The notes under the pieces are model-generated. The model worked only from the letters and a program-made list of their open reading frames with translations. It made no database searches and was not told the DNA's origin. The position numbers were made by a program, and so were the translations under genes. This document shows, piece after piece, positions 1-64,000 of a DNA stretch of 64,000 nt. Source of the DNA: an uncultured Pseudomonadales bacterium (lineage in GTDB: Bacteria > Patescibacteriota > Microgenomatia > UBA1400 > UBA12108); NCBI GenBank assembly GCA_964347565.1, contig CAYFZD010000001.1, forward strand, positions 3,019 through 67,018. The letters run 5' to 3'. The first letter of the stretch is position 1. Each line of letters begins with the position of its first letter.

Positions 1-632
1 TACCTGGCCATGCGAGTTACTTTTGCCAATCAGCTCGCTGATCTCTGCGAGAAAAATGGGGCTGACGTCCAAGAAGTCATCAACGGGATTGGGTCTGATT
101 CACGGATTGGTGATCATTACTGGTACCCTGGTCTAGGATACGGAGGTTCGTGTCTCCCCAAAGACGTGAAAGAAATCGCGGCTTACGCCAAAAGTGTTGG
201 TGAAAAAGATAGTATTTTCATCGCTGTTGATGACCACAACGAGATCAGAATTCCTACCCTGATGGAGAAGTACAGCAAGGCAATAGGAGGATTCGACGGC
301 AAAAAAGTGGCAGTATTAGGTCTTTCTTTCAAACGCAACACCAACGACACTCGCGAGGCTCCAGCCAACAAAGTCATACCTTGGCTCAAAGTTCATGGCG
401 CAACCATCATAACCACCGATCCTCAGGTCAAGGCGGATTTTATCGATGCCTATCTAGCCGCTGAGGGAGCTCACGCACTCATGTTACTCATTGAATGGGA
501 CGAGTATCGAGAACTTGATCTTGCTAAACTATCATCCGTCATGGCCTCGCCCAAATATTTCTTCGATACCCGCAATCAATACGACCCCAAATTAGTTGAG
601 TCAGCGGGACTCAAATACCAAGGAGTGGGACG

Positions 633-636
<4 letters not shown>
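1..636 (+). CDS. Nucleotide-sugar dehydrogenase (UDP-glucose 6-dehydrogenase family), 5'-truncated at window edge
   Basis: Frame continues to position 1. Catalytic-Cys motif GGSCLPKDV and the C-terminal UDP-binding domain (GLSFKRNTNDTREAP) are typical of the UDPG/MGDP dehydrogenase family. UXS lies downstream, suggesting UDP-GlcA supply. Confidence 0.8.
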
Positions 637-2544
<1,908 letters not shown>

Positions 2545-2548
2545 TAGT

Positions 2549-3169
2549 ATGTACAAGAAATATCGAACGTCTATATATTTTGTATTAGGATGTCTGACTG
2601 GGATTGGGTTGACTTTATTCGGACCATATGTCAGAAAGCAATTGCTGTCTAATCCTGAAACCAAATTTAATACCTTCCATAGTTCTCGTGCTTCTTTTAG
2701 TTTTCAACATCCCAACGATTTTCCCATTACACCGTTATCTGACCAATCCATATATCAGTTTGCAGACGAAAACTATATCGAATGGATCAATCTAGGCACC
2801 CTTGATTTCACACCAAATGCTCCATCAATGGGGGAAGGATTTCTTATAGTTAAAAGAATCCCCTGTATGATTACGGGAACTTACGAGGAACTTATTTTGC
2901 AAGAATACAAGGACTTAATAGCTGGGTGGAAAAGGATTGATAATAGAGCAGATACAACTCTCCCGATAATTGTAAAAACAAAATTGGGCAACAAAGATGC
3001 CTACAAAATTACAAATAATAATCCAGATACAACTGGAACTTTTGACAATACAAGCTACGAAATTGATACGTTTAGTCCGTGTCTACGATATCGACTCTAT
3101 ATAACACCCAGAGATAAAGAACGTACTAAGCAGATGGAAGAAATCTTAAAAACTTTTAAGTTTGAATAA
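2549..3169 (+). CDS. Hypothetical protein with N-terminal TM anchor
   Basis: 206-aa ORF with one N-terminal hydrophobic helix and no recognisable motifs. Visibly AT-richer than flanking gmd/uxs. Confidence 0.45.
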   Translation: MYKKYRTSIYFVLGCLTGIGLTLFGPYVRKQLLSNPETKFNTFHSSRASFSFQHPNDFPITPLSDQSIYQFADENYIEWINLGTLDFTPNAPSMGEGFLIVKRIPCMITGTYEELILQEYKDLIAGWKRIDNRADTTLPIIVKTKLGNKDAYKITNNNPDTTGTFDNTSYEIDTFSPCLRYRLYITPRDKERTKQMEEILKTFKFE

Positions 3170-3170
3170 T

Positions 3171-4124
3171 ATGTCAAAAATTCTAATCACTGGTGGTGCC
3201 GGCTTCATTGGTAATCATCTGTGTGATCGCTTTCTAGCGGAAGGTCACGAAGTCATCTGTGTCGACAATTTCCTCTCCGGTTCTTCCGAGAATATCAAAC
3301 ATCTTGAGGGCAATCCCAATTTTACCTTGATCGAGCACGATGTTTGCCAGCCACTCACACAAAATCCGACTGGCTTAGACGCTATTTTCCATTTTGCCTG
3401 TCCAGCCTCCCCCAACCCTGCTAGTCCTGTGTCTTATCTCAACTTTCCGATAGAGACGCTGATGGTCACCACCCTGGGTTCTCAGCGGATGCTCGAGCTG
3501 GCTCACCAGAATCGTTGCCAAATAATCTTTGCTTCCACTAGCGAAGTCTATGGTGATCCTGCTGTGCACCCCCAGCCAGAGACTTACTGGGGACACGTCA
3601 ACCCCAACGGCCCTCGCTCTTGTTACGACGAAGGCAAAAGGGCCATGGAAGCCCTCGCCTTTGCCTACCATCGCCTGGGTCAAGCCCAGATCAAAGTCAT
3701 CCGCATCTTTAACACCTATGGCCCCAAGATGAGACTAGATGATGGTAGATTCACCATCAACTTGATCGATTGTTATCTGCACAACAAAGCCCTACCGATG
3801 TACGGGGATGGCTCTGCTACCCGTTCATTTTGCTACATCGACGATTTAGTTGAGGGGATCATGAAGATTTATCAGAGTGAAAAAGCCGTCGGCGAGGTTA
3901 TCAACCTCGGTAATCCTACAGAACTCACGATCACACAAGCAATCGAAATATTTGAAAATATTACTGGTAAAAAATTGTCCAAGGAGATGCGTGCGACCCT
4001 CACCGATGATCCTAAACGTCGCTGTCCAGACATTGGGAAAGCGAAAAAACTCCTAGATTGGGAACCAATGATAGATTTTGCGACTGGTATCAAGAAAACA
4101 CTCGAATCATACCAACATGCTTAA
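3171..4124 (+). CDS. uxs: UDP-glucuronate decarboxylase (UDP-xylose synthase)
   Basis: ILITGGAGFIGNHL plus the block YGDPAVHPQPETYWGHVNPNGPRSCYDEGKR, which is diagnostic for UXS/ArnA-decarboxylase type SDRs. ATG at 3171; the tracked ORF starts at TTG 3162. Confidence 0.85.
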   Translation: MSKILITGGAGFIGNHLCDRFLAEGHEVICVDNFLSGSSENIKHLEGNPNFTLIEHDVCQPLTQNPTGLDAIFHFACPASPNPASPVSYLNFPIETLMVTTLGSQRMLELAHQNRCQIIFASTSEVYGDPAVHPQPETYWGHVNPNGPRSCYDEGKRAMEALAFAYHRLGQAQIKVIRIFNTYGPKMRLDDGRFTINLIDCYLHNKALPMYGDGSATRSFCYIDDLVEGIMKIYQSEKAVGEVINLGNPTELTITQAIEIFENITGKKLSKEMRATLTDDPKRRCPDIGKAKKLLDWEPMIDFATGIKKTLESYQHA

Positions 4125-5292
4125 AATTGTCGTAGTCATTCCCACTTATAATGAATCAGGCAACGTCGCTCCAGTAACTTTGGCGCTAGACAAAGTTTTC
4201 CGGACTCTCAGAGATTATGATCCACATATTCTCTTCGTAGATGACAATTCTCCCGATGGCACCAGCCAGAAGATAGCACAGCTTATTGCTCGATATCCTT
4301 TTGTCCACATACTCAAGAACAAGCGTAAGGGTGGACTTGGCCATGCCTATAAAAAAGGTTTTACTTACGCCCTCGATAAACTCCACGCTGACATACTCTT
4401 CGAATTTGACGCGGATCTCCAGCACGACCCGCTCGTCATTCCCGACATGCTCAGAGCTATTGAAGATGGTGCTGACCTAGTGCTTGGCTCTCGTTACATC
4501 AGGGGAGGTGGCATTCCTTCCAAATGGCCCTGGTATCGAAAATTCCTCTCCGTCGTGGGCAACCTTTATATCAGGGTCATTATGGGTAACTTCCAGATTC
4601 ACGATTGGACTACCGGATACCGCGCCATTCGTGCTAAAGTAGTAGAGAGCCTCTTGCCACAAATGAACGGCACCTCCTTCACGGGATATGCCTGGCAAAT
4701 AGGTTTCTTGGTAAAAAGCCTCCAAGCAGGGGATAGAGTAACCGAAGTGCCTTTTGTTTTTACCGAACGCACAAGCGGTCACTCTAAGTTAGGCCCAGAA
4801 TATATTATTAACACCATGAGGTACATCATGAAAGTCAGGTTAAATCAAATCCTCCATAGTCGAATCCTGAAATTTGTCATGGTGGGAGGATTTGGTTCGC
4901 TTGTACAACTGACAGCTCTCCATTTTTATCGGTTATTCATCCAGACCAACTTAGGCCCGATTTCTCCCTATCAGATTGCACTGGTCTTGGCGATCGAGAC
5001 GGCCATCGTCAGCAACTTCACCTGGAGCAACCTCTGGACCTTCCGTGATCGCAAACTCAAACCAATCCAACTCCCTCTCAAATTCCTCCAGTTTAACTTA
5101 GCTTCTGGGGGTTCGCTCCTCCTCCAATTTATTATTGCTAGCCTAGGCGAGCGCTTCATCGGACTCTATACCATCTTTCAGATCTCCAAATTCTCTATCG
5201 ACACCGGCTTAGTCTATGCTGTAGTGGGGATTTTGATCGGTATGTTCTGGAATTTTTTCGCTTACACCCACCTAGTCTGGAAGAAAAAATAG
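4117..5292 (+). CDS. GT2 polyprenol-phosphate glycosyltransferase (DPM1/ArnC-like) fused to C-terminal GtrA-like 4-TM domain
   Basis: VVIPTYNESGN, FVDDNSPDGT and DADLQHDP motifs of Dpm1-type GT2. C-terminal 120 aa (ILKFVMVGGFGSLVQL...) has the GtrA-like topology. 8-nt overlap with uxs. Confidence 0.8.
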   Translation: MLKIVVVIPTYNESGNVAPVTLALDKVFRTLRDYDPHILFVDDNSPDGTSQKIAQLIARYPFVHILKNKRKGGLGHAYKKGFTYALDKLHADILFEFDADLQHDPLVIPDMLRAIEDGADLVLGSRYIRGGGIPSKWPWYRKFLSVVGNLYIRVIMGNFQIHDWTTGYRAIRAKVVESLLPQMNGTSFTGYAWQIGFLVKSLQAGDRVTEVPFVFTERTSGHSKLGPEYIINTMRYIMKVRLNQILHSRILKFVMVGGFGSLVQLTALHFYRLFIQTNLGPISPYQIALVLAIETAIVSNFTWSNLWTFRDRKLKPIQLPLKFLQFNLASGGSLLLQFIIASLGERFIGLYTIFQISKFSIDTGLVYAVVGILIGMFWNFFAYTHLVWKKK

Positions 5293-5293
5293 A

Positions 5294-6406
5294 CTACAGC
5301 AGCGCTCCCCAATTACTAATCGGTTGGATATTTCTAAGTACAAACTGCCAGCCCAGTAGATAAATAGGGATCAACATCAGCGCAATTCCCCACCAATACT
5401 TTCTCGGGATCCTCTCGATCAGTGGTGCGTATCCAAGTAGTGCTATTGGCGCAATCGGGAGGGCATATCGTGCTAAATCCCGGTGTGCCACAAATAGCAA
5501 AGTTGTCCCGTAGATTAGTCCCCATTTCTTGAGCATTGGCCAACGACCATTGACCATCGCTATCCCTACCCCGTAAAAGATGTATAGATAAATGATGTCC
5601 TCTCTCCACATATCGTTGATCCAGGTGGCCATATTCGAAAAAATCGAAAATGGCGGGAAAAATAAGTGCAGATTGTCACCAGAGTGAAAGTAGGCGAGAG
5701 GATCTCCATATCTCCAGCCGTAAAACCCAAATAACCCCACCAAAACAATCGGCATGAGTATGTAGGGAAGTAGGTCCTTGGGTCTACGCCACATACTCAA
5801 AAGATAAACACCAAAGAGTAAGATGCCTGGACTCCTAGTGAGCACCGCCAGTGCCCCAGCAACAGCACTAGGCCAGTATTTTTGTTTAATCGCCCAAGTT
5901 AGCGAGATGATCACAAGAAAAATAAATAGTGGTTCGTTGCTCCCGACTCCTCGGACTGAAAGCATGCGCGCAGGGAAAAACAGCCCGATCGTAGAAAGTA
6001 AAATAGCCAAATTTTTGTTTTTCAGGGTTGTGACAAAAAAGAAATATAACCCACCCGCCAACAGCAAATTCGACAAAATGATCGACAAAAGGAGTGCTTG
6101 TGGGGGTGTCAGAATGAAATCAAAAATCTTGATGAGACCTGCAAAAAGGGGGAAATGTGCGGCATAGTAAATTGGGTCGTTTCCCGTCAAAAATTGAGCG
6201 TTGATCGCTTCAATAGTTTTGGGGTTATATCCACTTTTTTCCACTACCAAGAAGTTTAATCCATCAAAATTCTGTACTACAGCCTCCATCCCTCGACGTG
6301 CAAAATCGATCCCCCAAAATTGACCTGTTTTGACCAAAAACGGTGCCCAGAAAACCATCAAGGAGAGACCTACGGCCATGAGTACGAGTAGCAAGTTACG
6401 CGCCAT
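5294..6406 (-). CDS. Polytopic membrane protein, PIG-V-like putative GT-C glycosyltransferase (paralog family A)
   Basis: About 9 predicted TM helices. Motif NFDGLNFL..EKSGY..AAHFPLFAGL is shared with 28.7-29.7k, 35431-36474 and 36489-37574. Confidence 0.55.
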   Translation of the reverse strand: MARNLLLVLMAVGLSLMVFWAPFLVKTGQFWGIDFARRGMEAVVQNFDGLNFLVVEKSGYNPKTIEAINAQFLTGNDPIYYAAHFPLFAGLIKIFDFILTPPQALLLSIILSNLLLAGGLYFFFVTTLKNKNLAILLSTIGLFFPARMLSVRGVGSNEPLFIFLVIISLTWAIKQKYWPSAVAGALAVLTRSPGILLFGVYLLSMWRRPKDLLPYILMPIVLVGLFGFYGWRYGDPLAYFHSGDNLHLFFPPFSIFSNMATWINDMWREDIIYLYIFYGVGIAMVNGRWPMLKKWGLIYGTTLLFVAHRDLARYALPIAPIALLGYAPLIERIPRKYWWGIALMLIPIYLLGWQFVLRNIQPISNWGALL

Positions 6407-6424
6407 ACCTATATACTACACGAT

Positions 6425-7135
6425 ATGCCAAAAAAACTCTCAAGCCTCTCCATTTTCATGCCTGCTTACAACGAGGAGGGCAATATCGCAGCTACGATCA
6501 TGGACGCGACGAAGGCAGCTAAGACTGTGGCAAACGATTATGAGATCATTGTGGTTAATGATGGTTCGCGTGATAAAACTGTCGAGATCGTCACTGGTTT
6601 ATCCCAGTTAGACCCCCATATCCGACTCATCAATCATTCTAAAAACCGGGGCTACGGTGCCGCGGTCAAAACTGGCCTTGGAGCCTGTCGCAAGAACTGG
6701 ATATTCTTTACGGACTCTGATGGACAGTTTCATTACGATGAGCTAGCCAAGTTTGTCGTCGCCACTGACTCAGCGGATTTGGTCATGGGCTATAGACGCA
6801 AACGGATGGATCCATTTCACCGTGTCTTTGTCGCTCAAGTCCTCCTCAAAATCTGGAATTTTGTCTTATTTGGCCTCACGGTTCGCGATGTCGACTGTGC
6901 CTACAAACTATTCTCTCGTAAACTCCTCCGCGCTATCAAACTCAAGACCGAGAGTGCCATTACAGTCTCAGAATTCATTATCAAGGCCAAGGCCGCCGGT
7001 TTCCGCATCACCCAGCTGCCAGTACAACACTACCCCAGGAGGTTTGGCGAACAAACAGGGGGGAATTGGCGAGTGATAATGCGTGCAGCCAGGGAGAGCT
7101 TTCGCATGTACAAAGAATTACACCCTCGCTCATGA
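6425..7135 (+). CDS. GT2 glycosyltransferase (polyprenol-phosphate sugar synthase type)
   Basis: IFMPAYNEEGNI, IIVVNDGSRDKT and FTDSDGQ (DxD) motifs. Confidence 0.8.
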   Translation: MPKKLSSLSIFMPAYNEEGNIAATIMDATKAAKTVANDYEIIVVNDGSRDKTVEIVTGLSQLDPHIRLINHSKNRGYGAAVKTGLGACRKNWIFFTDSDGQFHYDELAKFVVATDSADLVMGYRRKRMDPFHRVFVAQVLLKIWNFVLFGLTVRDVDCAYKLFSRKLLRAIKLKTESAITVSEFIIKAKAAGFRITQLPVQHYPRRFGEQTGGNWRVIMRAARESFRMYKELHPRS

Positions 7136-8646
7136 AGTTTATCCGTCAACATTTGCTGATCATACTTGTACTCCTCTTCGCCCTATTTTTACGGACATAT
7201 AATCTGAGTGCAACAATGACTTTTTTGGAAGATGAGGGGAGGGATCTCCTGGTCGTCCACCGCATGCTTGACACGTTTAGACCCGCGTTGATTGGCCCCC
7301 AGACCTCGACAGGAAACATGTATCTGGGGCCACTCTATTATTACTTGATTACTCCTGCCTTGTTTCTCGCTCAGATGAATCCGCTTGGACCTGTTATTTT
7401 TATTGCTTTAACTGGAGTCTTGACTGCTTGGCTATTGTATTACTTGGGCACCAAGTGGTTTGGTAAATCCGCGGGCATGCTCGCCGCCCTCATGTACGCA
7501 CTCCTACCACTCCCAGTGATTTTTACGCGCAATTCATGGAACCCCAATCTAGCGCCGCTTATCTCTCTGCTCATGCTCGCTTACCTCGTCAAAATTGTTC
7601 AGCATAAAATCTTTGTCAAAAAAGATTTTCTAATTCTGGGTTTATTAGCTGGTGCCCTCGTCCAGCTGCACTATATGGCTCTCCTGTTTCTCGTCGGGGT
7701 CGGACTTGCCCTCATCTACTACCTGCACAACTCTCTCCCGACTATCTTGCGGGGAGTCTGTGTCGCGCTCGTTGGTTTTATCATCACGCTCTCACCCTTT
7801 ATTCTTTTTGAGATTCGCAATGATTACGTCAATACCCACGCACTCACCCGCTTTGTGATGGCCAAAGAGGAACACAACATCCGCTACTCGCTCCCGCTGA
7901 CCTTGTGGGCGAGCAAAGTCGAGAGCACCTCCGTGCGCGTTTTCGCGAGCTTGTTTGGCCGTGATGCCCTCACGAGAGATCCCGCAAGAGTCACCATTAC
8001 CCTCATTGCCTCTCTCCTCCTGGTCATGACATTACTAGTCATCCGCAAAAAACATGACTCCCCCAGCCGGATTTATCGGGTGCTTTTTTTGACGTTCATC
8101 ATCCCTCTCGCCTTAACCGGCATTTACCAGGAAAATATTCATCTACACTATCTAGGTTTTTTCTTCCCTCTGATCTACCTACTCATCGCCAAGTCTCGCT
8201 TCGCCTGGATATTTTTCGTCGTGTGCCTCTGCTATGCCAGCCCGCAACTCCTTAGTTATTTACGCTCAGACGGTACTAACCAAGTCATCCGCGCTAAAGA
8301 AGTTATCGAGTATATCCTGCGCGACACGGCAGGGCGACCATACAATATTGTGAGTTCACGTAGTACCTCCTCTACCCCTTATCAATATTTCTCCGCCATC
8401 TCTAGCTTTCCCGCCACCACAGAGGCAGTGCCAGACGTTTATTTGATTTGCCAGGGGGCACCCTGCAGCGACGAAGACGTGAACACCCCCTTCTTCTTCA
8501 TCACTGGTCAGGCTCACCCCGCCATCCGAGCTTATCTGGGACACCCGCTCTCCAATTATTTTGAGGGTGAGCGGACGCTCCTAAGCAATGATCACGTCTC
8601 TCACGGCGCTTGGGTCGCCAAAATAAATGTTAAACTAGAGCCATGA
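7132..8646 (+). CDS. GT-C family membrane glycosyltransferase (ArnT/PMT-like)
   Basis: More than 10 TM helices. First periplasmic loop has TFLEDEGRDLLV (DE motif). ATGA overlap with upstream GT2. Confidence 0.7.
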   Translation: MKFIRQHLLIILVLLFALFLRTYNLSATMTFLEDEGRDLLVVHRMLDTFRPALIGPQTSTGNMYLGPLYYYLITPALFLAQMNPLGPVIFIALTGVLTAWLLYYLGTKWFGKSAGMLAALMYALLPLPVIFTRNSWNPNLAPLISLLMLAYLVKIVQHKIFVKKDFLILGLLAGALVQLHYMALLFLVGVGLALIYYLHNSLPTILRGVCVALVGFIITLSPFILFEIRNDYVNTHALTRFVMAKEEHNIRYSLPLTLWASKVESTSVRVFASLFGRDALTRDPARVTITLIASLLLVMTLLVIRKKHDSPSRIYRVLFLTFIIPLALTGIYQENIHLHYLGFFFPLIYLLIAKSRFAWIFFVVCLCYASPQLLSYLRSDGTNQVIRAKEVIEYILRDTAGRPYNIVSSRSTSSTPYQYFSAISSFPATTEAVPDVYLICQGAPCSDEDVNTPFFFITGQAHPAIRAYLGHPLSNYFEGERTLLSNDHVSHGAWVAKINVKLEP

Positions 8647-9398
8647 AACCCTTCGTTTCCGTCATTCTCCCCAATTACAACGAACTAGAGAATCTCAAAC
8701 GTGGGGTCTTGCTCTCGATTTATAAATACTTGAATGGTCAGAAATTCTCCTGGGAAGTGATCATCTCCGATGACGGCTCCACTGACGCGAGTATTAATTT
8801 TATCGAAAAGTTTATTAAAGTTCACCCAGGATTCAAATTCCTCAAGAACCCTCACGCCGGCAAGCCCTTTGCCCTTGCGAGCGCCCTCAAAGCGGCCCGA
8901 GGTGAGTATGTTCTATTTACCGACATGGATCAATCTACCCCTATCAACCAACTCGAGAAATTGATCCCCTATACCAAGGATGGTTTCAAAGTGGTCATCG
9001 GTTCTCGCGGGATTCGCCGACGTGACTCGAGCCTACTGCGTCAGCTGGCTTCCGTCATCTTCTTGCTGGCGAGGAAAATATTCCTCTTGCGCAACATCAA
9101 AGATACCCAGTGTGGTTTTAAACTGCTCCAAGCTGATTTAGCAAGAAATATCTTTTCGCGCATGCGACTATTCGGGAGATCCAGTCAATCTGTTGGATGG
9201 AAAGTCACGGCCTACGACGTCGAGATGCTCTTCCTCGCAGAGAAACTAGGTCAAGAAATCCAGGAAGTGAGGGTAGTATGGCAAGACGAGGATACAAGCT
9301 CAGGCAAAAAACGCAATTTCATCAAAGAAAGTGTCGAGATGTTCACCGAGATCTTGCGAGTGAGCGTGAATGACATGTTGGGCAAATACAATGTCTAA
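8643..9398 (+). CDS. GT2 glycosyltransferase (DPM1-like)
   Basis: VSVILPNYNELENL, VIISDDGSTDAS and FTDMDQS motifs. ATGA overlap with upstream gene. Confidence 0.8.
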   Translation: MKPFVSVILPNYNELENLKRGVLLSIYKYLNGQKFSWEVIISDDGSTDASINFIEKFIKVHPGFKFLKNPHAGKPFALASALKAARGEYVLFTDMDQSTPINQLEKLIPYTKDGFKVVIGSRGIRRRDSSLLRQLASVIFLLARKIFLLRNIKDTQCGFKLLQADLARNIFSRMRLFGRSSQSVGWKVTAYDVEMLFLAEKLGQEIQEVRVVWQDEDTSSGKKRNFIKESVEMFTEILRVSVNDMLGKYNV

Positions 9399-10515
9399 AT
9401 TATTATTTTTTCTATGGTTTTTTGTTGCTTTGGTTTTATTTGTCTATAGTTACGGTTTTGTCGATTTCAACTTGACCCTCTCCTCCCATCCCTTCGTGAC
9501 GAGCTTTGTTTCCTGGTCACAGCAATTAGCCATGTTTCATCGCTCCACTTCACTCTACGTTTATTTAGGTCTGATAGTCCTCCTCTACCTCCTATACTCA
9601 CTTACCCTATTACTCTACAGACCCAAAACCTTTCCTTGGCTTCTTGTTTCTTTGCTCGCTTTTATTTTTTCTATTAGCTACCCCTTTCTCTCATCTGACG
9701 TCTTTAAGTATCTCTTCGCAGCGAAAGAACTCCTCCTCTACCACGCCAATCCCCACACCATCGCCCCGTGGGTCTTTGAGGGGGACACATGGCTCCGCTT
9801 CATGCGCTGGATCCATACTCCCAGTCCCTATGGGCTGACGATGACAGCCCTCGCCGTGCCATATTATCTCTTGGGATTTGGCAAATTTGTTCCCACCCTC
9901 TATCTTTTCAAGCTCGACCAGGTCTTTTGGTATGGGCTCTCGATTTGGGTGATCGGGAAACTGGGGGGCAAAAGAGCCCTACTCGCCCAGCTATTTTTCG
10001 CGCTCAATCCCCTCGTCCTCCTAGAATGGCTAGTCAATTCGCATAATGATGCCCCGATGATTTCTCTCCTCCTCCTCTCGCTTTACCTACTGACCCTCGG
10101 TCGCAAACTCCCCTCATTGGTCGCTCTCATCTTCTCTATCGGCATTAAGTACGTCACAATCTTTGCTTTACCATTTCTTTTTTTCAAGAAACTTACCCAA
10201 TCATTCATCGTCCATAGTTCATTGGCCATTTTATTCCTCGCTCCCTTGCTCTATCACTATTCCTATCAATATCAGCCTTGGTACGTGACCTGGCTCGTCC
10301 CGTTTGCCGCTCTCTCTGGCTCCACTTTGCTCATGTCACTCACCGCCGCCTATAGCCTCGGCGCGCTCCTGCGCTATATCCCTTTCATCCAGATCGGCTT
10401 GTGGGAGGGGACTGCTCGCTACTTTGCCCTCCTCACGTTTACACCACTCGTCCTCACCCTTATCTATTTTCTAGCCCTTCATCTGTTCAAGAAATCAGCC
10501 AAAAACCCGCTATAA
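9391..10515 (+). CDS. Polytopic membrane protein (putative glycan-assembly GT-C / unknown family)
   Basis: 374 aa with about 10 hydrophobic helices and a conserved loop SSDVFKYLFAAKELLLYHANP. 8-nt overlap with upstream GT2. Confidence 0.5.
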   Translation: MSKLLFFLWFFVALVLFVYSYGFVDFNLTLSSHPFVTSFVSWSQQLAMFHRSTSLYVYLGLIVLLYLLYSLTLLLYRPKTFPWLLVSLLAFIFSISYPFLSSDVFKYLFAAKELLLYHANPHTIAPWVFEGDTWLRFMRWIHTPSPYGLTMTALAVPYYLLGFGKFVPTLYLFKLDQVFWYGLSIWVIGKLGGKRALLAQLFFALNPLVLLEWLVNSHNDAPMISLLLLSLYLLTLGRKLPSLVALIFSIGIKYVTIFALPFLFFKKLTQSFIVHSSLAILFLAPLLYHYSYQYQPWYVTWLVPFAALSGSTLLMSLTAAYSLGALLRYIPFIQIGLWEGTARYFALLTFTPLVLTLIYFLALHLFKKSAKNPL

Positions 10516-10522
10516 TGACTTT

Positions 10523-12022
10523 ATGCAGTGGTTTCCCAGACTCAGGAAAATTGATTGGCTAATTATTTTTGGTCTGGTAGTTGGATTTTTAGTCCTAGTG
10601 ACAGCCAATCTCACGCGCCTGCCCATCTTTGTCGATGAAGCCATTTATTTGCGCTGGGCGCAGATCGCCTGGCATGATGCGTCCTGGAGATTTATTAGTT
10701 TGACCGACGGAAAACAACCATTCTACACTTGGTTCGTGATCCCTTTCCTCAAATTCATCGACGATCCACTCTACGCCGGACGATTTGCCTCCGGTGTTTC
10801 CGGGCTGATCTCGGTGCTGGGTATGGGATATCTCGGCTATCTACTAGGCAACAAAAAGACCGGGCTTCTAGCCATGATCATCACGGCCCTCTCTCCATAT
10901 TTGTTCTTCTATTATCGCTTTGGGGTAATGGAGTCTACGCTCGTAGCCGGCTCGATTTGGGTCTGTAATTTCTCTATCCTCCTCGCTCGTTCCCGCCGAC
11001 TCGACGTGGCCATGCTCCTAGGTATGATCACGGGGGCGACTATTTTGACAAAATCTTCTGGCATGTTTTTCCTCCTGCTGATCCCCGCGGCCTATTTACT
11101 CGATTTTGATATTAAAAAACTGTTCACTCGATCGACATTCAATTACCTATGTCTGGTCTTGGTGTCCTGGGTTATCGCGGGCGTGATGTACAATGTCCAG
11201 CGTCTCTCTCCATGGATGCACATGATCGGTCAAAAAAACGCCTTCTTCATCGTGCCCTACGCCGATATTTTTAACGAATTTGGGCGATTGTCCAACAACT
11301 TCCTGGACGTTTGGCGTTGGCAGATCGGCTACACTACTATTCCTGTTTTGATCCTTGCGACATGCGGATTATATTTGATGATCAGAACAGATCTGCGTAA
11401 AGCACTTTTCCTCCTGACCTGGTTGCTTGCACCCATGGTGGGTACAATTTTACTGGCTCGCCTATTTGCCCCCCGCTACGTAGTTTTTGTTACTCCCTTT
11501 ATCCTCTACTTTGCCGTTTATGCCCTGAGTCAAATCCGCTCACTCAAACACACCATTATCGTGACCTTAATTTTCCTGGTCATGCCACTTTCTCTCATTA
11601 CCAAACTGATTACCGACCCCATCAACTATCCCTACGTCTCTGTAGATGAGGGCTACGTCAACGGCTGGTCGGCCGGCAATGGTACCAAACAGATTGCAGA
11701 CTGGGCACTGGGTCATATGCGCCAAACCGGCAAGCCCATGACCATCTTCACCGAGGGTACCTTTGGCATCCTTCCCCACGGCCTGGAGCTTTATGTGGAC
11801 GGTAGGGTAGAGGGACTCACGATCACAGGGCTCTACCCTATTTCTCAGATTCCACCAAGTCACGCCCTCGAATCAGTCAAAACTAATCCAGAAACCTATC
11901 TCGTGCTAAATAACACCCAGACTGTCTCGCAATTACCTGGATTAGAGCTCGTGGGAGAGTATCACAAATTTGATCCCTCATACACCATGCGACTCTACCG
12001 GGTTCTGACACCGGTTAAATAG
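10523..12022 (+). CDS. GT-C family membrane glycosyltransferase (ArnT/PMT-like)
   Basis: N-terminal TM followed by the loop motif LPIFVDEAIYLRWAQ (DE), then many TM helices and a C-terminal soluble domain. Confidence 0.7.
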   Translation: MQWFPRLRKIDWLIIFGLVVGFLVLVTANLTRLPIFVDEAIYLRWAQIAWHDASWRFISLTDGKQPFYTWFVIPFLKFIDDPLYAGRFASGVSGLISVLGMGYLGYLLGNKKTGLLAMIITALSPYLFFYYRFGVMESTLVAGSIWVCNFSILLARSRRLDVAMLLGMITGATILTKSSGMFFLLLIPAAYLLDFDIKKLFTRSTFNYLCLVLVSWVIAGVMYNVQRLSPWMHMIGQKNAFFIVPYADIFNEFGRLSNNFLDVWRWQIGYTTIPVLILATCGLYLMIRTDLRKALFLLTWLLAPMVGTILLARLFAPRYVVFVTPFILYFAVYALSQIRSLKHTIIVTLIFLVMPLSLITKLITDPINYPYVSVDEGYVNGWSAGNGTKQIADWALGHMRQTGKPMTIFTEGTFGILPHGLELYVDGRVEGLTITGLYPISQIPPSHALESVKTNPETYLVLNNTQTVSQLPGLELVGEYHKFDPSYTMRLYRVLTPVK

Positions 12023-12025
12023 TAT

Positions 12026-13480
12026 ATGAAGTACTATCTTCTGATCGCCCTGACGCTAGCCCTCCTCATTTTGTGGCCACTCCACGCACCTTCCACTTGG
12101 TATCCCATGCACGACTCTACCCATCTCACTCGCCTCAACCTTATCACCGACACGATTAACTCAGGACAGTTCCCCCCCATTTGGGCAGAGGGGATCAATA
12201 ATGGATACGGCTATCCACTCTTCCATTTTTATGCACCCCTTTTCCACTTTCTCTCATACGCCATCCACGTGCTCGGATTTGGGCTGGCTACTTCTCTTAA
12301 ACTAGCTCTTCTACTAGCTACTCTTGCGGGAGCATGGGGGATGCTAAAATGGGCAGGTCGCCGGGGCAGACTCGCCGGGACACTCGCCAGCGCCGCTTTT
12401 ATTCTCTCTCCCTACGGGGCTCTCAACCTCTATGTTCGCGGGGCTTATTCAGAATATCTCTCGCTCATGCTTCTGCCATGGGTTTTTCTTTCCTTAGAAT
12501 ATTTAAACACTCGCAAACAAGTTATTATTGCCGCCATCATGCTCTCACTTTTTTTCTTAAGTCACAACCTCGTGCCAATTCTCGCTACCCCTTTGATCAT
12601 CATTTGGGCCTTAGCCAATAATCCTACGCGTCTCAAAAATTTATTCTTGACCGCTCTCTTAGCCTTCGGTCTGACAGCCTGGTTCTTGCTCCCCGTGCTC
12701 GTTGAGCGCAGCTTCACCCAGACCGATCTAGTCGCCAAAACCACGAACTATGGACTCCACTTCGTCAATCCTGCTCAAATTTGGAATAGCACTTGGGGAT
12801 TTGGTGGCTCAGCACCTGGGGTGGAGGATGGTATGTCCTTCAAACTCGGTAAACTCCAGCTTCTCCTCGCCGGGCTTGGTGTCATCATGGCGATCAAAAA
12901 ACGCTCCCACATAGGTCTCCTCCTCGGTTTTGCCTCACTCTTTTATCTCTACCTAGCGACTCCGCTGAGTCGACCCCTCTGGGACATCCTCCCCGTTTTA
13001 CAAATGGTCCAGTTTCCCTGGCGTGCGCTCGGCGTCTCCAGTGTACTCCTCAGCTGGCTCGTTGGTTACGCGGTTGCTAGGATTCTCCCCCGTCCCTTCC
13101 GCCTGCTGATCTCTGTCTGTCTGATAGGAGCATTACTCGCCCTCAACCTCAAATATTTTTCTCCTCAGTCGATTATCTCTCCTCCAGACACCTCGCGTGA
13201 TATCGCCTCGGTCGTCCCTGAATATATGCCTCGCTGGATGAAGAATGTGCCCACCACTCCCGCTCTCCCCCTCGAGCGCGCTTATTACCCGACCTGGAAA
13301 GTTCTCCTCGATGGTCATTCAGTGCCTACTTCAGTGGATGAAAGTGGGATTTTGACTTATCCAAACCCGGATAACTCTACAAATATCCAACTAATCCAAT
13401 CTCACACTCCCCTGCAGAAATTTGCCTACGCCATCACCCTATTTACTGTTTTACTGACGATCATTTATGCCAAACATTAA
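12026..13480 (+). CDS. Polytopic membrane protein, HD-motif family (paralog family C)
   Basis: Loop WYPMHDSTHLTRL...GQFPPIWAEGINNGYGYP is paralogous to the N-terminus of 32092-34422 (THDGIFHLIR...GHFPVRWAGSLDNGFGLP). Confidence 0.55.
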   Translation: MKYYLLIALTLALLILWPLHAPSTWYPMHDSTHLTRLNLITDTINSGQFPPIWAEGINNGYGYPLFHFYAPLFHFLSYAIHVLGFGLATSLKLALLLATLAGAWGMLKWAGRRGRLAGTLASAAFILSPYGALNLYVRGAYSEYLSLMLLPWVFLSLEYLNTRKQVIIAAIMLSLFFLSHNLVPILATPLIIIWALANNPTRLKNLFLTALLAFGLTAWFLLPVLVERSFTQTDLVAKTTNYGLHFVNPAQIWNSTWGFGGSAPGVEDGMSFKLGKLQLLLAGLGVIMAIKKRSHIGLLLGFASLFYLYLATPLSRPLWDILPVLQMVQFPWRALGVSSVLLSWLVGYAVARILPRPFRLLISVCLIGALLALNLKYFSPQSIISPPDTSRDIASVVPEYMPRWMKNVPTTPALPLERAYYPTWKVLLDGHSVPTSVDESGILTYPNPDNSTNIQLIQSHTPLQKFAYAITLFTVLLTIIYAKH

Positions 13481-14813
13481 AACCTGGCTACTATTCTTTT
13501 TCGCTACATTGGTCGCCTACGCTGGCTCTCTCCGTTACGGGTTCTCCCAGGACGACTGGTACTTTCTCTTGATTTCTGACGCTCACAACCTCTCTGATAT
13601 GCTTAATTTTTTTAACCCGCTTGCCCAGTCTGGCTTTGCTTTCTTTCGCCCGCTTGGTACCCAACTATATTATTTGCTCTTCAATATGCACCCACTTTCC
13701 ATGCATCTGTTTATGCTCACAGTGCAAGCTCTCAATGGCTATTTAGTTATGCGCCTGGTGGGGAGGCTTAAATTAAAGTCCCCGACTCCTCTCATTGTGG
13801 GTTTGCTCTACACGATCTCTTCTGTCCACTTCCTCTCGCTCTTCTATATCGCCGCCACCCAGCAGCTGCTCGCCGCCACCTTCTCGCTCCTCTCATTGAT
13901 CTTTTTTCTCGATAGTAAATATCGATCAAGTGCCGCGCTCTTTGCTCTCGCCTTGTTATGTAAAGAAACTGCTATTGTAGTGCCAGGAGTCGCCCTGATT
14001 CTTACTCTCATCAGCCAATTACGACCCAAGCTTAAGCTATTTTTACCCTATGCGCTCGTCTTTGTTATTTATCTCCTCATACGTCTGGCTACTAGTTCGG
14101 GCGTCCAAAGCGAATATCAACTCACCCTTGGCCCCTCCCTCCTCACCAACCTCCGCTGGTACTACTTATTTGCCGCCAACCTACCAGAAGCCTTGGTCAG
14201 CTATGGCCTACCGCGCATGGGGATCAACTTTACTCAATTCATTCACGATTTTGGCATTTCAGCTTGGGTCATCATGATCAGTACAGGTCTGATATCCCTA
14301 TTTACCTTCATTCGCCTTATATATACTCGCCGTTGGCTCTATATCTTGTGGTTTGTCGTCTCCCTCGGTCCCATCCTCCTCCTGAGAGACCACCTCTACC
14401 CGCATTACCTCGATCTCGCCCTCATTCCTTTCCTTTTATTACTCACCCAGGATTTAAAAGTCAAATACCAATACTTAATCTCTCTCATATACATATTGGC
14501 GGCGATATACTCAATCCAGTTTAGCCAGGCTCACCACTGGACTACGGGGAGGGCAATTATGTCCTCGAGTGCTCAGACAAAACTAGACTGGAGCGAGATT
14601 TGTAGCCACGACTCGGTCGCATTCGTGGGGGAGGGGAGCCGACCACTTGAGCTCTCCTACACTCTCTCTTTGGAGAATGGCCCCAGAGTAATCTGTCAGA
14701 ATCCTGCGCTCAAGGTATACTACTTGACCGCCGAAGCCTTGGCGAAGGAGGTCGGGAAGAATACAATATCAGGGGAAGCCTACCTCGTCCCAATCGACTC
14801 TGTATTTGAATAA
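13467..14813 (+). CDS. GT-C family membrane glycosyltransferase (PMT/TMTC-like)
   Basis: First loop RYGFSQDDWYFLL (DD motif) after TM1, followed by a multi-TM body. Overlaps the upstream gene by 14 nt. Confidence 0.6.
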   Translation: MPNIKTWLLFFFATLVAYAGSLRYGFSQDDWYFLLISDAHNLSDMLNFFNPLAQSGFAFFRPLGTQLYYLLFNMHPLSMHLFMLTVQALNGYLVMRLVGRLKLKSPTPLIVGLLYTISSVHFLSLFYIAATQQLLAATFSLLSLIFFLDSKYRSSAALFALALLCKETAIVVPGVALILTLISQLRPKLKLFLPYALVFVIYLLIRLATSSGVQSEYQLTLGPSLLTNLRWYYLFAANLPEALVSYGLPRMGINFTQFIHDFGISAWVIMISTGLISLFTFIRLIYTRRWLYILWFVVSLGPILLLRDHLYPHYLDLALIPFLLLLTQDLKVKYQYLISLIYILAAIYSIQFSQAHHWTTGRAIMSSSAQTKLDWSEICSHDSVAFVGEGSRPLELSYTLSLENGPRVICQNPALKVYYLTAEALAKEVGKNTISGEAYLVPIDSVFE

Positions 14814-14814
14814 T

Positions 14815-16284
14815 ATGAGCAGTCTAAACATCGATAACATCAAATTGAAGGCGTTTAAGGGAGTCTTTACCCTCACTTTCCGTCGCCTCATCCTCAAAGT
14901 GATCGACACGGTGGGTGTTATCATCCTTGCCCGCGCCCTCACTCAGGACGTCTTTGGGATTTTTGGTATTATCAGCTTCGTCGTCTTTACTTTTCTCTCA
15001 TTCTTTTCTGATATTGGTTTTGGCGCGGCACTCATCCAGAAAAAAGAAGAGCTCACTCAGAATGACATCCGCACTACCTTCACGATCCAACAGTCTCTCG
15101 TCACTCTACTCCTGATCATCGCTTGGCTTGCCTCACCCTCCATCTCCCACTTCTATAACTTGGGATTGCAGGGGATTTGGCTGATCCGCGTTCTCTCCCT
15201 CTCTCTCTTTATCACCTCTTTCAAAACTATTCCCTCGATCCTCCTGGAGCGGGAGTTGAGATTCGAGAAGCTCGTCATCCCAGAGATCATCGAGACCTTG
15301 GTTTATAACGCCATCGCTGTCTACATGGCTCTCCACGGATATGGAGTCTGGAGCTTGGTGATTGCGATCCTTGCTAGAGTAGTGACCGGTGCCCTCGCCC
15401 TCAATTTGCTCTCTCCTTGGCGTATTGGCTGGGCATACTCGGCTACTTCTGCCCGCGCACTCCTCTCCTTTGGCGTCCCTTACCAATTAAATAGTGTCTT
15501 GGCCCTCATCAAAGACAATATTACCCCCACTCTGATCGCCTATTGGTATGGTCCTGCCGCCGTGGGGTTTGTGAATTTGGCCCAAAATATCGCCACCCGC
15601 CCCATGGAGATCATCAACATTGTCTCTCGTGTGATGTTCCCAGCTTATTCACGTCTCCAGCATGACACCGAGAGACTCAAACGCTGGATCGAGAAATCGG
15701 TCTCATTCATGGCCTACCTCTATATGCCAGCCATCACCGGGCTCCTCATCACCGCTCGCCCCATCCTCGAGTATCTCTACGCCGATAAGTCAGCCAAATG
15801 GCTCCCTTCACTACCCACGCTCCTGCTTTTCTTGGCCGGCGCCTACCCGATCATTGTCACGACCACCTATACCAACGCACTCTATGCCCTGGGTAAGCCT
15901 AAGGTGGTCTTGGCGCTCATGGCGCTCTATACTACGCTCACTTGGGTACTTGGAGTCCCACTGATCTACAAATATGGCTACGTCGGTATCGCCTTAGCCG
16001 GCTTTATCATTACTTATATAACCTTCCCGATCGTGATCCGAGAAATGAACAAAGTCGTTCGCATCTCCACCTGGGATTCACTAAAGCGTCCTCTACTAGC
16101 CAGTCTGATCATGGCGGGTGTGACCTATTATGTCAACGCCACCTTTACCCACTCACTACCCTCGCTCCTTTTCACCTGTATGGTGGGAATGGTAACATAT
16201 CTCTTGGCCATCTACTTGCTAGACGGATCCAAGCTGAAAAATGAGTTTGCTAGCTGGTTTGCGCTCATCGGTCGAAGATCCTGA
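14815..16284 (+). CDS. wzx: Polysaccharide biosynthesis protein / oligosaccharide flippase (MOP superfamily, Wzx-like)
   Basis: 489 aa with about 12-14 TM helices. N-terminus KGVFTLTFRRLILKVIDTVGVIILARAL is typical of Wzx/PST family proteins. Confidence 0.7.
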   Translation: MSSLNIDNIKLKAFKGVFTLTFRRLILKVIDTVGVIILARALTQDVFGIFGIISFVVFTFLSFFSDIGFGAALIQKKEELTQNDIRTTFTIQQSLVTLLLIIAWLASPSISHFYNLGLQGIWLIRVLSLSLFITSFKTIPSILLERELRFEKLVIPEIIETLVYNAIAVYMALHGYGVWSLVIAILARVVTGALALNLLSPWRIGWAYSATSARALLSFGVPYQLNSVLALIKDNITPTLIAYWYGPAAVGFVNLAQNIATRPMEIINIVSRVMFPAYSRLQHDTERLKRWIEKSVSFMAYLYMPAITGLLITARPILEYLYADKSAKWLPSLPTLLLFLAGAYPIIVTTTYTNALYALGKPKVVLALMALYTTLTWVLGVPLIYKYGYVGIALAGFIITYITFPIVIREMNKVVRISTWDSLKRPLLASLIMAGVTYYVNATFTHSLPSLLFTCMVGMVTYLLAIYLLDGSKLKNEFASWFALIGRRS

Positions 16285-16307
16285 GCGTAGTCGAAGGAAA
16301 ATAAAAT

Positions 16308-17927
16308 ATGAAAGAAAAAATCTCAGTTATTATCCCCACGGTGAACGCCTTTGAAGAACTCGATCTTGCGATCGAGAGTATCAAAAAAAACTCTGACCAC
16401 CCCATCGAATTTGTCATTGTCATCGACCCCGATATGAATACCGGCAAAGTAAACGATGATATCCTCAAAGTCTGTAAAAAACAAGGAGTCAAAGCCTGGG
16501 TAAACAAAGAGAATTTGGGACCCTACGGCAACTGGAACCGGGGAGCTGAGGTAGCCACAACCGATTGGCTCGTGTTTGCGACCGACGACCAATATTTTGC
16601 GCCTCACTGGGACTCTAATTTGCTCAAGTATTGGCAGCCCAAGAGACTTATTTCAGGTCGTCTCATCGAGCCTGGGATCATCCCCGTCTACAAAACCAAT
16701 ATCCAGCAAGATTTTGGGGTGCTACCCTCTGAATTTAGGGAAAAAGATTTTATCGCTTGGTGCCAAAGGCGTAAGGTAACTGGTTATACCCCAGACGGAT
16801 TCTTCATTCCCATGCTCCAGAAAAGGGCTGATTATGACGTTCTCGGTCACTATCCGGTCGCGGGCAAATTTGGGACTAGTACTGCCGTTAGTAACGACTA
16901 TCTCTATGTTCAAGCCGCACTCAAAAAAGGGTATGAGTTTGGCACCGCAGAAGACTCCTATTCTTACCATTTCCAAGCCAGTTCCTGGAAGAAAAAAACC
17001 TTGAAGCCGAGTGTCGCGGCGATTGTCCTCACCAAAAATGAAGAGCGTGACCTCGCCAAGTGTCTGAAATCTCTCGCTTGGGTCAGCGATATTTTTATCA
17101 TCGACTCTGGCTCCTCTGACAAGACTCTCTCCATCGCCAAACAATTTAAGGCCAAAATATTCACGCGAGAACTCGACAATTTTAGTGCCCAGCGCAACTT
17201 CGCCCTCTCCAAAGTAGGGAGTTACAACTGGGTACTGATGGTCGACGCCGATGAAGTGGTAGAGCCGGAGCTAGCCAAAGAACTGCAATTTTTTGCCAAA
17301 GATATCTACTTAGACGGAGTAAACGTCCCGCGCAAGAACTATATTTTTGGCAGATGGATCGAACATACCGACTGGTATCCGGATCATCGCCTCGTCTTTT
17401 TCCGTCCCAAGATGGTGCAATATGCTGGCGACGTGCATGAGCGACCTACGTTCGTGAAGGGGAACGGGACGACTGCGACCTCAACCCACCATCTACTCCA
17501 CCACAACTACGACAGTGTGCGTGAGTTCGTCGCGAAAAATCTCGTGGACTACCCAATGCAATATGCCCAAGTTTTACACGCCGACAAAGTCAAGTTCACA
17601 GCTCTAGACTTACTTTCCAAACCCCTCGCTGAGTTTATGCGACGCTTCTTCCTGACATCGGGCTACAAGGACGGTCTCTATGGTCTCATCTTGAGTGCCC
17701 TCATGGGTGTCCAAACACTTGTGGCCTACTGTTACCTCTGGGAGCTCCAGGGCAAGCGGGAGGAGCTCACGACACAGGAAACACAATCCCTATTTAACTC
17801 ACTGCGTGGCAAATCTAGTGAGCTATCCTACTGGCTCACCACTTTGGCCATAGAAAGTGCCTCCGGTGCTACCAAACTCTTCCACCGAGCTCATCGCAAA
17901 GCCTTAAAACTAGTGAAAGGCCTATGA
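16308..17927 (+). CDS. Tandem double-GT2 glycosyltransferase
   Basis: Domain 1: ISVIIPTVNAFEEL...FATDDQ. Domain 2 begins near aa 230: VAAIVLTKNEERDL...IIDSGSSDKT...VDADEVV, with a WaaE/KdtX-like amphipathic tail GYKDGLYGLIL...YLWELQG. Confidence 0.8.
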   Translation: MKEKISVIIPTVNAFEELDLAIESIKKNSDHPIEFVIVIDPDMNTGKVNDDILKVCKKQGVKAWVNKENLGPYGNWNRGAEVATTDWLVFATDDQYFAPHWDSNLLKYWQPKRLISGRLIEPGIIPVYKTNIQQDFGVLPSEFREKDFIAWCQRRKVTGYTPDGFFIPMLQKRADYDVLGHYPVAGKFGTSTAVSNDYLYVQAALKKGYEFGTAEDSYSYHFQASSWKKKTLKPSVAAIVLTKNEERDLAKCLKSLAWVSDIFIIDSGSSDKTLSIAKQFKAKIFTRELDNFSAQRNFALSKVGSYNWVLMVDADEVVEPELAKELQFFAKDIYLDGVNVPRKNYIFGRWIEHTDWYPDHRLVFFRPKMVQYAGDVHERPTFVKGNGTTATSTHHLLHHNYDSVREFVAKNLVDYPMQYAQVLHADKVKFTALDLLSKPLAEFMRRFFLTSGYKDGLYGLILSALMGVQTLVAYCYLWELQGKREELTTQETQSLFNSLRGKSSELSYWLTTLAIESASGATKLFHRAHRKALKLVKGL

Positions 17928-18850
17928 AAAAATCTCTCAAGATAAAGCACGCGGTCGTGCTTGTCAACTACAAAGTCTCAAAGGACACGATTGCTTGTGT
18001 GAAATCGATAGAAAAATGCAAAGATGCTCCCCATATTATCGTTGTCGACAATGGCTCGAGCGCAGAAGTAGTCCAAGAATTACGTGAAGCCTGTCCTGGT
18101 CTAGACATCATTGCCTCACCCACGAATGTCGGTTTCTCAGCGGGGAATAACCTTGGCATCAAAAAAGCCCTCAAGCTTGGTGCCCAGGTCGTCTATATCT
18201 TAAACAACGACACCCTCGTCGATCCCAACCTGTTTTTCCGGAGCTTCCGCTACGTGGCGGGCAAAAATCGCATCGCCGGGGGCAAAATCTACTATGCCAA
18301 AGGATACGAATTCCACGACGATCAAAAAGGGCAGGGGAATATCCTTTGGTACGCTGGGGGATACTTTAACTGGGAGAGTGTGATCGCGACTCATTACGGC
18401 GTCGACGAGGTCGACCATGGGCAGTACGACAAAATTAGGCCCGTCGACTTTATCACCGGATGTTTCCTCGCCGTCCCCCGCCAGGTTTTTCACAAGATTG
18501 GATTACTTGACGAACCTTTCTTCCTCTACCTCGAAGACACGGATTTCTGTCTTCACGCCAAAAAATTGGGTATCGAGGTCATGTACAACCCCAACTTAGT
18601 AATTTATCACTGCAACTCGAGCTCCACGGTCGCGGGGAGTCCACTGGTCGACTATTACATCACCCGTAACCGCTTCTTTATCGGCCGTCGCTATGGTACT
18701 CTCCGCCTCCGTTTTGCGCTTTTGCGCGAGGCACTATTTAGGAACTGGAGTTCGAGCGTCCGTCGCCTGGCATTTTTTGACTATCTATTTGGTAGAATGG
18801 GTAATAGAAATGAAGCAATCTTCGCCCTTGCGGCCAAATTGGATAAATAG
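17924..18850 (+). CDS. GT2 glycosyltransferase (rhamnosyltransferase WbbL-like)
   Basis: AVVLVNYKVSKDT, IIVVDNGSS and NVGFSAGNNLGI motifs. ATGA overlap with upstream gene. Confidence 0.8.
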   Translation: MKKSLKIKHAVVLVNYKVSKDTIACVKSIEKCKDAPHIIVVDNGSSAEVVQELREACPGLDIIASPTNVGFSAGNNLGIKKALKLGAQVVYILNNDTLVDPNLFFRSFRYVAGKNRIAGGKIYYAKGYEFHDDQKGQGNILWYAGGYFNWESVIATHYGVDEVDHGQYDKIRPVDFITGCFLAVPRQVFHKIGLLDEPFFLYLEDTDFCLHAKKLGIEVMYNPNLVIYHCNSSSTVAGSPLVDYYITRNRFFIGRRYGTLRLRFALLREALFRNWSSSVRRLAFFDYLFGRMGNRNEAIFALAAKLDK

Positions 18851-20243
18851 CTTAGGTTTGTTTTTTGCGCTTTCTGTTGGTTTTGTGCTTTATCTTCGCC
18901 TCGGTCGTGACTTTCTCTTTGACTGGGATGAAGGGATCTACGCTGAGCTTGGGAGACAGCTCCTCGCGACCAAGGATTTCCTGGTCGCTTCCTGGAACGG
19001 CGCTCCCTGGCTCGAGAAGCCTCCTGGTATTGCCTGGGTTTCTGCACTAGGCATCATGTTTGGCGGTGAGACTGCCTATGGTGCCCGCCTCCTCATGCCA
19101 TTATTTGCGGTCTATACCCTCTACATCGTCTATCGGATTGGGACTCATCTGGGGGGATGGAAACATGGTCTGATTGCGGCGGGGGTACTCGCCACCTTCA
19201 ATCTGTTTCTCGGTCGCACACGGGCCGTGAATACCGACATGCCACTCCTTGCGAGCATCACGACTACAGTGTTATTTTTACTCGAAAATCGTCCCGCTTG
19301 GTGGGTAGCTTTCTCGGTCTTTGGGGGAGTCTGGTTCAAAGGGATCGCCGGTTTACTCTCTGTAATTATCGCTCTCCCACTTCTCCTCTCCAAATCAAAA
19401 AAATTCCTCGCATTGTTCATTATTTATTGTTCATTGTTCATTATCCCTTGGCATCTCTACACTTATCTCAAATACGGTCAGGATTTCTTGACTCCCTATT
19501 TCTATGAGCAAGTCCTGCGTCGCGCCACGGCCCAGATAGAGTTTCATTTTGAGACTCGCTGGTACTACTTTAATTATCTCTACGAAAATTTGGGGCTTGG
19601 AGTGTTACTCGTTTCTTTTGTGGGGGCGCTCGCGACTCTCATGAGCAAAAAAAATTGGTATCTCTTGTGGTGGGTTTTCTCCCCACTCGCCATCTTCACA
19701 CTCGCCAAGACGAGACTCTTTTGGTACATTTTACCCGTATACCCTGCCCTCGCCCTGCTCATTGCCCAGGCAATTGGAGCGTGGCAAAAAGATCGGACTT
19801 CCCGGGGCGTAGTTGCCATTCTAGCCATAGGGATTTGGGCACAGGCACTTCTGCTCTCAGCCCGCTCAGTCGAATATAGGAAATTCGCCTCCCCCGTTCC
19901 GGATCGTATCTATGTTGCCCAGGAATTAGGCCGACTCACAAGTGACGAGCTCCTCATCCTCGTCCCGCCCTCTGAGCGCCTCGCCGAGGCTCTCCTGCCA
20001 TCAGTGGCTCGTCTTACCTCTAGTTTCCGCTACGGAGGGATGCCCTCGGTCGTGTTCTATTATGGTGGACCCGTTGAGTTTTACTACGACGTCGACAAGT
20101 TTCGGGCGGATTGGACCAAACAGCCCTCACCCACGGCACTCATAGCCACAGAGGACGCCCAGCTCGTTCCTGGCTCAAGCAATACTATCGTTTCTACCAA
20201 AACCTATCTGGGTATCCAGAAGGGGGTCTATGCTCTCCGTTAG
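18810..20243 (+). CDS. GT-C family membrane glycosyltransferase (ArnT/PMT-like)
   Basis: Loop DWDEGIYAELGRQLL (DE motif), more than 10 TM helices and a C-terminal soluble domain. In-frame Met at 18810; the tracked ORF at 18693 overlaps the upstream gene. Confidence 0.65.
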   Translation: MKQSSPLRPNWINSLGLFFALSVGFVLYLRLGRDFLFDWDEGIYAELGRQLLATKDFLVASWNGAPWLEKPPGIAWVSALGIMFGGETAYGARLLMPLFAVYTLYIVYRIGTHLGGWKHGLIAAGVLATFNLFLGRTRAVNTDMPLLASITTTVLFLLENRPAWWVAFSVFGGVWFKGIAGLLSVIIALPLLLSKSKKFLALFIIYCSLFIIPWHLYTYLKYGQDFLTPYFYEQVLRRATAQIEFHFETRWYYFNYLYENLGLGVLLVSFVGALATLMSKKNWYLLWWVFSPLAIFTLAKTRLFWYILPVYPALALLIAQAIGAWQKDRTSRGVVAILAIGIWAQALLLSARSVEYRKFASPVPDRIYVAQELGRLTSDELLILVPPSERLAEALLPSVARLTSSFRYGGMPSVVFYYGGPVEFYYDVDKFRADWTKQPSPTALIATEDAQLVPGSSNTIVSTKTYLGIQKGVYALR

Positions 20244-20994
20244 CACACAGATCGCTCGTGGCGACGATCTCGCTACTTTTGCCCAAATGTTAAAAAGTGT
20301 GGAGTTTGCAGGGGAGCTCATCATCTTTAACATGGAGCGGACTGACGCGCCCGCCCTCGCTCTCTTTAAAAGATTTAATGCGCGTGTGATAGAGGTTGTG
20401 ACCCCCAAGATTGTCGAGGGTATTCGGGCTAGGCAGGTCAAAGAAGCAAAAGGGGAGTGGGTACTCATCATGGATTTTGACGAAGTTGTCACCCCCTCAC
20501 TCCAAGGAGAAATTAAGGCATTGATTGATAACCTCGCTTCCTGTTCGTCCTACGCGATCCCCAGGGACAACTACTCTCTAGGTTACCCATTGCGCCATGG
20601 AGGCTGGGAGCGCGACTATGTCGTGCGTCTGATCCGCAAGAATGATTTTATGGATTGGCCCACTAATATTCATAGCTCGCCGGTGATGAAGGGGAGTATG
20701 ATCAAGACTCTCCATCCCATGGAGCATCACAAAGATGCCAGTCTCTCTCAGATGGTCGAGAAAACCAACCGCTATAGCGACATCGAAGCAAAATTATTTT
20801 TTGACGGACACCTCCCTCCTGTCTCCGCCCTCACTTTAATTCGCAAAAGTGGGATGGAATTCCTCCGCCGCTATATTCTCAAAAAAGGTTTTCTCGACGG
20901 GGCCATCGGCCTCCTCCAATCTCTCTATCAAAGTTATTCTGTCTTCATCACCTACGCCAAGCTCTACGAGCTCCAACACAAATCAAAATCATGA
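20230..20994 (+). CDS. GT2 glycosyltransferase, WaaE/KdtX-like subfamily (variant nucleotide-binding motif)
   Basis: MDFDEVV (DxD) and C-terminal GFLDGAIGLLQSLYQSY...YELQH are paralogous to 31317-32090 and to domain 2 of 16308-17927. The first Asp of the usual VVD motif is Asn (IIFNME). Confidence 0.65.
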   Translation: MLSVSTQIARGDDLATFAQMLKSVEFAGELIIFNMERTDAPALALFKRFNARVIEVVTPKIVEGIRARQVKEAKGEWVLIMDFDEVVTPSLQGEIKALIDNLASCSSYAIPRDNYSLGYPLRHGGWERDYVVRLIRKNDFMDWPTNIHSSPVMKGSMIKTLHPMEHHKDASLSQMVEKTNRYSDIEAKLFFDGHLPPVSALTLIRKSGMEFLRRYILKKGFLDGAIGLLQSLYQSYSVFITYAKLYELQHKSKS

Positions 20995-21716
20995 AAAAGG
21001 AAACTTTCGTTTTACTCCCTGGCTACGATGGAGATGGGATCGGCACTTTTTCTGAGTTAAATAGCTTACTTTCGGTCAAGCATAATTGCCTCGTCATCAA
21101 CTATCCCTATTACGGCCAAACCGACAGAGTCTATACACTTGACGAATTAGTCTCATATGTACACAAAATCACTAATCAGCGCAAACTTTCCCGTTTTCAT
21201 TTGGTTGGTTTTTCCATGGGCGGATTTGTTGCCGCAGCCTATGCCATCAGATATTCCTCCCAACTCAAGTCGTTGACCTTAATAAGCTCCGCCGTGACCC
21301 CTCTCTTATCTCCCCTCAATCAGCTCTCACTCGTGATGGCATATCATCTCTTCAAAATTCCTCTTCTCGCCAGATTATTCTCCCTTATATACTGTTCCCC
21401 TTATCTCAGCGATATGGTGAAGGATTCTCCCTTGCCCCCACCTAGGGATAATTTTCCGGTAGCGGAGGGATACCCAGTCTTTGGCACGCTAGCCAATGTT
21501 TTATACGAATCAACTCATTCGCAATTATCTACCCAAGCTAAGCTGGCAAAACTAGTCAAAAAAGCGATTCTTTTTGCCGACGACCCCTCGTTTCCTGCGG
21601 CGATCTACTCGCCTATACTCACAGATCTAGGATTCCGCATAGTCGTTCACGACCACGGCGGCCACGCAACACACCCTGATTATTGGAATATAGTGGGAAA
21701 GGACCTACTACGTTAA
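20991..21716 (+). CDS. Alpha/beta-hydrolase fold protein (esterase/lipase-like)
   Basis: Nucleophile elbow HLVGFSMGG (GxSxG) with a His near the C-terminus. ATGA overlap with upstream gene. Confidence 0.65.
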   Translation: MKKETFVLLPGYDGDGIGTFSELNSLLSVKHNCLVINYPYYGQTDRVYTLDELVSYVHKITNQRKLSRFHLVGFSMGGFVAAAYAIRYSSQLKSLTLISSAVTPLLSPLNQLSLVMAYHLFKIPLLARLFSLIYCSPYLSDMVKDSPLPPPRDNFPVAEGYPVFGTLANVLYESTHSQLSTQAKLAKLVKKAILFADDPSFPAAIYSPILTDLGFRIVVHDHGGHATHPDYWNIVGKDLLR

Positions 21717-21732
21717 TTCGAATTATCGTAGT
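21707..21732. promoter_or_regulatory. 26-bp near-palindromic operator-like site (copy 1): ACTACG-ttaATTCGAATtat-CGTAGT
   Basis: 24/26 self-complementary around a TTCGAA core. Spans the hydrolase stop codon and ends 9 nt upstream of the regulator ATG. 25/27 identical to copy 2 at 22187-22212. Confidence 0.45.
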
Positions 21733-21740
21733 ATAGATGT

Positions 21741-22184
21741 ATGTCTCAAGTATCTAAATATCAATTAAGCAACAAAATCTACACCAAAATTTTCAGTTTA
21801 TTCCCTCAGTTTCTGTATCGAATGACAAGTCACGGCAAACAAGCTGAGCTAGTGGACGCTTTTTTTACTCGTACTGAAAAAGTCGTGATCGCCAAGCGAG
21901 TTGCTATCGCCTTCATGCTCGTCAAAGGATATAAATATGACCAAATAGTCGGAAAACTCAAAGTTAGTCACGGTACAGTAGCCAAAATTGCTGATTCGTT
22001 AAAATCTCATAGTGATAGTGTTACTCAGGAACTCGGTAGCATCGCCAAGGAAGATTCATTTACCGACTTTTTGAATGCCATCGGATACCAAGCATCTAAA
22101 CTCCTCCCCCCAAAGGGTGGTAACTGGTCTGACTGGAGAGGTAGAATAGAACAAGAGAAGAAGGATGCAGAAACACCATTCTAG
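21741..22184 (+). CDS. Putative DNA-binding protein, TrpR/YerC-YecD-like
   Basis: 147 aa. Segment VIAKRVAIAFMLVKGYKYDQIVGKLKVSHGTVAKIADSL resembles the Trp-repressor-like HTH of YerC/YecD family proteins. Gene is bracketed by the two palindromic sites. Confidence 0.45.
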   Translation: MSQVSKYQLSNKIYTKIFSLFPQFLYRMTSHGKQAELVDAFFTRTEKVVIAKRVAIAFMLVKGYKYDQIVGKLKVSHGTVAKIADSLKSHSDSVTQELGSIAKEDSFTDFLNAIGYQASKLLPPKGGNWSDWRGRIEQEKKDAETPF

Positions 22185-22186
22185 AT

Positions 22187-22212
22187 ACTACGATGATTCG
22201 AATTATCGTAGT
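22187..22212. promoter_or_regulatory. 26-bp near-palindromic operator-like site (copy 2): ACTACG-atgATTCGAATtat-CGTAGT
   Basis: 24/26 self-complementary. Starts 3 nt after the regulator stop and ends 12 nt upstream of the GATase ATG. Confidence 0.45.
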
Positions 22213-22223
22213 GAGAAGCAATA

Positions 22224-22802
22224 ATGTCTATGAGAACATTGATAATCGATAACAGTTCGAAATACCTAGATCGCCTAGTAGAGTTGATTCGGCCAGATCA
22301 ACCAGTAGTCAGGGAATATTCCCAAATCTCTGGCTTGGAATCCGAACAATACGATCTAATTATTCTCTCCGGTGGGCACTCATTCTCTATCGTGGGAAAC
22401 GAGGACAAACTCGCCCAAGAAATAGCTCTTATCCAACAATCCACTATCCCCATCCTGGGGATTTGTTTTGGTTTCGAGCTCATCGCCCACACCTTTGATG
22501 CCATCATGCAGAGGATGCAGACAAAAGAAAACGGGATCCTCTCAATCAATAAACTAGCGGGCGATCCAATTTTTACCAATTTGAGCGATCTCAGCGTGTT
22601 TGAAAGTCATCGATGGGTGGTGAGTGATCCTGGACAATATTTAGTGCCACTGGCCCGGTCCAGAGATGGGATCGAAATCATCAAACACCAAACGAAACCA
22701 ATCTATGGCTTCCAGTTCCACCCAGAAATGTTCCCCGATCAGACACAAGGCGATGAATTATTCGCGAATTTTACAAAAATAGTACAAAATAGCGTTATAT
22801 GA
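22224..22802 (+). CDS. Class I glutamine amidotransferase-like protein (stand-alone GATase1)
   Basis: Catalytic GICFGFELIA (Cys) and FQFHPEM (His) triad context. 192 aa with no fused synthase domain. Confidence 0.7.
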   Translation: MSMRTLIIDNSSKYLDRLVELIRPDQPVVREYSQISGLESEQYDLIILSGGHSFSIVGNEDKLAQEIALIQQSTIPILGICFGFELIAHTFDAIMQRMQTKENGILSINKLAGDPIFTNLSDLSVFESHRWVVSDPGQYLVPLARSRDGIEIIKHQTKPIYGFQFHPEMFPDQTQGDELFANFTKIVQNSVI

Positions 22803-23824
22803 AAAAAGCCTTAATTGTCAGTCCCTATCTCGACCACTTAGGGGGAGGGGAGCGCTACATGCTCTCAGTGGCGAGCGTGCTCGAGTCCCTGGGACACGAA
22901 GTCTACTTTGCCTGGGATAACGTGGGAGAAATAACTACCCTCGCTGGTATGTTTGGACTCACACTAGAGCGACCCCAGCTCGACCCTAAAATAAAAAACC
23001 TATATATGACTCATAATCCATTATCCATGTATCTCTCCACTCGCCCCTATGACGTGGTTATCTACCTCTCTGACGGGAGCATTCCGCTCCTGGGTGGCAA
23101 ACGCAATATTCTCCATATGCAAGTACCCTTCCACGGGGTAGGGGGGAAATCCTGGAAAAATCAACTCAAAAACCATTTGATTCACACTGTCATCGTCAAC
23201 TCCAATTTCACTAAGGGGGTCATAGACCGGGAGTACGGGATTGATTCACTAACCATCTATCCTCCCGTCCCCGCCATCTCCCCTTCCACCAAAACCAAAA
23301 CTATCCTCTCCGTCGGCCGTTTCGAGCCCTCGCTTAACACCAAACATCAAGATATCCTGATCCAAGCCTTCCGCGAGCTCTCCCCTCAACTTCCAGGATG
23401 GAAATTGGTACTGGCGGGAGCTTCCTCTAACGAAGAGTGGGTTACTCAACTTCGCAATCTGGCTCATGATCTGCCAGTTGAGTTTGTGGTCAACGCTCCC
23501 TACGCCAATTTATGTGATCTCTACGCAAGCTCTACCATCTACTGGCACGCAGCAGGGTACGGAGTGGACGAACACAAGAACCCAGAGCTCACCGAGCACT
23601 TTGGGATCAGCACCGTGGAGGCGATCTCCGCAGGCTGTATCCCCCTCGTCATCCCTTCAGGTGGCCAAAAAGAAATAGTCACTGACCCCTCGCTCCAGTG
23701 GACGACTATCTCTGAATTAATCGTCAAGACTCTTGATGCAATCTCTACTCCTCCCAGCGTCACCCTTGACACTTCTCTCTACTCGATGGAGAATTTTATG
23801 AATCAAGTAAAAAAAATCTTATGA
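22799..23824 (+). CDS. GT4 glycosyltransferase (glycosyl transferase group 1)
   Basis: C-terminal EHFGISTVEAISAGCIPLV (E-x7-E GT4 signature). ATGA overlap with upstream gene. Confidence 0.85.
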   Translation: MKKALIVSPYLDHLGGGERYMLSVASVLESLGHEVYFAWDNVGEITTLAGMFGLTLERPQLDPKIKNLYMTHNPLSMYLSTRPYDVVIYLSDGSIPLLGGKRNILHMQVPFHGVGGKSWKNQLKNHLIHTVIVNSNFTKGVIDREYGIDSLTIYPPVPAISPSTKTKTILSVGRFEPSLNTKHQDILIQAFRELSPQLPGWKLVLAGASSNEEWVTQLRNLAHDLPVEFVVNAPYANLCDLYASSTIYWHAAGYGVDEHKNPELTEHFGISTVEAISAGCIPLVIPSGGQKEIVTDPSLQWTTISELIVKTLDAISTPPSVTLDTSLYSMENFMNQVKKIL

Positions 23825-25083
23825 CCCTCAAACAAATTCTTACTTCCAAAATTTTCCTCCTTGGCCTCCTCATCCGTTTCGTAGTCATGCCCTTTACGGG
23901 CCACTACGACATTCGAGGCATTAATTTCGCGGTCTACAACTTGCCATTTAAAGGTATCACCAACGTCTATGAGGTCGCCTCCCATGGTCCCGTCGATTAC
24001 CTGGTAAACGTCAATTTTGGTCGCGACTACTTTATCTATCCTCCTCTCAATTACTTTACGCTAGGCACTTTCATGTCTGTCCTTAAGCCGTTATACGGCT
24101 CGGAGTTCGTGAGCTGGATCGAAGGGTATGGCTCTGACACTCTATCGGTCGTGACACACCCGCATGTCTGGAGATATCTGTTCCTCATGAAAATTCCATA
24201 CCTCTTCTTCGACGTCCTCCTTCTATATATTCTGATCCAGTTTTTTAGCAAAGACAAGGATAAAGAACGTGCGCTTAAATACTGGTGGCTCAATCCAATC
24301 GTAATTTTCTTGCCTTATATTTGGGGTCAATTTGACATCATCCCCGCCGCCGTCATGTTGGCGGGGGTACTCGCCGGCTTTAAAAACAAACCATATCACG
24401 CAGCCTTGCTCCTAGGCCTTGCAGCATCGTTTAAAAACTACCCGCTCATTTTACTGCCCTTTATCGCCATTATTTTTGGCAAAAATATTTGGCAGATGAT
24501 CAAGCTAATGGTGGTGGGAATGCTCCCATTTATTCTCACTACCGCCCCATTCTGGAGTCACGAGTTTTTTCGCAAGACCGTTCTTTTCTCCTGGCAATCG
24601 CAAAAGATGATGGATTTTATGTGGGCGATTGGGGGGAGTGACGGAGTTTATCCCTTTTTTATTGGATACTTCTTGATCATCATGTGGAGCTTGTACAGGC
24701 TTAGGGGGAGGGCGGATCAAATTTTTACTCCCATGGTTATGACTCTAACCTGGTACTACGCAACCACCAATTTTCACCAGCAATGGTTCATGTGGGTATT
24801 ACCATATTTAGTCATTCTTTGCATCAGGGATACCAAGTTGAGACTGATTGGCTTAGGAGTGGTTGCTTTGTTTTTCCTGCGTTTGATCGAAATCCAAGCC
24901 AACGTCACCACGGAATTGTTCGTCTGGCTCGCTCCCGCTTTTGAAGATCTTCCCAAGTCTCGTTATCTGGTTGGACTAGCATATGATATCCACAAATTCC
25001 GCAACATTGTCAACAGCATGTTTATCGCCCTGGCTTTTTTTGTCAATGCTTATTTAGGTAGTCGTGTGAAAGAAAAAATATGA
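23821..25083 (+). CDS. Polytopic membrane protein (putative glycan-assembly membrane transferase, unknown family)
   Basis: 420 aa with about 11 hydrophobic helices and an aromatic-rich C-terminus. ATGA overlap with upstream gene. Confidence 0.5.
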   Translation: MTLKQILTSKIFLLGLLIRFVVMPFTGHYDIRGINFAVYNLPFKGITNVYEVASHGPVDYLVNVNFGRDYFIYPPLNYFTLGTFMSVLKPLYGSEFVSWIEGYGSDTLSVVTHPHVWRYLFLMKIPYLFFDVLLLYILIQFFSKDKDKERALKYWWLNPIVIFLPYIWGQFDIIPAAVMLAGVLAGFKNKPYHAALLLGLAASFKNYPLILLPFIAIIFGKNIWQMIKLMVVGMLPFILTTAPFWSHEFFRKTVLFSWQSQKMMDFMWAIGGSDGVYPFFIGYFLIIMWSLYRLRGRADQIFTPMVMTLTWYYATTNFHQQWFMWVLPYLVILCIRDTKLRLIGLGVVALFFLRLIEIQANVTTELFVWLAPAFEDLPKSRYLVGLAYDIHKFRNIVNSMFIALAFFVNAYLGSRVKEKI

Positions 25084-25604
25084 ACCGCCAGGATCAGCAC
25101 CAGCCACTCACTTCGACAATCACTCGGTTTTACGAGGGAGAGACAATCTCTCAGATCTTTTATAGTAACCGCAATGATCTAAACACCGTCAGTATTTGTA
25201 TCCGTAACCCAGACCGTGCCCTGACCCCCATGACCTTCAAGCTCATGGAGGGGGATACTGTAGTACGTAACCTCGAATTTAGCGGGGGTAATATAGACAA
25301 CGAAGATTGCACCAAATTCAAGTTTGATAAAATTGCCGACTCTAAACACAAAACATACGCCGCCACCATTAGCTCGCCTCCCGTAGACAAAAAACTCAGG
25401 AGTCCGGCTGCCTTTAGCATAGAGATGCACGAGGGGGTCATGCACTACAAGACTTTTTACTATCAGAGTGTAGGGGAGGTGGTTAAAGAGTCTACCACCC
25501 AGCTCTTTACTAGATTTGGCCAAGATCCGCTGTTTCTAATATTTTGGGCTACCGCGATAATCTACTTGATTACCCGCCTGCGTTTAGCGATACGTAAGAA
25601 ATGA
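25080..25604 (+). CDS. Hypothetical protein with C-terminal TM helix
   Basis: 174 aa. A soluble domain is followed by LFLIFWATAIIYLITRL. ATGA overlaps on both sides imply co-translation with its neighbours. Confidence 0.45.
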   Translation: MNRQDQHQPLTSTITRFYEGETISQIFYSNRNDLNTVSICIRNPDRALTPMTFKLMEGDTVVRNLEFSGGNIDNEDCTKFKFDKIADSKHKTYAATISSPPVDKKLRSPAAFSIEMHEGVMHYKTFYYQSVGEVVKESTTQLFTRFGQDPLFLIFWATAIIYLITRLRLAIRKK

Positions 25605-26947
25605 AATTTAAGTTACTCTTCCTTCTACTTATTTTTACCTCTGCCATCCTCTTGCGCTTTTGGAACTACGAGGGTCGCACTACCTACGGCTGGGATCAAT
25701 CGCGTGACGTCGGCGTGCTCGAGTCCGCACTCACGACTCATCAACTCCCACTACTGGGCCCAATCGTGCGAGGCGATGTGGGCGGATTCTATCTCGGTCC
25801 CCTCTACCACTACTTACTGGCACCTATTTATTCTCTCACCGGTCAGAACCCGCTCTCACTCGTGTGGACCTCGATCATGCTGGATGTGGGGGTGGCTATC
25901 GGACTTACTCTGGCATTTGGCTTCTCCGCCGGTCTCATCTGGGCGTTCTCCTCCATGCTCATCAACTCGTCGCTCACCCCATGGAATGTTTCTCTCATCC
26001 ACCCATGGGTCTTGGCTATCATTCTCCTCTCCAGTCGCCTCACGAGCTCGCGCAACATCTGTCTATTCTTATTACTCATCTCTGCCTCTACGAGTATTCA
26101 CTTGACCCTCATTCCGCTCGCCTTCTTACTCTTGCTCGTCGCCTCACCCACGATTGTCCGAGCTACCCACCGCGCCATTGAATATCTCTACTATTTTCTT
26201 GCTCTCATCCTGCCCCAAGTTCCCCTCATTTTATCGGATCTCAGGAGTGGAGGCGCCAACGCACGAGCGCTCAAAGATTTCCTCCTCATCAAATCGCACG
26301 AAGATCCAGTCTCCCTACTGGAATTTAGTCAAGCCTTATTTAGTAAAATTGGCTATACTACGTCGAGATTATTTGTGGGCGAGCCCTATTTAGCTTTTGG
26401 CTGTCTAGTTTTTGTGGCGCTCCTAATCTACGGACTTCTCCACTGGAGGATCCACAGGGCCGCAGGCTTATCTCTTATTATTACTTTCACACTGATCGTC
26501 ACGCTATTCATTTACCGTGACCCAAATTTTGCCGAGTACTACCTGAATGCGATGTTAGTTCCCCTTGTGATCCTCGTCTCTCTCGCTCTCACGCGCACTC
26601 CACGTCCTCTAGTTTATCTCGTTCTTCTGATTATGATTGGTCTCAACCTCCGCTCACTAGACTTCCGCACAAGCGCCTATTCTATGGGGGCCAAAAAAGA
26701 CTTACTCATCTCAGCCGCCCCGCATCTGCAAGAGGGGGTAGAACTCCGCCTGCTCTTACCAGACCACCAACAATTTGGGTTTGCCTATTATTTGACCACA
26801 TTAGGCATATCCAACGACCCTAGCAATCACCTCAAGCTTTATATCGCCCCCGCGCTCATCGAGCACGTACCTGCTCCCCCTGACGCCCAGTCAGTTGTTT
26901 TCCAAACTCAGCTCTCAGCCTTCCGCTTGGTAGTTTTTAGCAACTAG
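25601..26947 (+). CDS. Polytopic membrane protein, putative GT-C (ArnT-like)
   Basis: N-terminal TM, then loop TYGWDQSRDVGVLE followed by about 11 TM helices. Confidence 0.55.
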   Translation: MKFKLLFLLLIFTSAILLRFWNYEGRTTYGWDQSRDVGVLESALTTHQLPLLGPIVRGDVGGFYLGPLYHYLLAPIYSLTGQNPLSLVWTSIMLDVGVAIGLTLAFGFSAGLIWAFSSMLINSSLTPWNVSLIHPWVLAIILLSSRLTSSRNICLFLLLISASTSIHLTLIPLAFLLLLVASPTIVRATHRAIEYLYYFLALILPQVPLILSDLRSGGANARALKDFLLIKSHEDPVSLLEFSQALFSKIGYTTSRLFVGEPYLAFGCLVFVALLIYGLLHWRIHRAAGLSLIITFTLIVTLFIYRDPNFAEYYLNAMLVPLVILVSLALTRTPRPLVYLVLLIMIGLNLRSLDFRTSAYSMGAKKDLLISAAPHLQEGVELRLLLPDHQQFGFAYYLTTLGISNDPSNHLKLYIAPALIEHVPAPPDAQSVVFQTQLSAFRLVVFSN

Positions 26948-26961
26948 GGTAAAATCCTCCT

Positions 26962-27855
26962 ATGACCAAACCTAATGTTAGTATTGTCATCCCCTCCTGG
27001 AATAGCGAAAGTCAGCTCAAACAAAATCTACCCTATGTGTTCAAAGCGGCAGAGGCCGTCAAAGCCGAGATCGTGGTAGTGGATGATGCCAGCGCCTACG
27101 ACCAATCAGCTAAATATTTAAGATCACTAGGTAATAAAATTCGTTTTTATGAGAATAAAACTAATGGCGGCTTCTCCTACACCGTCAACCGTGGAGTCGA
27201 GCTCGCTAAAGGCGATATCGTCGTACTCCTCAACACAGACGTGCGACCCTCGCCCGATTGTTTTGTCAATTCGCTCTCCAAATTTTCTGATCCCTCTGTT
27301 TTTGCCGTGACCTTCAATAGTGGCGAGGCTTGGGCTGGTGGGAGATGGGAGGGCGGACTGCTCCAGCACGCCAAAGTAGAGCCAAGCAAAGACAACGCCG
27401 ACAAACAGAATCCAAGCCTCTGGGCCTCCGGTGGACAAGCCGCCTTCGATCGTGAAAAATGGATGTTACTTGGCGGGATGGATCTCCTCTACAAGCCCTT
27501 CTACTGGGAAGACGTCGATCTAGGATACCGAGCCTGGAAGAGGGGTTGGCGCATCATTTGGGATCCCAAGAGTAAGTGTGTCCACGATCATCAAAAAAGT
27601 GTCATTGCCAGCAACTTTACTCCCGAGTTTGTCAAAGCCACCGCTCAGCGCAATCAGTTCCTCTTCGTCTGGAAAAACATCCACAACTCAGAAATGTTAT
27701 GGTCGCATCTGCGCAAAATCCCCAGTTTCCTCAAAAATTACCCTCTCCCATTCCTGCGTGCCCTGCTCCTCTTGCCCTCAGCCTTGCGGGGGAGGGGAGT
27801 CGAGCAGCGCGCCTCCACTCGCAGTGATAGTGAGATACTAAAGATCTGGAGCTAA
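26962..27855 (+). CDS. GT2 glycosyltransferase
   Basis: VSIVIPSWNSESQL, VVVDDASAYD and WEDVDLGYRAWKRGW motifs. Confidence 0.8.
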   Translation: MTKPNVSIVIPSWNSESQLKQNLPYVFKAAEAVKAEIVVVDDASAYDQSAKYLRSLGNKIRFYENKTNGGFSYTVNRGVELAKGDIVVLLNTDVRPSPDCFVNSLSKFSDPSVFAVTFNSGEAWAGGRWEGGLLQHAKVEPSKDNADKQNPSLWASGGQAAFDREKWMLLGGMDLLYKPFYWEDVDLGYRAWKRGWRIIWDPKSKCVHDHQKSVIASNFTPEFVKATAQRNQFLFVWKNIHNSEMLWSHLRKIPSFLKNYPLPFLRALLLLPSALRGRGVEQRASTRSDSEILKIWS

Positions 27856-27857
27856 CT

Positions 27858-29720
27858 ATGGCACCCATGGTCTCGGTCATTATTGTCAACTACAACGCCG
27901 GCAAACTGCTGTCTAAGTCTGTCAACTCTGTCATCAACTTCCCGGGGGTAGAAGTAGTGGTGGCGGACAATGCCTCCCGCGATAACTCGTTTAAAGATCT
28001 AGTCGCTGGTCCCAGAATCCCCAACTTGGTCTTGATCGACAACGGCGCCAATATAGGTTTTGGCAAGGCCGTCAACCAGGCGGTCTTAAAGAGTCACGGC
28101 GAATATGTCTATCTCCTCAACCCTGACGCCTCCCTTAGCAAGACCGCCCTCGCTAGAATGGTGGAGACCGCCAAGGAGTATGGTGATCGTGCCATCATCG
28201 CCCCGCGCCTGGAGAATCCCGATGGTACTCCCCAATCCTCCTGTTACCGCCCACAAACGATTTGGAATGCCGTCAAAGAATACTGGTTAGGCAAATCAGG
28301 GTCATACGCCAAATATCTCCCTACTGGCAAATCTCCGGTGCAGGTCCACGCCGCCGTGGCCGCTGCCTGGCTTGTACCTCGGCAGGTTTGGGACGAGCTC
28401 GGGGGACTCAGCGACCGCTTTTTCCTCTATTTTGAAGATCTAGATATGTGCGACCGTGCGGGATCAGCTGGCATTCCTGTCATCTATGATCCCCGTGCTG
28501 TAGTAAAACACGCCCACGGCGTCTCCTCGCGTACCAACCCGATCGTGCTCAAGTTATTTACGAATTCTGCTTGGGAGTACCACGGCCGTCTCAAAAAAAT
28601 CTTGATCGACTTGATTATTCGTTTGCGAGACTTCTTCGTGCCACCCATTTCCGCCAAAAAAGTCACGGGGATTATCCTCCTCTACACACTGTTTATTCTT
28701 ACTATCGCCGCCCTGGGATATTTTTTACTCCCCGCCCGCTACGCCCCTCTGGCGCTAATTCCTGACGTCTATCATTCTAATTTCTTACTCTGGTCCTGGG
28801 CCAATTTTGACGGAGAACACTATCTTAGTATTGCCCAGCATGGCTATCAAACTATTCGCGGCCAGTCAGAGTACGCCTTCTTCCCACTCTATCCACTCCT
28901 CATTAATCTATTCAGTCGCACGGGTATGAGCGCCTACCTCGCCGCTCACTTAGTCACTCTCATCTCTGGAATAGGGTTTGTCTTTATCCTCTTAAAATGG
29001 GCTTCCAAGTACACCAAAAACCCGCTGACTCTTTTGTGGCTGACTTTGCTCTCACCCGGGGCAATTTATCTCTCTGCCATCTATTCCGAGCCCCTCTTCC
29101 TTCTACTCACTGTCTCCACCTTTTACTTTTGCGATAGACGGGAGTGGGGGAGAGCTACCTTGATGACAGCGCTTGCCACCGCTACCCGCGTCAATGGTAT
29201 TTTTCTCGTTCTATTTTTGCTCCTTAAATCTCGCTCCCCCAAAGTCCTTTTAGGCTTATCCGGAATCTTGGCCTACATTTACTATCTATGGCAAAAAACC
29301 GGCGATGGCCTGGCCTTTTTTCATGCTCAGTCCGGGTGGGAAAAATCCACCCTCACCGCCCCCTGGGTGACGCTAACCAACTATTTTACTGCGCTTACTA
29401 CAGGTTTTGTGCCTGATCTCACTCACCTAGTGGTCGCCATCGAAGTCCTCGTGACAGGGTTACTCATCTATCTACTTATCAAATTTTGGCGCCAGCATAA
29501 ACTAGATTCCGCCTACAAATATTACGCCCTCGCCAATCTCGCACTCCCCCTAGCTACTGGGTCTCTTGGCTCGATGCCTCGTTTCTCACTCGTTCTCTTC
29601 CCACTCTTTCTCATGATCCCCACCCAATCTCGCTCCTCACGCATTGTTCACTCTTCATTATTTATTATCATGAGTATGATAGGTATCATCCTCTTTACGC
29701 GGGGATATTGGTATGCTTAA
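27858..29720 (+). CDS. Fusion: N-terminal GT2 + C-terminal PIG-V-like polytopic membrane domain (family A)
   Basis: N-terminal VSVIIVNYNAGKLL...FEDLDMCDRA (GT2). From about aa 270 there are roughly 9 TM helices with NFDGEHYLSIAQHGYQ...FFPLYPLLINLFS. Confidence 0.75.
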   Translation: MAPMVSVIIVNYNAGKLLSKSVNSVINFPGVEVVVADNASRDNSFKDLVAGPRIPNLVLIDNGANIGFGKAVNQAVLKSHGEYVYLLNPDASLSKTALARMVETAKEYGDRAIIAPRLENPDGTPQSSCYRPQTIWNAVKEYWLGKSGSYAKYLPTGKSPVQVHAAVAAAWLVPRQVWDELGGLSDRFFLYFEDLDMCDRAGSAGIPVIYDPRAVVKHAHGVSSRTNPIVLKLFTNSAWEYHGRLKKILIDLIIRLRDFFVPPISAKKVTGIILLYTLFILTIAALGYFLLPARYAPLALIPDVYHSNFLLWSWANFDGEHYLSIAQHGYQTIRGQSEYAFFPLYPLLINLFSRTGMSAYLAAHLVTLISGIGFVFILLKWASKYTKNPLTLLWLTLLSPGAIYLSAIYSEPLFLLLTVSTFYFCDRREWGRATLMTALATATRVNGIFLVLFLLLKSRSPKVLLGLSGILAYIYYLWQKTGDGLAFFHAQSGWEKSTLTAPWVTLTNYFTALTTGFVPDLTHLVVAIEVLVTGLLIYLLIKFWRQHKLDSAYKYYALANLALPLATGSLGSMPRFSLVLFPLFLMIPTQSRSSRIVHSSLFIIMSMIGIILFTRGYWYA

Positions 29721-31320
29721 GCTCAAGTGGATCCTCATCCTCGCCACCATCCTCCGCCTATTGTGGCTCGACAAAGTCCCCCCTAGTCTCAACTGGGACG
29801 AAGTTTCCATGGGATACACGGCTTACAGTATAGGTGAGACGGGGATGGACGAATGGGGAGAAAGATTGCCAATCTTTTTCCGTTCCTACGGAGAATGGAA
29901 GTCAGCTGTCTATATTTACTTACTCGTGCCCTTTATCAAGATATTTGGACTGAGCGCCTTTGCAGTGCGACTCCCATCGGCTCTGGCGGGTATTCTCGCA
30001 GTCTATCTCACTTACTTGATAGGCCGAAAAATCTATAGTGAAAAAGTCGGTCTCTGGGCTTCTCTTTTCCTCGCCATCTCACCTTGGCATTTGTTACTCT
30101 CCCGCCCTGCCTTCGAAGCCAATGTATCCCTCACTTTGATCCTTGCCGGCCTTTTCTTTTTTCTGCGTTCATCGACCATCGTCCATTGGCCATCGACCAT
30201 TTTGTCTGGGATTTTCCTTGGCCTCGCTCCTCATACTTATAATAGCGCCAAAGTAGTAGTACCATTTTTAGTTCTCTACTTAATTTGGCAGACCAAATTT
30301 TACAAAAATATCAAACAACTTTCACTATTTGTAGTGATACTTACAGTCTTTGCCATCCCTATTATTCTCAATCTTTTTTCTGGACGTGCCCAGTTTCGCT
30401 ATTCTCAGGTCGGGGTCAGCACTGACCAATTCGGCTTAAACACTTTTGTGAATCATCGCAATAACCCTCAATTGCCCAAACTTCTTGGCAAATTAGCCTT
30501 CAATAAATATACCTATACGCTCCACTCAACCTTAAAAAACGGTTTATCCTACCTCAACCCGGCTTTTCTGCTAGTAGAGGCAGGAGATCATACCCAACAT
30601 CATCTCCCTTATCATGGCGTCCTCTATATCGGTGAGTTTGTTTTTGTTCTTTGTGGACTATATCATTTAAGCAAAAGCTCCAATCACCATTTGCGATTGT
30701 TACCTCTCGTCCTGATTTTTCTAGGCATCATCCCAGCCGCCCTCACCCGTGATGTCGGTCACGTTTTGCGCAGTATTTTGACCTTGCCGGGTTGGCAGCT
30801 CCTAGCAGGAATTGGTGTTATTGAACTTCAAAAATTGAAAACTCCGTACTTGAAAATTGTAAATTGGTTATTGGTTATTCAAATTGCTGTCTTTATGACA
30901 GCATATTTTTTCTGGTACCCCACTGCTTACGCTCGCGATTGGCAGTATGGTCTCAAAGAAACGGCTGCCTACGTACAGGAGCATGAGGGTGAGTACGAGG
31001 AAATCGTGGTCTCAAAATGGTTCGGCGAGACCCAGCTCTTTTTGGCTTTTTACAATCGCTGGGACCCTCTCTGGTATATGGAAGCCAACAAGCAAAATTT
31101 ACGCTACGAAACAGAGGGTAAGCTCTGGTTAGACCAGCTCGAAGAGTATAGTATAGGTAAATACACATTTAAGTACCTTAAATTTGGTGAACCCGTTTAC
31201 AAAAAAACGCTCTACGTCGGCAAGTTTGACGATTTTTTTGAAAATCCTCGAACCTTGGAAACGATTAATTATCCTGACGATTCGGTGGCCGTACATATTA
31301 TGGAAGGACTACCTAAATGA
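29713..31320 (+). CDS. GT-C family membrane glycosyltransferase (ArnT/PMT-like)
   Basis: Loop SLNWDEVSMGYTAYSIGETGMDEWG (DE motif), multi-TM body and C-terminal soluble domain. 8-nt overlap with upstream gene. Confidence 0.7.
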   Translation: MLKLKWILILATILRLLWLDKVPPSLNWDEVSMGYTAYSIGETGMDEWGERLPIFFRSYGEWKSAVYIYLLVPFIKIFGLSAFAVRLPSALAGILAVYLTYLIGRKIYSEKVGLWASLFLAISPWHLLLSRPAFEANVSLTLILAGLFFFLRSSTIVHWPSTILSGIFLGLAPHTYNSAKVVVPFLVLYLIWQTKFYKNIKQLSLFVVILTVFAIPIILNLFSGRAQFRYSQVGVSTDQFGLNTFVNHRNNPQLPKLLGKLAFNKYTYTLHSTLKNGLSYLNPAFLLVEAGDHTQHHLPYHGVLYIGEFVFVLCGLYHLSKSSNHHLRLLPLVLIFLGIIPAALTRDVGHVLRSILTLPGWQLLAGIGVIELQKLKTPYLKIVNWLLVIQIAVFMTAYFFWYPTAYARDWQYGLKETAAYVQEHEGEYEEIVVSKWFGETQLFLAFYNRWDPLWYMEANKQNLRYETEGKLWLDQLEEYSIGKYTFKYLKFGEPVYKKTLYVGKFDDFFENPRTLETINYPDDSVAVHIMEGLPK

Positions 31321-32090
31321 ATTTATCGATTGCCCTCGCCGTTTACAACGAAGCCGATAATCTCAGACAATGTCTCGACAGCGTCAAAGCGATTGCGGAT
31401 GAGATCGTGATCGTCGACGGGGAGTCCACCGATTCGACAGTAGCCATTGCCAAAGAGTTTGGGGCCAAAGTATTAAGTGAAGAGAATCGTCCCAACTTCC
31501 ACATCAACAAACAACACGCTATCGACGCTTGTAGCGGCGACTGGATCCTCCAGCTCGACGCCGACGAGCGCGTCTCCACTGCCTTGGCTACCGAGATCAA
31601 GCGTGTGATCAGTGACAAAATGACCAATCCTCCCTCAGCCTACTATCTCAAACGCCGCAACTATTACCTCGGACGCTGGATGAACAAGGGAGGGATGTAT
31701 CCAGACCCTGTTATCCGCCTGTTCCAAAAAGGCCAAGCAAGTCTCCCCCAAGCTAGTGTGCACGAGCTAATGTCAGTCACTGGTACCACCGCTTGGCTCC
31801 AAGAGGATCTACTCCATATCGCTGACCCCAGTTTTGCCCGCTACCTCTTGCGCAGCAACCGCTACACGACCCTCCAGGCTGAGGATTGGCTCAAAGAGGG
31901 GAAGCTGGGCACAGATACTTGGACTCTCTTGCGCTATATGATCCTCAAGCCCTTCTGGCAATTCTGCCTCATCTATTTCCGCCACAAGGGTTTTCAAGAC
32001 GGTTTTCCTGGGTTTGTTTTCGCTTGGTATTCTGGACTCCATCTGGCCAGTTCTTACGTTAAATACTGGGAAAAGAAATCGGCCAAGTAA
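31317..32090 (+). CDS. GT2 glycosyltransferase, WaaE/KdtX-like subfamily
   Basis: LSIALAVYNEADNL, IVIVDGESTDST, LDADERV and tail GFQDGFPGFVFAWYSG. ATGA overlap with upstream gene. Confidence 0.75.
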   Translation: MNLSIALAVYNEADNLRQCLDSVKAIADEIVIVDGESTDSTVAIAKEFGAKVLSEENRPNFHINKQHAIDACSGDWILQLDADERVSTALATEIKRVISDKMTNPPSAYYLKRRNYYLGRWMNKGGMYPDPVIRLFQKGQASLPQASVHELMSVTGTTAWLQEDLLHIADPSFARYLLRSNRYTTLQAEDWLKEGKLGTDTWTLLRYMILKPFWQFCLIYFRHKGFQDGFPGFVFAWYSGLHLASSYVKYWEKKSAK

Positions 32091-32091
32091 T

Positions 32092-34422
32092 ATGCGAAAA
32101 TCATGGGCCTCACATTTACCTTGGCTCTTAATAATTACTGTTGTAGCTATCTTTCTCACCCGCAATCTTTGGGGTACGCGTGCCTGGATAGAAACGCACG
32201 ATGGGATCTTTCATTTGATCAGGCAAGACGCCTTTGTCGATTCCTTCCGTAGCGGCCATTTTCCAGTTCGCTGGGCTGGCTCGCTCGATAACGGCTTTGG
32301 TCTGCCAATCTTTAACTATATATACCCGGGTCCCTACTATCTGGGGACACCACTATCACTGCTGGGACTCAGTGCCAAATGGGTGATTAAGCTGGTCGAG
32401 ATCTCACTCTATCTCTTGGGAGGAATCGGGATCTACACGCTATTTGCCCGCCGCCACAAGCTCTATGCCACCCTCTGTGCACTGCTCTATCTGACGACAC
32501 CCTATTTGCTCCTCAATCTTTTTGTGCGAGGCGCCCTAGGCGAGTTTATGGCGATCTCACTGATACCTTGGGTGTTAGTCTCCCTCATGGATATGCGCTC
32601 TCGCCAAACACTCGCTTGGTACCACCCACTCCCTTACTTCCTCTTGTTTATCAGTCACAATTTTTTGAGTTTTCTCTTTCTCCCGATATACCTCGCCATC
32701 ATATTTTTAGATCGAACTGCTCTCAAGATCGTGATCAAGAGTCTGTTTCTCTCTCTCTTACTCTCAGCCTTTTTTATAGTTCCCATGGTTTTCGAGCGTG
32801 ACTTACTCTACTCGGTTTCCACCGGCAATTTTACCTATAATTTTGCCGATCACTTTGTCTACCCCATGCAGCTTATCTACTCAAAATGGGGGATTGGTCA
32901 CTCCTATGCAGGCACGGGCGACGGGTTCTCGTTTGGACTCGGATTTGCGAATTTAGCCGTACTTTTCACCTCGTTGATCACCCTTTATCTCCGTCGAAGT
33001 CGCGATCTCTTCACTTACACAGGCCTGACTCTAATCGTTATTTTTTTCTTACTCCCTCTATCGCTCCCTATCTGGAAGATGTTACACCCTCTCCAAATCA
33101 TTCAGTTTCCCTGGCGTCTCCTGTCACTCACCACCATTACTATCCCGCTACTATCATTCTTCCTCCTAATGACGTATCACAAGTCTCGCTACCTACCCGC
33201 CGTTGCCACTGGGCTAATTGTCTTTAATCTCTATTTTGCTTCTCTTTACTCCACTCCCGCGTATTTCCAGAACAACGATCAGCTCGCTAACCAGTTATAT
33301 GTTCACTCAGGACAAACTACCACCTCATCTCGCCTGGAGATGCTACCTCGTTGGTCGCCACTTGAAGCGAGATGGATGGGGGAAGAGAACATGCGCATCG
33401 ATCAAGGTTCTTCGCAGATAACTTCCTCTAGCTCCACAGCAAGCAACCTGTCCTTTACCGCAGATGCCAACATGGAAGGCGTTGTATATCGTATTCGTCG
33501 TAATTATTTCCCCTCTTGGGTCGTCCGTGACGAGACGGGGATTAGTTATGCACTCAAGCCCACAGACGATGGAGAAATCAATTTTACAGGTAGATCTGGC
33601 CTCCACACTTACTCGGCTTATGTCGGCAGTACGAGAATCGAACTTCTAGCCAACTGGCTCAGTTTATTTACTCTTATCTATTTACTTAGTATGGCCCTAC
33701 GTCCCAAATTCAAAGATTATCTCGATTCTCGTTTTACGGGTTGGGATATCTCAATTGCCCTCCGCTATCTACCCATAGTGGATGCGCTAAAAAAAATCGC
33801 ACGTCCAAGTGACAAAATCCTCGAAGTTGGTTCCGAAATCACCGGCATTACTCCCTACTATAAGCGCCTTATTACTGGTCTAGATCAAGGCTTTGATTAC
33901 AAGAGGAGCAACAAATACTTAACACCTGTCGAGGGTAGCGCGACGAGCATGCCGTTTAAAGATCGTTCGTTCGATTACGTTATTTCTGTTGATTGTCTCG
34001 AACATATTCCCCCCAAATTACGTGCCAAAGCCGTTAAAGAAATGTTTAGAGTAGCCAAGAAGCAAATTTATCTTACCTTTCCGGTAGGCTCTCACTCTCA
34101 GAATATTGATAAAAGACTAGATCAATATTTCTACGAAAGAAACGGAGAACATTTTACCTATCTCACTGAGCACGTCGATTACGGCCTACCCGGTTTCGAC
34201 TTTATTCCAAATCTAGTAGCCGAGCATGCTGATTGGCAATTAAAAGTCCATGGTAATACAAGCACCTGGCTCTGGGTTCTCCTGCTAAAAATGGGCTTCT
34301 CTAATGTTCCTTGGCAAACGAGTATTTACAGACGTTTGCTCTTACTCCTTCCGCTCCTCAAACACTTTAATTTTGCGCCATGCTATAGGCAGTTATATAT
34401 CATTACCAGGGTTAGCGTATGA
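32092..34422 (+). CDS. Fusion: HD-motif polytopic membrane domain (family C) + C-terminal class I SAM-dependent methyltransferase
   Basis: N-terminal ~560 aa are paralogous to 12026-13480. C-terminal ILEVGSEITGITPYY...FDYVISVDCLEHIPP matches the Methyltransf_11-type motifs I and post-I. The tracked ORF start at 32014 overlaps the upstream gene; the Met at 32092 immediately follows its stop. Confidence 0.65.
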   Translation: MRKSWASHLPWLLIITVVAIFLTRNLWGTRAWIETHDGIFHLIRQDAFVDSFRSGHFPVRWAGSLDNGFGLPIFNYIYPGPYYLGTPLSLLGLSAKWVIKLVEISLYLLGGIGIYTLFARRHKLYATLCALLYLTTPYLLLNLFVRGALGEFMAISLIPWVLVSLMDMRSRQTLAWYHPLPYFLLFISHNFLSFLFLPIYLAIIFLDRTALKIVIKSLFLSLLLSAFFIVPMVFERDLLYSVSTGNFTYNFADHFVYPMQLIYSKWGIGHSYAGTGDGFSFGLGFANLAVLFTSLITLYLRRSRDLFTYTGLTLIVIFFLLPLSLPIWKMLHPLQIIQFPWRLLSLTTITIPLLSFFLLMTYHKSRYLPAVATGLIVFNLYFASLYSTPAYFQNNDQLANQLYVHSGQTTTSSRLEMLPRWSPLEARWMGEENMRIDQGSSQITSSSSTASNLSFTADANMEGVVYRIRRNYFPSWVVRDETGISYALKPTDDGEINFTGRSGLHTYSAYVGSTRIELLANWLSLFTLIYLLSMALRPKFKDYLDSRFTGWDISIALRYLPIVDALKKIARPSDKILEVGSEITGITPYYKRLITGLDQGFDYKRSNKYLTPVEGSATSMPFKDRSFDYVISVDCLEHIPPKLRAKAVKEMFRVAKKQIYLTFPVGSHSQNIDKRLDQYFYERNGEHFTYLTEHVDYGLPGFDFIPNLVAEHADWQLKVHGNTSTWLWVLLLKMGFSNVPWQTSIYRRLLLLLPLLKHFNFAPCYRQLYIITRVSV

Positions 34423-35450
34423 AAATCGCCATTTGCACTAGCCCACTCAAAAACAGCAGTAAAACGCGTGGGGTCGGGGTCTACACGCGCGAGCTCGTGA
34501 ACGCTCTACGCACCAGCTTCCCCACAGACCAGTTTATCGAGACTACGGGCAATCCCTATCAAAGCGGGATTGACCTCGTGCACTACCCCTTCTTTGATCC
34601 CTATTTTTTGACCCTGCCCTGGCGTTATTCGCTCCCCACCCTCATCACAATCCACGACCTCATTCCCCTCAAATATCCCACTCATTTCCCCGCGGGATTA
34701 CGTGGGCGACTCAAATGGGAGGTCCAAAAGATGAGGGCCCGAGCATCTGCTGGGATCATCACCGACTCTCTTAGCTCCGCAACGGATATTCAAGAGATAT
34801 TAAAAATTAAAGAAAACCGTATCCACGTGATCCCCTTGGCGTCTGCTACCGCTCGGACTGCCATGTCTCTTGCTCCTAAAATAAAAAAACTCTACCATCT
34901 TCCCGACCGCTATATTCTCTACGTAGGTGACGTCAACTGGAACAAAAATATCCCAGGACTAATCGACGCTTTCGCCAAGTTAGACAACTCCTCGACTCAT
35001 TTAGTGTTGGTGGGTAAAGTTTTTGCCGATAAGCCAGATATCCCAGAATTCAAAGTGGTGATGGAAGCCATAAAAAAATCTGGCAAATCAGAACTAATTC
35101 ATCTCATTGGCTACGTCCCTAGTCACCACCTCTCTGGGATTTACCGGGAAGCCACGCTCTACTGCCAGCCCTCCTGGGACGAGGGGTTCGGCCTCCCGAT
35201 CCTCGAGGCTATGAAAGCCGGCTGCCCGGTGGTAAGTAGTAATCGCGGCAGTCTGCCCGAGGTGGGAGGGGAGGCTGCACTTTATTTTAACCCTAGCTCA
35301 AATGAGCTCCCAGGAGTTTTACAATCACTCCTCTCCTCTCCCGCCAAGCGGGATTCACTCAAAGAGGCGGGTCTCCTCCAAGTCAAACAATTTACTTGGG
35401 ACAAAACTGCCAAACTGACCAGGGAGATTTATGCCCAAATGGTTGGTTGA
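34419..35450 (+). CDS. GT4 glycosyltransferase
   Basis: GFGLPILEAMKAGCPVVSSNRGSLPEVGGEAA signature. ATGA overlap with upstream gene. Confidence 0.85.
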   Translation: MKIAICTSPLKNSSKTRGVGVYTRELVNALRTSFPTDQFIETTGNPYQSGIDLVHYPFFDPYFLTLPWRYSLPTLITIHDLIPLKYPTHFPAGLRGRLKWEVQKMRARASAGIITDSLSSATDIQEILKIKENRIHVIPLASATARTAMSLAPKIKKLYHLPDRYILYVGDVNWNKNIPGLIDAFAKLDNSSTHLVLVGKVFADKPDIPEFKVVMEAIKKSGKSELIHLIGYVPSHHLSGIYREATLYCQPSWDEGFGLPILEAMKAGCPVVSSNRGSLPEVGGEAALYFNPSSNELPGVLQSLLSSPAKRDSLKEAGLLQVKQFTWDKTAKLTREIYAQMVG

Positions 35451-36474
35451 TATTTTCTCATCGACCATTAACCATTGGCCATTAGCCATTAGTTTTCCAT
35501 ACTACGATACTGATCTTGCCCCCTTTTATTCTCGCTTCTGGGCCACTTTTGCGCATTTTGACGGGATTCATTACTTGCGTATCGCACAACATGGATACGC
35601 CGACTGGGGTAGCCAGGCCTTTTTCCCCCTCTACCCGCTCCTAGTCCATCTACTCTCGCCCTTGTCTCCCTCGCCCCTAGCGGCAGGACTCTTTATTTCC
35701 TGGGCCTCGCTAATTTTTGCCATTGTAGGATTGCGTCGCCTTTTCCCTACTAGACCTCATTTGTTTTGGCTTGTGCTCGCTTTCCCCACGGCCTTTTTCT
35801 TTTTTACTGTTTATACCGAGTCTCTCTTTTTCGCGCTCTCTATTTGGTTTTTTGTCTTTTTATCACGTCAAAAATGGTGGCTCGCCGCTCTCCTCGCTGG
35901 TCTCGCTTCGGCCACCCGCCTGGTCGGTGTTTTCCTCGCCCTTAGTCTCTTGATCGAACTCTTCCGTCACCCATTATCCATGATCCATCGATCATTTATT
36001 GTCCTTTTCTCTGTCTCTGGACTTCTTGCCTACATGTATTTCCTATACCAGACAACCGGTGATCCACTCCTGTTCTTTCACGTCCAACCTATCTTTGGTG
36101 GAGGCAGGAGTGGGGGAGAGCTGATTCTGCTGCCCCAAGTCATATATCGCTACGCCAAAATTTTACTCACGACTAGCTACGACACTTTTGTTTTTTGGCG
36201 CTCATTTCTCGAACTTGGCTTCCTTACTTGGGCACTGTCATCTATTATTAAAAAGTTTAAAACCATACCTCTCTCTGCCAACTTCTATCTCATTCTCTCA
36301 GTTATCTTGCCCACGCTCTCTGGCTCCCTCTCATCCCTCCCTCGTTATCTCCTCGTCCTGACCCCTTGGCTATTGCCAGAGAGTAAGAGGGGGATACTGC
36401 TATACCTCGCCCTCGCCATCCCCCTGTTTGTACTTCTGATCTTACAGTTCGCAAGGGGTATATTTGTGAGCTAG
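35431..36474 (+). CDS. PIG-V-like polytopic membrane protein (family A paralog)
   Basis: HFDGIHYLRIAQHGYADWGSQAFFPLYPLLVHLLS plus about 9 TM helices. Confidence 0.6.
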   Translation: MPKWLVDIFSSTINHWPLAISFPYYDTDLAPFYSRFWATFAHFDGIHYLRIAQHGYADWGSQAFFPLYPLLVHLLSPLSPSPLAAGLFISWASLIFAIVGLRRLFPTRPHLFWLVLAFPTAFFFFTVYTESLFFALSIWFFVFLSRQKWWLAALLAGLASATRLVGVFLALSLLIELFRHPLSMIHRSFIVLFSVSGLLAYMYFLYQTTGDPLLFFHVQPIFGGGRSGGELILLPQVIYRYAKILLTTSYDTFVFWRSFLELGFLTWALSSIIKKFKTIPLSANFYLILSVILPTLSGSLSSLPRYLLVLTPWLLPESKRGILLYLALAIPLFVLLILQFARGIFVS

Positions 36475-36488
36475 GATATACTAGTTAT

Positions 36489-37574
36489 ATGAAAAAAGAT
36501 TTGTTGATCATCACGCTGCTATTCACATTTATTTCCTTGGTATTTTTTCTCTTCGCCAAAACTACGAGGGGAGGACTAGACAGTGTCTACAAAGCCTGGG
36601 ATGGGCCCAGCTATGTGATCGTCGCAGAGAGCCTCTATGTCCCCTCAGACGCTGTCTTGTACAACAGTATTCAGTCACCAGATATCCGCCCAGATTTTAC
36701 TTTCCTCCCCGCGCATTTCCCCCTTTACCCCCTCCTCATCCGGACATTCTCCCCCATTGGCTACTATCAAGCCATGCTCTTCGTCTCGCTTCTTTTTAGT
36801 CTCGCGACTCTGTTGGTCTTCTACCTGCTCGCTCGTCAACTGGGTCTCTCTGCCCCACTGCTGTTGACCTTGCCGATGATCCTCTTGCCACCCCGCTGGT
36901 TTATCATCGCCCATACCGGTAGCTCAGAACCCATTTTTTTCTTTTTTGTTTTGACCAGCCTCTTGTTTTATTTTCGTCGCCTCCCCTGGGCATCCGCGCT
37001 CGCGGCGAGCCTGGCTATGCTGACGCGTCCCCAAGGAGCTCTCCTGGGGCTCGGCTATCTCTTTATTGCTCTCATTCACCTCTACCGCTCTAGAGATCTA
37101 CGGCTCATCTTAAAGCGATACACCCAATACCTCCTCATCCCGCTCACCCTCCTCGCTGTATTTTGGTTCTATCAGCGCCAGACGGGAGATTTTTGGGCTT
37201 TCTTCTCAGCGATCTCGATTTTTCACCATTTTAGACTCAGCCTCTTCCCGACTTTTAATTTTGGGGCGCCTAATATCGAGACCTTTTGGCTTGAGGCCAA
37301 TGTGCTCTACTATTTCCTCTATCTTGCAGCCATCTTACGTTTGTATCACTCTGGTAAGTGGCAATTGGGGACCATCGGTCTCGTCTTTTATCTACCTCTT
37401 TTATTCCTCCAACACACCGACATCAGTCGCTACGCACTCCCCCTGATGCCGCTGGTCTTTATCGCTTTTGCGCAAGGTATGGCGAGCATGCCATTCAACC
37501 TCGCCACCATCCTCAGCATCCCGTCGATCTTCCTCTACACCACCAACTTTATTCTCTATAATCGCGCGCCCTGA
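36489..37574 (+). CDS. PIG-V-like polytopic membrane protein (family A paralog, divergent)
   Basis: AWDGPSYVIVAESLY...AHFPLYPLLIRTFSP plus about 9 TM helices. Confidence 0.55.
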   Translation: MKKDLLIITLLFTFISLVFFLFAKTTRGGLDSVYKAWDGPSYVIVAESLYVPSDAVLYNSIQSPDIRPDFTFLPAHFPLYPLLIRTFSPIGYYQAMLFVSLLFSLATLLVFYLLARQLGLSAPLLLTLPMILLPPRWFIIAHTGSSEPIFFFFVLTSLLFYFRRLPWASALAASLAMLTRPQGALLGLGYLFIALIHLYRSRDLRLILKRYTQYLLIPLTLLAVFWFYQRQTGDFWAFFSAISIFHHFRLSLFPTFNFGAPNIETFWLEANVLYYFLYLAAILRLYHSGKWQLGTIGLVFYLPLLFLQHTDISRYALPLMPLVFIAFAQGMASMPFNLATILSIPSIFLYTTNFILYNRAP

Positions 37575-37596
37575 TTTTGCTCTATAATACATATCT

Positions 37597-38364
37597 ATGT
37601 CACTCTCTCATTACGCCGAACTAGTGCGCGAGCTCTCCATCCGCGAGATCAAGGCCCGTTACAAGCAATCTGTCCTGGGTTATGCCTGGGTCATTTTGAA
37701 TCCATTTTTCCAGATGCTCGTGATGTCTTTTGTCTTCTCCAAAATCCTGCGATTCCCCACCCTCGGCGTACCCTATGCCATCTTTCTCTACGCTGGGCTC
37801 TTGCCCTGGAATTTGTTTGCTAACTCCCTAGTCAGTAGTACCAACGCTCTCGTCAGTAACGCCTCTCTACTCACGAAGATTTACTTCCCGAGGGAAATCT
37901 TCATCATTAGTACGACCCTCGCCAAGATCGTGGACTTTTTCCTCGCTTCCACAGTCTTCATTCTCTTTATGATTTTTTATCAACTCCCTATTACCTGGAA
38001 TATCCTCTGGTTCATCCCGATTTTCGCCATCCAGCAGCTCTTTACCTATGGTCTCTCTCTCATCCTCGCCTCGCTCAATCTTTTCTACCGAGACATCCAG
38101 TATGTGCTGACCCTGATCGTCATGGTCTGGATGTATTTAACTCCCGTTATCTACCCTACCGAGATCTTCCCCGAGCAATATAAGTGGATCTTCCAGCTCA
38201 ATCCCATGGCCGTGATCATCAACGCGTACAGGCAGACCATCCTGGGAGGGGGTATGCCCAATCTCACGAGTCTGGGGATCGGTCTCTTCGTTTCCCTCCT
38301 TGTCACCTTCGTTGGCATCAAACTATTTAAAAAATTAGAAGGGGTCTTTGCGGATGTAGTGTAG
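37597..38364 (+). CDS. wzm: ABC-2 type polysaccharide/teichoic-acid exporter permease (Wzm/TagG-like)
   Basis: LSIREIKARYKQSVLGYAWVILNPFFQML is the canonical ABC-2 N-terminus. 6 TM helices. Confidence 0.8.
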   Translation: MSLSHYAELVRELSIREIKARYKQSVLGYAWVILNPFFQMLVMSFVFSKILRFPTLGVPYAIFLYAGLLPWNLFANSLVSSTNALVSNASLLTKIYFPREIFIISTTLAKIVDFFLASTVFILFMIFYQLPITWNILWFIPIFAIQQLFTYGLSLILASLNLFYRDIQYVLTLIVMVWMYLTPVIYPTEIFPEQYKWIFQLNPMAVIINAYRQTILGGGMPNLTSLGIGLFVSLLVTFVGIKLFKKLEGVFADVV

Positions 38365-38397
38365 TCGCTTTGCGACATGGCTAATGATTAATGACTT

Positions 38398-38784
38398 ATG
38401 ACTAATATCGACAAAAATAAATATCTTAAGTTCGAAGAACTTCCCGTATGGAAGATTAGTTATCAACTAGCCTTGAATATTTACCGTGCTACAATGAATT
38501 TTCCAAAGGCAGAAGTATTTGGATTAACATCACAGATCAGACGATCCTCTTCTTCTGTTGGGGCAAATATTGCTGAAGGATTTTATAAAAATACTACTCC
38601 AGATCTAGTTCACTTCCTGTACATCGCACGAGGATCTGCAGGAGAAACACTACATCACCTTATGATGTCATACGATTTGAAATATATATCTGACGAGGAT
38701 TTTGTTTCTCTCAAAGACCAAGTAGAAAATACGCTTAGACAACTTTCCGCTTGGATAAAATCATTGGAAAATAAGCATCAATAG
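38398..38784 (+). CDS. Four-helix-bundle protein (23S rRNA intervening-sequence protein family)
   Basis: 128 aa. LPVWKISYQLALNIYRATMNFPK...GANIAEGF...YIARGSAGE pattern of the TIGR02436-type family. AT-rich relative to its neighbours. Inserted between wzm and wzt. Confidence 0.65.
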   Translation: MTNIDKNKYLKFEELPVWKISYQLALNIYRATMNFPKAEVFGLTSQIRRSSSSVGANIAEGFYKNTTPDLVHFLYIARGSAGETLHHLMMSYDLKYISDEDFVSLKDQVENTLRQLSAWIKSLENKHQ

Positions 38785-38785
38785 T

Positions 38786-39538
38786 ATGACCATAAATTTA
38801 GCCATCAGCCATCAGTCATCATCCATTAAAATAACTAACGTAAGTAAGTTATTTTTCAAGCAGGAGCAGAAAACGTTCAAAGAATTCTTGCCCGCCATCT
38901 TCACGGGCAAGAAAACAAGGGAGTGGTTCTGGGCACTCCAGGATATCAATCTGGAAATCAGGGCAGGGGAGACGCTCGGGATCATGGGACCCAATGGGAG
39001 CGGCAAGTCCACCCTCCTCAAGCTGATCGCTGGCGTCTCCCAGCCCACCAAAGGGACTATCACCGCGTTGGGTAGGGTAGCCCCCCTCATCGAGCTCGCG
39101 GCCGGGTTCCACCCCGAGCTCACCGGGCGCGAGAACGTTTATCTCAATGGCATCATCTTGGGTATGTCGCGCGCAGAGGTTGCGGACAAATTTAAGACCA
39201 TCGTCGATTTTGCCGAGCTTTGGGACTTTATCGACTCGCCGGTCAAGCACTACTCCTCTGGTATGTACCTGCGCCTCGCCTTTTCCGTGGCCATCCATAC
39301 TGACCCAGATATTCTCTTACTCGACGAGATCTTGGCGGTAGGGGATGAGCAGTTCCAGGCCAAATGCTTTGCCAAACTACGATCTCTCCAAAAACAAGGG
39401 AAAACCATCATCTACGTCTCACATGACAGCCAATCGGTCCGTGATTTTTGCACTAGGGCTATTCTGATTACCAAATCTAGGATAATCAAGGACGCCACCC
39501 CAAAAGTTATTTGTGATCTCTACTCTGCGCAGTCATAA
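38786..39538 (+). CDS. wzt: ABC exporter ATP-binding protein (Wzt/TagH-like, short form)
   Basis: Walker A GPNGSGKSTLLK, signature YSSGMYLRLAF and Walker B ILLLDEILAVGD. No C-terminal carbohydrate-binding extension. Confidence 0.85.
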   Translation: MTINLAISHQSSSIKITNVSKLFFKQEQKTFKEFLPAIFTGKKTREWFWALQDINLEIRAGETLGIMGPNGSGKSTLLKLIAGVSQPTKGTITALGRVAPLIELAAGFHPELTGRENVYLNGIILGMSRAEVADKFKTIVDFAELWDFIDSPVKHYSSGMYLRLAFSVAIHTDPDILLLDEILAVGDEQFQAKCFAKLRSLQKQGKTIIYVSHDSQSVRDFCTRAILITKSRIIKDATPKVICDLYSAQS

Positions 39539-40541
39539 GTTTTTCGATTGTTTTAAATATATACATCACTTTCTTGCTAGAGTCCGCGGTATATGCGAGC
39601 AAGTCTCCTCTGATCTGAACGTAATGAGCTTTCATGTATTCCAGCTTATCGTCAAAAGTAGCCAGTTTACGCAAATCTATCGACAACTGCTCGTATCCTA
39701 TGTCTGTACAATAATTTACGTTTTTTGGCTCGTAGGAGAGCGATAGAAAAGGGATCCCCATTTGAGTTGCGAATATGAGTGAATGGAGCCTCATGCCTAC
39801 CAAGTACCTGCTGGCTTTTAGCGCATCTAAGTTTGATTTAGTCGGCACACGACTAAAGTACTTCTTTAGTTCGTCTTGATCTGTTTTACCAAAAGAGCCG
39901 CTATAGAGGACTAGTGGGTAAACTTTATCAAACTTTTCTTTGACCAAACTAGCTAATTTATCCGGGTTCCACTTTGGTAAAGGGTAAAAATACTTAATCC
40001 ACGGCCTCTTCTCATACCAGCGTCCTAGTCTTTCATGCCACAGACTGTGTAATTCCAAGTCCCACCAAAACCAATCTCTCAGATTTAGTGTACAGCTATC
40101 GGTTGTTACCTCAGCACTCTTCTGATAAGGGTACATAAATGTAATATCAGGTCCAACTATAACTTTAAAGTGATCACCAAGCATCAGACTACTCTTACGG
40201 TCTCTGACATAAATAAATTCGGCCTTATTTTTTAGTACCTCCAATCCCTCCTTCATATCATCATTCAGCCCATCAGCCTCTATACTTATCCCAATACAGC
40301 CAAAGGGTTTAGTAATCTTGTTTAAAAAATCGACATACCTGCTAAAGCCCCGAAATATCAACCCGCCCCCCCCAATCAATACAAAATCACAAGAATTCAC
40401 TCTCCTTATCTCTAATATAGCCTGTAAAAACGACTTAAAGCGAATTATTTTGTGCTTGTGGAAATATTTCTTAATACAGTAATACATCCTTTCATCACCA
40501 AGATTATTGTTGCCCGACCATCCAATCAGTGCAATTTTCAT
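39507..40541 (-). CDS. Polysaccharide pyruvyl transferase (CsaB/WcaK family)
   Basis: N-terminus MKIALIGWSGNNNLGDERMYY and overall PS_pyruv_trans-like architecture. AT-rich. Confidence 0.65.
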   Translation of the reverse strand: MKIALIGWSGNNNLGDERMYYCIKKYFHKHKIIRFKSFLQAILEIRRVNSCDFVLIGGGGLIFRGFSRYVDFLNKITKPFGCIGISIEADGLNDDMKEGLEVLKNKAEFIYVRDRKSSLMLGDHFKVIVGPDITFMYPYQKSAEVTTDSCTLNLRDWFWWDLELHSLWHERLGRWYEKRPWIKYFYPLPKWNPDKLASLVKEKFDKVYPLVLYSGSFGKTDQDELKKYFSRVPTKSNLDALKASRYLVGMRLHSLIFATQMGIPFLSLSYEPKNVNYCTDIGYEQLSIDLRKLATFDDKLEYMKAHYVQIRGDLLAYTADSSKKVMYIFKTIEKLMTAQSRDHK

Positions 40542-41131
40542 ACAGAATTCTCTCCAAGCACAAAATACATTTTGTACGGCAGCCCCAATCTCTCTGCATT
40601 AATCTCACCCAAACTTACCTTCTCAAAATCATTATTCATCAGAGATGGAATGTCTTTTACCGAGTATTCGACTGCATCATCAACTCCAGGGATCTTTTTT
40701 TTATTGGATCCTTTAATTTTTTCTTTGCTATCGGTATCAGGATAGAACAGGAGAACTCTAGGGGAGATCTTAGCCAGTTTTTGCACCAACTTTGTCCGAG
40801 TAGATCCACTCACGCACTGGATCAATCCGCTATTCCACAAAAACTCAAATTTTTCTTCTATTTTAAATAGATCTCCATAGATGGTCTGACAGAGCACACC
40901 GTGGCGCTTGTATATATCTACGCTTGTCTTCAAACTGTCATCGCGGATATCGTTTAGAGTTACCTGATGCCCATCCATAGCCAAAAAATAGGAGATATGT
41001 CCCGTTCCGCTCCCCACCTCGATTATGTTAGGGTCATCACTCAGATTATCTCTAATTACGTGATATATTGCTTCACTGGCTCTCGTCCACAAGATGGGAT
41101 TGCGCATTTTGTTGTAGTAGAACATAATCAC
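40538..41131 (-). CDS. Class I SAM-dependent methyltransferase
   Basis: Motif I IIEVGSGTGHISYFLAMDGHQVTLNDI. ATGA overlap with the pyruvyl transferase gene. Confidence 0.7.
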   Translation of the reverse strand: MIMFYYNKMRNPILWTRASEAIYHVIRDNLSDDPNIIEVGSGTGHISYFLAMDGHQVTLNDIRDDSLKTSVDIYKRHGVLCQTIYGDLFKIEEKFEFLWNSGLIQCVSGSTRTKLVQKLAKISPRVLLFYPDTDSKEKIKGSNKKKIPGVDDAVEYSVKDIPSLMNNDFEKVSLGEINAERLGLPYKMYFVLGENSV

Positions 41132-41136
41132 ATTAT

Positions 41137-41775
41137 ATGATAGATTGGTTCAATTTACTTAAGCATCGCTCCTACCGCAAAGTTCAGGAAGTTAACCTAC
41201 TTTACCCCAATGAAGACTATATCTCTTCAGAACAAAATCTTAACAAAGCCGACCTTCATCGCTTTTCTTATATTTTCAAGTTGCACAAGCACTTAAAGGG
41301 GAGCATGCTCGATATCGGCTGTAATGACGGATATTTTATGCGGCATTTCCCCTGGAAATTTCACAAGTATACCGGCGTTGATTTATTTAGCATTACCAGA
41401 TACACAAAAGGAAGATACTGGCGGGAGCGGAAATACTATACCAAAAACTATCAAATTCGCTATAAACAGGGATATTTTGAGGATATTTCGGCTTCACTGG
41501 GACAATTCGACTTCATTTTCGCCGGAGAAATTATTGAACACGTCGAGGATCCGGAATTATTTTTAAAATCTGTAAAAAACAATTTGAAATCGGGTGCCAC
41601 TTGGTGTATCTCAACTCCGAATGCGATTGGGGGAGACCTACCCGAGCACAATCGTCAATTTAGCAAAAAATCACTCAACAAGCTACTGTCTAAGTATTTT
41701 ACGAAGTTCAAAATTTACGAAATCATATCTCCAGGAGATAGTTGGCCATTTTTAGTTGCGACTGGAAAGGGATAA
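41137..41775 (+). CDS. Class I SAM-dependent methyltransferase
   Basis: Motif I MLDIGCNDGYFM and post-I FIFAGEIIEHV. Confidence 0.7.
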   Translation: MIDWFNLLKHRSYRKVQEVNLLYPNEDYISSEQNLNKADLHRFSYIFKLHKHLKGSMLDIGCNDGYFMRHFPWKFHKYTGVDLFSITRYTKGRYWRERKYYTKNYQIRYKQGYFEDISASLGQFDFIFAGEIIEHVEDPELFLKSVKNNLKSGATWCISTPNAIGGDLPEHNRQFSKKSLNKLLSKYFTKFKIYEIISPGDSWPFLVATGKG

Positions 41776-41785
41776 CTTAATCAAT

Positions 41786-42508
41786 CTACGAATATTTTCG
41801 CTTAATCGCAAAAATCGCCGAAAATGACCTAAGTAATTCCATCAAATTGGCATTCGACTTGCCTTTCTCCCTATCTACAAATTTGAACGGAACTTCTACA
41901 AATCTAAAGCCATGCCGATAAAGTAGATAGAGAGTTTCGGATAATGCGATAAAGCCTTTTTGCTGGATGCGGCTGTGTACGATCAGTTTGACTGCCTCCC
42001 TTGGGTAACAGCGATAGCCATTAGTACAGTCACTAACCGGCACGTGTAAAATAGTACGGATATATGTGTTGGCAAATCTGCTCATGACCTTTCTTCTTAT
42101 TGACCAGTTCATAATTTTGCCGCCCCTGGTGTAGCGAGACGCCACCACAACAGTATTTGGTTCTCTTTTGTCCAAAATCCTAGGCATGTCCGTAGGCTTA
42201 TGGGAAAAATCGGCATCCATCTCAATAAAATACTCTATTTTTGGATTTTTGAGAGCCTCTTCAAATCCCGAGAGGACCGCCCCTCCTCGACCAGATTTTG
42301 ACCTTCTTACAATTAGAGAAACGCGACCATCTTTGTTGGATATGTACTTGCGCACTATCTCCGCGGTACCATCAGGTGAGTTGTCGTCCACAACATAGAT
42401 GTATGCACCCTCCACATTACTGCGTATTTGCTCGATCAAGTCCAGGATATTCTCCTTTTCGTTGTAGGTAGGGATTATTACCCCGATTGGTTCAAGTAAC
42501 TTCTTCAT
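41786..42508 (-). CDS. GT2 glycosyltransferase (dolichyl/polyprenyl-phosphate mannose synthase-like)
   Basis: GVIIPTYNEKENI, YVVDDNSPDGT and EMDADFSH motifs. Confidence 0.8.
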   Translation of the reverse strand: MKKLLEPIGVIIPTYNEKENILDLIEQIRSNVEGAYIYVVDDNSPDGTAEIVRKYISNKDGRVSLIVRRSKSGRGGAVLSGFEEALKNPKIEYFIEMDADFSHKPTDMPRILDKREPNTVVVASRYTRGGKIMNWSIRRKVMSRFANTYIRTILHVPVSDCTNGYRCYPREAVKLIVHSRIQQKGFIALSETLYLLYRHGFRFVEVPFKFVDREKGKSNANLMELLRSFSAIFAIKRKYS

Positions 42509-42518
42509 ACGTTTCTCG

Positions 42519-43703
42519 CTAAATTATAATTGGGGTAGGAAGCGGGATAATAAAATGACCCCCACTAGCCAAGTATTTTTTTTCTCGCTCAATAAAATTT
42601 TCTGCAAAAAACCACGGAAGGATCAGCATGTAATCAGGCTTCAATTTTCTGGCCTCTTCTTCAGATATGATTGGCATGCCCACACATTCCATATTCTTCC
42701 CGTATTTGTCCGGGTTTCGCTCTACGGCATAGGGGATTTGGTGGTGGTCTAGTCCACAGGTTTGCAACAAGGTACCTCCGCGAGTAGATGCTCCGTAGGC
42801 AAAAATAGTCTTCCCCTTGGATTTAAGATCGGCAACTATCTGTGTGATTGATCGCTTAACTTTATCTACTCTGCTGGCAAAACTAAATACGTTGATATTA
42901 GTTTCTTTTTTTATCATAGCTCCAACGCTATTGTCTACTTTCCGCTCACCGATACGGCAGATATAAGTTCGAATAGATCCGCCATTTAATTCGTTCTCTT
43001 CCACTTTAAAAGTCATCAGTCCATGTCGATTTAAGAGCATCTGGAGAGAAGTTAGGGAGTAATACTCCAAGTGCTCATGACAAATATTATCAAAGGCGCA
43101 GTTTTCAATCATCGACATCAGATAGTTTTGCTGAATGATAAATATCCCATTATCATTAAGGCAATCCTTAACATCATCGAGAAACTTACCCGGATCATCG
43201 AGATCATAGAACATCGAAATACAAGTAATCACTTGGAATTGAGAATCCAACGCTTCCTTATTGAAAAAGTCATAAACTATCTTATGTCTGTAACCCTTGA
43301 GCGTTTGTTTGGCGTATTTGGCAACATTTTTCGACGGGTCAATCCCCATTCGCATTAAGTCTTTTGTATACCCGCTCAGCAAGGTTCCGTCATTACAGGC
43401 GATATCCAAGACAGAGTCGCCATCTTGTACGTATTGCTCGGCCTGCTTGGCAATATCGTGCAAGTGTCGGACCATCGCGTCATTCACGCCAGACCTATAA
43501 CCATATCCATCATTCCAAAGTAGATCGGGATTTGTAGTATGTCTAAGTTGTACTAGGGTACACGCAGGGCACCTGACGAGTTCCAATGGGATTGCGACCG
43601 GATCATTACGAAAATCAACAATTTTTTGAGTTCCCAGCGAGAGTACCTCTTCCAGCTCGTCAAAGCCACACGAACGGCAGTTAGTAATGGTTTTATAGTT
43701 CAT
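42519..43703 (-). CDS. Zn-ribbon-containing SAM methyltransferase of the NDP-hexose C-methyltransferase (TylCIII-like) architecture
   Basis: N-terminal C-x2-C...C-x2-C (CRSCGFDELEEVLSLG...CPACTLVQL), central motif I VLDIACNDGT, and a C-terminal domain of about 150 aa. Size 394 aa fits the family. Confidence 0.55.
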   Translation of the reverse strand: MNYKTITNCRSCGFDELEEVLSLGTQKIVDFRNDPVAIPLELVRCPACTLVQLRHTTNPDLLWNDGYGYRSGVNDAMVRHLHDIAKQAEQYVQDGDSVLDIACNDGTLLSGYTKDLMRMGIDPSKNVAKYAKQTLKGYRHKIVYDFFNKEALDSQFQVITCISMFYDLDDPGKFLDDVKDCLNDNGIFIIQQNYLMSMIENCAFDNICHEHLEYYSLTSLQMLLNRHGLMTFKVEENELNGGSIRTYICRIGERKVDNSVGAMIKKETNINVFSFASRVDKVKRSITQIVADLKSKGKTIFAYGASTRGGTLLQTCGLDHHQIPYAVERNPDKYGKNMECVGMPIISEEEARKLKPDYMLILPWFFAENFIEREKKYLASGGHFIIPLPTPIII

Positions 43704-43730
43704 ATCCTAGTTAGTATAGAGAACAACCCC

Positions 43731-44705
43731 TTAATTTACTACCAATCGCAGTAGCTCACAATAGTACTTAGTTCCCCATGAGTTGATTTCTGTGTGAATG
43801 CTGGCGTCCGGTTTGCCACTAGACGTTGCATATTGATATAGCCCCCCGGCGGAGCTATTCCCTTGAACTCTTGCTGCCCATCCCAAAATTTGTTTTGCTT
43901 GATTTTTATACCCCACTTTCCAAAGCAATATTCCCATTTGAACAGATCCAGAAACGTAGGCAAATGTGGCTTTTGGGTAATAAGCAATATATCCATTAGG
44001 CTTTAGTCTCGGCAAAACATGTTTCTGGATAATTTTCTTTACTCGATCAATCTGCCCTAAAGCAACTAAGCCTTCAAGATAGTACGCTAGGGGGTGAGTA
44101 TAGTGGTAGTCGGCTTTGTTCATCTTTAAATTGACTAGACGCGAGGCTGTGTTGTAGTATTTTCTTTCTTTAGTCAGCTCGTACAAACTTATCAACCCCT
44201 CCGCATTTTTAACTTGAATATATGAGAAAGTACTCCCCCAATTAGATCCATCAGATGACTTTTGGTAGACAATTTTAGTATCGCGTTTCGTGTCGTAGAT
44301 CGGGAACATCAATCCGGAATCAATCTGCATCGATAACAAAAAATCTCCTGCGTGCCTAGCCGATATCAAGCAATCCTTCCGGCCGGTAGCTCTGTAAGCG
44401 TCAGTTAAACCAGTTATTATTTGTCCCGTATCAAAACTATACAACTTGTCCTTGTCATAAAAACTTGAATAACCGCCGCTTGGATGTTGTATCGATAAAA
44501 GCTTGTCTATTGCTTGTCCTACCACACTCTCATGTGACATTTGGTATCGGCAAAAGTATGATACCAGATAGCCGGTTACCTCCGGATACGGCTTAACCCA
44601 TCGGATTGACTTGTGAGACTCCAGGCTATGAGCCAAACCATAACGTATACAACTTTTCAAAAAATCCTCAGCCTGGCTCAACGAAGTACTACGATCTAAT
44701 TTCAT
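43731..44705 (-). CDS. Hypothetical protein, possible alpha/alpha-toroid repeat fold
   Basis: Repeated Gly/aromatic blocks (HPSGGYSSFY, SDGSNWGSTFSY, GNSSAGGLYQYA) are reminiscent of prenyltransferase/terpene-cyclase or (alpha/alpha)6-barrel repeats. No catalytic motif recognised. Confidence 0.35.
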   Translation of the reverse strand: MKLDRSTSLSQAEDFLKSCIRYGLAHSLESHKSIRWVKPYPEVTGYLVSYFCRYQMSHESVVGQAIDKLLSIQHPSGGYSSFYDKDKLYSFDTGQIITGLTDAYRATGRKDCLISARHAGDFLLSMQIDSGLMFPIYDTKRDTKIVYQKSSDGSNWGSTFSYIQVKNAEGLISLYELTKERKYYNTASRLVNLKMNKADYHYTHPLAYYLEGLVALGQIDRVKKIIQKHVLPRLKPNGYIAYYPKATFAYVSGSVQMGILLWKVGYKNQAKQILGWAARVQGNSSAGGLYQYATSSGKPDASIHTEINSWGTKYYCELLRLVVN

Positions 44706-45699
44706 AAATGTCTTTCAAAATATTTTCCCATCGTTTCTCCCAGGTGTGTTCTTTTAGTACTCTGCGGTAACTATTCTCTGCGATCCACTCTTGGTACTGT
44801 GGGTGTAGAAGGCAATATTGTACTGTGCGGATCAAGTCTTCCTCGCTGTGGTACCCCACAACGTCTACTCCATAAGTAAACAACGGGGCCATCTCAGTGT
44901 TAAATGAAGTCACAATACACGTACGACACGCCGCGGCCTCAAACAGTCCAACTTTTACATTATTGTATCCTGCGTAGGTTTGTGAGAATGACAAATATAT
45001 TCTCCCTGAATTAATTGCCCTCGTGTGATCCAGTCCATGGACTTCGTTACTAGATTGATCCCATCCCGAGCCGTATGTTTTAACGCTAAAGTACTCACGG
45101 AGTGCACTAACTATCTCAATCCTCTCCGGCCTAGCATGTCCCACTACCACCACGTCATATTGTTTTGATACTTTTCGTAACGGTTTATGTAGAGACGGAG
45201 AGGCTGCAAACGGCAGATGTCTATACTTGGAACTTTGCGGGTACTGTCTCTTTAGGGAGTGAAGAGAATTGGTATAAAACAAATCAAAATTATCGCCGTA
45301 AATCTGGCCGTTATCTGCAAATACGTCCGGGTCCGACAGTTCTATCCCCACGCATACTACTCTGCGGTTACTCAGCCACTCCTTGGTCTGCTCGGTTATC
45401 GCCATTCCCCCCGCATTGAGTACAACATAGTTTGGTTTGAGTTTGCCAACTAGTTTCACCAGTTTATTGTGATTTATCCACCGAATAGGGTAGGTGTGCC
45501 CTGGTCTAAGCTCCTCGCTATACCAATTCCCTGTGCTATTATCATAGATTTTTGTATCTACCAGCTCAGTGTGTCCTTTGTTCTTTAACTCCTGAGCCAT
45601 CAAATACACGACATCATTCTCTCCCATCCAGTAACTGCCAAGATGTACACCTGTTAAATTCATAAGTATTATCGTAAAATACATTATAGTATGAAACAA
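44689..45699 (-). CDS. CgeB-like glycosyltransferase (Glyco_trans_1_2 type)
   Basis: C-terminal GLFEAAACRTCIVTSF...YHSEEDL...YRRVLKEHTWEKRWENIL is typical of the CgeB/DUF3880 family. Confidence 0.55.
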   Translation of the reverse strand: MFHTIMYFTIILMNLTGVHLGSYWMGENDVVYLMAQELKNKGHTELVDTKIYDNSTGNWYSEELRPGHTYPIRWINHNKLVKLVGKLKPNYVVLNAGGMAITEQTKEWLSNRRVVCVGIELSDPDVFADNGQIYGDNFDLFYTNSLHSLKRQYPQSSKYRHLPFAASPSLHKPLRKVSKQYDVVVVGHARPERIEIVSALREYFSVKTYGSGWDQSSNEVHGLDHTRAINSGRIYLSFSQTYAGYNNVKVGLFEAAACRTCIVTSFNTEMAPLFTYGVDVVGYHSEEDLIRTVQYCLLHPQYQEWIAENSYRRVLKEHTWEKRWENILKDIYEIRS

Positions 45700-47964
45700 G
45701 CCAAAACCTCACCTATTATCCTTGGCTTCGCTTTTACCGACTCCTTGTCATTTAGATTGTGGCAAATCCTCTGCAAGTTCAAACAAATCACGGCCTACGA
45801 CGAATACAGACATATTACCGCCCTAACCAAAAGATATACGCGCGGCACCGACAATTGGATAAAGAAAGTCATCCTCCCGTCCAAGGCTTTTAAGCGTTGG
45901 CTCACTTACTACTCTCTTAAAATTCGCCTAAAAGATAAAATTTTCTTGACCGGAAAAAAATATTTACCCACTGTACTCAAAGTTTTTCTCAAAAAACACG
46001 CTCCTGCCTACTTCCCAGTGCCCATGAAACCGATTCCTCCAAGCATTCAGCACAAGTGGAACGAATGGGTTAACACCCGCTCAAATGCCAGTCTCGACAT
46101 TATCAACTTTGGGGTGATCGCCTACAATTACCGCATCCAGCGTCCACAGCACCTAGCCACAGAAATGACCAAATTGGGCCATCGGGTTTTCTACATCGAA
46201 AATGAGTTTGTCTATACTTCAAGTCACAAATTACCACAACTCACGGTGACCCAGCAAAGTGACAACCTTTTTGTAGTTAAATTATCGTCATCGATTAATT
46301 ACTTTATCTACCGGGATTCAATATCGGAAAAAGATAAAAAAATTCTCCTCTCGTCATTTAAAGTCTTGTTAAGGAAAGCTCGCATTCTCAATCCGGTAGC
46401 CAAGATCGACCACCCGTTCTGGGGATCTCTTGTCAATGATTTAAGCATGCCGGTTATTTACGACGCTATGGACCTTCACGCCGGTTTTAAAGAGACCTCG
46501 GCTTATAATCTGGAAAAAGAACAAACTCTCCTAAAACAATCCGACATTATTCTCTCCAGTTCCGACTACCTTACCAAACAATTTCACAAATTTAAATCTA
46601 AGACCTTATCACTCAAAAACGCCGGCGAGTATTCACACTTCGCGCATAATCAAATACTTAGGAATTCTCCACCTCCGGACTTTGCAGGCCTCAAACACCC
46701 CATCATCGGTTACTACGGAGCCATTGCCGATTGGTTTAACCCGGATCTAATAGAGGGAGTTGCCAAATCAATCCCCGAAGCCAGCATTGTGCTCATTGGT
46801 CACGTTAGCAACGAGAGGCTTTTGACACTGGCCAGTCGATATCCAAACATTCATTTATTAGGAGAGAAGTCATACTCCGACCTTCCCCGCTACCTAGCCA
46901 GCTTCGATGTCTGTCTCATTCCCTTCAAATTGACCAAACTCATCCAGGCTACAAACCCTGTCAAGATCTATGAATATTTTGCCTCTGGCAAACCGGTAGT
47001 GGCCACGTCTATACCGGAACTCATGCCCTACAAGAAAATTATTTACATGGCTGATACCGTCAGCACATATGTTTCTGCTGTCAAACGCGCAATCAAAGAA
47101 AACTCGGCTTTAAAACAAAAGTTACGCATTGCCGTAGCCAAAGCCAATACCTGGGTCCATCGAGCTAAGGTGCTCGAAGATCACCTTTTGCGCACCTTCT
47201 ACCCTAAAGTGAGTGTTATTATTCTAGTTTATAACCACAGTGATTTATCCAAAATCTCCATAGATACCACGCTAGATCGCTCAAAATATCCTAACTTTGA
47301 AGTTTTGGCTGTAGATAACTGCTCCGATCAAGAAACCAGGAAAATGCTTGAGCAGTATCGCGGTCGTAAAAATATCCGGCTAATTTTTAACTCAAAAAAT
47401 TATGGATTTGCCAAAGGTAATAATATTGGGATGGAGCGTGCGCGAGGTGATTATCTTCTCCTACTCAACAACGACGTTCGCGTAACTCCCGGCTGGATTG
47501 AGAGGCTTGTTTTCCATGCCAAATCAAACAATGTAGGGTTAGTTGGACCCGTTACCAATAGTATCGGCAACGAATCAAAGATCAAAATTCGCTACGACTC
47601 TGAAAATCAGAGCGAGATGGAAATGCAGTCCGCAGATTATGTATATGCTCACTGGGGAGAAACTCTAAAACTTCGTAATATCGCAGCCTTTGCTTGGATA
47701 AAGTCTAGGATGGTCTATAACAAAATTGGCGGGCTAGACGATCGTTTTGGCAGAGGACTATTCGAAGACGATGATTACTGTGTGCGCGTAGGTAATGCTA
47801 AATTGGATATTTTGTGTGCCGAAGATGCTTTTGTTCACCACTACGGTGGGGCTAGCACTAACTGGGGTAGTCCGGAATTCAAATTATTATTTAACACCAA
47901 CAAAACCAAATTTGAGACTAAATGGAAAATGAAATGGACTCCACATAAATACCGCAAAGAATAA
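45691..47964 (+). CDS. Multidomain glycosyltransferase: N-terminal unknown domain + GT4-like domain + C-terminal GT2 domain
   Basis: Middle region HPIIGYYGAIADWFN...IYEYFASGKPVVAT (GT4 C-terminal domain). C-terminal region KVSVIILVYNHSDL...LAVDNCSDQ...FEDDDYC (GT2). The start overlaps the divergent cgeB-like start by 9 bp, so the true start is uncertain. Confidence 0.65.
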   Translation: MKQAKTSPIILGFAFTDSLSFRLWQILCKFKQITAYDEYRHITALTKRYTRGTDNWIKKVILPSKAFKRWLTYYSLKIRLKDKIFLTGKKYLPTVLKVFLKKHAPAYFPVPMKPIPPSIQHKWNEWVNTRSNASLDIINFGVIAYNYRIQRPQHLATEMTKLGHRVFYIENEFVYTSSHKLPQLTVTQQSDNLFVVKLSSSINYFIYRDSISEKDKKILLSSFKVLLRKARILNPVAKIDHPFWGSLVNDLSMPVIYDAMDLHAGFKETSAYNLEKEQTLLKQSDIILSSSDYLTKQFHKFKSKTLSLKNAGEYSHFAHNQILRNSPPPDFAGLKHPIIGYYGAIADWFNPDLIEGVAKSIPEASIVLIGHVSNERLLTLASRYPNIHLLGEKSYSDLPRYLASFDVCLIPFKLTKLIQATNPVKIYEYFASGKPVVATSIPELMPYKKIIYMADTVSTYVSAVKRAIKENSALKQKLRIAVAKANTWVHRAKVLEDHLLRTFYPKVSVIILVYNHSDLSKISIDTTLDRSKYPNFEVLAVDNCSDQETRKMLEQYRGRKNIRLIFNSKNYGFAKGNNIGMERARGDYLLLLNNDVRVTPGWIERLVFHAKSNNVGLVGPVTNSIGNESKIKIRYDSENQSEMEMQSADYVYAHWGETLKLRNIAAFAWIKSRMVYNKIGGLDDRFGRGLFEDDDYCVRVGNAKLDILCAEDAFVHHYGGASTNWGSPEFKLLFNTNKTKFETKWKMKWTPHKYRKE

Positions 47965-47965
47965 T

Positions 47966-49033
47966 ATGAAAATAGCACTTATCCTAGGAACCAGACCGGA
48001 AATTATCAAATTCTCGCCGATCATCCGCGAACTACAGAATCGCCAACTGGAATTTTTTATTCTTCATTCTAATCAGCATTACTCTCCCGGTATGGATCAA
48101 CAGTTTTTTGCCGAACTATCCCTCCCGCAACCAAGGTATAACCTAGATGTTCACAATCTTCCCCAAGGTGCGATGGTAGGGCAAATGCTTCTCGGGATTG
48201 AACCAATCCTGATCGATGAAAAGCCAGATTGGGTTTTAGTAGAAGGGGACACTAACACCGTTTTAGCGGGTGCTCTTGCCGCTGCTAAACTAGGTATAAA
48301 GGTTGGGCATGTTGAGGCAGGTTTGCGCAGTTATGATCGTACAATGCCAGAAGAGCTCAATCGGATTGTTGCGGACCATCTCTCTGATGTTCTCTTCTGT
48401 CCCACGCATAACTCCGTCAAAATAGCGCTAGGGGAGGGAATACCCAAAGAAAAAGTCATCTTGACAGGCAACACCATAGTGGACGCCGTGGAGCAAAACC
48501 TTACCCTCGCTAAACAGTCCAAACTAGACGACAAGTACAAAAATCAAAACTATCTGCTCCTCACGATGCATCGCCCCTCCAATGTCGACACAAAGGCTGC
48601 CCTCTCCCAAGCCATTGCCTCCCTAGAGAGCCTCTCAGACGAGCTAAATGTCCCCATTATCTTCCCTGTGCACCCCCGCACAGATAACGCCCTCAAGCGA
48701 TTCCAATTAACTCCCAACCCAGCCAAAGTCAAGATCATTGACCCTGTTGGATATCTAGAAATGTTGCTACTCATGGAAAGTGCTCAGCTGATCATTACCG
48801 ACTCTGGCGGGATCCAAGAAGAGGCCTGTATCCTTCGTGTGCCCTGCATCACCATTCGTGACAATACAGAACGACCCGAAACGGTCGCAGTTGGTGCCAA
48901 CCTCATCGTGGGTACCTCCATTGTAGAAGTCATTACCGGAGCCAAAACCATGCTCGCAAAAACCCGTGACTGGCCCAACCCCTTTGGAGACGGTCATAGT
49001 GCAACAAGAATCGTTAATCAAATAATAGATTGA
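47966..49033 (+). CDS. wecB: UDP-N-acetylglucosamine 2-epimerase (non-hydrolysing)
   Basis: MKIALILGTRPEIIKFSPII, HVEAGLRSYDR and ITDSGGIQEEA blocks. Confidence 0.9.
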   Translation: MKIALILGTRPEIIKFSPIIRELQNRQLEFFILHSNQHYSPGMDQQFFAELSLPQPRYNLDVHNLPQGAMVGQMLLGIEPILIDEKPDWVLVEGDTNTVLAGALAAAKLGIKVGHVEAGLRSYDRTMPEELNRIVADHLSDVLFCPTHNSVKIALGEGIPKEKVILTGNTIVDAVEQNLTLAKQSKLDDKYKNQNYLLLTMHRPSNVDTKAALSQAIASLESLSDELNVPIIFPVHPRTDNALKRFQLTPNPAKVKIIDPVGYLEMLLLMESAQLIITDSGGIQEEACILRVPCITIRDNTERPETVAVGANLIVGTSIVEVITGAKTMLAKTRDWPNPFGDGHSATRIVNQIID

Positions 49034-50556
49034 GTATGAGAAAGTTCTTCTACAGTCAATTTGGTTCCATCGCTGTCATTCTAGGCTCCTGGATTACTCT
49101 CACATACACCCTATATTTTTACCAGATCAATACTCAGCTGGCCGACACTACATTTATCGCGCAAATTTTGCAAAACTTCCGCCACACTCCGATTATGCAA
49201 ACCAGCATGGGCAATTCAATTGTTGAATCAATGGATATTATCTGGGGTAAACCTGCCGATTATGTCTGCACTCTCCCCTTAACTACCCATTTTACCAATA
49301 TGCCCTGGTTCCATTACTATTTCGCACTTTACCTACTCATGCCACTTGCCTGGATAATTAACATCCCGATCTTACTTGCCGGCGTACAAGCAGCCATTTA
49401 TCTATCGGTGCTACTATTCACCTATTATTTTGCAAGGAAACACAATCTCAGCCGGCTCGGCGCCATACTATTACTAGCTTTGGTTGCCCAACATCCTCTC
49501 TGGATAGAAGGTCTCTATGGCCAGTTTTATGTCAATCGCCTTTTTCTGCCGTTTTCTGCTCTATTTATTTGGCTCATAGAGAAAAAGAAAATTAATTACT
49601 ACGCTCTTGCACTTGCCGGCATCATGGCAATCAGTACCAATGAGGTATATGGCATCGCCATAGCCACGATTATTGTTTCGTACTTTTGGATCAACAAAGT
49701 AGTCGATCGCAAATTATGCTTGCTCGCTGGAGCATTCATCATCTACAGTTTTGTCTCTATGTCACTCATCCAGCGGAATCTAGGGCTCACTCTCCCCCAA
49801 ACGGATTTTTTGAGTAAAACGGCCGGAGGGGGGATTGGCACCTTAATTTCAAGACTAACGACAGATCTACTCGATCAAAAAACTCTAATTTTCTTGGGAG
49901 TAAATCTTGTTTCAATAGGTGTCTTAGCGATTTTGTCAGTTCGCTCAATTCTTCCCTTTTTCCTAATTCTCCTCCCCAACCTATTCATTAATATCGGAGG
50001 TGCAGAGAAAACAGGATGGTCAACCCACTATCATGCCTCGTATTTCGTGCCGCTCATCTGGTTAAGCATCTTGGGGATTTCACGTCTTAACAAACATCGA
50101 CGCCTTCAACTCACACTACTCGTTGGATTCATCATCCTGACGGCTTGGATTAACCCCTATACCGGCAAGTTACGCGATACTCCGCGATACAGTTTCCGTG
50201 ACATTTATCAAAAATCCCGCACCTATCCTTCACTTAGTCCAGTTTATCTCAACTTTCGTGAACGTCTTGAAATGGCGGTGGGAGAGAGACAATCAGTGAG
50301 CCTCTTAGAGCCGCTGGCTTATCATCTCTACTCACATCAAACATACTATTATCCTCACAACATCGAAAGCGTAGATAGCGTGATTCTCCGCTATGACCCA
50401 AGTGAGGTTGGTGATGAGCGGTATTCGTCGATTAGTTACGGTAAACAATTTGATCCTCTCATGGATGCTTGTATCCTTGACCGCATGAAAAAAGATGGAT
50501 ACAAACTGGACAACCCTACTATCGTAGATGACTGGGCTGTAATCAAACGTAAGTAG
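49030..50556 (+). CDS. Polytopic membrane protein (508 aa), paralog of 52282-53808
   Basis: Shared N-terminal loop DTTFIAQILQNFRHTPIMQT...YVCTLPLTTHFTNMPWFHYYFALYLL and identical length to the paralog. ATGA overlap with wecB. Confidence 0.55.
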   Translation: MSMRKFFYSQFGSIAVILGSWITLTYTLYFYQINTQLADTTFIAQILQNFRHTPIMQTSMGNSIVESMDIIWGKPADYVCTLPLTTHFTNMPWFHYYFALYLLMPLAWIINIPILLAGVQAAIYLSVLLFTYYFARKHNLSRLGAILLLALVAQHPLWIEGLYGQFYVNRLFLPFSALFIWLIEKKKINYYALALAGIMAISTNEVYGIAIATIIVSYFWINKVVDRKLCLLAGAFIIYSFVSMSLIQRNLGLTLPQTDFLSKTAGGGIGTLISRLTTDLLDQKTLIFLGVNLVSIGVLAILSVRSILPFFLILLPNLFINIGGAEKTGWSTHYHASYFVPLIWLSILGISRLNKHRRLQLTLLVGFIILTAWINPYTGKLRDTPRYSFRDIYQKSRTYPSLSPVYLNFRERLEMAVGERQSVSLLEPLAYHLYSHQTYYYPHNIESVDSVILRYDPSEVGDERYSSISYGKQFDPLMDACILDRMKKDGYKLDNPTIVDDWAVIKRK

Positions 50557-50576
50557 TTATTATTTCTCCGTAGCTA

Positions 50577-51347
50577 CTAAATCCGCTGACCACCATTCAC
50601 ATTTAACGTATGTCCCGTAATAAAGCTAGAAAGATCAGAAACTAAAAAGTAGACGGCATTAGCCACATCTTGTGGCGTGCCAAGTCGCTTTAATGGGATT
50701 TGCTTAGCCACATTGTTCTGTCTATCCTTACTCCAGCTCTCGGTCATACCGGTAGGGTAAATCGGTCCAGGTGCTACTACATTCACTCGTATACCCCGCT
50801 CAGACAACTGGCTGGCGTACAATTTCGAAAGCTGGATCACCCCAGCCTTAGCCACGGCATACCCAATTTTTATGGGAAGTTTAGTGGGGAGGGGTGAAGT
50901 AAGACCTTGCCCATTCAGAGAACCCATGTTGACTATCGATCCACCGTTTCTAATCAAAGGTGATAAGAGTCGACAAGCAAGTTGAGTGCTTAGTAAGTTT
51001 AGCTCAAGATCTAGGGTAAACGCCTTATCAAATATATCACCGGGTAAGGTCGCATGGCTACCTCCGGCATTATTCACTAAAATATCTATTGATCCGACAT
51101 CTTTTCTAACTTCTTTCTCTAAACGCTTTATATCCTGACCCTTAGTGATGTCGGACACATACCACCACACCCTTACTTTATATTTAGAGACAAATACTTT
51201 CACAATATCTCTTAATTTCAAATCATTGCGAGCAATCAGAACGAGGTCACAACCCTCTGCTGCTAGTTTCTCTGCGATCGCCAAACCAATACCTGAGCTT
51301 GCACCCGTCACCAACGCAACCTTACCATTAAGCGTCTGTATCTTCAT
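50577..51347 (-). CDS. SDR-family oxidoreductase (short-chain dehydrogenase/reductase)
   Basis: KVALVTGASSGIGLAIA Rossmann motif and classical SDR length (256 aa). Confidence 0.85.
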   Translation of the reverse strand: MKIQTLNGKVALVTGASSGIGLAIAEKLAAEGCDLVLIARNDLKLRDIVKVFVSKYKVRVWWYVSDITKGQDIKRLEKEVRKDVGSIDILVNNAGGSHATLPGDIFDKAFTLDLELNLLSTQLACRLLSPLIRNGGSIVNMGSLNGQGLTSPLPTKLPIKIGYAVAKAGVIQLSKLYASQLSERGIRVNVVAPGPIYPTGMTESWSKDRQNNVAKQIPLKRLGTPQDVANAVYFLVSDLSSFITGHTLNVNGGQRI

Positions 51348-52285
51348 TTTTTTACCCCTACTATTTTATCGATCACATAAACTGGTCGGTTCTTTACCTC
51401 CTCAACCAGCACTTGGATATATTTACCCAGTATTCCCATGCCAAACAGTAATACATTTCCCAGGAAAAACATCGCCAGCAATAAAGTCGGCAGTGTCTCG
51501 TATGGTATTCGCCAAAACGAATGATATCCAACATAAATTACAACCAATGTCACTGACAAGCAAACAAGGAACAAACTCGCATACATCAATAAGTCTAGTA
51601 ATAGGTAAGAAAACCCATAAATTCCTCTCTCTGCGTACTTAAAGTAAGAAATCCAATTATAGGCACTGGACCCATATAATCGTTGTTTTCTATGGTATTT
51701 CACAAACGCAACTTTAAATCCAATCCAGACACGCAAGCCGCGGAAAAAACGAAATTTTTCCGGTAAAGTTCTCAAGGCATCAAGCGCTTTGCGATCGAGC
51801 AAAGAAAACTCGGATGTATTCACAGGAATATCTAAATCTGAAATTCTTTTAAAAATATAGTAAAAAGCTCGCCTTAAAAGCGTCGTAAAAATATCTTCTT
51901 GAGTATTGAGGTATCGCCCTGCTACTATATTGTAGCCCTGTTCCCATTTCTTAATAAATTTTAAGATCAACTCAGGGGGATCTTGTAGATCACATGGGAG
52001 TATCACTATCGCTTCACCAACTGCATTGTGCATCAGGGCAGCAACAGAAGCCTCAAATCCAAAGTTGCGAGACAGAAACACTCCACGGGCAGTCTTGTCT
52101 TTTTTTATGACATTAAGGATCTTTCTGCGTGTTTCATCCGTGCTACCATTATCGACAAATAAGAACTGAAAAATATAATCAGGAGCTTTCTTTAAAATTG
52201 CCTGAGTTATATTATAAGTGCGCTCTACATTTTCCTCCTCATTAAAGCACGGAATTCCAATGGTTACTATCTTTTTAGCTTTCAT
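51344..52285 (-). CDS. GT2 polyprenol-phosphate glycosyltransferase (GtrB/ArnC-like) with C-terminal TM helices
   Basis: VTIGIPCFNEEENV, FVDNGSTDETR and LPCDLQDPP motifs, plus two C-terminal hydrophobic helices. ATGA overlap with the SDR. Confidence 0.8.
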   Translation of the reverse strand: MKAKKIVTIGIPCFNEEENVERTYNITQAILKKAPDYIFQFLFVDNGSTDETRRKILNVIKKDKTARGVFLSRNFGFEASVAALMHNAVGEAIVILPCDLQDPPELILKFIKKWEQGYNIVAGRYLNTQEDIFTTLLRRAFYYIFKRISDLDIPVNTSEFSLLDRKALDALRTLPEKFRFFRGLRVWIGFKVAFVKYHRKQRLYGSSAYNWISYFKYAERGIYGFSYLLLDLLMYASLFLVCLSVTLVVIYVGYHSFWRIPYETLPTLLLAMFFLGNVLLFGMGILGKYIQVLVEEVKNRPVYVIDKIVGVKK

Positions 52286-53808
52286 AGTGCTGTTTTCCTT
52301 TTAATAACCGCCCATTCATCGACAACTATTATATTGTCAAAGTCAAAACCACCTCGCTTCATCCGCTCAATAATACAAAGATCAAGATCAGGATCTTGCT
52401 GACTATAATTAATCGAATGAAAACGCCGATCAATAGTCTCCTTATCATTATATCTCAAAACAACTGTACTGACGCTATCGATCCCCATGGGATAATAGTA
52501 CATTTTGTGATCGTGTAAATTGTACGAAATTGCCTCAGGCACACTCAAAGTTGCCTCATCACCCACTGCCTCACGCAAACGCCTGCGGAAATCGAGCGAT
52601 AACGCTGATTTTTGATACTGATAGCGAACACCTTGTATTAGTTTTTTTGCCGCAATAGTTGGTCTCTCATTTATCTTTAAAGTCGCTGGGTTTATCCACA
52701 TCGTAAACATAATCGCTAAACCAATTAGCGCGGCCTGAATTCTAGGTCTATTATTCAACTTACTTAGTCCGATCAGACTAATCCAAATTAAAGGGACAAA
52801 GTATCCAATATGATAATGTGTTGACCATCCAATTTTCTCAGCACCTCCTACCGTAACAAGCACATTTGGCCCAAGCAAAAGCATCATTGGAAAGATGAGT
52901 CGAACATTGATCAGTGCAAATACCCCCATAGCCAAAAAATTAACTATCAGGAATATTTGTGTCCCCGGTTCTGCCAACCGCAACCAGACACTCCTTAAAA
53001 GACTACCCAAGCCATGTCCAAAAAGACTACCCAGCGAACTAGTTTGTGTTGAACCAAGAGGGAAATGTCTCTGAATATAAGCAGTTGAAATTGCCCCAAA
53101 TCCAAGCAAAGCAATCGCTAAGATAGATATCCTTCGATCAAATTTTTTATAAATCCACATATAACTACATAACATAATAAAAATTGTAATCCCATATATT
53201 TCATTCGTGCTAGCTGCCAATATACTAGCTAAAAACACAAGGGCATAATTAATTTTTGACTTATCTAGCAGCAGGATCAAGATGGCACTAAAAGGCAAGA
53301 AAAATCGATTAAAATATAGCTGACCTGTCAATCCTTGATCCCACAGCGGGTGCTGCATAACCAAAAGTACAAAAAAGGCAGACAAAGCAATGCTAAATTT
53401 CTTTTGACGAGCCAATATATAGGCAAAGACGAGAATAGAAGTATAAATACCAGCGTGGAGTACGGCAATCATTAGGGGAATATCCATCATCCGAGCGAGC
53501 GGGATCAAGAGGTAGGCAATAAAATAGTGGTGACCCCATGGAGTATCCGTGAATTTTGACTCTAAATCCATCGAACAAACTTCTGCTGCTGGCTTATACC
53601 ACACGTGGTCAATTGATTCTGTAGTAGAGGTGTAGTATGTAGTCTGCATTGTTAGCGTCTGCTTGAAGTTGTGTAGCACCTGCGCTACAAATGCCGTATC
53701 ACCAACCTGATTTTTAATATTCAAGAAAAAGAGGAAATAACTAAGAACGCCCCATAAAAAAAATGCAATCAAGGCAACAACAGTTTTCTCCTGAAAAACT
53801 TTCTTCAT
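52282..53808 (-). CDS. Polytopic membrane protein (508 aa), paralog of 49030-50556; GtrC-position partner of upstream GT2
   Basis: N-terminal loop DTAFVAQVLHNFKQTLTMQT...EVCSMDLESKFTDTPWGHHYFIAYLL. ATGA overlaps on both sides. Confidence 0.55.
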   Translation of the reverse strand: MKKVFQEKTVVALIAFFLWGVLSYFLFFLNIKNQVGDTAFVAQVLHNFKQTLTMQTTYYTSTTESIDHVWYKPAAEVCSMDLESKFTDTPWGHHYFIAYLLIPLARMMDIPLMIAVLHAGIYTSILVFAYILARQKKFSIALSAFFVLLVMQHPLWDQGLTGQLYFNRFFLPFSAILILLLDKSKINYALVFLASILAASTNEIYGITIFIMLCSYMWIYKKFDRRISILAIALLGFGAISTAYIQRHFPLGSTQTSSLGSLFGHGLGSLLRSVWLRLAEPGTQIFLIVNFLAMGVFALINVRLIFPMMLLLGPNVLVTVGGAEKIGWSTHYHIGYFVPLIWISLIGLSKLNNRPRIQAALIGLAIMFTMWINPATLKINERPTIAAKKLIQGVRYQYQKSALSLDFRRRLREAVGDEATLSVPEAISYNLHDHKMYYYPMGIDSVSTVVLRYNDKETIDRRFHSINYSQQDPDLDLCIIERMKRGGFDFDNIIVVDEWAVIKRKTAL

Positions 53809-54776
53809 GATTCAAGCATTTTTTTGTACCAACGATATATCGATGGTAGTTCTTTTTTTAGATTACTCTTTGGAGTCCATTTAATCCTGTCGTTGATCTT
53901 GGTAAAGTCCAGTGACTGGTAAGGAATTTCATTGGCTGCGGAACTCAACATTTTGACAGAAATTTTTCTTCGAAATACTTCCTCAGCAATCTTTATCACT
54001 TCTTTCACATTAAGGGTTTCTTTTGAACCAAAATTAAAAGCTTCACCTCGCACCTGATCAAAGTTATTCATAATTTGAAGATATCCCCTAGCCACGTCCT
54101 TGACATAAAGATAATCACGTACGTAGGTGCCATCACTACGTAACTCAAGTGGTTGTTTATGCACAAGAGACTTCATAATTCCGGGGATAATACGCGAAAG
54201 ATTCAAGTCGCCTTCTCCATAAATATTACCAAAACGAGTTGTTACAACTGGTAAGCCATAGGTTTGCACATACGAAGTGCAGATCAAATCAGCTGCAGAC
54301 TTTGATACTTCATACGGGTGATCACCCTGTAGTCGGTCAGTCTCCTTATATTTCCCCTCATTCAGCTTACCGTAAGCCTTATCCGACGAAGCGACTATGA
54401 TGCCTCTTACCGTTTTTACCTGTCTACATGCTTCGAGGATTGTTGCAGTCCCCATAATATTTGTATCCAATGTATACATTGGATCAACTAACGCTACCTC
54501 AACAATTGGTTGGGCTGCTAAATGCAAAACGTATTCTATATTAAATCTTGTAATAAGATTTAATATCCCTTCGTAGTTTCGTACATCAACTTGTGCTGTA
54601 GTTACTTTTTGGTCTAAATGTCGGCTAAAAAAGTAGGATTTAGGTTCATTCATAATCGTTGTAGCCACTACCTGCGCGCCTGTCATTACCAATTGGTCCA
54701 CTACATGTGATCCAACAAATCCGGTGCCGCCAGTAACCAACACTCTTTTATCGTTTATCATTACCAAACCTTCCAC
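53805..54776 (-). CDS. rfbG: CDP-glucose 4,6-dehydratase
   Basis: KRVLVTGGTGFVGSHV. HLAAQPIVEVALVDPMYTLDTNIMGT, SDKAYG and HPYEVSKSAADL align with Yersinia/Salmonella DdhB as recalled from memory. Adjacent to rfbF. Confidence 0.7.
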   Translation of the reverse strand: MEGLVMINDKRVLVTGGTGFVGSHVVDQLVMTGAQVVATTIMNEPKSYFFSRHLDQKVTTAQVDVRNYEGILNLITRFNIEYVLHLAAQPIVEVALVDPMYTLDTNIMGTATILEACRQVKTVRGIIVASSDKAYGKLNEGKYKETDRLQGDHPYEVSKSAADLICTSYVQTYGLPVVTTRFGNIYGEGDLNLSRIIPGIMKSLVHKQPLELRSDGTYVRDYLYVKDVARGYLQIMNNFDQVRGEAFNFGSKETLNVKEVIKIAEEVFRRKISVKMLSSAANEIPYQSLDFTKINDRIKWTPKSNLKKELPSIYRWYKKMLES

Positions 54777-55537
54777 GGGGCAATCCCGCTATTCCAAATT
54801 CTATTTAACTCCTCAACTTCTTTAATTGTATCCATGCAAAACCAAAAACCCGTATGTTTATACATCGACAATTCGTTTCTTTTCGTAAGCCTACGTAAAG
54901 CAGGGTGTTCGGTTTCACCGGCACGTAAGTAGGTAAATATTCGCCTATCAAATACCATAAAACCTCCGTTAACCCAATCATTGAGACGTGGTTTTTCGTT
55001 GAAGTTATTGATATGGTTATTTTTTGTTACAGTAATGGCGCCATATTTTGACCGTGGGTGAATACCTGTAAGAGTACCGATTGTTTTCTGTCTAGCATGA
55101 AATTTAAGTAATCTAGAAATATTTACATCACATACCCCATCGCCATATGTCAACATAAAATAAGGGTCTTCTTTGGGAATGTACTGTCTACACTTGAGAA
55201 TGCGCTCACCCGGCTCGGTTTCTAGACCAGTATCTACAAAAGTAATCTTAAAATCATCAACTTCTGAACGATTCTCGAGATGATATTCGACCTGATGCGT
55301 TTTGGACTCTAAAGTAAAATCAGAAGTAAATGCTTTCTGGTTTAAGAAAAAATCTTTGATGTAATCAGCCTTGTAACCAAGTGCAAGTATAAATTCATTA
55401 AATCCGTGCTTACTATAGGTCTTCATGATATGCCAAAGAATTGGCTTGTTGCCCACATACACCATCGGTTTTGGCTTAAACTCAGTTTCTTCTTTAAGCC
55501 GAGTTCCTGCTCCTCCGCACAGAATTATCACTTTCAT
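54761..55537 (-). CDS. rfbF: Glucose-1-phosphate cytidylyltransferase
   Basis: MKVIILCGGAGTRLKEETEFKPKPMV...GNKPILWHIM is the canonical RfbF N-terminus. 258 aa. Confidence 0.85.
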   Translation of the reverse strand: MKVIILCGGAGTRLKEETEFKPKPMVYVGNKPILWHIMKTYSKHGFNEFILALGYKADYIKDFFLNQKAFTSDFTLESKTHQVEYHLENRSEVDDFKITFVDTGLETEPGERILKCRQYIPKEDPYFMLTYGDGVCDVNISRLLKFHARQKTIGTLTGIHPRSKYGAITVTKNNHINNFNEKPRLNDWVNGGFMVFDRRIFTYLRAGETEHPALRRLTKRNELSMYKHTGFWFCMDTIKEVEELNRIWNSGIAPWKVW

Positions 55538-55580
55538 TAAACTCCTTGATTTGGGCAGAGATAAAACGTCCTAAAAGGAT

Positions 55581-56906
55581 ATGATAATTATGACACGAAT
55601 ACATCAGGGTAGCAATTGGCTGTATAATTACACATCGATGAACAAAAAATCTGCATTTATTGCCGGAGAAACATACGTTCCGGTTTCTGGTAAGGTCTTC
55701 GATCGGGCTGAAATCGATAATGCCATTGAAGCCGCGGAGGACGGATGGTGGACAGAGGGCAGGTGGGCCAAAAAGTTTGAAGGTCAGTTTGGTCAGTACC
55801 TGGGGGCAAATCACGTCACTTTGGTCAACTCAGGCTCTAGTGCCAATCTCAATGCCCTCGCCTCACTTACTTCAAAGATTTGGGGCGACAGCCAGCTCAA
55901 ACCAGGGGATGAGTACATTACTTGTGCAGTAGGGTTTCCTACGACAGTTAACCCAGGAGTTCAGCATGGACTGGTGCCGGTATTTGTTGATGCTGAGCTC
56001 GACACTTTTAACATCGACGCTGCCAAGATAGAGGCGGCCATAACCCCCAAAACTAAACTCCTCATGTTCGCACATACTCTCGGCAAGCCCTACAACCTGG
56101 AGATTATTATGGCTCTCCGCAAAAAGTACAAATTATGGGTGATAGAGGATTGCTGTGATGCCTTGGGCTCAACTTACGATAAGAAATTGGTAGGAACATT
56201 TGGTGATATTGCCACCTTCTCGTTTTATCCAGCTCATCAAATTACCATGGGTGAGGGGGGTGCTATAGTAACCAACAATCCTCTCCTACATAGAGAAATT
56301 CGCAAGTTTCGTGACTGGGGCCGTGACTGCTATTGTGATCCCGGTAAAGACAATACTTGCGGACGTAGATTCAAGTGGAAACTAGGCGAGCTACCTTACG
56401 GCTACGATCACAAGTATATTTACAGTCAAATCGGGTACAACCTCAAACTTACCGATTTTGGCCCGGCCATCGGGGTAGCTCAACTGGCCAAACTCCCCAA
56501 GTTTATCAAAAGACGAAAAGTGAACTATCAGACTCTCTATAAATTTTTCTCGCAATACCCCGATTATTTCCATCTTTTAACTACCGGTGACAAAGAAGAT
56601 CCTTGTTGGTTTGGTTTCCCGCTCCTGGTCAAAGAAACCGCCCCCTTTACGCGTAATGATTTAACCGAGTACCTTGAACTACATAAAATTGGTACCAGAA
56701 ATATCTTTTCAGGAAATTTGCTGAGGCATCCCGCCTACACTGATATAAAGAAAAAACGCGTAATGGGCAAAATGACGGTCGCTGACCGAGTAATGAATCA
56801 GGCTTGTTGGTTAGGAGTCTTTCCCGGCATCCAGGCACCGCAAATGAGATACGTTCTGAAAACACTTAGTGAATTTATAAAACAAATACCAACCCTTACC
56901 GCTTAA
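55581..56906 (+). CDS. rfbH: CDP-6-deoxy-D-xylo-4-hexulose-3-dehydrase (E1; PMP-dependent DegT-family)
   Basis: Near-colinear to RfbH/DdhC as recalled: TLVNSGSSANL, ITCAVGFPTTVNP, IEDCCDALG, FSFYPAHQITMGEGG (His replaces the aminotransferase Lys), FRDWGRDCYCDPGKDNTCG. The true start may be Met 55590. Confidence 0.85.
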   Translation: MIIMTRIHQGSNWLYNYTSMNKKSAFIAGETYVPVSGKVFDRAEIDNAIEAAEDGWWTEGRWAKKFEGQFGQYLGANHVTLVNSGSSANLNALASLTSKIWGDSQLKPGDEYITCAVGFPTTVNPGVQHGLVPVFVDAELDTFNIDAAKIEAAITPKTKLLMFAHTLGKPYNLEIIMALRKKYKLWVIEDCCDALGSTYDKKLVGTFGDIATFSFYPAHQITMGEGGAIVTNNPLLHREIRKFRDWGRDCYCDPGKDNTCGRRFKWKLGELPYGYDHKYIYSQIGYNLKLTDFGPAIGVAQLAKLPKFIKRRKVNYQTLYKFFSQYPDYFHLLTTGDKEDPCWFGFPLLVKETAPFTRNDLTEYLELHKIGTRNIFSGNLLRHPAYTDIKKKRVMGKMTVADRVMNQACWLGVFPGIQAPQMRYVLKTLSEFIKQIPTLTA

Positions 56907-58656
56907 TACAACTATAAATAACTGTTTCGGAGAAATATATTTCGCGTTGTAGGTAAGGATCTTTAAAAGCTTTCCCTAAGTATTCACAGTTAGAATCCTG
57001 GTAAATTTTAAGTGATGGAATAGAGACATCATTTGGCTTATCTGCAAGCACGATGACTTTTTGGTGGGACATGCTACGCTGAAGATTGTCTTTAATCGCA
57101 AGACTAATCTTTGAGTCGTTCATAATTGCCTCATATTGACGAGAAGTTACTCCGTCGTAGACCGGCAACCCATTGAGATAGCCCATGTATCCCACATAAG
57201 TGACAGGTCCCCTATAAAGTGTAATGACGGCGTCATATGGAGTAAAGAGTTTCTTGTACTCGCGGACCATGTTTGACCAGTTATCTCGTCCTACGAGCGC
57301 TAGACCGGCTTTGTACTCACCCAAATAATAAGGATTAACCCCAGGCGTTTTGAGCGTTGGATGTGGTCTCCAGGAAAAATCGGTTTTCAAGCTAGTGATA
57401 CTCCCCAAGAATACCACTCCCAAAAGCAAATATTTATACTTCATGACCCATTTATCGGTGACTTTAAAGTTCCATGGTTCATTTATGATTACGATCAGGG
57501 TCATCAAGTTGAGCGCAATATAGTAGCGGGCGTACCCCACTAGGTGCGACCACAGCAAATAGGTCAGTACCAGCAAACCATACTTCAGCGATCTTTTTCT
57601 AATCATCAACCAAATCGAGAGTCCATAACCAATAATTGGGATTGGGGCATAGAATATTTTGGCAAATGTTGAGACAATGCCTTCGGCGTATCTATCTCCA
57701 AATTGACCAATAATTGGCCAAACTACTGTTTGCCACATAGTTTGGGGGCCAAACAGAGTTTGAGCAAAGTTGCCTGGAGCGTATAGCGGTGATTTGAAAA
57801 TCCCATTAAATAATCCTGAGAGAGCATTGCCGGTTTCCAAGTATAACCGTACGAAAAATAAGCTTGACACGAGCCCGTAAGCGACAACTTTACCCCACTC
57901 AATGTTCTTGCGATTTAGCATGGCGTAATAAATCAAAATTGGCGCTACAAACACGGAGTTCGACTGTTTCATAAGGATCGCACTGAGCGTCATGATCATG
58001 GCAAAAGTCTTATTTGTCTTCTTGGCCATGAATAAATACAATGCTTCTAGACAAAAAGCGAGAGATCCGTAGTCACCCATCAGGGTTCCACTCACCCCCA
58101 GTAAGTGAGGGATAAAAGGGAGGATCAAAAAGAGAGCTGTTAGACATAGTCTTTGTGTCTTACTTCTTAGCTCTGCTGACAACCTGAGATAGAGTGAAAC
58201 CATCCAAATGCTCGTGAGCAGATAGAATAGCCAAATGGTAGCTCTCAGCCCCAAAGTATATAGAAATGGAGTGTAGTTCATATCCAGTGGCAAGTAGAAA
58301 TACTGCAGAAAATTCATCGGCATGAAATTGGCGTTCTGCCACAATCGATTAGCGTAATCACCCCACATCATATGCGCGGCCAAGTCGTCATATGTGGGGT
58401 ATACGAGCGGGAAGCGAATGAGGGTGATCAGGAGGTATGGAATGATCACGAGCCATCCCTTGCCGATATTCTCAACTCTAAAGTTGGAGTAGTATTTCTT
58501 CACCCCGAGACCTGCAATCAGCAAGCACACTACTCGCAGTATCACTATCTCTAGCGTGTTGGGTGTCCAGCTGGTTAGCACCGAAATGGTGGACAGGTAG
58601 AGAATGTTAGAAATACTGAGTACAAACAGAGCAAACGGCACGATACTTAGAACCAT
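56896..58656 (-). CDS. Polytopic membrane protein with C-terminal soluble domain (possible glycan polymerase / GT-C-like)
   Basis: About 12 hydrophobic helices in the first ~430 aa. Loop YPTYDDLAAHMMWGDY loosely resembles the HD-motif family C. C-terminal ~150 aa are hydrophilic. Confidence 0.45.
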   Translation of the reverse strand: MVLSIVPFALFVLSISNILYLSTISVLTSWTPNTLEIVILRVVCLLIAGLGVKKYYSNFRVENIGKGWLVIIPYLLITLIRFPLVYPTYDDLAAHMMWGDYANRLWQNANFMPMNFLQYFYLPLDMNYTPFLYTLGLRATIWLFYLLTSIWMVSLYLRLSAELRSKTQRLCLTALFLILPFIPHLLGVSGTLMGDYGSLAFCLEALYLFMAKKTNKTFAMIMTLSAILMKQSNSVFVAPILIYYAMLNRKNIEWGKVVAYGLVSSLFFVRLYLETGNALSGLFNGIFKSPLYAPGNFAQTLFGPQTMWQTVVWPIIGQFGDRYAEGIVSTFAKIFYAPIPIIGYGLSIWLMIRKRSLKYGLLVLTYLLWSHLVGYARYYIALNLMTLIVIINEPWNFKVTDKWVMKYKYLLLGVVFLGSITSLKTDFSWRPHPTLKTPGVNPYYLGEYKAGLALVGRDNWSNMVREYKKLFTPYDAVITLYRGPVTYVGYMGYLNGLPVYDGVTSRQYEAIMNDSKISLAIKDNLQRSMSHQKVIVLADKPNDVSIPSLKIYQDSNCEYLGKAFKDPYLQREIYFSETVIYSCIKR

Positions 58657-59306
58657 TTCACAACTTTCTGGTTGATCCCAAAACGTTTCAAATATTGATC
58701 ATCTTTTTTACTAACGTTAGGAGTTATCGCGTATATCGTGTCTGGATCCATCAGTTTAACCATCATTTCCACCCCTGCTTGATTAGGATTCATTTCATAC
58801 CCATAGCTATTAAACGGGGTAATCACCCTGCAGCGTTTAACGTTTAACCTACCCAGTACTCCCGTGGTATCGACCAGGTTGTTGGTCACCACACTACTCT
58901 TCATCGAGAGGCTCTGCATTGTCCCCAGATATCCTTTGATTATCGCTGTATTTTTGAGAGCTACAGCCAGGTCGGTAACTTGATCGGTCAGGGCAATCAT
59001 TTGTGGATGGTACTTAAGTATTTGGAGGATTTCCATTTGGACCAGTATCCCTACTCCGGTCGCAAAATCTTTTTTCAACAGTTTAATCAGATTAAATTTG
59101 TTCCACCATGCCATCTTGATCAGTGCGCTAGGCGATAGCTTGAGAGCTCGCTTTACAATTGCTCCAATATTGCCATGCTCTGTCACGTCGCGCACAAAAG
59201 CCGCCATATTCGGCACCACAAAATTTTGGTTTTTAGCATACGATTTGTCTTTCTCCCAAAAGACAAGTTTGGTAGATTCAATTTGCTTTTGCATATGCCT
59301 CCCCAA
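58647..59306 (-). CDS. Hypothetical protein
   Basis: 219-aa ORF with no recognised motifs. Overlaps neighbouring genes at both ends, which suggests it is real and co-translated. Confidence 0.4.
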   Translation of the reverse strand: MGRHMQKQIESTKLVFWEKDKSYAKNQNFVVPNMAAFVRDVTEHGNIGAIVKRALKLSPSALIKMAWWNKFNLIKLLKKDFATGVGILVQMEILQILKYHPQMIALTDQVTDLAVALKNTAIIKGYLGTMQSLSMKSSVVTNNLVDTTGVLGRLNVKRCRVITPFNSYGYEMNPNQAGVEMMVKLMDPDTIYAITPNVSKKDDQYLKRFGINQKVVKWF

Positions 59307-61164
59307 TCATCTGCTCAACACAGCGAGCAAACTCCATATCGTTCGCAATTTTTGCTTTTGCATTAGTTAGCGAATCCACAAACAATTGATCCTCAATATA
59401 ATAGGCTTCTCCCCCGGACTTGGGATTTAAGTTATAAACCGAGTGGTTTAGCGGGATGGCGTAGTAGGGGATTGTCTCGGTTCTTTTGCCGGTTTTGATG
59501 GTGAGCTTTTTGTCGCTAAAGCGGATACTGCCTTCGCTCCCCACGATCTCGTATTCGATTGTCATGACGGGGTACCCCGCGATACTCCAGTTAGCATTTA
59601 GTTTTCCCGCAATTCCGCTTTTATGTTTTAGGACCAACTGAGCTTTGTCCTCAACTTCATTGCCGTATAGGTAATCTAGTTTGGATCGACTTACCCTTGC
59701 CTGCCCAAAGAGATACTGAACTATTGAAAATGCATGCGGGCCTGGGTTAGCCAGGACTCCTCCTCCCGACAGATTCTTCTTAAACAACCATCCTTTCTTA
59801 GGACCAAATACTTCGCTATGGCGCAAATTAATTGTGTAGTTTTTGATCGCGCCAATCCTTTTTTGCTCGATCAACGCTTTGGTGTACTCTATCTCTCGTT
59901 TATAGACCCAAAAGTATCCGGCCACGCTCCCTGGATATTTTTTGCCCCAATCACTGGACTTCACGTAAACAGGTTTTTCGACAAAAAACGGAACTTGTTT
60001 CGCCAAACAAAGATCAATTATTTCTTTGTGGGCAAAAGTCGGGGTACAGATAAATACAGCATCCACTGACTCATGTTTGAATGCTTCTTGCAGTGAGGTA
60101 TAGAAGCTTGCCTGGATACCCATACTTAGAGCCGTTTGTCCAAGCGATACATCTTGATCCACTATCGCCACAATGTTGGCGTCTTTTATCACCGATAGTG
60201 CTGTTGAGTGCATGATTCCCATTTTTCCCAGTCCTACCATAATGATCTTTTTGCCCGCTTTTTTCTTGCTCCCTAAATATTTTGCCACCCCTTCACTAGT
60301 GCTAGTGAGATTTAGTTTCAGATCCTTTATCGCTTGGCGTGGGTTACAGTTCGTATTTTGAGTCGAACCCAAGACGTTATCCACGTTAATAGATAAGCCT
60401 GGGATTAGCTTCGTCGCTAGATAGACCAGCGCTAACCCAAGGAGAGCGGGAATATGCACTATTGGTTTAGAGATCCCTACTTGTTGTTGGATCAGTCTCA
60501 CCAAGTTATCAAAAGTAATTTTCTTGGGGTCACCCAGGTCATAAATTTTATGGATACTCTTTGGGATTTCAAGTGTCTTAATAATCGAGCGAGCGAGATC
60601 TACCACATCGATTGGGTATAGCTCCCATTTCCCGTTACCAATCACAGGAACAAACGGCAGTTTCTCCGTGTATTTACGTATGGTTTGGAATAGTGTTTCT
60701 TCGCCTTCTCCATACACCAAGCTTGGTTTCAGCGTTGTCCAGTCGATGTCTTTTTGCTGGATAATTTCGTCACTCTGACGTTTTGATTCTCCATACACTC
60801 CGCGAAATCTGATCTTAGTTGATTGTGAACTAATATTGATCACTCTGTTGCTCTTAAACTTACCTTCTCTCGCCAGCCTCACGACATTGTGGGCACCACT
60901 TAAGTTGACGCTGTAACTCAGCTTGGGGTGATATTTATTGGCCGCCAAATGCACAATCGTCTCGACCTTCCCTAATTTCTCAGAGTAGCTCTCATATTCG
61001 GTAATATCCGCATATAACATGCTGAGATTATGATGGGGAGCAAAAGGAGGAATGGTACCAGGCCTAGCCATGGCCAGAACCCCATAATCCTGTACCAGGA
61101 GTTCCTCTACAACTGTTCTCCCGATAAATCCCGTCGCACCTGTCACTAAAACCAGTTGTTTCAT
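59278..61164 (-). CDS. Fusion: NAD-dependent epimerase/dehydratase-like SDR domain + Gfo/Idh/MocA-family oxidoreductase domain
   Basis: N-terminal LVLVTGATGFIGRTVV (extended SDR, about 300 aa). C-terminal IIMVGLGKMGIMHSTAL...IVAIVDQD...FICTPTFAHKEI...EKP (Gfo/Idh/MocA Rossmann plus EKP motif). Confidence 0.7.
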   Translation of the reverse strand: MKQLVLVTGATGFIGRTVVEELLVQDYGVLAMARPGTIPPFAPHHNLSMLYADITEYESYSEKLGKVETIVHLAANKYHPKLSYSVNLSGAHNVVRLAREGKFKSNRVINISSQSTKIRFRGVYGESKRQSDEIIQQKDIDWTTLKPSLVYGEGEETLFQTIRKYTEKLPFVPVIGNGKWELYPIDVVDLARSIIKTLEIPKSIHKIYDLGDPKKITFDNLVRLIQQQVGISKPIVHIPALLGLALVYLATKLIPGLSINVDNVLGSTQNTNCNPRQAIKDLKLNLTSTSEGVAKYLGSKKKAGKKIIMVGLGKMGIMHSTALSVIKDANIVAIVDQDVSLGQTALSMGIQASFYTSLQEAFKHESVDAVFICTPTFAHKEIIDLCLAKQVPFFVEKPVYVKSSDWGKKYPGSVAGYFWVYKREIEYTKALIEQKRIGAIKNYTINLRHSEVFGPKKGWLFKKNLSGGGVLANPGPHAFSIVQYLFGQARVSRSKLDYLYGNEVEDKAQLVLKHKSGIAGKLNANWSIAGYPVMTIEYEIVGSEGSIRFSDKKLTIKTGKRTETIPYYAIPLNHSVYNLNPKSGGEAYYIEDQLFVDSLTNAKAKIANDMEFARCVEQMIGEAYAKAN

Positions 61165-62090
61165 TTTTGTGCGACCAAAAGCAAATTATCTGCGACTTTC
61201 TTAGATTTTGGAGAGTCGATTGTGTTTGCCAACAGTATCTGAGCGTAGGTAATACCCATCATCTTCATATTGAGCTCTGCCCCTGCCCGGGTGACAAAAT
61301 CAAACCACAGCTTGGGTAGATTGTCCCTCACAATGCGGTAGATTAAATTAACAATACCGCTGCGGAATTTTTGGATACTCCCGGAAAAAATTTTGTAAAA
61401 AACAGGGTTATATATCTTGTCTACTCGCGCTTGTTTGGCACCATAAATACTCTGTCCCAGCTTGGTTAGCTCGTCGTGGGTATATTCGTGCTCATGTGGA
61501 GGCACGAGCCGCAAAGAGGGAGTGTCATTTGGGTTTAAGCCGTAAACATTTTGAGACTTGTTGCGCTCCGGGGTACCTATAAATGCCATGCCCCCCGTTT
61601 TTAGTAATCGCTTACTTTCAGCCACAAATTTGTAACCATCGTCTTTGTTGACGTGCTCGATTACGTGGGAGGAGATAACAAAGTCCATCGACCCTGCTCG
61701 CAGGGAAGTTTTCTGGGCACTATCATGAATAAATTTGACTCCGTACTGCCCGTATGATGATTTAGCATAACTAATGCACGCTTCACTATAGTCAGTCCCG
61801 ACTATTTCCATGTCCGGGAAAATTGACTGCATATAAGCGAGGAGTCGCCCGCTCCCAGAGCCCAGCTCTACCAGTCGCAATCCTTTAGTGCTTGCTAGCT
61901 TGCGCAAGTAACGTATCACAGACAAGTAGATGGGTAGGACGGTCCCAAAATGGAATAGGGGACTTCGCAGTTCGCTCCCGGCACCCTCGCGCGCAACCCG
62001 GCTGTCCATCGCAGGAATTGCGTGGGTAGTATGCCACTGCCAGTACTCACTAGCCTCATTACTTAAGTCTGAATATTTTATCTTTAACAT
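61161..62090 (-). CDS. Class I SAM-dependent methyltransferase
   Basis: Motif I LRLVELGSGSGRLLAYM and post-I MDFVISSHVIEHV. ATGA overlap with the upstream gene. Confidence 0.7.
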   Translation of the reverse strand: MLKIKYSDLSNEASEYWQWHTTHAIPAMDSRVAREGAGSELRSPLFHFGTVLPIYLSVIRYLRKLASTKGLRLVELGSGSGRLLAYMQSIFPDMEIVGTDYSEACISYAKSSYGQYGVKFIHDSAQKTSLRAGSMDFVISSHVIEHVNKDDGYKFVAESKRLLKTGGMAFIGTPERNKSQNVYGLNPNDTPSLRLVPPHEHEYTHDELTKLGQSIYGAKQARVDKIYNPVFYKIFSGSIQKFRSGIVNLIYRIVRDNLPKLWFDFVTRAGAELNMKMMGITYAQILLANTIDSPKSKKVADNLLLVAQK

Positions 62091-62100
62091 AATATAGTGA

Positions 62101-62805
62101 TTATTCTACAAATTTGTATTTTAACAAGGTGTAAATCGCATGTAAGCCATCGCGCCAATTGATTTTTTTACCTTCGGCTACTTTTCTTCCTCGATAGGAT
62201 ATCTCCACTTCATAAATAGGTATATTTTTCTTCGCTATTTTTGCTGTAATTTCTGGGCAAAAATCGAACTTTTTACATACCAGGGAAACAGAATCAAGTA
62301 AGCTGGCGTCAAACACCTTATAACCAGTTGCTTCATCAGTAATGTTTGTCGTATACAGTATGTTAGTTAGCCAGTTGATAAATTGTCCGCCAACATAAAA
62401 TACCCAGCCTCCATGATGCATCTTGGAGTGAGTCAACATTCTCGACCCATAAACAACCCTGGCTTTACCTTGTAATATAGGTGCAAGTAGTTTGGGATAG
62501 TCGCTCGGACTATATTCTAGGTCAGCATCCTGAACCAAGATGATGTCGCCCGTTGACATCTCAAAACCATGTCGTAGTGCCGCCCCCTTACCTTTGTTAT
62601 ATGGCTGGTAATAGACTCTTATGTTCTTGTTTCTCAATCTCCTTAAAATATCACGAGTTTTGTCAGTCGACCCATCATCCACCACAATAATCTCTTTGTG
62701 AAGTCCAAGAGTATTAGACTGTATCACTCTTTTGATAATTTTCGCTATTGTCTGCTCTTCGTTGTAGACAGGGATGATGATAGAAACAGTTTTATATTTT
62801 TCCAT
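62101..62805 (-). CDS. GT2 glycosyltransferase (DPM1-like)
   Basis: VSIIIPVYNEEQTI, IVVDDGSTDKT and VQDADLEYSP motifs. Confidence 0.8.
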   Translation of the reverse strand: MEKYKTVSIIIPVYNEEQTIAKIIKRVIQSNTLGLHKEIIVVDDGSTDKTRDILRRLRNKNIRVYYQPYNKGKGAALRHGFEMSTGDIILVQDADLEYSPSDYPKLLAPILQGKARVVYGSRMLTHSKMHHGGWVFYVGGQFINWLTNILYTTNITDEATGYKVFDASLLDSVSLVCKKFDFCPEITAKIAKKNIPIYEVEISYRGRKVAEGKKINWRDGLHAIYTLLKYKFVE

Positions 62806-62887
62806 GCAGATATTGTACTATAGGAGGCACCATGTCAGCTAATCGCTAATTTGACAACCAGCTATCAATAGGTGTTAATTAAACATA

Positions 62888-63967
62888 ATGCCAAAAAATA
62901 AGTATCGTCCATCCATTCTCCATCGTCCACTACTCATCACGGTCGCCTTAGCCGTCGTTCTCTTGCTTGTGACCGCCAATATCTCGACCACCCACAACTT
63001 TACTCCCAACACCTCAAGTGTCTTAGGCGAAGGAGAGGAGAGTGAAGAACAAAAGCAAGCTGAGGAAGCAGCCAAAGAGTCTGCCAAGCAAGCGGAAGAA
63101 ATCCAAAAAGAAAGTACTAAACAAGCAGAAGAACTGTCAAAGCAACAACAAGAGCAACAGAAAGAAACTGTCGAGACCACTCCTGCGGGCAGTTCGCGCC
63201 CCTCCAGTTTATCCGTGAACGCAATCAAATCAAAGACAGAAACAATCTCTCCTAGTGGCCTCAAAATGAAAACAGAGACTGAAGGTAGTAAGCAAGAGAC
63301 CGAGATTGAAACCGCCGATGGACAAAAAATCAAAACCAAAATTGAAGACGATGGCACCACCAAGATAGAAATCGAAAATGGCACTCTCAAATTAGTCTAT
63401 CGCATGGAAAACGGGCAATTAGCTCTCAGGGTAGAAGACGAGGAAGGTGACGAGGTAGAAATAGAAGACGACGAACTCGATGAACTAGAGAATGAAGTCG
63501 AAAACGAGCTAGGGGACGATGACCTCAAACTTACTCCAACCACCAATAATCAACTAGCGCTCACTAGCAATCGAGTGGCAGCTATCACCGGCTACCCACT
63601 CTCTATCAACGTTGAAACCAAGCAACTCACCATCACTACTCCCCAGGGACAGCGAGTGGTCACAGTGCTACCCGACGAAGCGGTCGCCAATCTGCTCGCC
63701 ACCGGCCTCATCAATCAGGTCGAGTCAACCCTTACTGATACTGATATACAGGGTGAATTGGGGGCACTCAGCGGGGTTGTCGGTATTGATATTCGCGACG
63801 GCGAGATCGTCTATAAAATAGACGGGGTCAAAACCCATCGATTGCTGGGCTTGATTCCCGTTGATACTCAAACCACGGCTTTTGTCTCTGCCGACACAGG
63901 CACTGTGGTCGCTCAAGAACGCTCTATCCTCGCCAATATCATCGATTTCCTCTCCCCCACACTCTAA
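62888..63967 (+). CDS. Membrane-anchored/secreted acidic, Ser/Thr-rich coiled-coil protein (hypothetical)
   Basis: N-terminal TM or signal anchor (LLITVALAVVLLLVTA). An E/K/Q-rich low-complexity coiled-coil region, then an acidic block (EDEEGDEVEIEDDELDELENEVENE), then a Thr-rich C-terminal domain. Confidence 0.5.
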   Translation: MPKNKYRPSILHRPLLITVALAVVLLLVTANISTTHNFTPNTSSVLGEGEESEEQKQAEEAAKESAKQAEEIQKESTKQAEELSKQQQEQQKETVETTPAGSSRPSSLSVNAIKSKTETISPSGLKMKTETEGSKQETEIETADGQKIKTKIEDDGTTKIEIENGTLKLVYRMENGQLALRVEDEEGDEVEIEDDELDELENEVENELGDDDLKLTPTTNNQLALTSNRVAAITGYPLSINVETKQLTITTPQGQRVVTVLPDEAVANLLATGLINQVESTLTDTDIQGELGALSGVVGIDIRDGEIVYKIDGVKTHRLLGLIPVDTQTTAFVSADTGTVVAQERSILANIIDFLSPTL

Positions 63968-64000
63968 GCTCTCCACTATAGACAACCCCTCTCAATTTGC

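Follow-up and report, generated by a model that had tools for sequence, protein, structure and literature searches.

We identified, in the 64,000-nucleotide stretch of DNA that was analyzed (the window), a gene whose product joins a GT-C-type membrane glycosyltransferase to a class I SAM-dependent methyltransferase (MTase). We slightly favor the reading that its product is a bifunctional enzyme that acts from both sides of the membrane in a pathway for cell-surface glycans, and that its MTase would O-methylate a polyprenyl-linked saccharide prior to export. The gene is an unstudied combination of parts that are themselves familiar, and does not amount to a new type of system; our literature searches on PF10131, on GT-C with methyltransferase, on GT-C enzymes of Patescibacteria, and on O-methyl glycans of the CPR found no GT-C–MTase fusion described. 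The features discussed below are collected in Table 1.

Table 1. Positions of the fused gene, its domains and motifs, and related or neighboring genes in the window
Feature	Position	Strand	Basis or remark
Unfused GT-C paralogue, 484 aa	12026..13480	+	PF10131 at 40.3 bits; BLASTP
Soluble GT2 glycosyltransferase, 257 aa, upstream	31317..32090	+	PF00535
Whole fused gene	32092..34422	+	Single ORF, 776 aa plus stop
GT-C transmembrane domain, aa 1-386	32092..33249	+	About 10 hydrophobic helices
His36-Asp37 motif, first loop after TM1	32197..32202	+	Asp is the GT-C catalytic candidate
Soluble beta-sandwich domain, aa 387-514	33250..33633	+	AF2 strands 434-511
Last membrane helix and predicted cytoplasmic extension, aa 515-547	33634..33732	+	AF2: one continuous helix 515-547
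Class I SAM-dependent MTase domain, aa 548-776	33733..34419	+	
Motif I region ILEVGSEITGI, aa 576-586	33817..33849	+	G580, G585 invariant; E582 in place of central Gly
Hydrophobic two-helix insert, MTase strands 6/7, aa 725-756	34264..34359	+	AF2 helices 725-736, 740-756
GT4 glycosyltransferase, downstream	34419..35450	+	PF00534 and PF13439; overlaps fused-gene stop by 4 nt; synteny conserved
ABC-2 polysaccharide exporter, same conserved block	37597..39538	+	PF01061, PF00005
Exporter permease	37597-38364	+	Wzm/KpsM-like, below curated cut-offs
Exporter ATPase, 250 aa	38786-39538	+	TagH/Wzt-like, below curated cut-offs; nucleotide-binding domain only

A single gene, fused in many lineages

Translation of the open reading frame, from its ATG at 32092 (one base past the GT2 stop at 32088-32090) to its stop at 34420-34422, revealed no internal stop or frameshift. 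The original prediction had named an interruption at the domain boundary as the sign of two genes; none is present, and the claim of one gene stands. The search for homologous fusions that it proposed was likewise productive: a cluster search recovered the same fusion in 15 further full-length clusters at 51–71% identity. Two of the fused loci (L008 and L009) lie in species-representative genomes. Labeled relatives are assigned to Daviesbacteria, Amesbacteria, Microgenomates, or Curtissbacteria, with a few metagenome-assembled genomes labeled Gammaproteobacteria; going by these labels, the uncultivated source bacterium is probably a member of the Patescibacteria. Related loci were also sought with the close MTase alignment (A3) as query, which returned eight.

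That a sequencing or assembly frameshift joined two genes is scarcely credible, even though close relatives carry two overlapping genes at exactly the same junction. The identical 776-aa protein was found on three contigs of the collection, two of them shown to derive from different sequencing runs; the other fused clusters, uninterrupted as well, come from independent samples; and between clusters the junction residues vary, the former start Met having been lost. An assembly artefact was rejected on these grounds.

The N-terminal part is a GT-C-type glycosyltransferase

Of the families that had been suggested for an HMM scan, Pfam supported one: PTPS_related (PF10131) matched aa 74-416 of the fused protein at 30.8 bits (cut-off 26.4; E 1.5e-7). 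YfhO (PF09586) and DUF6311 gave no match at E ≤ 0.1 either in this protein or in the paralogue at 12026-13480, and membership in those two families was rejected. A few distant homologues carry PF10131 and PF09586 together. PF10131 (clan CL0111) is listed among the GT-C clan as a family of unknown function (PMC7801869), and a literature search on it found no characterized member. In the AF2 model (mean pLDDT 97, pTM 0.91), the polytopic helical bundle superimposes on solved GT-C enzymes, with the protein O-mannosyltransferases Pmt1/2/4 structurally closest to this half. The domain match and the fold support a GT-C-type membrane glycosyltransferase, in agreement with the earlier view of this region as a membrane glycosyl-enzyme.

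The HD motif noted in the original prediction is present as H36-D37, 15 residues past the end of TM1. In the alignment D37 is invariant (83/83 relatives), and H36 occurs in 80 of the 83. As an acidic residue at the equivalent position is a hallmark of GT-C enzymes (PMC7801869), D37 is a candidate for the catalytic residue.

Paralogy with the unfused protein at 12026-13480 was borne out by BLASTP (29% identity, E 7e-47; aa 32-534, through the last membrane helix), over a somewhat shorter part than the N-terminal ~560 aa first proposed (about 536 aa). Kinship with 56896-58656, put forward as a distant relative, was rejected: its reading frame is open on the minus strand alone, with 29 stops when the plus strand is translated, it belongs to no Pfam family, and neither BLASTP (best E 0.14) nor hhalign (probability 0.3%) gave a signal.

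The C-terminal part is a class I methyltransferase

The C-terminal domain matched Methyltransf_11 (PF08241) at aa 605-658 with 38 bits (cut-off 21.2) and PF13649 with 32.6 bits (cut-off 27); only the second half of either profile was covered (positions 43-90 of 95 in PF08241). It has the seven-stranded alpha/beta fold. Judged against motif I (E/D-x-G-x-G-x-G), the segment LEVGSEITG retains E578, G580, and G585, with the central Gly replaced by Glu in the clade of the fused protein, and it aligns to VLDLACGVGG of 1ve3 and ILDIGCGSG of 3sm3. D598 (end of strand 2, motif II) and D634 (the motif IV acid), present in 79/79 family members, align to VGVD and (I/V)D of 1ve3, 3l8d, and 3sm3; R558, Y559, G580, G585, E637, H638, and R644 are also invariant in this set. 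The domain match, the fold, and the motifs, whose absence on proper alignment had been named as the sign against an MTase, support the predicted assignment as a genuine class I methyltransferase.

The domain is probably active, because it is the best-conserved part of the fused proteins (66%, versus 56% for the transmembrane part of the GT-C domain and 48% for the soluble domain). Binding of SAM is only predicted, because E582 takes the place of the central Gly in this clade; across the family, position 582 is Glu in 36/79 members and Gly in 40/79, the latter forming the more distant half. We consider it quite improbable that the domain is dead, serving as a SAM/SAH sensor or docking scaffold, or that it methylates something other than a glycan (a phospholipid head group or a protein). 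The Glu within the GxG loop and the partial match to the Methyltransf_11 profile would fit such a role. Against it, the domain is the most conserved in the protein; neither D598, the acid that binds ribose, nor D634, E637, and H638 of motif IV vary; and E582 is itself strictly conserved in the close clade (as the invariant E46 of A3), suggesting function rather than decay. Catechol O-methyltransferase has a Tyr at the same position of motif I, yet is active. Further, the fusion partners of the family are glycan-assembly enzymes, with one exception (a B12/radical-SAM protein).

The domain belongs to a family of 541 clusters (E ≤ 1e-30) and can be recognized by several features of its own: an N-terminal ALRYxP helix, a GS(G/E)xxG motif I, the hydrophobic insert, and a C-terminal YR. 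The best Foldseek matches were the sugar O-methyltransferases RebM (E 6.7e-7) and AtmM (E 1.6e-6), but such matches are generic (E about 1e-6, 15–21% identity), and the best NCBIfam match, the mycofactocin oligosaccharide methyltransferase MftM, reached only 27 bits against a cut-off of 200, so that the domain is not a member. RebM, AtmM, and MftM share the class I fold with it but, at 15–21% identity, are soluble enzymes acting on small-molecule glycosides.

The insert, which is conserved in stand-alone relatives, includes one helix (725-736) with a mean hydrophobicity of 0.64, and is a candidate membrane-contact patch. UbiG, likewise a class I O-methyltransferase, also carries an extra hydrophobic insertion (PMC4796655), for which a contact with the membrane is proposed that would let the enzyme reach its lipid-anchored substrate. 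The UbiG insertion lies between strand 4 and helix 10, that of the present domain between strands 6 and 7, and the substrate class differs; the likeness is one of analogy only.

Probable membrane topology, with the two active sites on opposite faces

The loop charges of the GT-C family follow the positive-inside rule: family-wide, the short loops assigned inside carry +1.6 to +2.6, whereas EL1, 234-285, and 387-514 are at or below zero. Hydropathy yielded 11 hydrophobic segments, the wrong parity for a protein with both termini inside; from the family-wide charge bias, segment 179-206 would have to be a hairpin or re-entrant if all positive loops are inside. An N-in topology and the loop charges would place D37 outside the cell. 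The beta-sandwich, with its net charge at or below zero throughout the family and its flanking positive loops assigned inside, is likely extracytoplasmic.

The evidence that the MTase domain is cytoplasmic is strong, because (i) unfused GT-C relatives possess the same last helix, followed by a basic tail and the end of the protein, (ii) the loop charges agree, (iii) stand-alone MTase relatives (50–64% identity) have nothing ahead of the MTase fold, neither a signal peptide nor a transmembrane segment, and (iv) in other proteins a member of this MTase family is joined to a cytoplasmic GT2 or GT4 enzyme, or to MurJ. The location of the domain, which had been called a topological puzzle given that SAM is cytoplasmic, ceases to be one: an extra C-terminal helix, found in unfused relatives as well, returns the chain to the SAM-containing cytoplasm. 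The GT-C and MTase active sites would then lie on opposite faces of the membrane; therefore transfer and methylation cannot be one coupled catalytic step, contrary to the coupled glycosyl transfer and O-methylation that had been envisaged.

The glycan locus and its variable slot

About 30 of the first 34 large open reading frames in the window are glycan genes. The block at 26962-35450 comprises GT2, GT2-PIG-V, PMT_2, and a further GT2, together with the fused gene and the GT4. A small GT2 gene lies directly upstream of the GT-C gene in all relatives (synteny in L003-L005 and L016-L019). In the window its product lacks a membrane segment, and its NCBIfam matches, which include the dolichyl-P-hexose transferases AglJ and PpgS, fall far below curated cut-offs. 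The cluster also contains a Wzx-like flippase and a GT2-GtrA fusion (4078-5292), 27 kb away, with ArnC/PgfS/PpgS-like matches below cut-offs. An inserted 23S_rRNA_IVP gene separates the exporter permease from its ATPase.

Three SDR genes are found some 28–31 kb upstream of the fused gene. The prediction of rmd, gmd, and uxs among them held only for gmd, where the open reading frame at 1375-2544 matched TIGR01472 at the family level (458 bits, cut-off 415); the other two fell below every curated cut-off, and their identification as uxs or rmd was rejected. Nothing in this analysis favors the methylated sugars that had been suggested, 3-O-Me-Rha and 2-O-Me-Xyl.

The slot between the GT-C and GT4 genes occurs in four states: the MTase may be fused to the GT-C protein or encoded by a gene of its own, or the slot may be empty (L003, L017, L018, and L019) or occupied by a YfhO gene (L016). 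Because the slot varies between relatives, methylation is likely an optional, lineage-variable decoration.

Origin of the fusion and other contexts of the MTase family

In the split loci L004 and L005, the MTase gene begins in a different frame, with its ATG overlapping the stop of the GT-C gene (LAYVQKRSR* versus MFKNARASFKHYL), where the window reads through; comparison of the frames places the junction near aa 530-545. By these comparisons, the fusion is the product of a frame change that joined the GT-C gene to an overlapping MTase gene downstream, a step made feasible by a GT-C C-terminus that lay in the cytoplasm beforehand. Its presence in the 15 further clusters and in L008 and L009 shows the fusion to be old.

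Elsewhere, the MTase family has other fusion partners, among them soluble GT2 (P0344) and GT4 (P0309) enzymes that use nucleotide sugars, and a bona fide MurJ; all of the partners handle polyprenyl-linked glycans save the B12/radical-SAM protein. Stand-alone MTase genes were found directly 3' of a gene encoding a polytopic membrane protein of 400–585 aa (L006, L007, L010, L011, L012, and L014).

It is conceivable, if improbable, that the fusion is incidental, the MTase serving the downstream GT4 or the pathway generally and being anchored without specific coupling. It might have become attached merely since the genes overlapped and the GT-C C-terminus was cytoplasmic: in split loci the MTase gene lies between the GT-C and GT4 genes and overlaps each of them, a one-step frame change suffices, and the family includes the GT4–MTase fusion P0309. 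In a neighbor-joining tree of the GT-C proteins, which carries no support values, fused, split, and MTase-less forms are interleaved, which fits such a history. Nevertheless, the fusion has been kept in many lineages over divergence to ~51% identity, and the repeated placement of stand-alone MTases after polytopic membrane-protein genes suggests that membrane partners matter.

Proposed mechanism

In the reading that we favor, the GT-C active site (the His36-Asp37 loop and the conserved R146/E151 and H189/N190) would sit on the outer face and, by family membership, would take a sugar off a polyprenyl-phosphate donor and attach it to an acceptor outside the cytoplasm. The final membrane helix would bring the chain back into the cytoplasm and hold the MTase there, with some twelve residues between it and the inner surface of the membrane. 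There the MTase would most likely O-methylate a polyprenyl-linked saccharide of the same pathway that still faces the cytoplasm, the first-choice substrate being the nascent lipid-linked oligo- or polysaccharide and the alternative a lipid-linked monosaccharide donor. Either the Wzx-like flippase or the ABC-2 transporter of the cluster would next flip or export the methylated product. The fusion partners, the placement of the stand-alone genes, the RebM and AtmM matches, and the hydrophobic insert all point to a glycan substrate close to the membrane. Obligatory coupling between the two halves is disfavored, as the locus exists without an MTase and the active-site residues of GT-C are alike whether or not a locus has one.

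The monosaccharide alternative leads to a doubtful proposal, a "four-component" version of a Gtr-type system, in which the adjacent GT2 supplies a polyprenyl-phosphate monosaccharide, the MTase methylates it, the product is flipped, and the GT-C domain transfers the methylated sugar outside. GT-C enzymes use polyprenyl-phosphate sugar donors, and lipid-linked donors are known to be edited before use, as with undP-Ribf epimerization and DprE1/E2 (PMC11127046). The constant position of the small GT2 and its weak AglJ/PpgS matches are consistent with this proposal, P0344 joins a similar GT2 to the MTase family, and a physical link between the MTase and the donor-consuming enzyme would make clear sense of the fusion. 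However, orthologous GT-C proteins occur in loci without any MTase, the upstream GT2 has neither a membrane segment nor a match near the cut-offs, and most other MTase partners are chain-elongating GT2/GT4 enzymes or a flippase, not donor synthases. In a co-variation test for altered donor specificity, only three alignment columns (157, 185, and 264) separated GT-C proteins with and without an MTase, weakly, and none is a conserved active-site position; the test appears to argue mildly against donor methylation and is otherwise uninformative.

Comparison with known systems

We compared the locus with (i) three-component systems (GtrA/GtrB/Gtr*, CsbB/GtcA/YfhO, and ArnC/ArnT) and (ii) enzymes that join a methyltransferase to glycan machinery. 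With the former the fused protein shares a conserved acid in its first outer loop, together with a soluble domain on the same side, and its cluster offers comparable surroundings in the GT2 genes, the GT2-GtrA fusion, the Wzx-like flippase, and the ABC-2 exporter. Tested for the three components, the locus has the GT-C enzyme, an adjacent GT2 (31317-32090) with weak matches, and a GtrA domain only in the GT2 fusion 27 kb off. Unlike PMT, YfhO, and ArnT, the protein belongs to PTPS_related; unlike these systems, it has the extra C-terminal helix that returns the chain to the cytoplasm, and it carries a cytoplasmic MTase.

WsaE of Geobacillus stearothermophilus and WbdD of E. coli O8/O9a are bifunctional or chain-terminating enzymes of ABC-transporter-dependent glycan pathways. 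Like the fused protein, they combine a cytoplasmic SAM-dependent MTase with glycan machinery, in a locus with a Wzm/Wzt-type exporter, and in both cases a lipid-linked glycan would be methylated ahead of export (PMC11127046 also covers WbdD). The partner in the fused protein, however, is a GT-C domain on the opposite side of the membrane and not a GT-A or GT-B domain; Pfam detected neither a kinase nor an additional glycosyltransferase domain, the AF2 model contains no long coiled coil or ruler, and the 250-aa Wzt-like ATPase has no carbohydrate-binding module with which to read a terminal cap. A WbdD-like chain terminator was rejected because the kinase, the coiled-coil ruler, and the cap-reading module of Wzt are all missing.

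Significance

The fused, split, and absent states at one slot act as a "Rosetta stone" that ties the uncharacterized MTase family to membrane glycan steps, and the protein would be a clean example of active sites on both membrane faces in one polypeptide. If the MTase were inactive or its attachment incidental, the gene would be only a tolerated fusion. Were the protein instead to prepare its own donor, with the cytoplasmic domain O-methylating a polyprenyl-phosphate sugar that the GT-C domain installs on a surface glycan or protein outside (an unlikely prospect), extracytoplasmic glycosylation would have a way of acquiring O-methyl sugars that is so far undescribed, and the MTase family would be a general editor of polyprenyl-linked saccharides, possibly including lipid II in the MurJ fusions. 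The protein offers a tractable construct with which to study what coordinates the editing of lipid-linked sugars in the cytoplasm with their transfer outside it. In Patescibacteria, gene clusters of very large size are given over to surface glycans, and the variation at this slot predicts that their methylated surface sugars are lineage specific.

The fused gene and its product

The original prediction of a membrane protein fused to a class I SAM-dependent methyltransferase (MTase) was correct in both the single ORF and the domain identities: the gene has 776 codons and begins, with an ATG, one base past the TAA that ends the GT2 gene upstream; its stop and the ATG that opens the next gene, a GT4, overlap by 4 nt. 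Pfam assigned the N-terminal part to PTPS_related (PF10131), which belongs to the GT-C clan and is uncharacterised (PMC7801869). Neither YfhO nor DUF6311, both of which had been suggested, was matched in the same scan. The proposed paralogy with 12026-13480 was borne out (29% identity, E 7e-47, aa 32-534). The suggested third relative, 56896-58656, is open only on the minus strand and is unrelated to the GT-C family (BLASTP E 0.14; profile comparison probability 0.3%). An AlphaFold2 model based on 146 homologues (mean pLDDT 97, pTM 0.91) yielded the structural elements listed in the table.

The identical 776-aa protein was found on three contigs of the searched collection, two of them shown to come from different runs, and the same architecture recurred in 15 other 90%-identity clusters (762-783 aa, 51-71% identical). 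The joining of a GT-C domain to a class I methyltransferase through a membrane helix is thus conserved. Full-text literature searches found neither a description of a GT-C-methyltransferase fusion nor a characterised PF10131 member; the protein is a new variant assembled from known parts.

Features of the window and of the fused protein
Feature	Position	Length	Assignment
GDP-mannose 4,6-dehydratase	1375-2544 (+)	389 aa	Mechanical ORF; GTG start; 200-nt overlap with preceding gene; match begins at aa 71
GT2-GtrA protein	4078-5292 (+)		GT2 joined to GtrA/DPMS transmembrane domain (PF00535 + PF04138)
Unfused paralogue	12026-13480		GT-C
GT2-PIG-V fusion	27858-29720 (+)	620 aa	GT2 (aa 6-126); PIG-V-type GT-C (Mannosyl_trans2, aa 308-454)
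Fused gene	32092-34422 (+)	776 aa	GT-C and MTase
PTPS_related	aa 74-416 of fused protein		PF10131; 30.8 bits, cut-off 26.4 (Pfam)
Methyltransf_11	aa 605-658 of fused protein		38 bits, cut-off 21.2 (Pfam); Methyltransf_25 also assigned
Membrane helices, ~10	up to aa 386		AlphaFold2 model
All-beta domain	aa 434-511		AlphaFold2 model
Single continuous helix	aa 515-547		AlphaFold2 model
Seven-stranded alpha/beta domain	after helix 515-547		AlphaFold2 model
Two extra hydrophobic helices	aa 725-736, 740-756		AlphaFold2 model; between last two strands of alpha/beta domain
Polytopic membrane protein	35431-36474 (+)	347 aa	No Pfam family
Polytopic membrane protein	36489-37574 (+)	361 aa	No Pfam family
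23S_rRNA_IVP	38398-38784 (+)	128 aa	PF05635, E 5e-36
Pyruvyl transferase, then methyltransferase	39507-41131 (-)	second: 197 aa	Polysaccharide pyruvyl transferase (PF04230); Methyltransf_25
Unrelated ORF	56896-58656 (-)	586 aa	No Pfam family at E <= 0.01

Methyltransferase motifs

The MTase motifs, whose absence would have refuted the original reading, could be traced when the family profile was aligned to solved enzymes, with one deviation in motif I. Motif I (iLeVGSgslG) aligned to VLDLACGVGG (1ve3) and ILDIGCGSG (3sm3), vtGvD to the acid of strand 2, gsalkLpF to GDARKLSF, and visvDmLEHi to motif IV. All of 79 family members share R558, Y559, G580, G585, D598, D634, E637, H638, R644, Y765 and R766. 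The sole deviation falls on the middle Gly of GxG, which is replaced by E582. Of the 79 members, 36 (the close clade) have Glu at this position and 40 (the more distant half) have Gly. It is possible that the domain is non-catalytic or serves a non-glycan role; the strict conservation of E582 wherever it is present speaks for function over decay, and catechol O-methyltransferase has Tyr at the same motif I position, yet is active. The MTase is also the best-conserved region of the 16 fused proteins (mean pairwise identity 66%; the membrane part of the GT-C domain reaches 56% and the soluble outer domain 48%).

Topology

The location of the MTase had been considered a topological puzzle, SAM being cytoplasmic. 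Four lines of evidence resolve it, strongly indicating a cytoplasmic MTase and an external GT-C site: (i) stand-alone MTase relatives, 50-64% identical to the domain, start at the very point where, in the fused protein, the domain emerges from the last helix, and have neither signal peptide nor membrane segment; (ii) unfused GT-C relatives, including the window's paralogue, already have the last helix and end shortly after it, in a short Lys/Arg-rich tail in those sampled; (iii) among 83 GT-C relatives, a net charge of +1.6 to +2.6 is seen in the short loops 119-122, 167-179, 205-213, 300-306 and 361-368, as well as in the segment that follows the last helix, and a neutral or negative one in the first loop (23-94), in loop 234-285 and in the beta domain (387-514), a distribution that fits the positive-inside rule with N-in, beta domain out and C-in; and (iv) in other organisms the MTase family is fused to soluble GT2 and GT4 enzymes that depend on nucleotide sugars, and to MurJ. 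One caveat is that a plain hydropathy count gave 11 hydrophobic segments, a parity that does not fit N-in together with C-in. To agree with the charge pattern, segment 179-206, a pair of short helices with a kink at the invariant H189-N190, has to be a hairpin or re-entrant element. As transfer would occur outside and methylation inside, the coupled reaction originally proposed cannot be one catalytic step, and any functional coupling of the two would be hypothetical.

Origin of the fusion

The gene order around the fused gene recurs in relatives as a conserved block of GT2, GT2-PIG-V fusion, PMT_2, small GT2, PTPS_related GT-C, a variable slot, and GT4; in many cases an ABC-2 exporter and two polytopic proteins without annotation come next. 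The slot, which in the window lies at the 34419 boundary, holds the fused MTase in the window and in L008 and L009, the two fused loci among species-representative genomes; a separate 243-244 aa MTase gene, overlapping the GT-C gene end in another frame, in L004 and L005; an 831-aa YfhO-family (GT-C) gene in L016; and nothing in L003, L017, L018 and L019. Within a block that is otherwise conserved, this position appears to be a hotspot at which the glycan diversifies.

The fused protein descends from overlapping GT-C and MTase genes. At the L004 junction the GT-C frame ends ...LAYVQKRSR* and the overlapping frame reads MFKNARASFKHYL..., while the window reads ...LLSMALRPKFKDYL... in a single frame, so that one frame change suffices to explain the fusion; other fused proteins have lost the former MTase start Met. 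In a rough neighbour-joining tree of the GT-C domain, built without support values, fused and short forms are interleaved, and an MTase-less group (P0018-P0025) is nested within a fused clade, suggesting that fusion, fission and loss occurred repeatedly. The fusion itself is possibly neutral and incidental.

The methyltransferase family

When 1.84 billion representatives were searched with the family profile, 541 proteins scored E <= 1e-30; the best 150 of these are mostly stand-alone proteins of 220-290 aa, and the longer ones are fusions. The family signature is ALRYxP ... GS(G/E)xxG ... DxLEH ... YR, and most of the relatives that carry a taxonomic label belong to Patescibacteria (Daviesbacteria, Amesbacteria, Microgenomates, Curtissbacteria). 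Besides PTPS_related GT-C and a second methyltransferase, fusion partners include three kinds of GT2 (EpsE/TuaG/WcaA-like, MftF-like, and one resembling the window's upstream GT2 at 28% identity, E 4e-11), GT4, MurJ and a B12-binding/radical-SAM protein (P0331, P0258, P0277, P0296, P0309 and P0344, none in the window). The MurJ partner passes the curated model for this lipid II flippase, and its fusion raises the question of whether lipid II or another flipped intermediate is methylated. In six loci (L006, L007, L010, L011, L012 and L014), a stand-alone MTase gene lies directly 3' of a gene for a 400-585 aa polytopic membrane protein (PMT_2, Wzy_C-like or unannotated), frequently overlapping it; another methyltransferase gene intervenes in L013, and a 307-aa gene in L015. 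Such adjacency is partly expected by chance, because these clusters are rich in polytopic genes.

The surrounding glycan cluster

Between ~6.4 and 39.5 kb nearly all ORFs are plus-strand and tightly packed or overlapping (GC 0.45-0.51), and, besides the PIG-V fusion, genes of GT-C type number at least eight there (five PMT_2, two PTPS_related, one GT87); past ~40 kb, GC falls to 0.39-0.45 and strands alternate. The GT2-PIG-V protein, which L003, L004, L016 and L019 have at the corresponding place of the conserved block, is a candidate second "two-sided" fusion, whose GT would be cytoplasmic and whose GT-C would face outward. Its GT-C half matches the AZOBR_p60025 "cell surface glycopolymer formation" domain, to which the consecutive 347- and 361-aa proteins have their only, weak NCBIfam matches; counterparts of these two are conserved downstream of GT4 in L003 and L004. 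The 23S_rRNA_IVP gene lies between the ABC-2 permease and ATPase genes, which are adjacent or overlapping, with no insert, in L003, L004 and L019. The pyruvyl transferase and Methyltransf_25 genes are further glycan-tailoring genes at the cluster edge, and L019 has a pyruvyl transferase at the same place. The GT2-GtrA protein, whose NCBIfam matches (PgfS, ArnC, PpgS, AglJ) all fall under cut-off, is a candidate polyprenyl-phosphate-sugar synthase with a flippase-like domain, and could supply donors to the cluster's many GT-C enzymes. Because the dehydratase match begins internally, the true start of 1375-2544 is probably ~210 nt downstream.

Proposed function

By analogy, the fused protein would resemble the GT-C component of Gtr/YfhO/ArnT-type extracytoplasmic glycosylation, to which it adds a cytoplasmic tailoring domain. 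It is also reminiscent of WsaE and WbdD, the GT-methyltransferases of ABC-transporter-dependent pathways; however, it has no kinase, coiled coil, GT-A or GT-B domain and does not belong to that group, and no carbohydrate-binding module is present in the window's Wzt-like ATPase (250 aa). The best NCBIfam match of the MTase, MftM, scored 27 bits against a cut-off of 200.

We propose that the MTase works at the inner leaflet, methylating a polyprenyl-linked saccharide that is then flipped or exported, and that the methyl group would be an optional decoration on a conserved glycan backbone. The specific methylated sugars first put forward (3-O-Me-Rha, 2-O-Me-Xyl) found no support. As substrate we slightly favor the nascent lipid-linked chain, both because most fusion partners are chain-building GT2/GT4 enzymes or a flippase, and because the GT-C active-site columns are the same whether the MTase is present or absent. 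A live and more novel alternative is that the MTase methylates the GT-C donor, a polyprenyl-P-sugar; there is precedent for lipid-linked donors being edited before a GT-C enzyme uses them, in undP-Ribf epimerisation and in DprE1/E2 (PMC11127046). The series of fused, split and absent forms ties an unstudied methyltransferase family to membrane glycan-assembly steps in Patescibacteria.

Follow-up and report, generated by a model that had tools for sequence, protein, structure and literature searches.

Intervening sequences (IVSs) in the 23S rRNA genes of Coxiella burnetii and Leptospira carry an S23p open reading frame (ORF), and the encoded proteins are the founding members of the family PF05635. 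These IVSs sit in helix 25 or 45 of the 23S rRNA, have a patchy presence/absence among relatives, and contain an ORF that is enclosed by terminal inverted repeats and preceded by tandem heptamers just 5' of the start codon. In Coxiella, the IVS has a 28-bp terminal stem that is cut by RNase III, the GACAGAT heptamers upstream of the S23p ORF occur in three to four copies and vary in number between strains, and the S23p protein is apparently not expressed (PMC4990558).

Tandem arrays of 7-nt units are also known as the STRRs of cyanobacteria and the GGGAATC arrays of Xanthomonas. These arrays are mostly intergenic and genome- or lineage-specific, and those of Xanthomonas are often convergent inverted pairs, with 70 such pairs in X. 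campestris (PMC4692102). They have been treated as stand-alone repeats (G-quadruplex formers or genotyping markers) with no mention of four-helix-bundle (4HB) or S23p proteins (PMC4692102). The taxa with these arrays are also those in which the 4HB family is concentrated. In the open-access literature, we found no paper that ties heptamer arrays to the 4HB family generally; the only such report is that of the single IVS in Coxiella.

Here, we describe a 4HB gene of this family located between two protein genes of an mRNA operon, in a 64-kb stretch of DNA (hereafter, the window). Like the rRNA IVSs, this gene is enclosed by inverted repeats, is preceded by tandem heptamers just 5' of its start codon, and has a patchy presence among relatives. 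The differences are its location outside of any 23S or 16S rRNA helix (both flanking genes encode proteins, and an Rfam scan of the whole window found no rRNA and no family at the gathering score), the translation of the downstream arm as part of a flanking gene, and a stem that is much weaker (22 of 29 positions) than the 28 bp of Coxiella. Its arrays are tandem 7-nt units, as in STRRs and the Xanthomonas arrays, but they flank an ORF.

Organization of the exporter locus

Three genes on the forward strand of the window define the locus. These are a wzm-type ABC-2 exporter permease gene (37597-38364; 255 aa, stop codon TAG; PF01061 ABC2_membrane, 69.5 bits against a cutoff of 26.9), the 4HB gene (38398-38784; 128 aa; TIGR02436 and PF05635), and a wzt-type ABC exporter ATPase gene (38786-39538; 250 aa; PF00005 ABC_tran, 86 bits). 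These genes are separated by 33 nt (38365-38397) and 1 nt (38785), exactly as given in the first-pass annotation. The ten genes scanned around the locus (32014-44705) encode glycosyltransferases, methyltransferases, a pyruvyl transferase, and membrane proteins. Permease and ATPase thus occur together within a glycan biosynthesis cluster (neighbors: GT4, GT2, pyruvyl transferase, and methyltransferases), as expected for a Wzm/Wzt (ABC-2) glycan exporter. For the exporter type (galactan Wzm/Wzt, TagGH, or KpsMT), equivalog cutoffs were missed widely (e.g., 73.9 vs. 380 and 203 vs. 538), and the best NCBIfam matches of wzt were TagH/Wzt-type models, all under their cutoffs. Because all of these scores are far below the cutoffs, wzm and wzt are used here as generic labels.

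A candidate for the operon promoter is TCTACA-17-TATAAT (37534-37562, forward strand), a promoter-like site located 35 nt 5' of wzm with 10/12 matches; it is a candidate only, since the count of such sites in the region does not exceed that in shuffled sequences. Within the insert, no signal above shuffles was found for an internal promoter or terminator. The wzt start codon lies 1 nt past the 4HB stop codon (TAGTATG), and sequence inspection found no further in-frame start codon upstream of the conserved region of wzt. The first ~15 codons of wzt traverse the right arm of the element described below, and the N-terminus of the protein has five additional residues at the array relative to empty-site orthologs. 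The ancestral overlapping wzt start is ATGTCGTCTGA in loci L006, L008, and L009; its equivalent in the window is ATGTAGTGTAG.

The four-helix-bundle protein

The 128-aa protein matched TIGR02436 with 119.2 bits (cutoff 24; E = 9e-35), which bears out the family assignment in the first-pass annotation. PF05635 (23S_rRNA_IVP; 123.6 bits, cutoff 33.8) was the sole Pfam match of this ORF, such that the Pfam search found no transposase, integrase, recombinase, or nuclease domain in the element. Membership in a defense system was also considered and set aside, as PADLOC returned no match. The family-invariant residues (F35, E39, R49, N57, I58, E60, E83, and L94) are all present in the window protein; the invariant columns were taken from a 45-sequence alignment that includes this protein.

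The AlphaFold2 model (pLDDT 94.7) has helices at residues 16-31, 37-62, 67-93, and 99-127. In a Foldseek search with this model, the top match was Xcc0516 (PDB 2gsc; TM 0.86/0.95, rmsd 0.7-0.8 Å), to which the window protein is 40% identical (profile search, E = 1.7e-30), and BT_0352 (PDB 2rld; TM 0.74/0.87) is 30% identical (E = 7.7e-17). Both are family members from structural genomics, with five chains per entry. Next after 2gsc came Avd (PDB 4dwl; TM 0.77/0.89), an accessory protein of diversity-generating retroelements (DGRs) that shares the four-helix-bundle fold and is the only structural relative with a characterized function. Across the Avd structures, including the RT-Avd-RNA complexes 8ub7, 8ubb, and 8ube, TM values were 0.73-0.77 (query-normalized) and 0.84-0.89 (target-normalized), with an rmsd of 1.7-2.1 Å. 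The predicted structure of the 4HB protein therefore resembles Avd in fold. At the sequence level, the identity to Avd is merely 10-12%, and the Avd model (NF033474 DivGenRetAVD; cutoff 80 bits) gave 16.7 bits for the protein. No DGR context (reverse transcriptase or template/variable repeats) was found among the ten neighboring genes scanned.

Occupied and empty junctions

The view that wzm and wzt are normally adjacent or overlapping, expressed in the first-pass annotation, agrees well with the orthologous loci. In 43 wzm-wzt loci without the insert, the gap inferred by tblastn ranges from -16 to +77 nt, and it is at most +51 nt at insert-free loci of the Patescibacteria type. The three widest gaps among the 43 (L067, L069, and L073) are ORF-less array hairpins. 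A 4HB gene occupies this junction in at least seven loci (the window, L003, L033, L037, L051, L058, and L165), and L061 has a weak 4HB-like ORF in a reversed arrangement. The contrast of seven occupied and 43 empty junctions is a pattern that would be expected of a transposon or insertion sequence. Identity of the window wzm to 80 orthologous loci is 43-77%. In the wzm tree, the window and L003 are sisters nested among empty-site relatives, and the nearest relatives apart from L003 do not have the gene. The closest relatives of the 4HB gene are found in unrelated contexts, namely, between a mannosyltransferase-like gene and an epimerase gene (L168) and beside tsaE (L169), and further members of the family are located in suf and trb operons. 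These comparisons indicate that the 4HB gene is an insertion into the operon rather than a part of the exporter, as had been proposed.

The L003 locus is syntenic and has its copy at the same site (wzm 75% and 4HB 71% identical). The first-pass annotation held that conservation of the gene in relatives would speak against an insertion; such conservation was found in L003, and the nearest other relatives are empty. Between the window and L003, pN/pS of the 4HB gene is 0.27 with saturated synonymous sites (pS 0.755). Given this ratio, the saturation, and the same-site copy, the gene is an old and selected resident rather than a fresh insertion. It entered the wzm-wzt boundary in the common ancestor of the window and L003 organisms and has been inherited since, with its protein under purifying selection from that time on. 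No sign of horizontal spread between junctions was observed, as the divergence of the 4HB gene always exceeds that of wzm and wzt.

Within one wzm clade, the junction presents a decay series, with a full gene in L058, a truncated stub in L021, ORF-less hairpins in L031 and L032, and clean junctions in L048, L049, and L056. The stop codon of wzm is TAG in 6/6 of the occupied junctions first examined compared to 5/43 of the empty ones (p = 3e-5), and left arrays look as though copied from the final 7 nt of wzm. An origin of the arrays from host sequence was nevertheless rejected, because L165, the seventh occupied junction, ends in TAA and array type follows the 4HB clade to unrelated sites. The likeness to host sequence may possibly be a microhomology effect.

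Inverted heptamer arms

When the boundaries of the insert were compared with empty loci, as the first-pass annotation had suggested, the footprint consisted of inverted heptamer arrays; the target-site duplication that it had also anticipated was not found at the arm ends in a search of the flanks for direct repeats. The sole flanking direct repeat is 25 nt with 76% identity and lies within both coding regions. The left arm (38377-38406, forward strand) contains the tandem heptamers ATGGCTA, ATGATTA, ATGACTT, and ATGACTA followed by AT (ATGRYTA in four copies; TRF period 7, 4.3 copies), and its fourth unit supplies the 4HB start codon. The right arm (38798-38827, forward strand) consists of TT followed by AGCCATC, AGCCATC, AGTCATC, and ATCCATT (AGYCATC in four copies; TRF 38800-38826, period 7, 3.9 copies). 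It is the reverse complement of the left arm and lies inside wzt codons 5-14. Between 38377-38405 and 38798-38826, 22 of the 29 positions (76%) are complementary, and the arm score of 23 exceeds that of shuffled sequences (15.7 ± 2.4; p = 0.004-0.016). The minimum free energy (MFE) fold pairs both arms with a z-score of only -1.67, and in the centroid fold the outer stem is reduced to 5 bp. The window arms thus form terminal inverted repeats that enclose the ORF, as in IVS elements, and the arm stem at this locus is weak.

Two further hairpins appear in both the MFE and the centroid folds. A small GC hairpin, GTCGC-TTT-GCGAC (38364-38376, forward strand), is located directly 3' of the wzm stop codon and 5' of the left array; its counterpart in L003 has 9 bp (TGTAGTCGC-GAA-GCGACTACA). 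An AT-rich hairpin, AAAATAACTAAC / GTAAGTTATTTT (38828-38855, forward strand), lies inside wzt codons 15-24 and has 12-nt arms that are 92% complementary.

Arrays across the family

We compared 64 independent 4HB loci with 125 neighboring ORFs, shuffled flanks, and mismatched pairs as controls. The median arm score was 32 in the 4HB loci and 15 in the controls (p = 3e-17 and 1e-12), with 56% of the 64 loci scoring at least 30. The best period was 7 in 44/64 loci compared to 18/125 neighboring ORFs. The inverted-array architecture is therefore general among these loci, although the arms of some elements are at background level (score 16 in L058 and 14 in L169). Cultured examples of arm-flanked 4HB genes are found in Calothrix, Riemerella, and Trichormus; the Riemerella gene is embedded in an operon between iscA and sufB, and T. 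variabilis has an operon-embedded copy on plasmid C. ATGRYTN-type units are common to the window, L003, L168, and L169, which represent three unrelated contexts, and array type also tracks the 4HB clade in L037/L092 and L033/L051. In this family sample, arms and ORF co-occur, and 4HB genes of one clade have the same type of array even where their contexts are unrelated. The arms are specific to 4HB inserts, as the AbiE and PDC-S01 inserts found at the wzm-wzt junction of other loci lack them.

Arm mismatches in 36 loci were G.U in 33 cases and A.C in 31, which is no bias. Selection on sense-RNA pairing was dropped as an explanation on this count, since pairing at the DNA level or concerted evolution would serve equally; the reading of the arms as an RNA stem is drawn from the rRNA precedent and not from the type of covariation.

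The first-pass annotation described 4HB genes as scattered singletons. The 64-kb window does hold one 4HB gene, but L051 and L115 have three copies each within 8-13 kb, so the description does not apply as a general rule. The family was also found among 41 plasmid records (17 of Nostoc and 4 of Calothrix). No near-identical dispersed copies of the element were seen. Like transposon/MITE pairs and REP/REPIN sequences with their RAYT, the 4HB elements have inverted terminal repeats, many short ORF-less and fewer ORF-bearing copies, presence/absence polymorphism at orthologous sites, and deletion derivatives such as the L021 stub. Unlike those systems, they have no recognizable transposase or nuclease fold and no target-site duplications, and their arms are not fixed terminal sequences but tandem arrays that vary in length.

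Base composition

GC content is 0.486 in wzm, 0.354 in the 4HB gene, and 0.509 in wzt, and the corresponding GC3 values are 0.676, 0.287, and 0.657. The AT-rich block (38365-38885, forward strand; GC ~0.35) comprises the spacer, the arms, the 4HB ORF, and the remodeled 5' end of wzt, extending into the first ~100 nt of that gene (GC 0.33). These 100 nt are 20.9 GC points below the remainder of wzt; at 38 empty sites, the same 5' drop has a median of -6.8 and a 5th percentile of -17.5. The insert is thus AT-rich, as first noted, and the contrast that led to its description as compositionally foreign is real. However, the 4HB gene has a lower GC content than its locus in 91% of 53 family genes (median shortfall of 6 points), and L003 shows the same contrast. 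Low GC is therefore a persistent, family-wide trait that tells nothing about the recency of insertion, and dating by composition was ruled out. For annotators, low GC in 4HB genes should not be taken as a mark of recent transfer.

Discussion

We consider it fairly probable that the 128-aa ORF forms the coding core of a hairpin element of the rRNA-IVS type that resides in an mRNA operon. Such an element would comprise a PF05635/TIGR02436 gene carried between two inverted tandem-heptamer arms. It would have no promoter of its own and be transcribed from the wzm promoter, and wzt would be translated by termination-reinitiation at TAGTATG, in which case exporter production would depend on translating the insert. 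By analogy with the rRNA IVSs and their RNase III-cut stem, the arms may pair in the transcript and loop out the ORF. The Avd-like helical bundle may be a nucleic acid-binding protein whose most likely target is its own array hairpin, and this binding could help such elements to persist or spread.

A different reading of the same arrays is that they are an independent feature of the host genome, either slippage-prone repeats of the STRR type or regulatory hairpins of intergenic regions, where 4HB genes would preferentially insert or best survive without the two forming one mobile unit. In 862 kb of sequence not selected for 4HB genes, we found 154 arrays of period 7 or 8, of which only 16 had a 4HB gene within 200 nt. 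Because arrays are far more numerous than 4HB genes, they could be independent of them. Similar arrays (CCATYRN units) also lie inside ordinary coding regions of the window, and the heptamer arrays of Nostoc and Xanthomonas were reported without mention of 4HB proteins (PMC4692102). Furthermore, the right-arm unit GCCATCA is present once in the native 5' end of wzt in empty-site relatives, so the right arm could in part have arisen by amplification of host sequence. These points are countered by the correspondence between array type and 4HB clade, the arrays found by TRF or by eye at the ends of 10/10 4HB ORFs in the unselected sample, and the fixed polarity relative to the ORF, with a G-rich upstream arm in 31/35 loci. 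The L021 stub is an ORF-less derivative of an ORF-bearing copy; ORF-less array hairpins far outnumber ORF-bearing ones, and at least some of them were derived by deletion. Independence of arrays and genes is accordingly unlikely in our judgment.

The position of the right arm within wzt codons 5-14 raises the question of phase variation, in which a heptamer tract, not being a multiple of three, would switch the surface glycan by slipped-strand mispairing while the 4HB gene is incidental. The corresponding position in L003 has at least four perfect CATCAGC units, and both L003 assemblies break within this tract; in Coxiella, the heptamer copy number differs between strains (PMC4990558). Yet the tract in the window is degenerate, and no more than two of its units are identical. 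Moreover, L001 and L002, which represent the same locus in other samples, show 100% identity to the window over both arrays, such that no variation in tract length was seen in this small sample. Across the family, arrays are also found 5' of the ORF and outside of coding sequence. We regard phase variation as very unlikely to be the explanation.

Could the 4HB protein instead be a dedicated accessory or regulatory partner, recruited for a role in the Wzm/Wzt exporter? Its recurrence at the junction in at least seven loci (with L061 as an additional weak case), the purifying selection, and the grouping of four junction 4HB proteins as a clade would fit, as would the predicted translational coupling to wzt, an arrangement that recurs at other junctions (ATGA in L033 and L165; 8-nt overlaps in L058 and L051). 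However, most orthologous exporters do without the gene (43 empty junctions), its nearest relatives and other family members reside in unrelated contexts such as the suf and trb operons, and the founders of the family lie inside rRNA genes. Moreover, the same junction has received other cargo, namely, an AbiEii toxin module (L010) and a defense-type PDC-S01 ATPase (L014), both without arms. A dedicated exporter function thus appears highly improbable. Recent horizontal transfer of the gene out of an AT-rich donor through ordinary transposition or recombination, which the GC3 contrast and the lack of the gene in the closest species-level relatives by wzm identity might suggest, is most improbable in view of the saturated same-site copy with the same contrast in L003, 4HB similarity between loci that never exceeds that of the host genes, the family-wide low GC, and the lack of both a target-site duplication and a transposase.

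If the 4HB gene is the core of an IVS-type element, a broader proposal would be that S23p/IVS 4HB proteins supply the trans-acting factor for a class of inverted heptamer-array hairpin elements that is widespread and so far unrecognized. The STRRs, the Xanthomonas GGGAATC pairs, the rRNA IVSs, and the ORF-less arrays of Patescibacteria would then be non-autonomous copies, and the Avd-like protein would act on the hairpin, possibly with a host reverse transcriptase repeatedly copying a heptamer template, to generate, maintain, or move the elements. This proposal is speculative, and we hold it to be rather doubtful as a whole.

The role of the ORF in rRNA IVSs and the nature of tandem heptanucleotide repeats have both been puzzles for more than 30 years, and in these data the two are physically linked. 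The locus amounts to a natural experiment, with related genomes showing one exporter junction in four states: empty, occupied by the gene, holding a truncated copy, and ORF-less. Where the junction is occupied, translation of a seemingly essential exporter gene would now depend on the insert, and in other lineages ORF-less array hairpins and one truncated stub hold the same junction. The link to the arrays makes the function of the 4HB family testable and offers a concrete way to find out what its genes are.

Identity and genomic context of the inserted gene

The exporter pair in the window comprises a wzm-type ABC-2 permease gene (37597-38364, + strand; PF01061, 69.5 bits) and a wzt-type ABC ATPase gene (38786-39538, +; PF00005, 86 bits), with a four-helix-bundle (4HB) gene in between (38398-38784, +). 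These positions agree with the first-pass annotation, and the spacers are 33 nt (wzm-4HB) and 1 nt (4HB-wzt). The family assignment proposed there also stands: the gene clearly belongs to TIGR02436 (119.2 bits; cutoff 24) and PF05635 (23S_rRNA_IVP, 123.6 bits; cutoff 33.8). The names wzm and wzt are generic labels here because the top NCBIfam matches of the ATPase ORF are TagH/Wzt-type, every one under its equivalog cutoff. The 4HB ORF is indeed AT-rich and strongly off-composition, with a GC3 of 0.287 vs 0.676 and 0.657 in wzm and wzt, and the AT-rich block extends ~100 nt into wzt. The window has a single copy of the gene, and no Rfam family was found in it.

The surroundings are a cluster for the synthesis and export of a glycan, with genes for GT4, two polytopic membrane proteins, a pyruvyl transferase, methyltransferases, and GT2. 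The GC content of this cluster is mosaic (~0.39-0.42 downstream of wzt at 39507-45700; ~0.45-0.55 upstream at 34400-39500), so the insert is not its only low-GC segment. Within wzt, a perfect 10-bp inverted repeat (TTCTTGCCCG ... CGGGCAAGAA, 38885-38913) coincides with a GC jump from ~0.33 to ~0.54, and its minus strand scores as terminator-like.

Insertion history of the wzm-wzt junction

Among 80 orthologous wzm loci, wzm is followed directly by wzt in 43, with tblastn gaps of -16 to +77 nt (at most +51 in loci of the Patescibacteria type), and the wzt start of these empty sites often overlaps the wzm end (ATGTCGTCTGA). This bears out the earlier statement that the two genes are normally adjacent or overlapping. 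The order is reversed (wzt-wzm) in ~25 further loci. Empty sites include the closest species-level relatives (L005, L006, L008, L009, and L011-L013), and the nearest wzm relatives are Patescibacteria/Microgenomates MAGs, which suggests that the window derives from this group. Many of the records whose wzm clusters there (L007-L010, L012, L015, and others) are labeled "uncultured Pseudomonadales" or "Gammaproteobacteria"; these TPA_asm titles seem an unreliable guide to taxonomy.

The window 4HB protein is almost unique among 5.8 billion proteins. Its single close relative, P0002 (71% identical), is encoded on L003 directly 3' of a wzm with 75% identity to that of the window, with a similar GC3 contrast (0.286 vs 0.672). 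In a neighbor-joining tree of wzm, the window and L003 are sisters nested within the empty-site loci, and the pN/pS values between them are 0.204/0.755 for the 4HB gene and 0.168/0.732 for wzm. The 4HB gene therefore derives from a single insertion that predates the split of these two lineages, since which synonymous sites have become saturated and the protein has been kept under purifying selection. As for the alternative that the gene is ancestral and conserved in relatives, it is conserved in L003 but, nested among empty sites, is not ancestral to the operon. In the close relative L007, the junction is rearranged, with a gene for a 468-aa secreted-looking protein on the opposite strand (6786-8192, -) and only a wzt-like fragment left (8348-8536).

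The wzm-wzt junction is a recurrent landing site. Other 4HB genes occupy it in L033, L037, L051, L058, and L165-L167, and L061 has a weak 4HB-like ORF in a reversed arrangement. The low-GC occupants of two further junctions are an AbiEii-family toxin module with a 93-aa partner (L010, 6772-7651) and an AAA_14/DUF4143 ATPase gene (L014, 6856-8082; PADLOC candidate system PDC-S01, 217 bits); neither is flanked by heptamer arms.

One clade unites the 4HBs of L033, L051, L058, and L165; those of L037 and L092 are its sister group. The window and L003 4HBs belong to a different clade, the other members of which reside in other operons, flanked by a mannosyltransferase-like and an epimerase gene (L168) or adjoining tsaE (L169-L171). 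Among cultured bacteria, the gene is flanked by an iscA-like gene and sufB in Riemerella and lies within a Trb conjugation cluster in Trichormus. This range of contexts speaks against a dedicated export function, which is disfavored. The genes are also not always singletons, as had been supposed: several occur within 8-13 kb in L051 (6792-7193, 8086-8481 on the - strand, and 11419-11802) and L115 (3998-4363, 5522-5953, and 6795-7169), and most of those examined have arrays at their ends.

Inverted heptamer arrays as the insertion footprint

No target-site duplication, which the first-pass annotation had proposed to look for, flanks the window insert; the footprint consists of two inverted period-7 arrays detected by Tandem Repeats Finder (TRF). 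The left array (ATGGCTA ATGATTA ATGACTT ATGACTA, 38377-38406) provides the 4HB start codon with its last unit, and the right array (AGCCATC AGCCATC AGTCATC ATCCATT, 38800-38826) lies inside wzt codons 5-14. The right array is the reverse complement of the left at 22/29 positions, and the arm score is 23 vs 15.7 ± 2.4 for shuffles (p 0.004-0.016). The remaining 4HB genes at this junction are all flanked in the same way, each by a unit of its own: TTAGTTC/CAACCAA (L033), TAGTTGG/CCAACTA (L051), GTGACTG/CCACCAG (L165), and period-8 AARTATAG ×13 with its complement (L037).

Several further arrays were observed. Both assemblies of the sister locus stop within a perfect (CATCAGC)×4+ tract at the wzt start (L003:4101-4130 and L004:902-931); this tract may be longer than the k-mer of the assembler and could vary in length, a possible case of phase variation. 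In L092, where a 4HB gene lies between two GT2 genes, a ~490-nt period-8 array (1114-1609) precedes the gene and the complement follows it (1972-2100); the array is long enough for spurious 99-163-aa ORFs on the opposite strand. In L169, a complete ORF-less hairpin (ATGGTCA-type units, then their complement; 3200-3330) lies directly upstream of the 4HB gene, and a further right-arm array follows the stop of that gene, an apparent case of nested or tandem elements. The window has five more period-7 arrays within long ORFs (35465-35492, 35971-35993, 30170-30200, 5529-5557, and 19411-19442); in four of these, the unit is of a CCATYRN type resembling that of the element's right arm. The array at 35465-35492 spans codons 12-21 of a membrane protein gene that starts at 35431, straight after the GT4 stop, and may represent a solo arm or a small hairpin at a different gene junction.

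Arrays across the 4HB family

From 80 metagenome loci retrieved by protein alone, we obtained 64 unique 4HB genes with both flanks and scored each upstream flank against the reverse complement of the downstream flank. The median arm score was 32, compared with 15 for each of the controls (125 neighboring ORFs, shuffled flanks, and mismatched pairs), and scores of at least 30 were reached by 56% of 4HB genes vs 2, 0, and 5% of these controls, respectively (Mann-Whitney p 3e-17 vs neighboring ORFs and 1e-12 vs mismatched pairs). Period 7 was best in 44/64 upstream and 43/64 downstream flanks (controls: 18/125 and 24/125), with period 8 in a minority of loci. The arms have a median length of 29 nt; ~26 nt separate the upstream arm from the start codon, and ~2.5 nt separate the stop from the downstream arm. 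In 31/35 loci, it is the upstream arm that is G-rich on the coding strand (p 3e-6), which indicates a polar architecture. Little space separates the genes from those around them (median gaps of 51 and 45 nt), and the downstream neighbor is co-oriented in 91% vs 74% of control pairs (p 0.007). Low GC is a trait of the whole family, as 91% of 53 4HB genes fall below the GC content of their own locus (median 6.1 points, p 1e-9).

Array type follows the 4HB clade: arm compatibility across loci tracks the protein tree, and ATGRYTN-type units are common to the window, L003, L168, and L169, in three unrelated contexts. Arrays at 4HB genes of cultured genomes include (GGGTGTA)n in Calothrix, (AAGGTTC)n in Riemerella, and (CAGAAKT)n in Trichormus. 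Heptamer arrays have also been described in cyanobacteria (STRR), and plasmid-borne 4HB-family members are concentrated in the cyanobacterial genera with such arrays.

ORF-less hairpins far outnumber ORF-bearing ones. In 862 kb not chosen for 4HB content, we found 154 period-7/8 arrays, 16 of them within 200 nt of a 4HB gene, and all 10 4HB ORFs had an array at their ends (detected by TRF or by eye). ORF-less hairpins at wzm/wzt junctions were found in L031 ((AAAGTCA)n/(TTTTGAC)n, self-score 78), L032 (86), L060 (79), and L076 (6783-6905; 69). Those in Acidobacteria (L076 and also L067:6768-6830, L069:2632-2715, and L073:1237-1300) lie directly 5' of the wzt start, e.g., (TGGCTAG)n...(CTAGCCA)n, and have the 4HB-arm architecture without the gene. 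In L021 (6824-6922), a truncated 4HB stub (MKKSFGDLKIWQLA; HMM E 4e-4), whose DNA is close to that of the L165 gene at its 5' end, runs straight into a right-hand heptamer array and looks like a deletion intermediate between the two forms. A single wzm clade thus includes a full gene (L058), this stub, ORF-less hairpins (L031/L032), and clean junctions (L048/L049/L056), the pattern expected of an element decaying in place.

Putative mechanism and known systems

The 4HB protein was modeled confidently as a four-helix bundle (pLDDT 94.7). The top structural matches are Xcc0516 (2gsc; TM 0.86/0.95, 40% identity) and BT_0352 (2rld), with five chains in each of these related crystal entries. Avd of diversity-generating retroelements ranks next (4dwl and the 2024 RT-Avd-RNA complexes; TM ~0.75/0.87, 10-12% identity), and match scores drop steeply below it. 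The window protein is not an Avd, neither by sequence nor by context. The predicted fold, together with Avd as the only characterized relative, suggests a nucleic-acid-binding oligomer, and we think that its likeliest ligand may be its own array hairpin.

A single nucleotide separates the 4HB stop from the wzt start (TAGTATG); no other in-frame start precedes the conserved region of wzt, and the N-terminus of its product has five extra residues at the array. The two genes are coupled elsewhere by ATGA (L033 and L165) or an 8-nt overlap (L051 and L058), and no internal promoter or terminator was found in the window insert. For this old insert, with its ORF under selection and arms that are a family trait, we propose that co-transcription would start from a promoter-like site (37534-37562), that synthesis of the exporter ATPase would depend on translation of the insert, and that the arms would pair in the transcript and loop out the 4HB ORF. 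The window stem is weak, as the minimum free energy fold pairs the arms with a z of only -1.67 and the centroid keeps 5 bp. Arm mismatches across 36 loci are not biased toward G.U over A.C (33 vs 31). Accordingly, arm pairing could instead matter at the DNA level, or complementarity could be kept by concerted evolution.

The sole experimentally studied precedent is the 23S rRNA intervening sequence (IVS) of Coxiella, which has an S23p ORF, a terminal stem of 28 bp that RNase III cleaves, and tandem GACAGAT heptamers upstream of the ORF in strain-variable number (PMC4990558). The window element works like an rRNA IVS but differs in the location that defines one, and it lacks the hallmarks of a transposon. 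For the heptamer arrays of Xanthomonas, 70 convergent inverted pairs were counted; the 4HB gene is not mentioned in that Xanthomonas/Nostoc study (PMC4692102). The general rule that a 4HB gene is the loop of an inverted heptamer-array hairpin, far outnumbered by ORF-less derivatives, was not found in the non-subscription literature searched. The window locus is a moderately interesting case, and the architecture exposed by it is the more valuable result.

Follow-up and report, generated by a model that had tools for sequence, protein, structure and literature searches.

What kind of genetic unit is the compact block of seven genes at 39507–45699 of the window, the 64,000-nucleotide stretch of DNA analysed here? 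A first-pass annotation had read it as a single acquired module that decorates a glycan. We compared the block with related loci, whose contexts all come from metagenome contigs. All seven annotated open reading frames were recovered with identical coordinates and strands:

39507–40541, minus strand: polysaccharide ketal-pyruvyl transferase, an accessory member of the cassette described below (PF04230, 78.9 bits; cutoff 25.3)
40538–41131, minus strand: small class-I SAM methyltransferase, MT197 (borderline Pfam methyltransferase match, SAM motif)
41137–41775, plus strand: class-I SAM methyltransferase, MT212 (PF13489, 61 bits)
41786–42508, minus strand: Dpm1/PpgS/ArnC-like GT2 of 240 residues, a putative polyprenyl-phosphate sugar synthase (PF00535, 97.3 bits)
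42519–43703, minus strand: three-domain sugar C-methyltransferase (C-MT) of the TylCIII/TcaB9 family (Pfam, PDB alignment and tree)
43731–44705, minus strand: (alpha/alpha)6-barrel protein, hallmark of the conserved cassette (AF2 model and Foldseek)
44689–45699, minus strand: CgeB-like GT-B glycosyltransferase (PF13524, 92.3 bits)

The genes are tightly packed, with intergenic gaps of -4, 5, 10, 10, 27 and -17 nt, and six of the seven run opposite to the long plus-strand string of genes upstream, as had been annotated. Independent gene calls on identical metagenome contigs start MT197 at 41125 rather than 41131 and the PF13524 glycosyltransferase at 45663 (ATG) rather than 45699 (TTG); these are the likely starts.

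Base composition and synteny

The genes around the block that bear on its interpretation are as follows:

1579–2544, plus strand: Gmd, a GDP-mannose 4,6-dehydratase (TIGR01472, 459 bits; cutoff 415)
37597–38364, plus strand: Wzm-type ABC-2 permease (PF01061, 69.5 bits; NCBIfam Wzm/KpsM-like)
38398–38784, plus strand: 23S-rRNA-IVP/four-helix-bundle gene between wzm and wzt (PF05635, 123.6 bits)
38786–39538, plus strand: Wzt-type ABC ATPase, short form of 250 residues (PF00005, 86 bits; TagH/Wzt-like by NCBIfam)
45691–47964, plus strand: two-domain GT1+GT2 glycosyltransferase, TuaH/TuaG-like (Pfam and NCBIfam)
47966–49033, plus strand: non-hydrolysing UDP-GlcNAc 2-epimerase of the WecB/MnaA type (TIGR00236, 391 bits; cutoff 210)
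53805–54776, minus strand: CDP-glucose 4,6-dehydratase-like protein (TIGR02622, 202 bits; cutoff 278)
54761–55537, minus strand: glucose-1-phosphate cytidylyltransferase (TIGR02623, 276 bits; cutoff 300)
55581–56906, plus strand: RfbH/E1 3-dehydrase (NF011936, 621 bits; cutoff 423)

The block is compositionally distinct from the 4–39 kb region (GC 0.414 versus 0.481, p = 7e-6 by Mann–Whitney; GC3 0.446 versus 0.558), but not from the sequence downstream, where 45.7–64 kb has a GC of 0.430 and a GC3 of 0.441 (p = 0.33 and 0.68). GC3 steps down sharply, from 0.657 to 0.432, at the junction between the Wzt and pyruvyl transferase genes, which overlap convergently by 32 nt, and the low-GC domain runs from 39.5 to about 63 kb, a length of at least 24 kb and not 6–8 kb. 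The AT-richness that the first-pass annotation relied on is therefore real relative to the upstream operon but fails to delimit the block, because low GC extends to about 63 kb. A related locus, L003, carries the same genes, except MT212, between the same neighbours, with identities of 59–85% upstream (85% for Wzm), 55–77% in the block and 58–69% downstream, and this synteny spans the GC step. The GT1+GT2 gene, which is divergent from the block, is syntenic in L003 (60%) and in L093 (64%). Because this gene arrangement is shared with L003 at 55–85% identity, the block was not recently acquired as a unit.

These data could also mean that the lineage, before it parted from L003, took up the whole region from about 39.5 to 63 kb (22 genes or more) as a single older island from a donor of lower GC in which the mosaic described below had already been put together. 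GC, GC1 and GC3 are uniformly lower across it, its edge at the Wzt/pyruvyl transferase junction is sharp, and a weaker GC dip spans the same genes in L003. Polysaccharide loci typically have variable regions of low GC, which we also counted in favour of an island. However, downstream conservation with L003 is uneven, the CDP-sugar genes at 53805–56906 having no L003 match within reach, and two additional low-GC singletons, at 2549–3169 and at 38398–38784 (the IVP gene, with a GC of 0.354 and missing in L003), point to piecemeal insertion; no mobility gene or tRNA-type boundary came to notice. We regard an island as possible but doubtful.

The C-methyltransferase and its GT2 partner

The C-MT has the TylCIII-like architecture that had been annotated: a zinc ribbon, a class-I methyltransferase domain and, at the C terminus, PF08484, each above its cutoff (PF08421, 40.2 bits; PF13489, 55.5 bits; PF08484, 143.7 bits). 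It aligns over its full length with solved sugar 3-C-methyltransferases (4rv9, E = 1e-54; TcaB9, 2e-40; 5t64, 2e-35), and its invariant residues include the zinc cysteines C9, C12, C45 and C48 and the motif H209-E210-H211. In an unrooted neighbour-joining tree built from simple distances, with some phage-clade members of no known context, the window clade was recovered in 200/200 bootstraps and joined, also at 200/200, to a sister clade containing four confirmed SU10-phage copies. These phage copies sit within structural modules of SU10-like phages, and L004 and P0014, the outgroups that follow, are likewise phage or phage-type. The tree supports horizontal acquisition of the C-MT gene, probably from the SU10-like phage gene pool, and it is for this gene, not for the block as a single module, that the horizontal origin proposed in the annotation holds. 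Best matches in a different phylum, which the annotation had envisaged, did not appear: there was no cross-phylum signal, the named matches of the C-MT being Levybacteria/Patescibacteria and those of a housekeeping-type gene on the high-GC side Microgenomates-group CPR. Nor is the C-MT gene novel for the lineage, as had been suggested for a C-methylated and pyruvylated sugar, because CPR genomes commonly carry homologues.

No Pfam membrane domain was found in the neighbouring GT2, and its best NCBIfam similarities are to polyprenyl-phosphate glycosyltransferases (PpgS, ArnC, AglJ and PgfS), all far below the equivalog cutoffs. Homologues with 38–47% identity abut the C-MT in at least eight Patescibacteria loci (L015, L016, L019, L020, L022, L024, L028 and L035), in two of which (L016 and L022) the genes are convergent and not co-transcribed. 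The nearest relatives of the GT2 are in Levybacteria. It differs from the GT2 of the phages, with which this locus shares only the C-MT.

Another possibility is that this C-MT subfamily does not methylate nucleotide sugars at carbon but acts on a heteroatom or on a lipid-linked or polymer-bound sugar, possibly as the methyltransferase partner of the barrel protein. Two probed active-site positions of TcaB9, H181 and Y222, are D167 and C208 in the window enzyme, and both swaps are invariant across the subfamily. No 4,6-dehydratase or 4-ketoreductase adjoins the C-MT in the window, where Gmd is 40 kb and the CDP genes are 10–13 kb away, and no dehydratase lies within 10 kb of it in L003 or in the Patescibacteria loci that pair C-MT with GT2. 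The gene also directly follows that of the barrel protein, a slot usually held by a methyltransferase. Yet the enzyme retains the Glu-His dyad, the zinc site and the full three-domain architecture; its closer relatives (44–48% identity; L013, L036, L175 and L178) abut Gmd, as do many distant relatives in cellular and viral loci; no barrel protein was found beside the phage copies; and MT197 is still kept beside the C-MT. A change of substrate class is unlikely on this evidence.

A conserved cassette

The PF13524 glycosyltransferase, the barrel protein and MT197, with or without the pyruvyl transferase, form a conserved unit (Unit A). Outside the window clade, the barrel gene has the glycosyltransferase gene no more than 1.5 kb upstream in 17/23 loci and, no more than 1.5 kb downstream and in the same direction, an MT197 homologue in 19/22. 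Of the 19 such cassette loci that span 6 kb or more, 18 have the glycosyltransferase, 16 the methyltransferase, 11 the 2-epimerase, 5 the pyruvyl transferase, 4 Wzt and none the C-MT; the 2-epimerase also occurs in 23 of 29 more distant barrel-family loci of the same minimum size. Single-protein fusions join the same components: PF13524 glycosyltransferase and barrel (P0365); barrel, two methyltransferases and pyruvyl transferase (P0407); GT1, barrel, methyltransferase, FrhB-like domain and pyruvyl transferase (P0429); TagF-like domain, barrel and methyltransferase; and GT2, barrel and methyltransferase. A methyltransferase domain directly follows the barrel at its C terminus in 91 of the 150 best family representatives. 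MT197 itself has borderline class-I matches (best 26.7 bits; cutoff 27), but it contains a VGSGTG SAM motif and its homologues score as methyltransferases. The best NCBIfam model for the pyruvyl transferase is CsaB (71.8 bits; cutoff 213), and the spacing of R251-x-H253...K273 matches the PEP-binding residues of CsaB. Relatives of the cassette come from diverse metagenomes with a GC of 0.27–0.56, and Unit A is a widespread, undescribed cassette that is often found beside Wzm/Wzt, which are directly upstream of it in L011 and L012, and a UDP-GlcNAc 2-epimerase.

The C-MT and GT2 genes (Unit B) are separate from this cassette. They lie inside it only in the window clade (L003 and L093–L095), and in 80/80 reference-genome C-MT loci the genes of Unit A are absent. 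MT212 (Unit C), which interrupts the minus-strand gene string, is a single-gene insertion; L003 does not have it and has a 28-nt spacer at the corresponding position. Its homologues (47–50% identity) lie near cassettes in L109, L114 and L123, and it resembles the methyltransferase type fused to barrels only in a generic way (22% identity).

It is thus very unlikely that the seven genes are one horizontally acquired module that makes one C-methylated and pyruvylated sugar. They are contiguous, mostly co-oriented, tightly spaced and AT-richer than the upstream operon, and L003 keeps the set, minus one gene, together. But 0/19 other cassette loci have the C-MT and 0/80 other C-MT loci the pyruvyl transferase, low GC passes beyond the block boundary, and the nearest relatives differ: those of the C-MT are phage-borne, those of the GT2 come from Levybacteria and those of the cassette from diverse metagenomes. 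The block thus falls into three or more units that are differently distributed, and the doubly modified sugar is unsupported because it merges two modules that do not co-occur outside the window clade.

The barrel protein

Family-level domain calls from the first pass held for six of the seven genes. The exception is 43731–44705, described there as an orphan repeat protein, for which a word-index search found 126 homologues and the cluster representatives number 2,575, 1,383 and 190 at E ≤ 1e-3, 1e-10 and 1e-30. Its AF2 model (pLDDT 95.8, pTM 0.93) has MmpH (7qsj; TM 0.72, E = 7e-9) as the top Foldseek match, followed by other (alpha/alpha)6 enzymes that equal MmpH by TM. Profile searches against the PDB gave matches only at the level of squalene-hopene-cyclase repeats (E ~1e-6) and no sequence-level match to characterised enzymes, so any role given to the protein is a guess. 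Invariant residues are Y40, P41, E42, G45, Y46, Q73, G77, D92, H204, Y208, E211, Q256, K313 and Y314. A role for Unit A in making or recycling a polymethylated polysaccharide inside the cell, instead of in decorating an exported glycan, is hardly credible: the barrel's best structural match and the unit's gene content do mirror the mycobacterial MMP cluster, which comprises a glycosyltransferase (GT4 ManT), two methyltransferases and the (alpha/alpha)6 hydrolase MmpH (PMC9883506), but the barrel has no sequence-level similarity to MmpH, the window glycosyltransferase is PF13524 and not GT4, the block methyltransferases match no MMP methyltransferase among solved-structure sequences, the loci where the cassette adjoins Wzm/Wzt include L011, L012 and those of the window clade, and cassette genes are fused to TagF-like polymerases.

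A probable mosaic within a cell-surface glycan locus

From the observed gene and domain identities, modular distribution, fusions, synteny and phage affinity, we somewhat favour reading the block as a mosaic of Units A, B and C in a large cell-surface glycan locus of an uncultured bacterium that probably belongs to the Microgenomates group of the CPR/Patescibacteria, with the following proposed roles. Unit A would act at the cytoplasmic face on a polyprenol-linked glycan exported by Wzm/Wzt (37597–39538). The PF13524 glycosyltransferase may add a residue, possibly ManNAc, by way of the adjacent 2-epimerase, which is the predicted supplier of UDP-ManNAc; the barrel protein would bind or process the glycan end; and O-methylation by the methyltransferase and 4,6-pyruvylation by the PEP-dependent pyruvyl transferase would follow, either capping the glycan terminally or decorating each repeat. 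The reaction order, the substrates and the choice between cap and repeat are inferred. Unit B, its C-MT gene drawn from the SU10-like phage pool, may have entered between the barrel gene and its methyltransferase partner in the ancestor of the clade, and Unit C was probably inserted later. The C-MT is predicted to C-methylate an NDP-4-keto-6-deoxyhexose, most likely GDP-4-keto-6-deoxymannose from Gmd or, alternatively, a CDP-4-keto sugar supplied by the RfbF/G/H-like genes; in L166, a cytidylyltransferase, a dehydratase and a C-MT-like gene are consecutive. The GT2 would transfer the completed sugar to polyprenyl phosphate, making it available to one of the numerous GT-C enzymes that the window encodes.

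The GT1+GT2 protein at 45691–47964 is a candidate polymerase for the decorated glycan. Wzt_C, the C-terminal carbohydrate-binding domain, was not found in the window Wzt, whereas the longer Wzt proteins of L011 and L012 (421–423 residues) have sub-threshold matches to it (21.0 and 25.6 bits; cutoff 30.4); for want of a clear cap-binding domain, both results weigh against the proposed roles. The unrelated locus L012 also has an IVP gene at the wzm/wzt position.

Gene content and composition of the block

The seven genes at 39507-45699 had been interpreted in a first-pass annotation as one horizontally acquired decoration module. The coordinates and strands of the seven ORFs were all exact, and six of the seven annotations were confirmed by Pfam and NCBIfam; the remaining product, described as an orphan repeat protein (43731-44705), is a member of a widespread domain and is called the barrel protein below.

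Genes of the block, with domain matches
39507-40541, minus strand: pyruvyl transferase; PF04230, 78.9 bits (cutoff 25.3)
40538-41131, minus strand: MT197, class-I methyltransferase; borderline at 26.7 bits against a cutoff of 27, VGSGTG motif
41137-41775, plus strand: MT212, class-I methyltransferase; clear match, 61 bits
41786-42508, minus strand: GT2 of 240 aa; PF00535, 97.3 bits
42519-43703, minus strand: C-methyltransferase (C-MT); PF08421 40.2, PF13489 55.5 and PF08484 143.7 bits, all above gathering cutoffs
43731-44705, minus strand: barrel protein of 324 aa, with 126 word-index homologues
44689-45699, minus strand: CgeB-like GT; PF13524, 92.3 bits

The C-terminal C-methyltransferase domain required by the call for 42519-43703 is present as the PF08484 match of 143.7 bits. 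Gaps within the block range from -4 to 27 nt. Identical copies of several block proteins are present on metagenome contigs, where independent gene calls start the CgeB-like GT at 45663 and the small methyltransferase at 41125. The source contig is ENA ERZ27247837 k141_119302 (134 kb), in which the window begins at about 3.25 kb.

We then compared base composition gene by gene. The block (GC 0.414, GC3 0.446) is AT-richer than the 31 genes at 4-39 kb (GC 0.481, GC3 0.558; Mann-Whitney p=7e-6), with GC1 also reduced, and GC3 drops abruptly from 0.657 to 0.432 at the convergent Wzt/pyruvyl-transferase junction. However, its composition is indistinguishable from that of 15 downstream genes (GC 0.430, GC3 0.441; p=0.33 and 0.68), and the AT-rich domain covers at least 24 kb, from 39.5 to about 63 kb. 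The AT-richness reported for the block is therefore real relative to the upstream genes but is not specific to it, and composition does not delimit the block. Two lone low-GC genes upstream, at 2549-3169 (GC 0.356) and 38398-38784 (GC 0.354), indicate piecemeal insertions. The first is a 206-aa ORF (GC3 0.314) with no Pfam or NCBIfam match, located between Gmd and an SDR epimerase/reductase of an otherwise high-GC GDP-sugar operon.

At the left end of the block, the 3' ends of the Wzt and pyruvyl transferase genes overlap convergently by 32 nt (39507-39538); at the right end (45663-45699), the divergent starts of the CgeB-like GT and a 757-aa GT1-GT2 protein lie at most 27 nt apart, or overlap by 9 nt if a TTG start is used. 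These overlaps leave hardly any space for promoters. A promoter and terminator scan gave numbers at shuffle expectation (19 sites versus 18.8, and 4 versus 5.5).

The block is a long-resident mosaic

A syntenic relative, L003 (GCA_034680565.1), has the same arrangement as the window: GT-C/GT2/PTPS-related/GT4 - Wzm - Wzt, then pyruvyl transferase - MT - GT2 - C-MT - barrel - CgeB-like GT, followed by a GT1-GT2 fusion - 2-epimerase - DUF2079. Protein identity between the two is 59-85% upstream of the GC step, 55-77% in the block and 58-69% downstream, and a compositional dip, weaker than that of the window, covers the same genes in L003. Three further contigs, L093-L095, belong to the same clade. 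The block is thus old in this lineage, and we read it as a long-resident mosaic, against the earlier reading as a single imported module. What stands of the earlier account is most of the observation itself, the C-MT call and, for one gene, a horizontal origin, which here is phage-related.

Two window genes, MT212 (41137-41775) and the IVP gene (38398-38784), are missing from L003 and are therefore insertions specific to the window lineage. MT212 is a precise single-gene insertion at the position of a 28-nt spacer in L003; its stop is 10 nt from the convergent GT2 stop, and its start is only 5-11 nt from the divergent start of MT197, so that transcription of MT197 and the pyruvyl transferase gene must begin inside MT212 or read it antisense. 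The IVP gene (PF05635, four-helix bundle) sits exactly between wzm and wzt, and an IVP gene occupies the same position at 4649-4975 of the unrelated contig L012. The wzm|wzt junction is a recurrent insertion site for this gene.

A check for best hits of the block in a different phylum had also been proposed. The best named relatives of the window's UDP-glucose dehydrogenase (UGDH) are from Microgenomates-group CPR bacteria (76% identity to an ACD_40 bin, 66% to Woesebacteria and 65% to Microgenomates GW2011), and those of C-MT are Levybacteria/Patescibacteria (approximately 49%). The two compositional domains hence give no sign of coming from different phyla. The window plus 10-kb flanks contained neither ribosomal genes nor other markers, so the host taxonomy rests on one UGDH search.

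A recurrent cassette centred on a barrel protein and a methyltransferase

To define the genomic setting of the barrel protein, we compared the neighbourhoods of 80 metagenomic relatives, together with the contigs L011 and L012, with the window proteins by tblastn, counting close relatives at ≥35% identity and leaving out the window clade. A homologue of the small methyltransferase (40538-41131) follows the barrel gene co-directionally within 1.5 kb in 19 of the 22 loci with enough flank, and a PF13524 GT lies within 1.5 kb upstream in 17/23. Loci spanning 6 kb or more numbered 19, of which 18 had the GT, 16 the methyltransferase, 11 a UDP-GlcNAc 2-epimerase, 5 a pyruvyl transferase, 4 Wzt and none C-MT. 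Distant barrel relatives (20-35% identity) retain a single association, that with the 2-epimerase (23/29). The cassette-bearing contigs range in GC from 0.27 to 0.56.

Protein fusions show the same partners. A methyltransferase domain is directly C-terminal to the barrel in 91 of the 150 best representatives, and larger combinations occur.

Fusion proteins containing the barrel domain
P0365: PF13524 GT + barrel
P0407 (1127 aa): barrel + MT + MT + PF04230
P0429 (1851 aa): TPR + GT1 + barrel + MT + FrhB-like + PF04230
P0378 and P0387: TagF-like + barrel + MT
P0381 (1015 aa): GT2 + FkbM/RfbT-like MT + barrel + MT

The neighbourhoods and fusions together argue that the GT, barrel protein, methyltransferase and pyruvyl transferase of the block are a functionally linked set that is independent of C-MT. 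The cassette core is the barrel protein plus methyltransferase, with the pyruvyl transferase as an accessory. Because this set exists without C-MT (0/19 cassette loci), the proposal that C-methyl and pyruvyl groups are placed on one sugar is not indicated. The giant barrel proteins (P0429, P0407, P0381 and P0380, the last of 1004 aa), among which a faint RIO-kinase-like region and Fe-S/FrhB-like domains also occur, look like all-in-one glycan polymerase/terminator enzymes. MT212 was considered as the counterpart of the barrel-fused methyltransferase and rejected, having only 22% generic similarity to it.

We next examined the barrel protein itself. An AlphaFold2 model built from a 76-sequence alignment (pLDDT 95.8, pTM 0.93) matched (alpha/alpha)6 barrels in a Foldseek search of the PDB, the top match being MmpH (7qsj; E=7e-9, TM 0.72-0.73), with further matches to small squalene-hopene-cyclase-like proteins, unsaturated glucuronyl hydrolase, cellobiose/AGE-type 2-epimerases (TM up to 0.76) and GH76. 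The sequence profile instead found squalene-hopene cyclase at the level of its repeats (E ~1e-6) among PDB sequences, then cellobiose 2-epimerase, PL10 and GH76; with 76 sequences, it missed MmpH even at E<=10. Polar or aromatic residues predominate among the invariant positions (Y40, P41, E42, G45, Y46, Q73, G77, D92, H204, Y208, E211, Q256, K313 and Y314), and most of them lie at or a few residues from helix starts in the model. They would be more in keeping with a pocket for sugar binding or catalysis than with one for isoprenoids.

MmpH is a methylmannose polysaccharide hydrolase with catalytic Asp47 and Glu262. The methylmannose polysaccharide (MMP) cluster to which it belongs is similar in combining a GT, methyltransferases and an (alpha/alpha)6 barrel enzyme of similar size (PMC9883506), but its GT and methyltransferase families are different, and MMP is a cytoplasmic polymer whereas the locus studied here is linked to an exporter. 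Membership in this cluster was rejected at the sequence level, since the barrel profile misses MmpH and neither MT197 nor MT212 matched an MMP methyltransferase (MeT1/MeT3 type) among PDB sequences. We found no Pfam family above threshold and no characterised homologue for the barrel plus methyltransferase module. The barrel family is large, an exhaustive profile search returning 2,575, 1,383 and 190 cluster representatives at E<=1e-3, 1e-10 and 1e-30, respectively.

On a further contig, L166 (Ga0187871_10000101, 8001-13200), a barrel member (27%) is followed by genes for glucose-1-P cytidylyltransferase (44%), a CDP-glucose 4,6-dehydratase-like protein (38%) and a C-MT-like protein (28%). In this contig the barrel is associated, independently, with a pathway for C-methylation of a CDP-sugar.

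The C-methyltransferase and its GT2 partner

Full-length alignments of C-MT were obtained with 4rv9, whose deposited name is 'D-mycarose 3-C-methyltransferase' (E=1e-54, query residues 4-394), with TcaB9 (2e-40) and with 5t64 (2e-35). Like TylCIII, EryBIII, TcaB9, KijD1 and MtmC (PDB 3ndi, 5t64 and 4rv9), it has three domains, Zn-ribbon cysteines and a Glu-His dyad. C9, C12, C45 and C48, which align with Cys pairs of 4rv9 and TcaB9, are invariant among 36 subfamily members, as are H209-E210-H211. To compare active sites, we took the positions probed in the PDB mutant series of TcaB9 (H181, Y222, E224 and the adjacent His). The Glu and next His (E210, H211) and a Tyr pair (Y67, Y69) are conserved in C-MT, whereas H181 is replaced by an invariant D167 and Y222 by C208 throughout the subfamily. 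C-MT is only about 30-35% identical to the solved NDP-hexose C-3 methyltransferases, and its subfamily appears to be a divergent branch of the family with its core dyad intact. Unlike TylCIII-type enzymes, C-MT has no dehydratase or ketoreductase gene beside it, has a Dpm1-like GT2 as its partner and falls in a clade nested among phage genes.

The C-MT family has more than 7,000 matches at E<=1e-10, in almost every phylum. A reference-genome search with the alignment (a single-protein query gave no matches) reached only 48% identity at best, and none of 80 C-MT loci in reference genomes contained genes of the barrel cassette. CBU_0691 of Coxiella, proposed to act in virenose synthesis, belongs to the same family (PMC3539893). 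Consistent with that proposal, the genomic links of C-MT relatives point to GDP-mannose 4,6-dehydratase and cell-surface glycans, not to antibiotics: Gmd homologues (41-67% identity) adjoin C-MT in many loci, cellular as well as viral, among them the close relatives L013, L036, L175 and L178. This linkage does not extend to L003 or to the CPR loci with C-MT and GT2, where no dehydratase adjoins. The dehydratase genes of the window lie at a distance from C-MT.

Sugar-nucleotide and export genes of the window
1579-2544: Gmd, a genuine GDP-mannose 4,6-dehydratase; 459 bits, cutoff 415
37597-39538, plus strand: Wzm/Wzt exporter
47966-49033: WecB-type UDP-GlcNAc 2-epimerase; TIGR00236, 391 bits, cutoff 210
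53.8-56.9 kb, CDP-hexose set: glucose-1-P cytidylyltransferase (276 bits, cutoff 300), CDP-glucose 4,6-dehydratase-like protein (202 bits, cutoff 278) and RfbH/E1 (621 bits, cutoff 423)

A homologue of the 240-aa GT2 (38-47%) directly abuts C-MT in at least eight Patescibacteria loci; the two genes are convergent in L016 and L022, and GT-C genes surround the GT2. The top five NCBIfam matches of GT2 are PpgS, ArnC, AglJ, PgfS and Dol-P hexose transferase, and none reaches its equivalog cutoff (best 68.1 bits versus 370). GtrA/GtrB/GtrC, ArnC/ArnT and PpgS systems likewise have a small GT2 with polyprenyl-phosphate matches, and the window is rich in GT2, GT4 and GT-C genes (PMT_2, GT87 and PIG-V-like) and has one GT2-GtrA fusion. 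It differs in having no dedicated GT-C or flippase beside GT2 and in matches far below the cutoffs. Most likely, C-MT would convert GDP-4-keto-6-deoxymannose to a 3-C-methyl sugar, in line with the virenose proposal (PMC3539893), a CDP-4-keto sugar being the alternative substrate, and GT2 may transfer the product to polyprenyl phosphate for use by a GT-C enzyme. The main weakness of this model is the missing adjacent dehydratase or ketoreductase. With this gene pair the locus offers a defined candidate for a branched (C-methyl) deoxyhexose and its delivery by way of a polyprenyl-phosphate carrier.

A probable phage source of C-MT

The nearest relatives of C-MT outside the window clade are encoded on SU10-like phage contigs (P0009, P0010, P0011 and P0013/L173 at 65-68% identity; P0012/L004 at 59%) that carry SU10 portal, major capsid and adaptor genes. 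In these phages the virion structural module contains, between its genes for major capsid and adaptor, a conserved glycosylation string that includes the C-MT gene, with the order capsid - 135 aa - 612 aa - GT1 - CmcI-like MT - (HNH) - (hexapeptide transferase) - MT - ~280 aa - GT2 - C-MT - ~238 aa ... adaptor.

Phage glycosylation strings
L229: 4253-10898
L231: 5457-10904
L234: 1987-7899
L173: 1253-7898
L004: 257-4211

In total, 56 IMG/VR contigs carry members of the C-MT family. In an unrooted neighbour-joining tree (64 sequences, 401 columns, 200 bootstraps), the window clade and the clade joining it to the phage sequences were each recovered in 200/200 replicates; the next outgroups were L004 (155/200) and then P0014 plus P0015 (197/200), P0014 having the phage-type micro-synteny of the SU10-like contigs. 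C-MT is the only gene that the phages and the window share. Both the phage GT2 and the phage 238-aa protein were rejected as orthologues of the window GT2, as neither gave a significant match. The sequence relationships are most economically explained by a capture of C-MT from the phage pool in the ancestor of the window clade, with C-MT set, along with a GT2 of CPR type, between the gene for the barrel protein and that for its methyltransferase partner. As the tree is simple and unrooted, this direction of transfer is probable and unproven.

The position of C-MT inside the virion structural module suggests that these phages of CPR bacteria glycosylate their own particles with a branched sugar or use it to modify host glycans. 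As a lead, the locus offers direct evidence that genes pass between SU10-like phages associated with CPR bacteria and the glycan loci of hosts, a matter of interest for phage-receptor arms races and for the glycosylation of virions. A contig of the Patescibacteria MAG SMAG_U2785 (L039, DASWFI010000149.1) contains the whole phage module, with a capsid gene at 59% identity; it is a prophage or a co-binned phage and links SU10-like phages to CPR hosts.

Sugar supply and a model for finishing exported glycans

The pyruvyl transferase has CsaB (TIGR03609) as its best curated model, at 71.8 bits against a cutoff of 213.1 and thus below equivalog level. In P. alvei CsaB, PEP is bound by R148, R306, H308 and K328, and CsaB acts with the MnaA 2-epimerase to give the pyruvylated ManNAc found in secondary cell-wall polymers of Gram-positives (PMC6030368, PMC10435577). 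SLH-domain proteins have this pyruvylated glycan as their anchor. By motif inspection without alignment, the window enzyme has R251-x-H253...K273, with a His-to-Lys spacing of 20 identical to that of the CsaB PEP site, and R113 or R115 is a candidate for CsaB R148. The locus resembles the CsaB/MnaA system in its PF04230 domain, in the nearby UDP-GlcNAc 2-epimerase, through which it has a UDP-ManNAc supply (MnaA/WecB, 47966-49033; TIGR00236, 391 bits), and in a predicted action on a lipid-linked glycan. On the other hand, the N-terminal acceptor site has a W8/G10 region, by inspection, where CsaB has Y14/F16, and the enzyme is embedded among a GT, a barrel protein and methyltransferases.

We propose that the cassette most likely acts on a polyprenol-linked glycan ahead of export by Wzm/Wzt. 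The PF13524 GT may add a residue, for which ManNAc is a candidate because of the 2-epimerase association and the CsaB-like pyruvyl transferase. The barrel protein would then bind or process the glycan end, which the methyltransferase and pyruvyl transferase could subsequently modify.

Such steps may serve to cap the glycan, as WbdD-type chain terminators do for ABC-transporter-dependent O-antigens of E. coli O8/O9a (PMC3482155); terminal methylation by RfbT in V. cholerae O1 is a related case. As with WbdD, methyltransferases are encoded beside Wzm/Wzt, and barrel-family members occur as fusions with polymerase-type GT, TagF, TPR and RfbT/FkbM-like domains, a pattern expected of enzymes that work where a glycan is being extended. 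Unlike the WbdD system, the window locus has no kinase or coiled-coil ruler, and the (alpha/alpha)6 barrel lacks a WbdD counterpart. The WbdD and RfbT precedents and the fusions to polymerase-type domains make terminal capping of an exported glycan an attractive possibility. Decoration of each repeat is equally possible, as the window Wzt (250 aa) consists of the ABC domain alone, with no cap-binding C-terminal domain, and the Wzt proteins of L011 and L012 match Wzt_C only below threshold (21.0 and 25.6 bits; cutoff 30.4).

We tentatively suggest, while considering it rather doubtful in this full form, that the barrel protein and its neighbouring or fused methyltransferase are a widespread, undescribed module that recognizes the ends of polyprenol-linked surface glycans and finishes them by methylation and sometimes pyruvylation, often coupled to a polymerase or ABC exporter. 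It would be a new chain-terminating or capping machinery that, in this CPR clade, was invaded by a phage-derived C-MT. A recurrent module of this kind could explain capping or decoration of many ABC-exported glycans. The single enzymes are of known kinds; what makes the locus valuable is its modular architecture and its connection to phages, rather than a C-methyl-plus-pyruvyl sugar. The new part, the cassette (barrel plus methyltransferase, optionally with pyruvyl transferase and GT) and the probable entry into it of a C-MT from phages, is worth a modest follow-up.

CPR/Patescibacteria episymbionts rely on surface contacts with their hosts, and to our knowledge nothing is known of the chemistry of their surface glycans. 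Glycan biosynthesis fills the entire 64-kb window, which also encodes UDP-glucose dehydrogenase and several SDR epimerase/reductases. If the host is truly a small CPR genome, this is a very large investment in glycan synthesis. Glycan-synthesis genes continue for at least 4 kb past the window, where a TagF-like gene is found in the contig L008.
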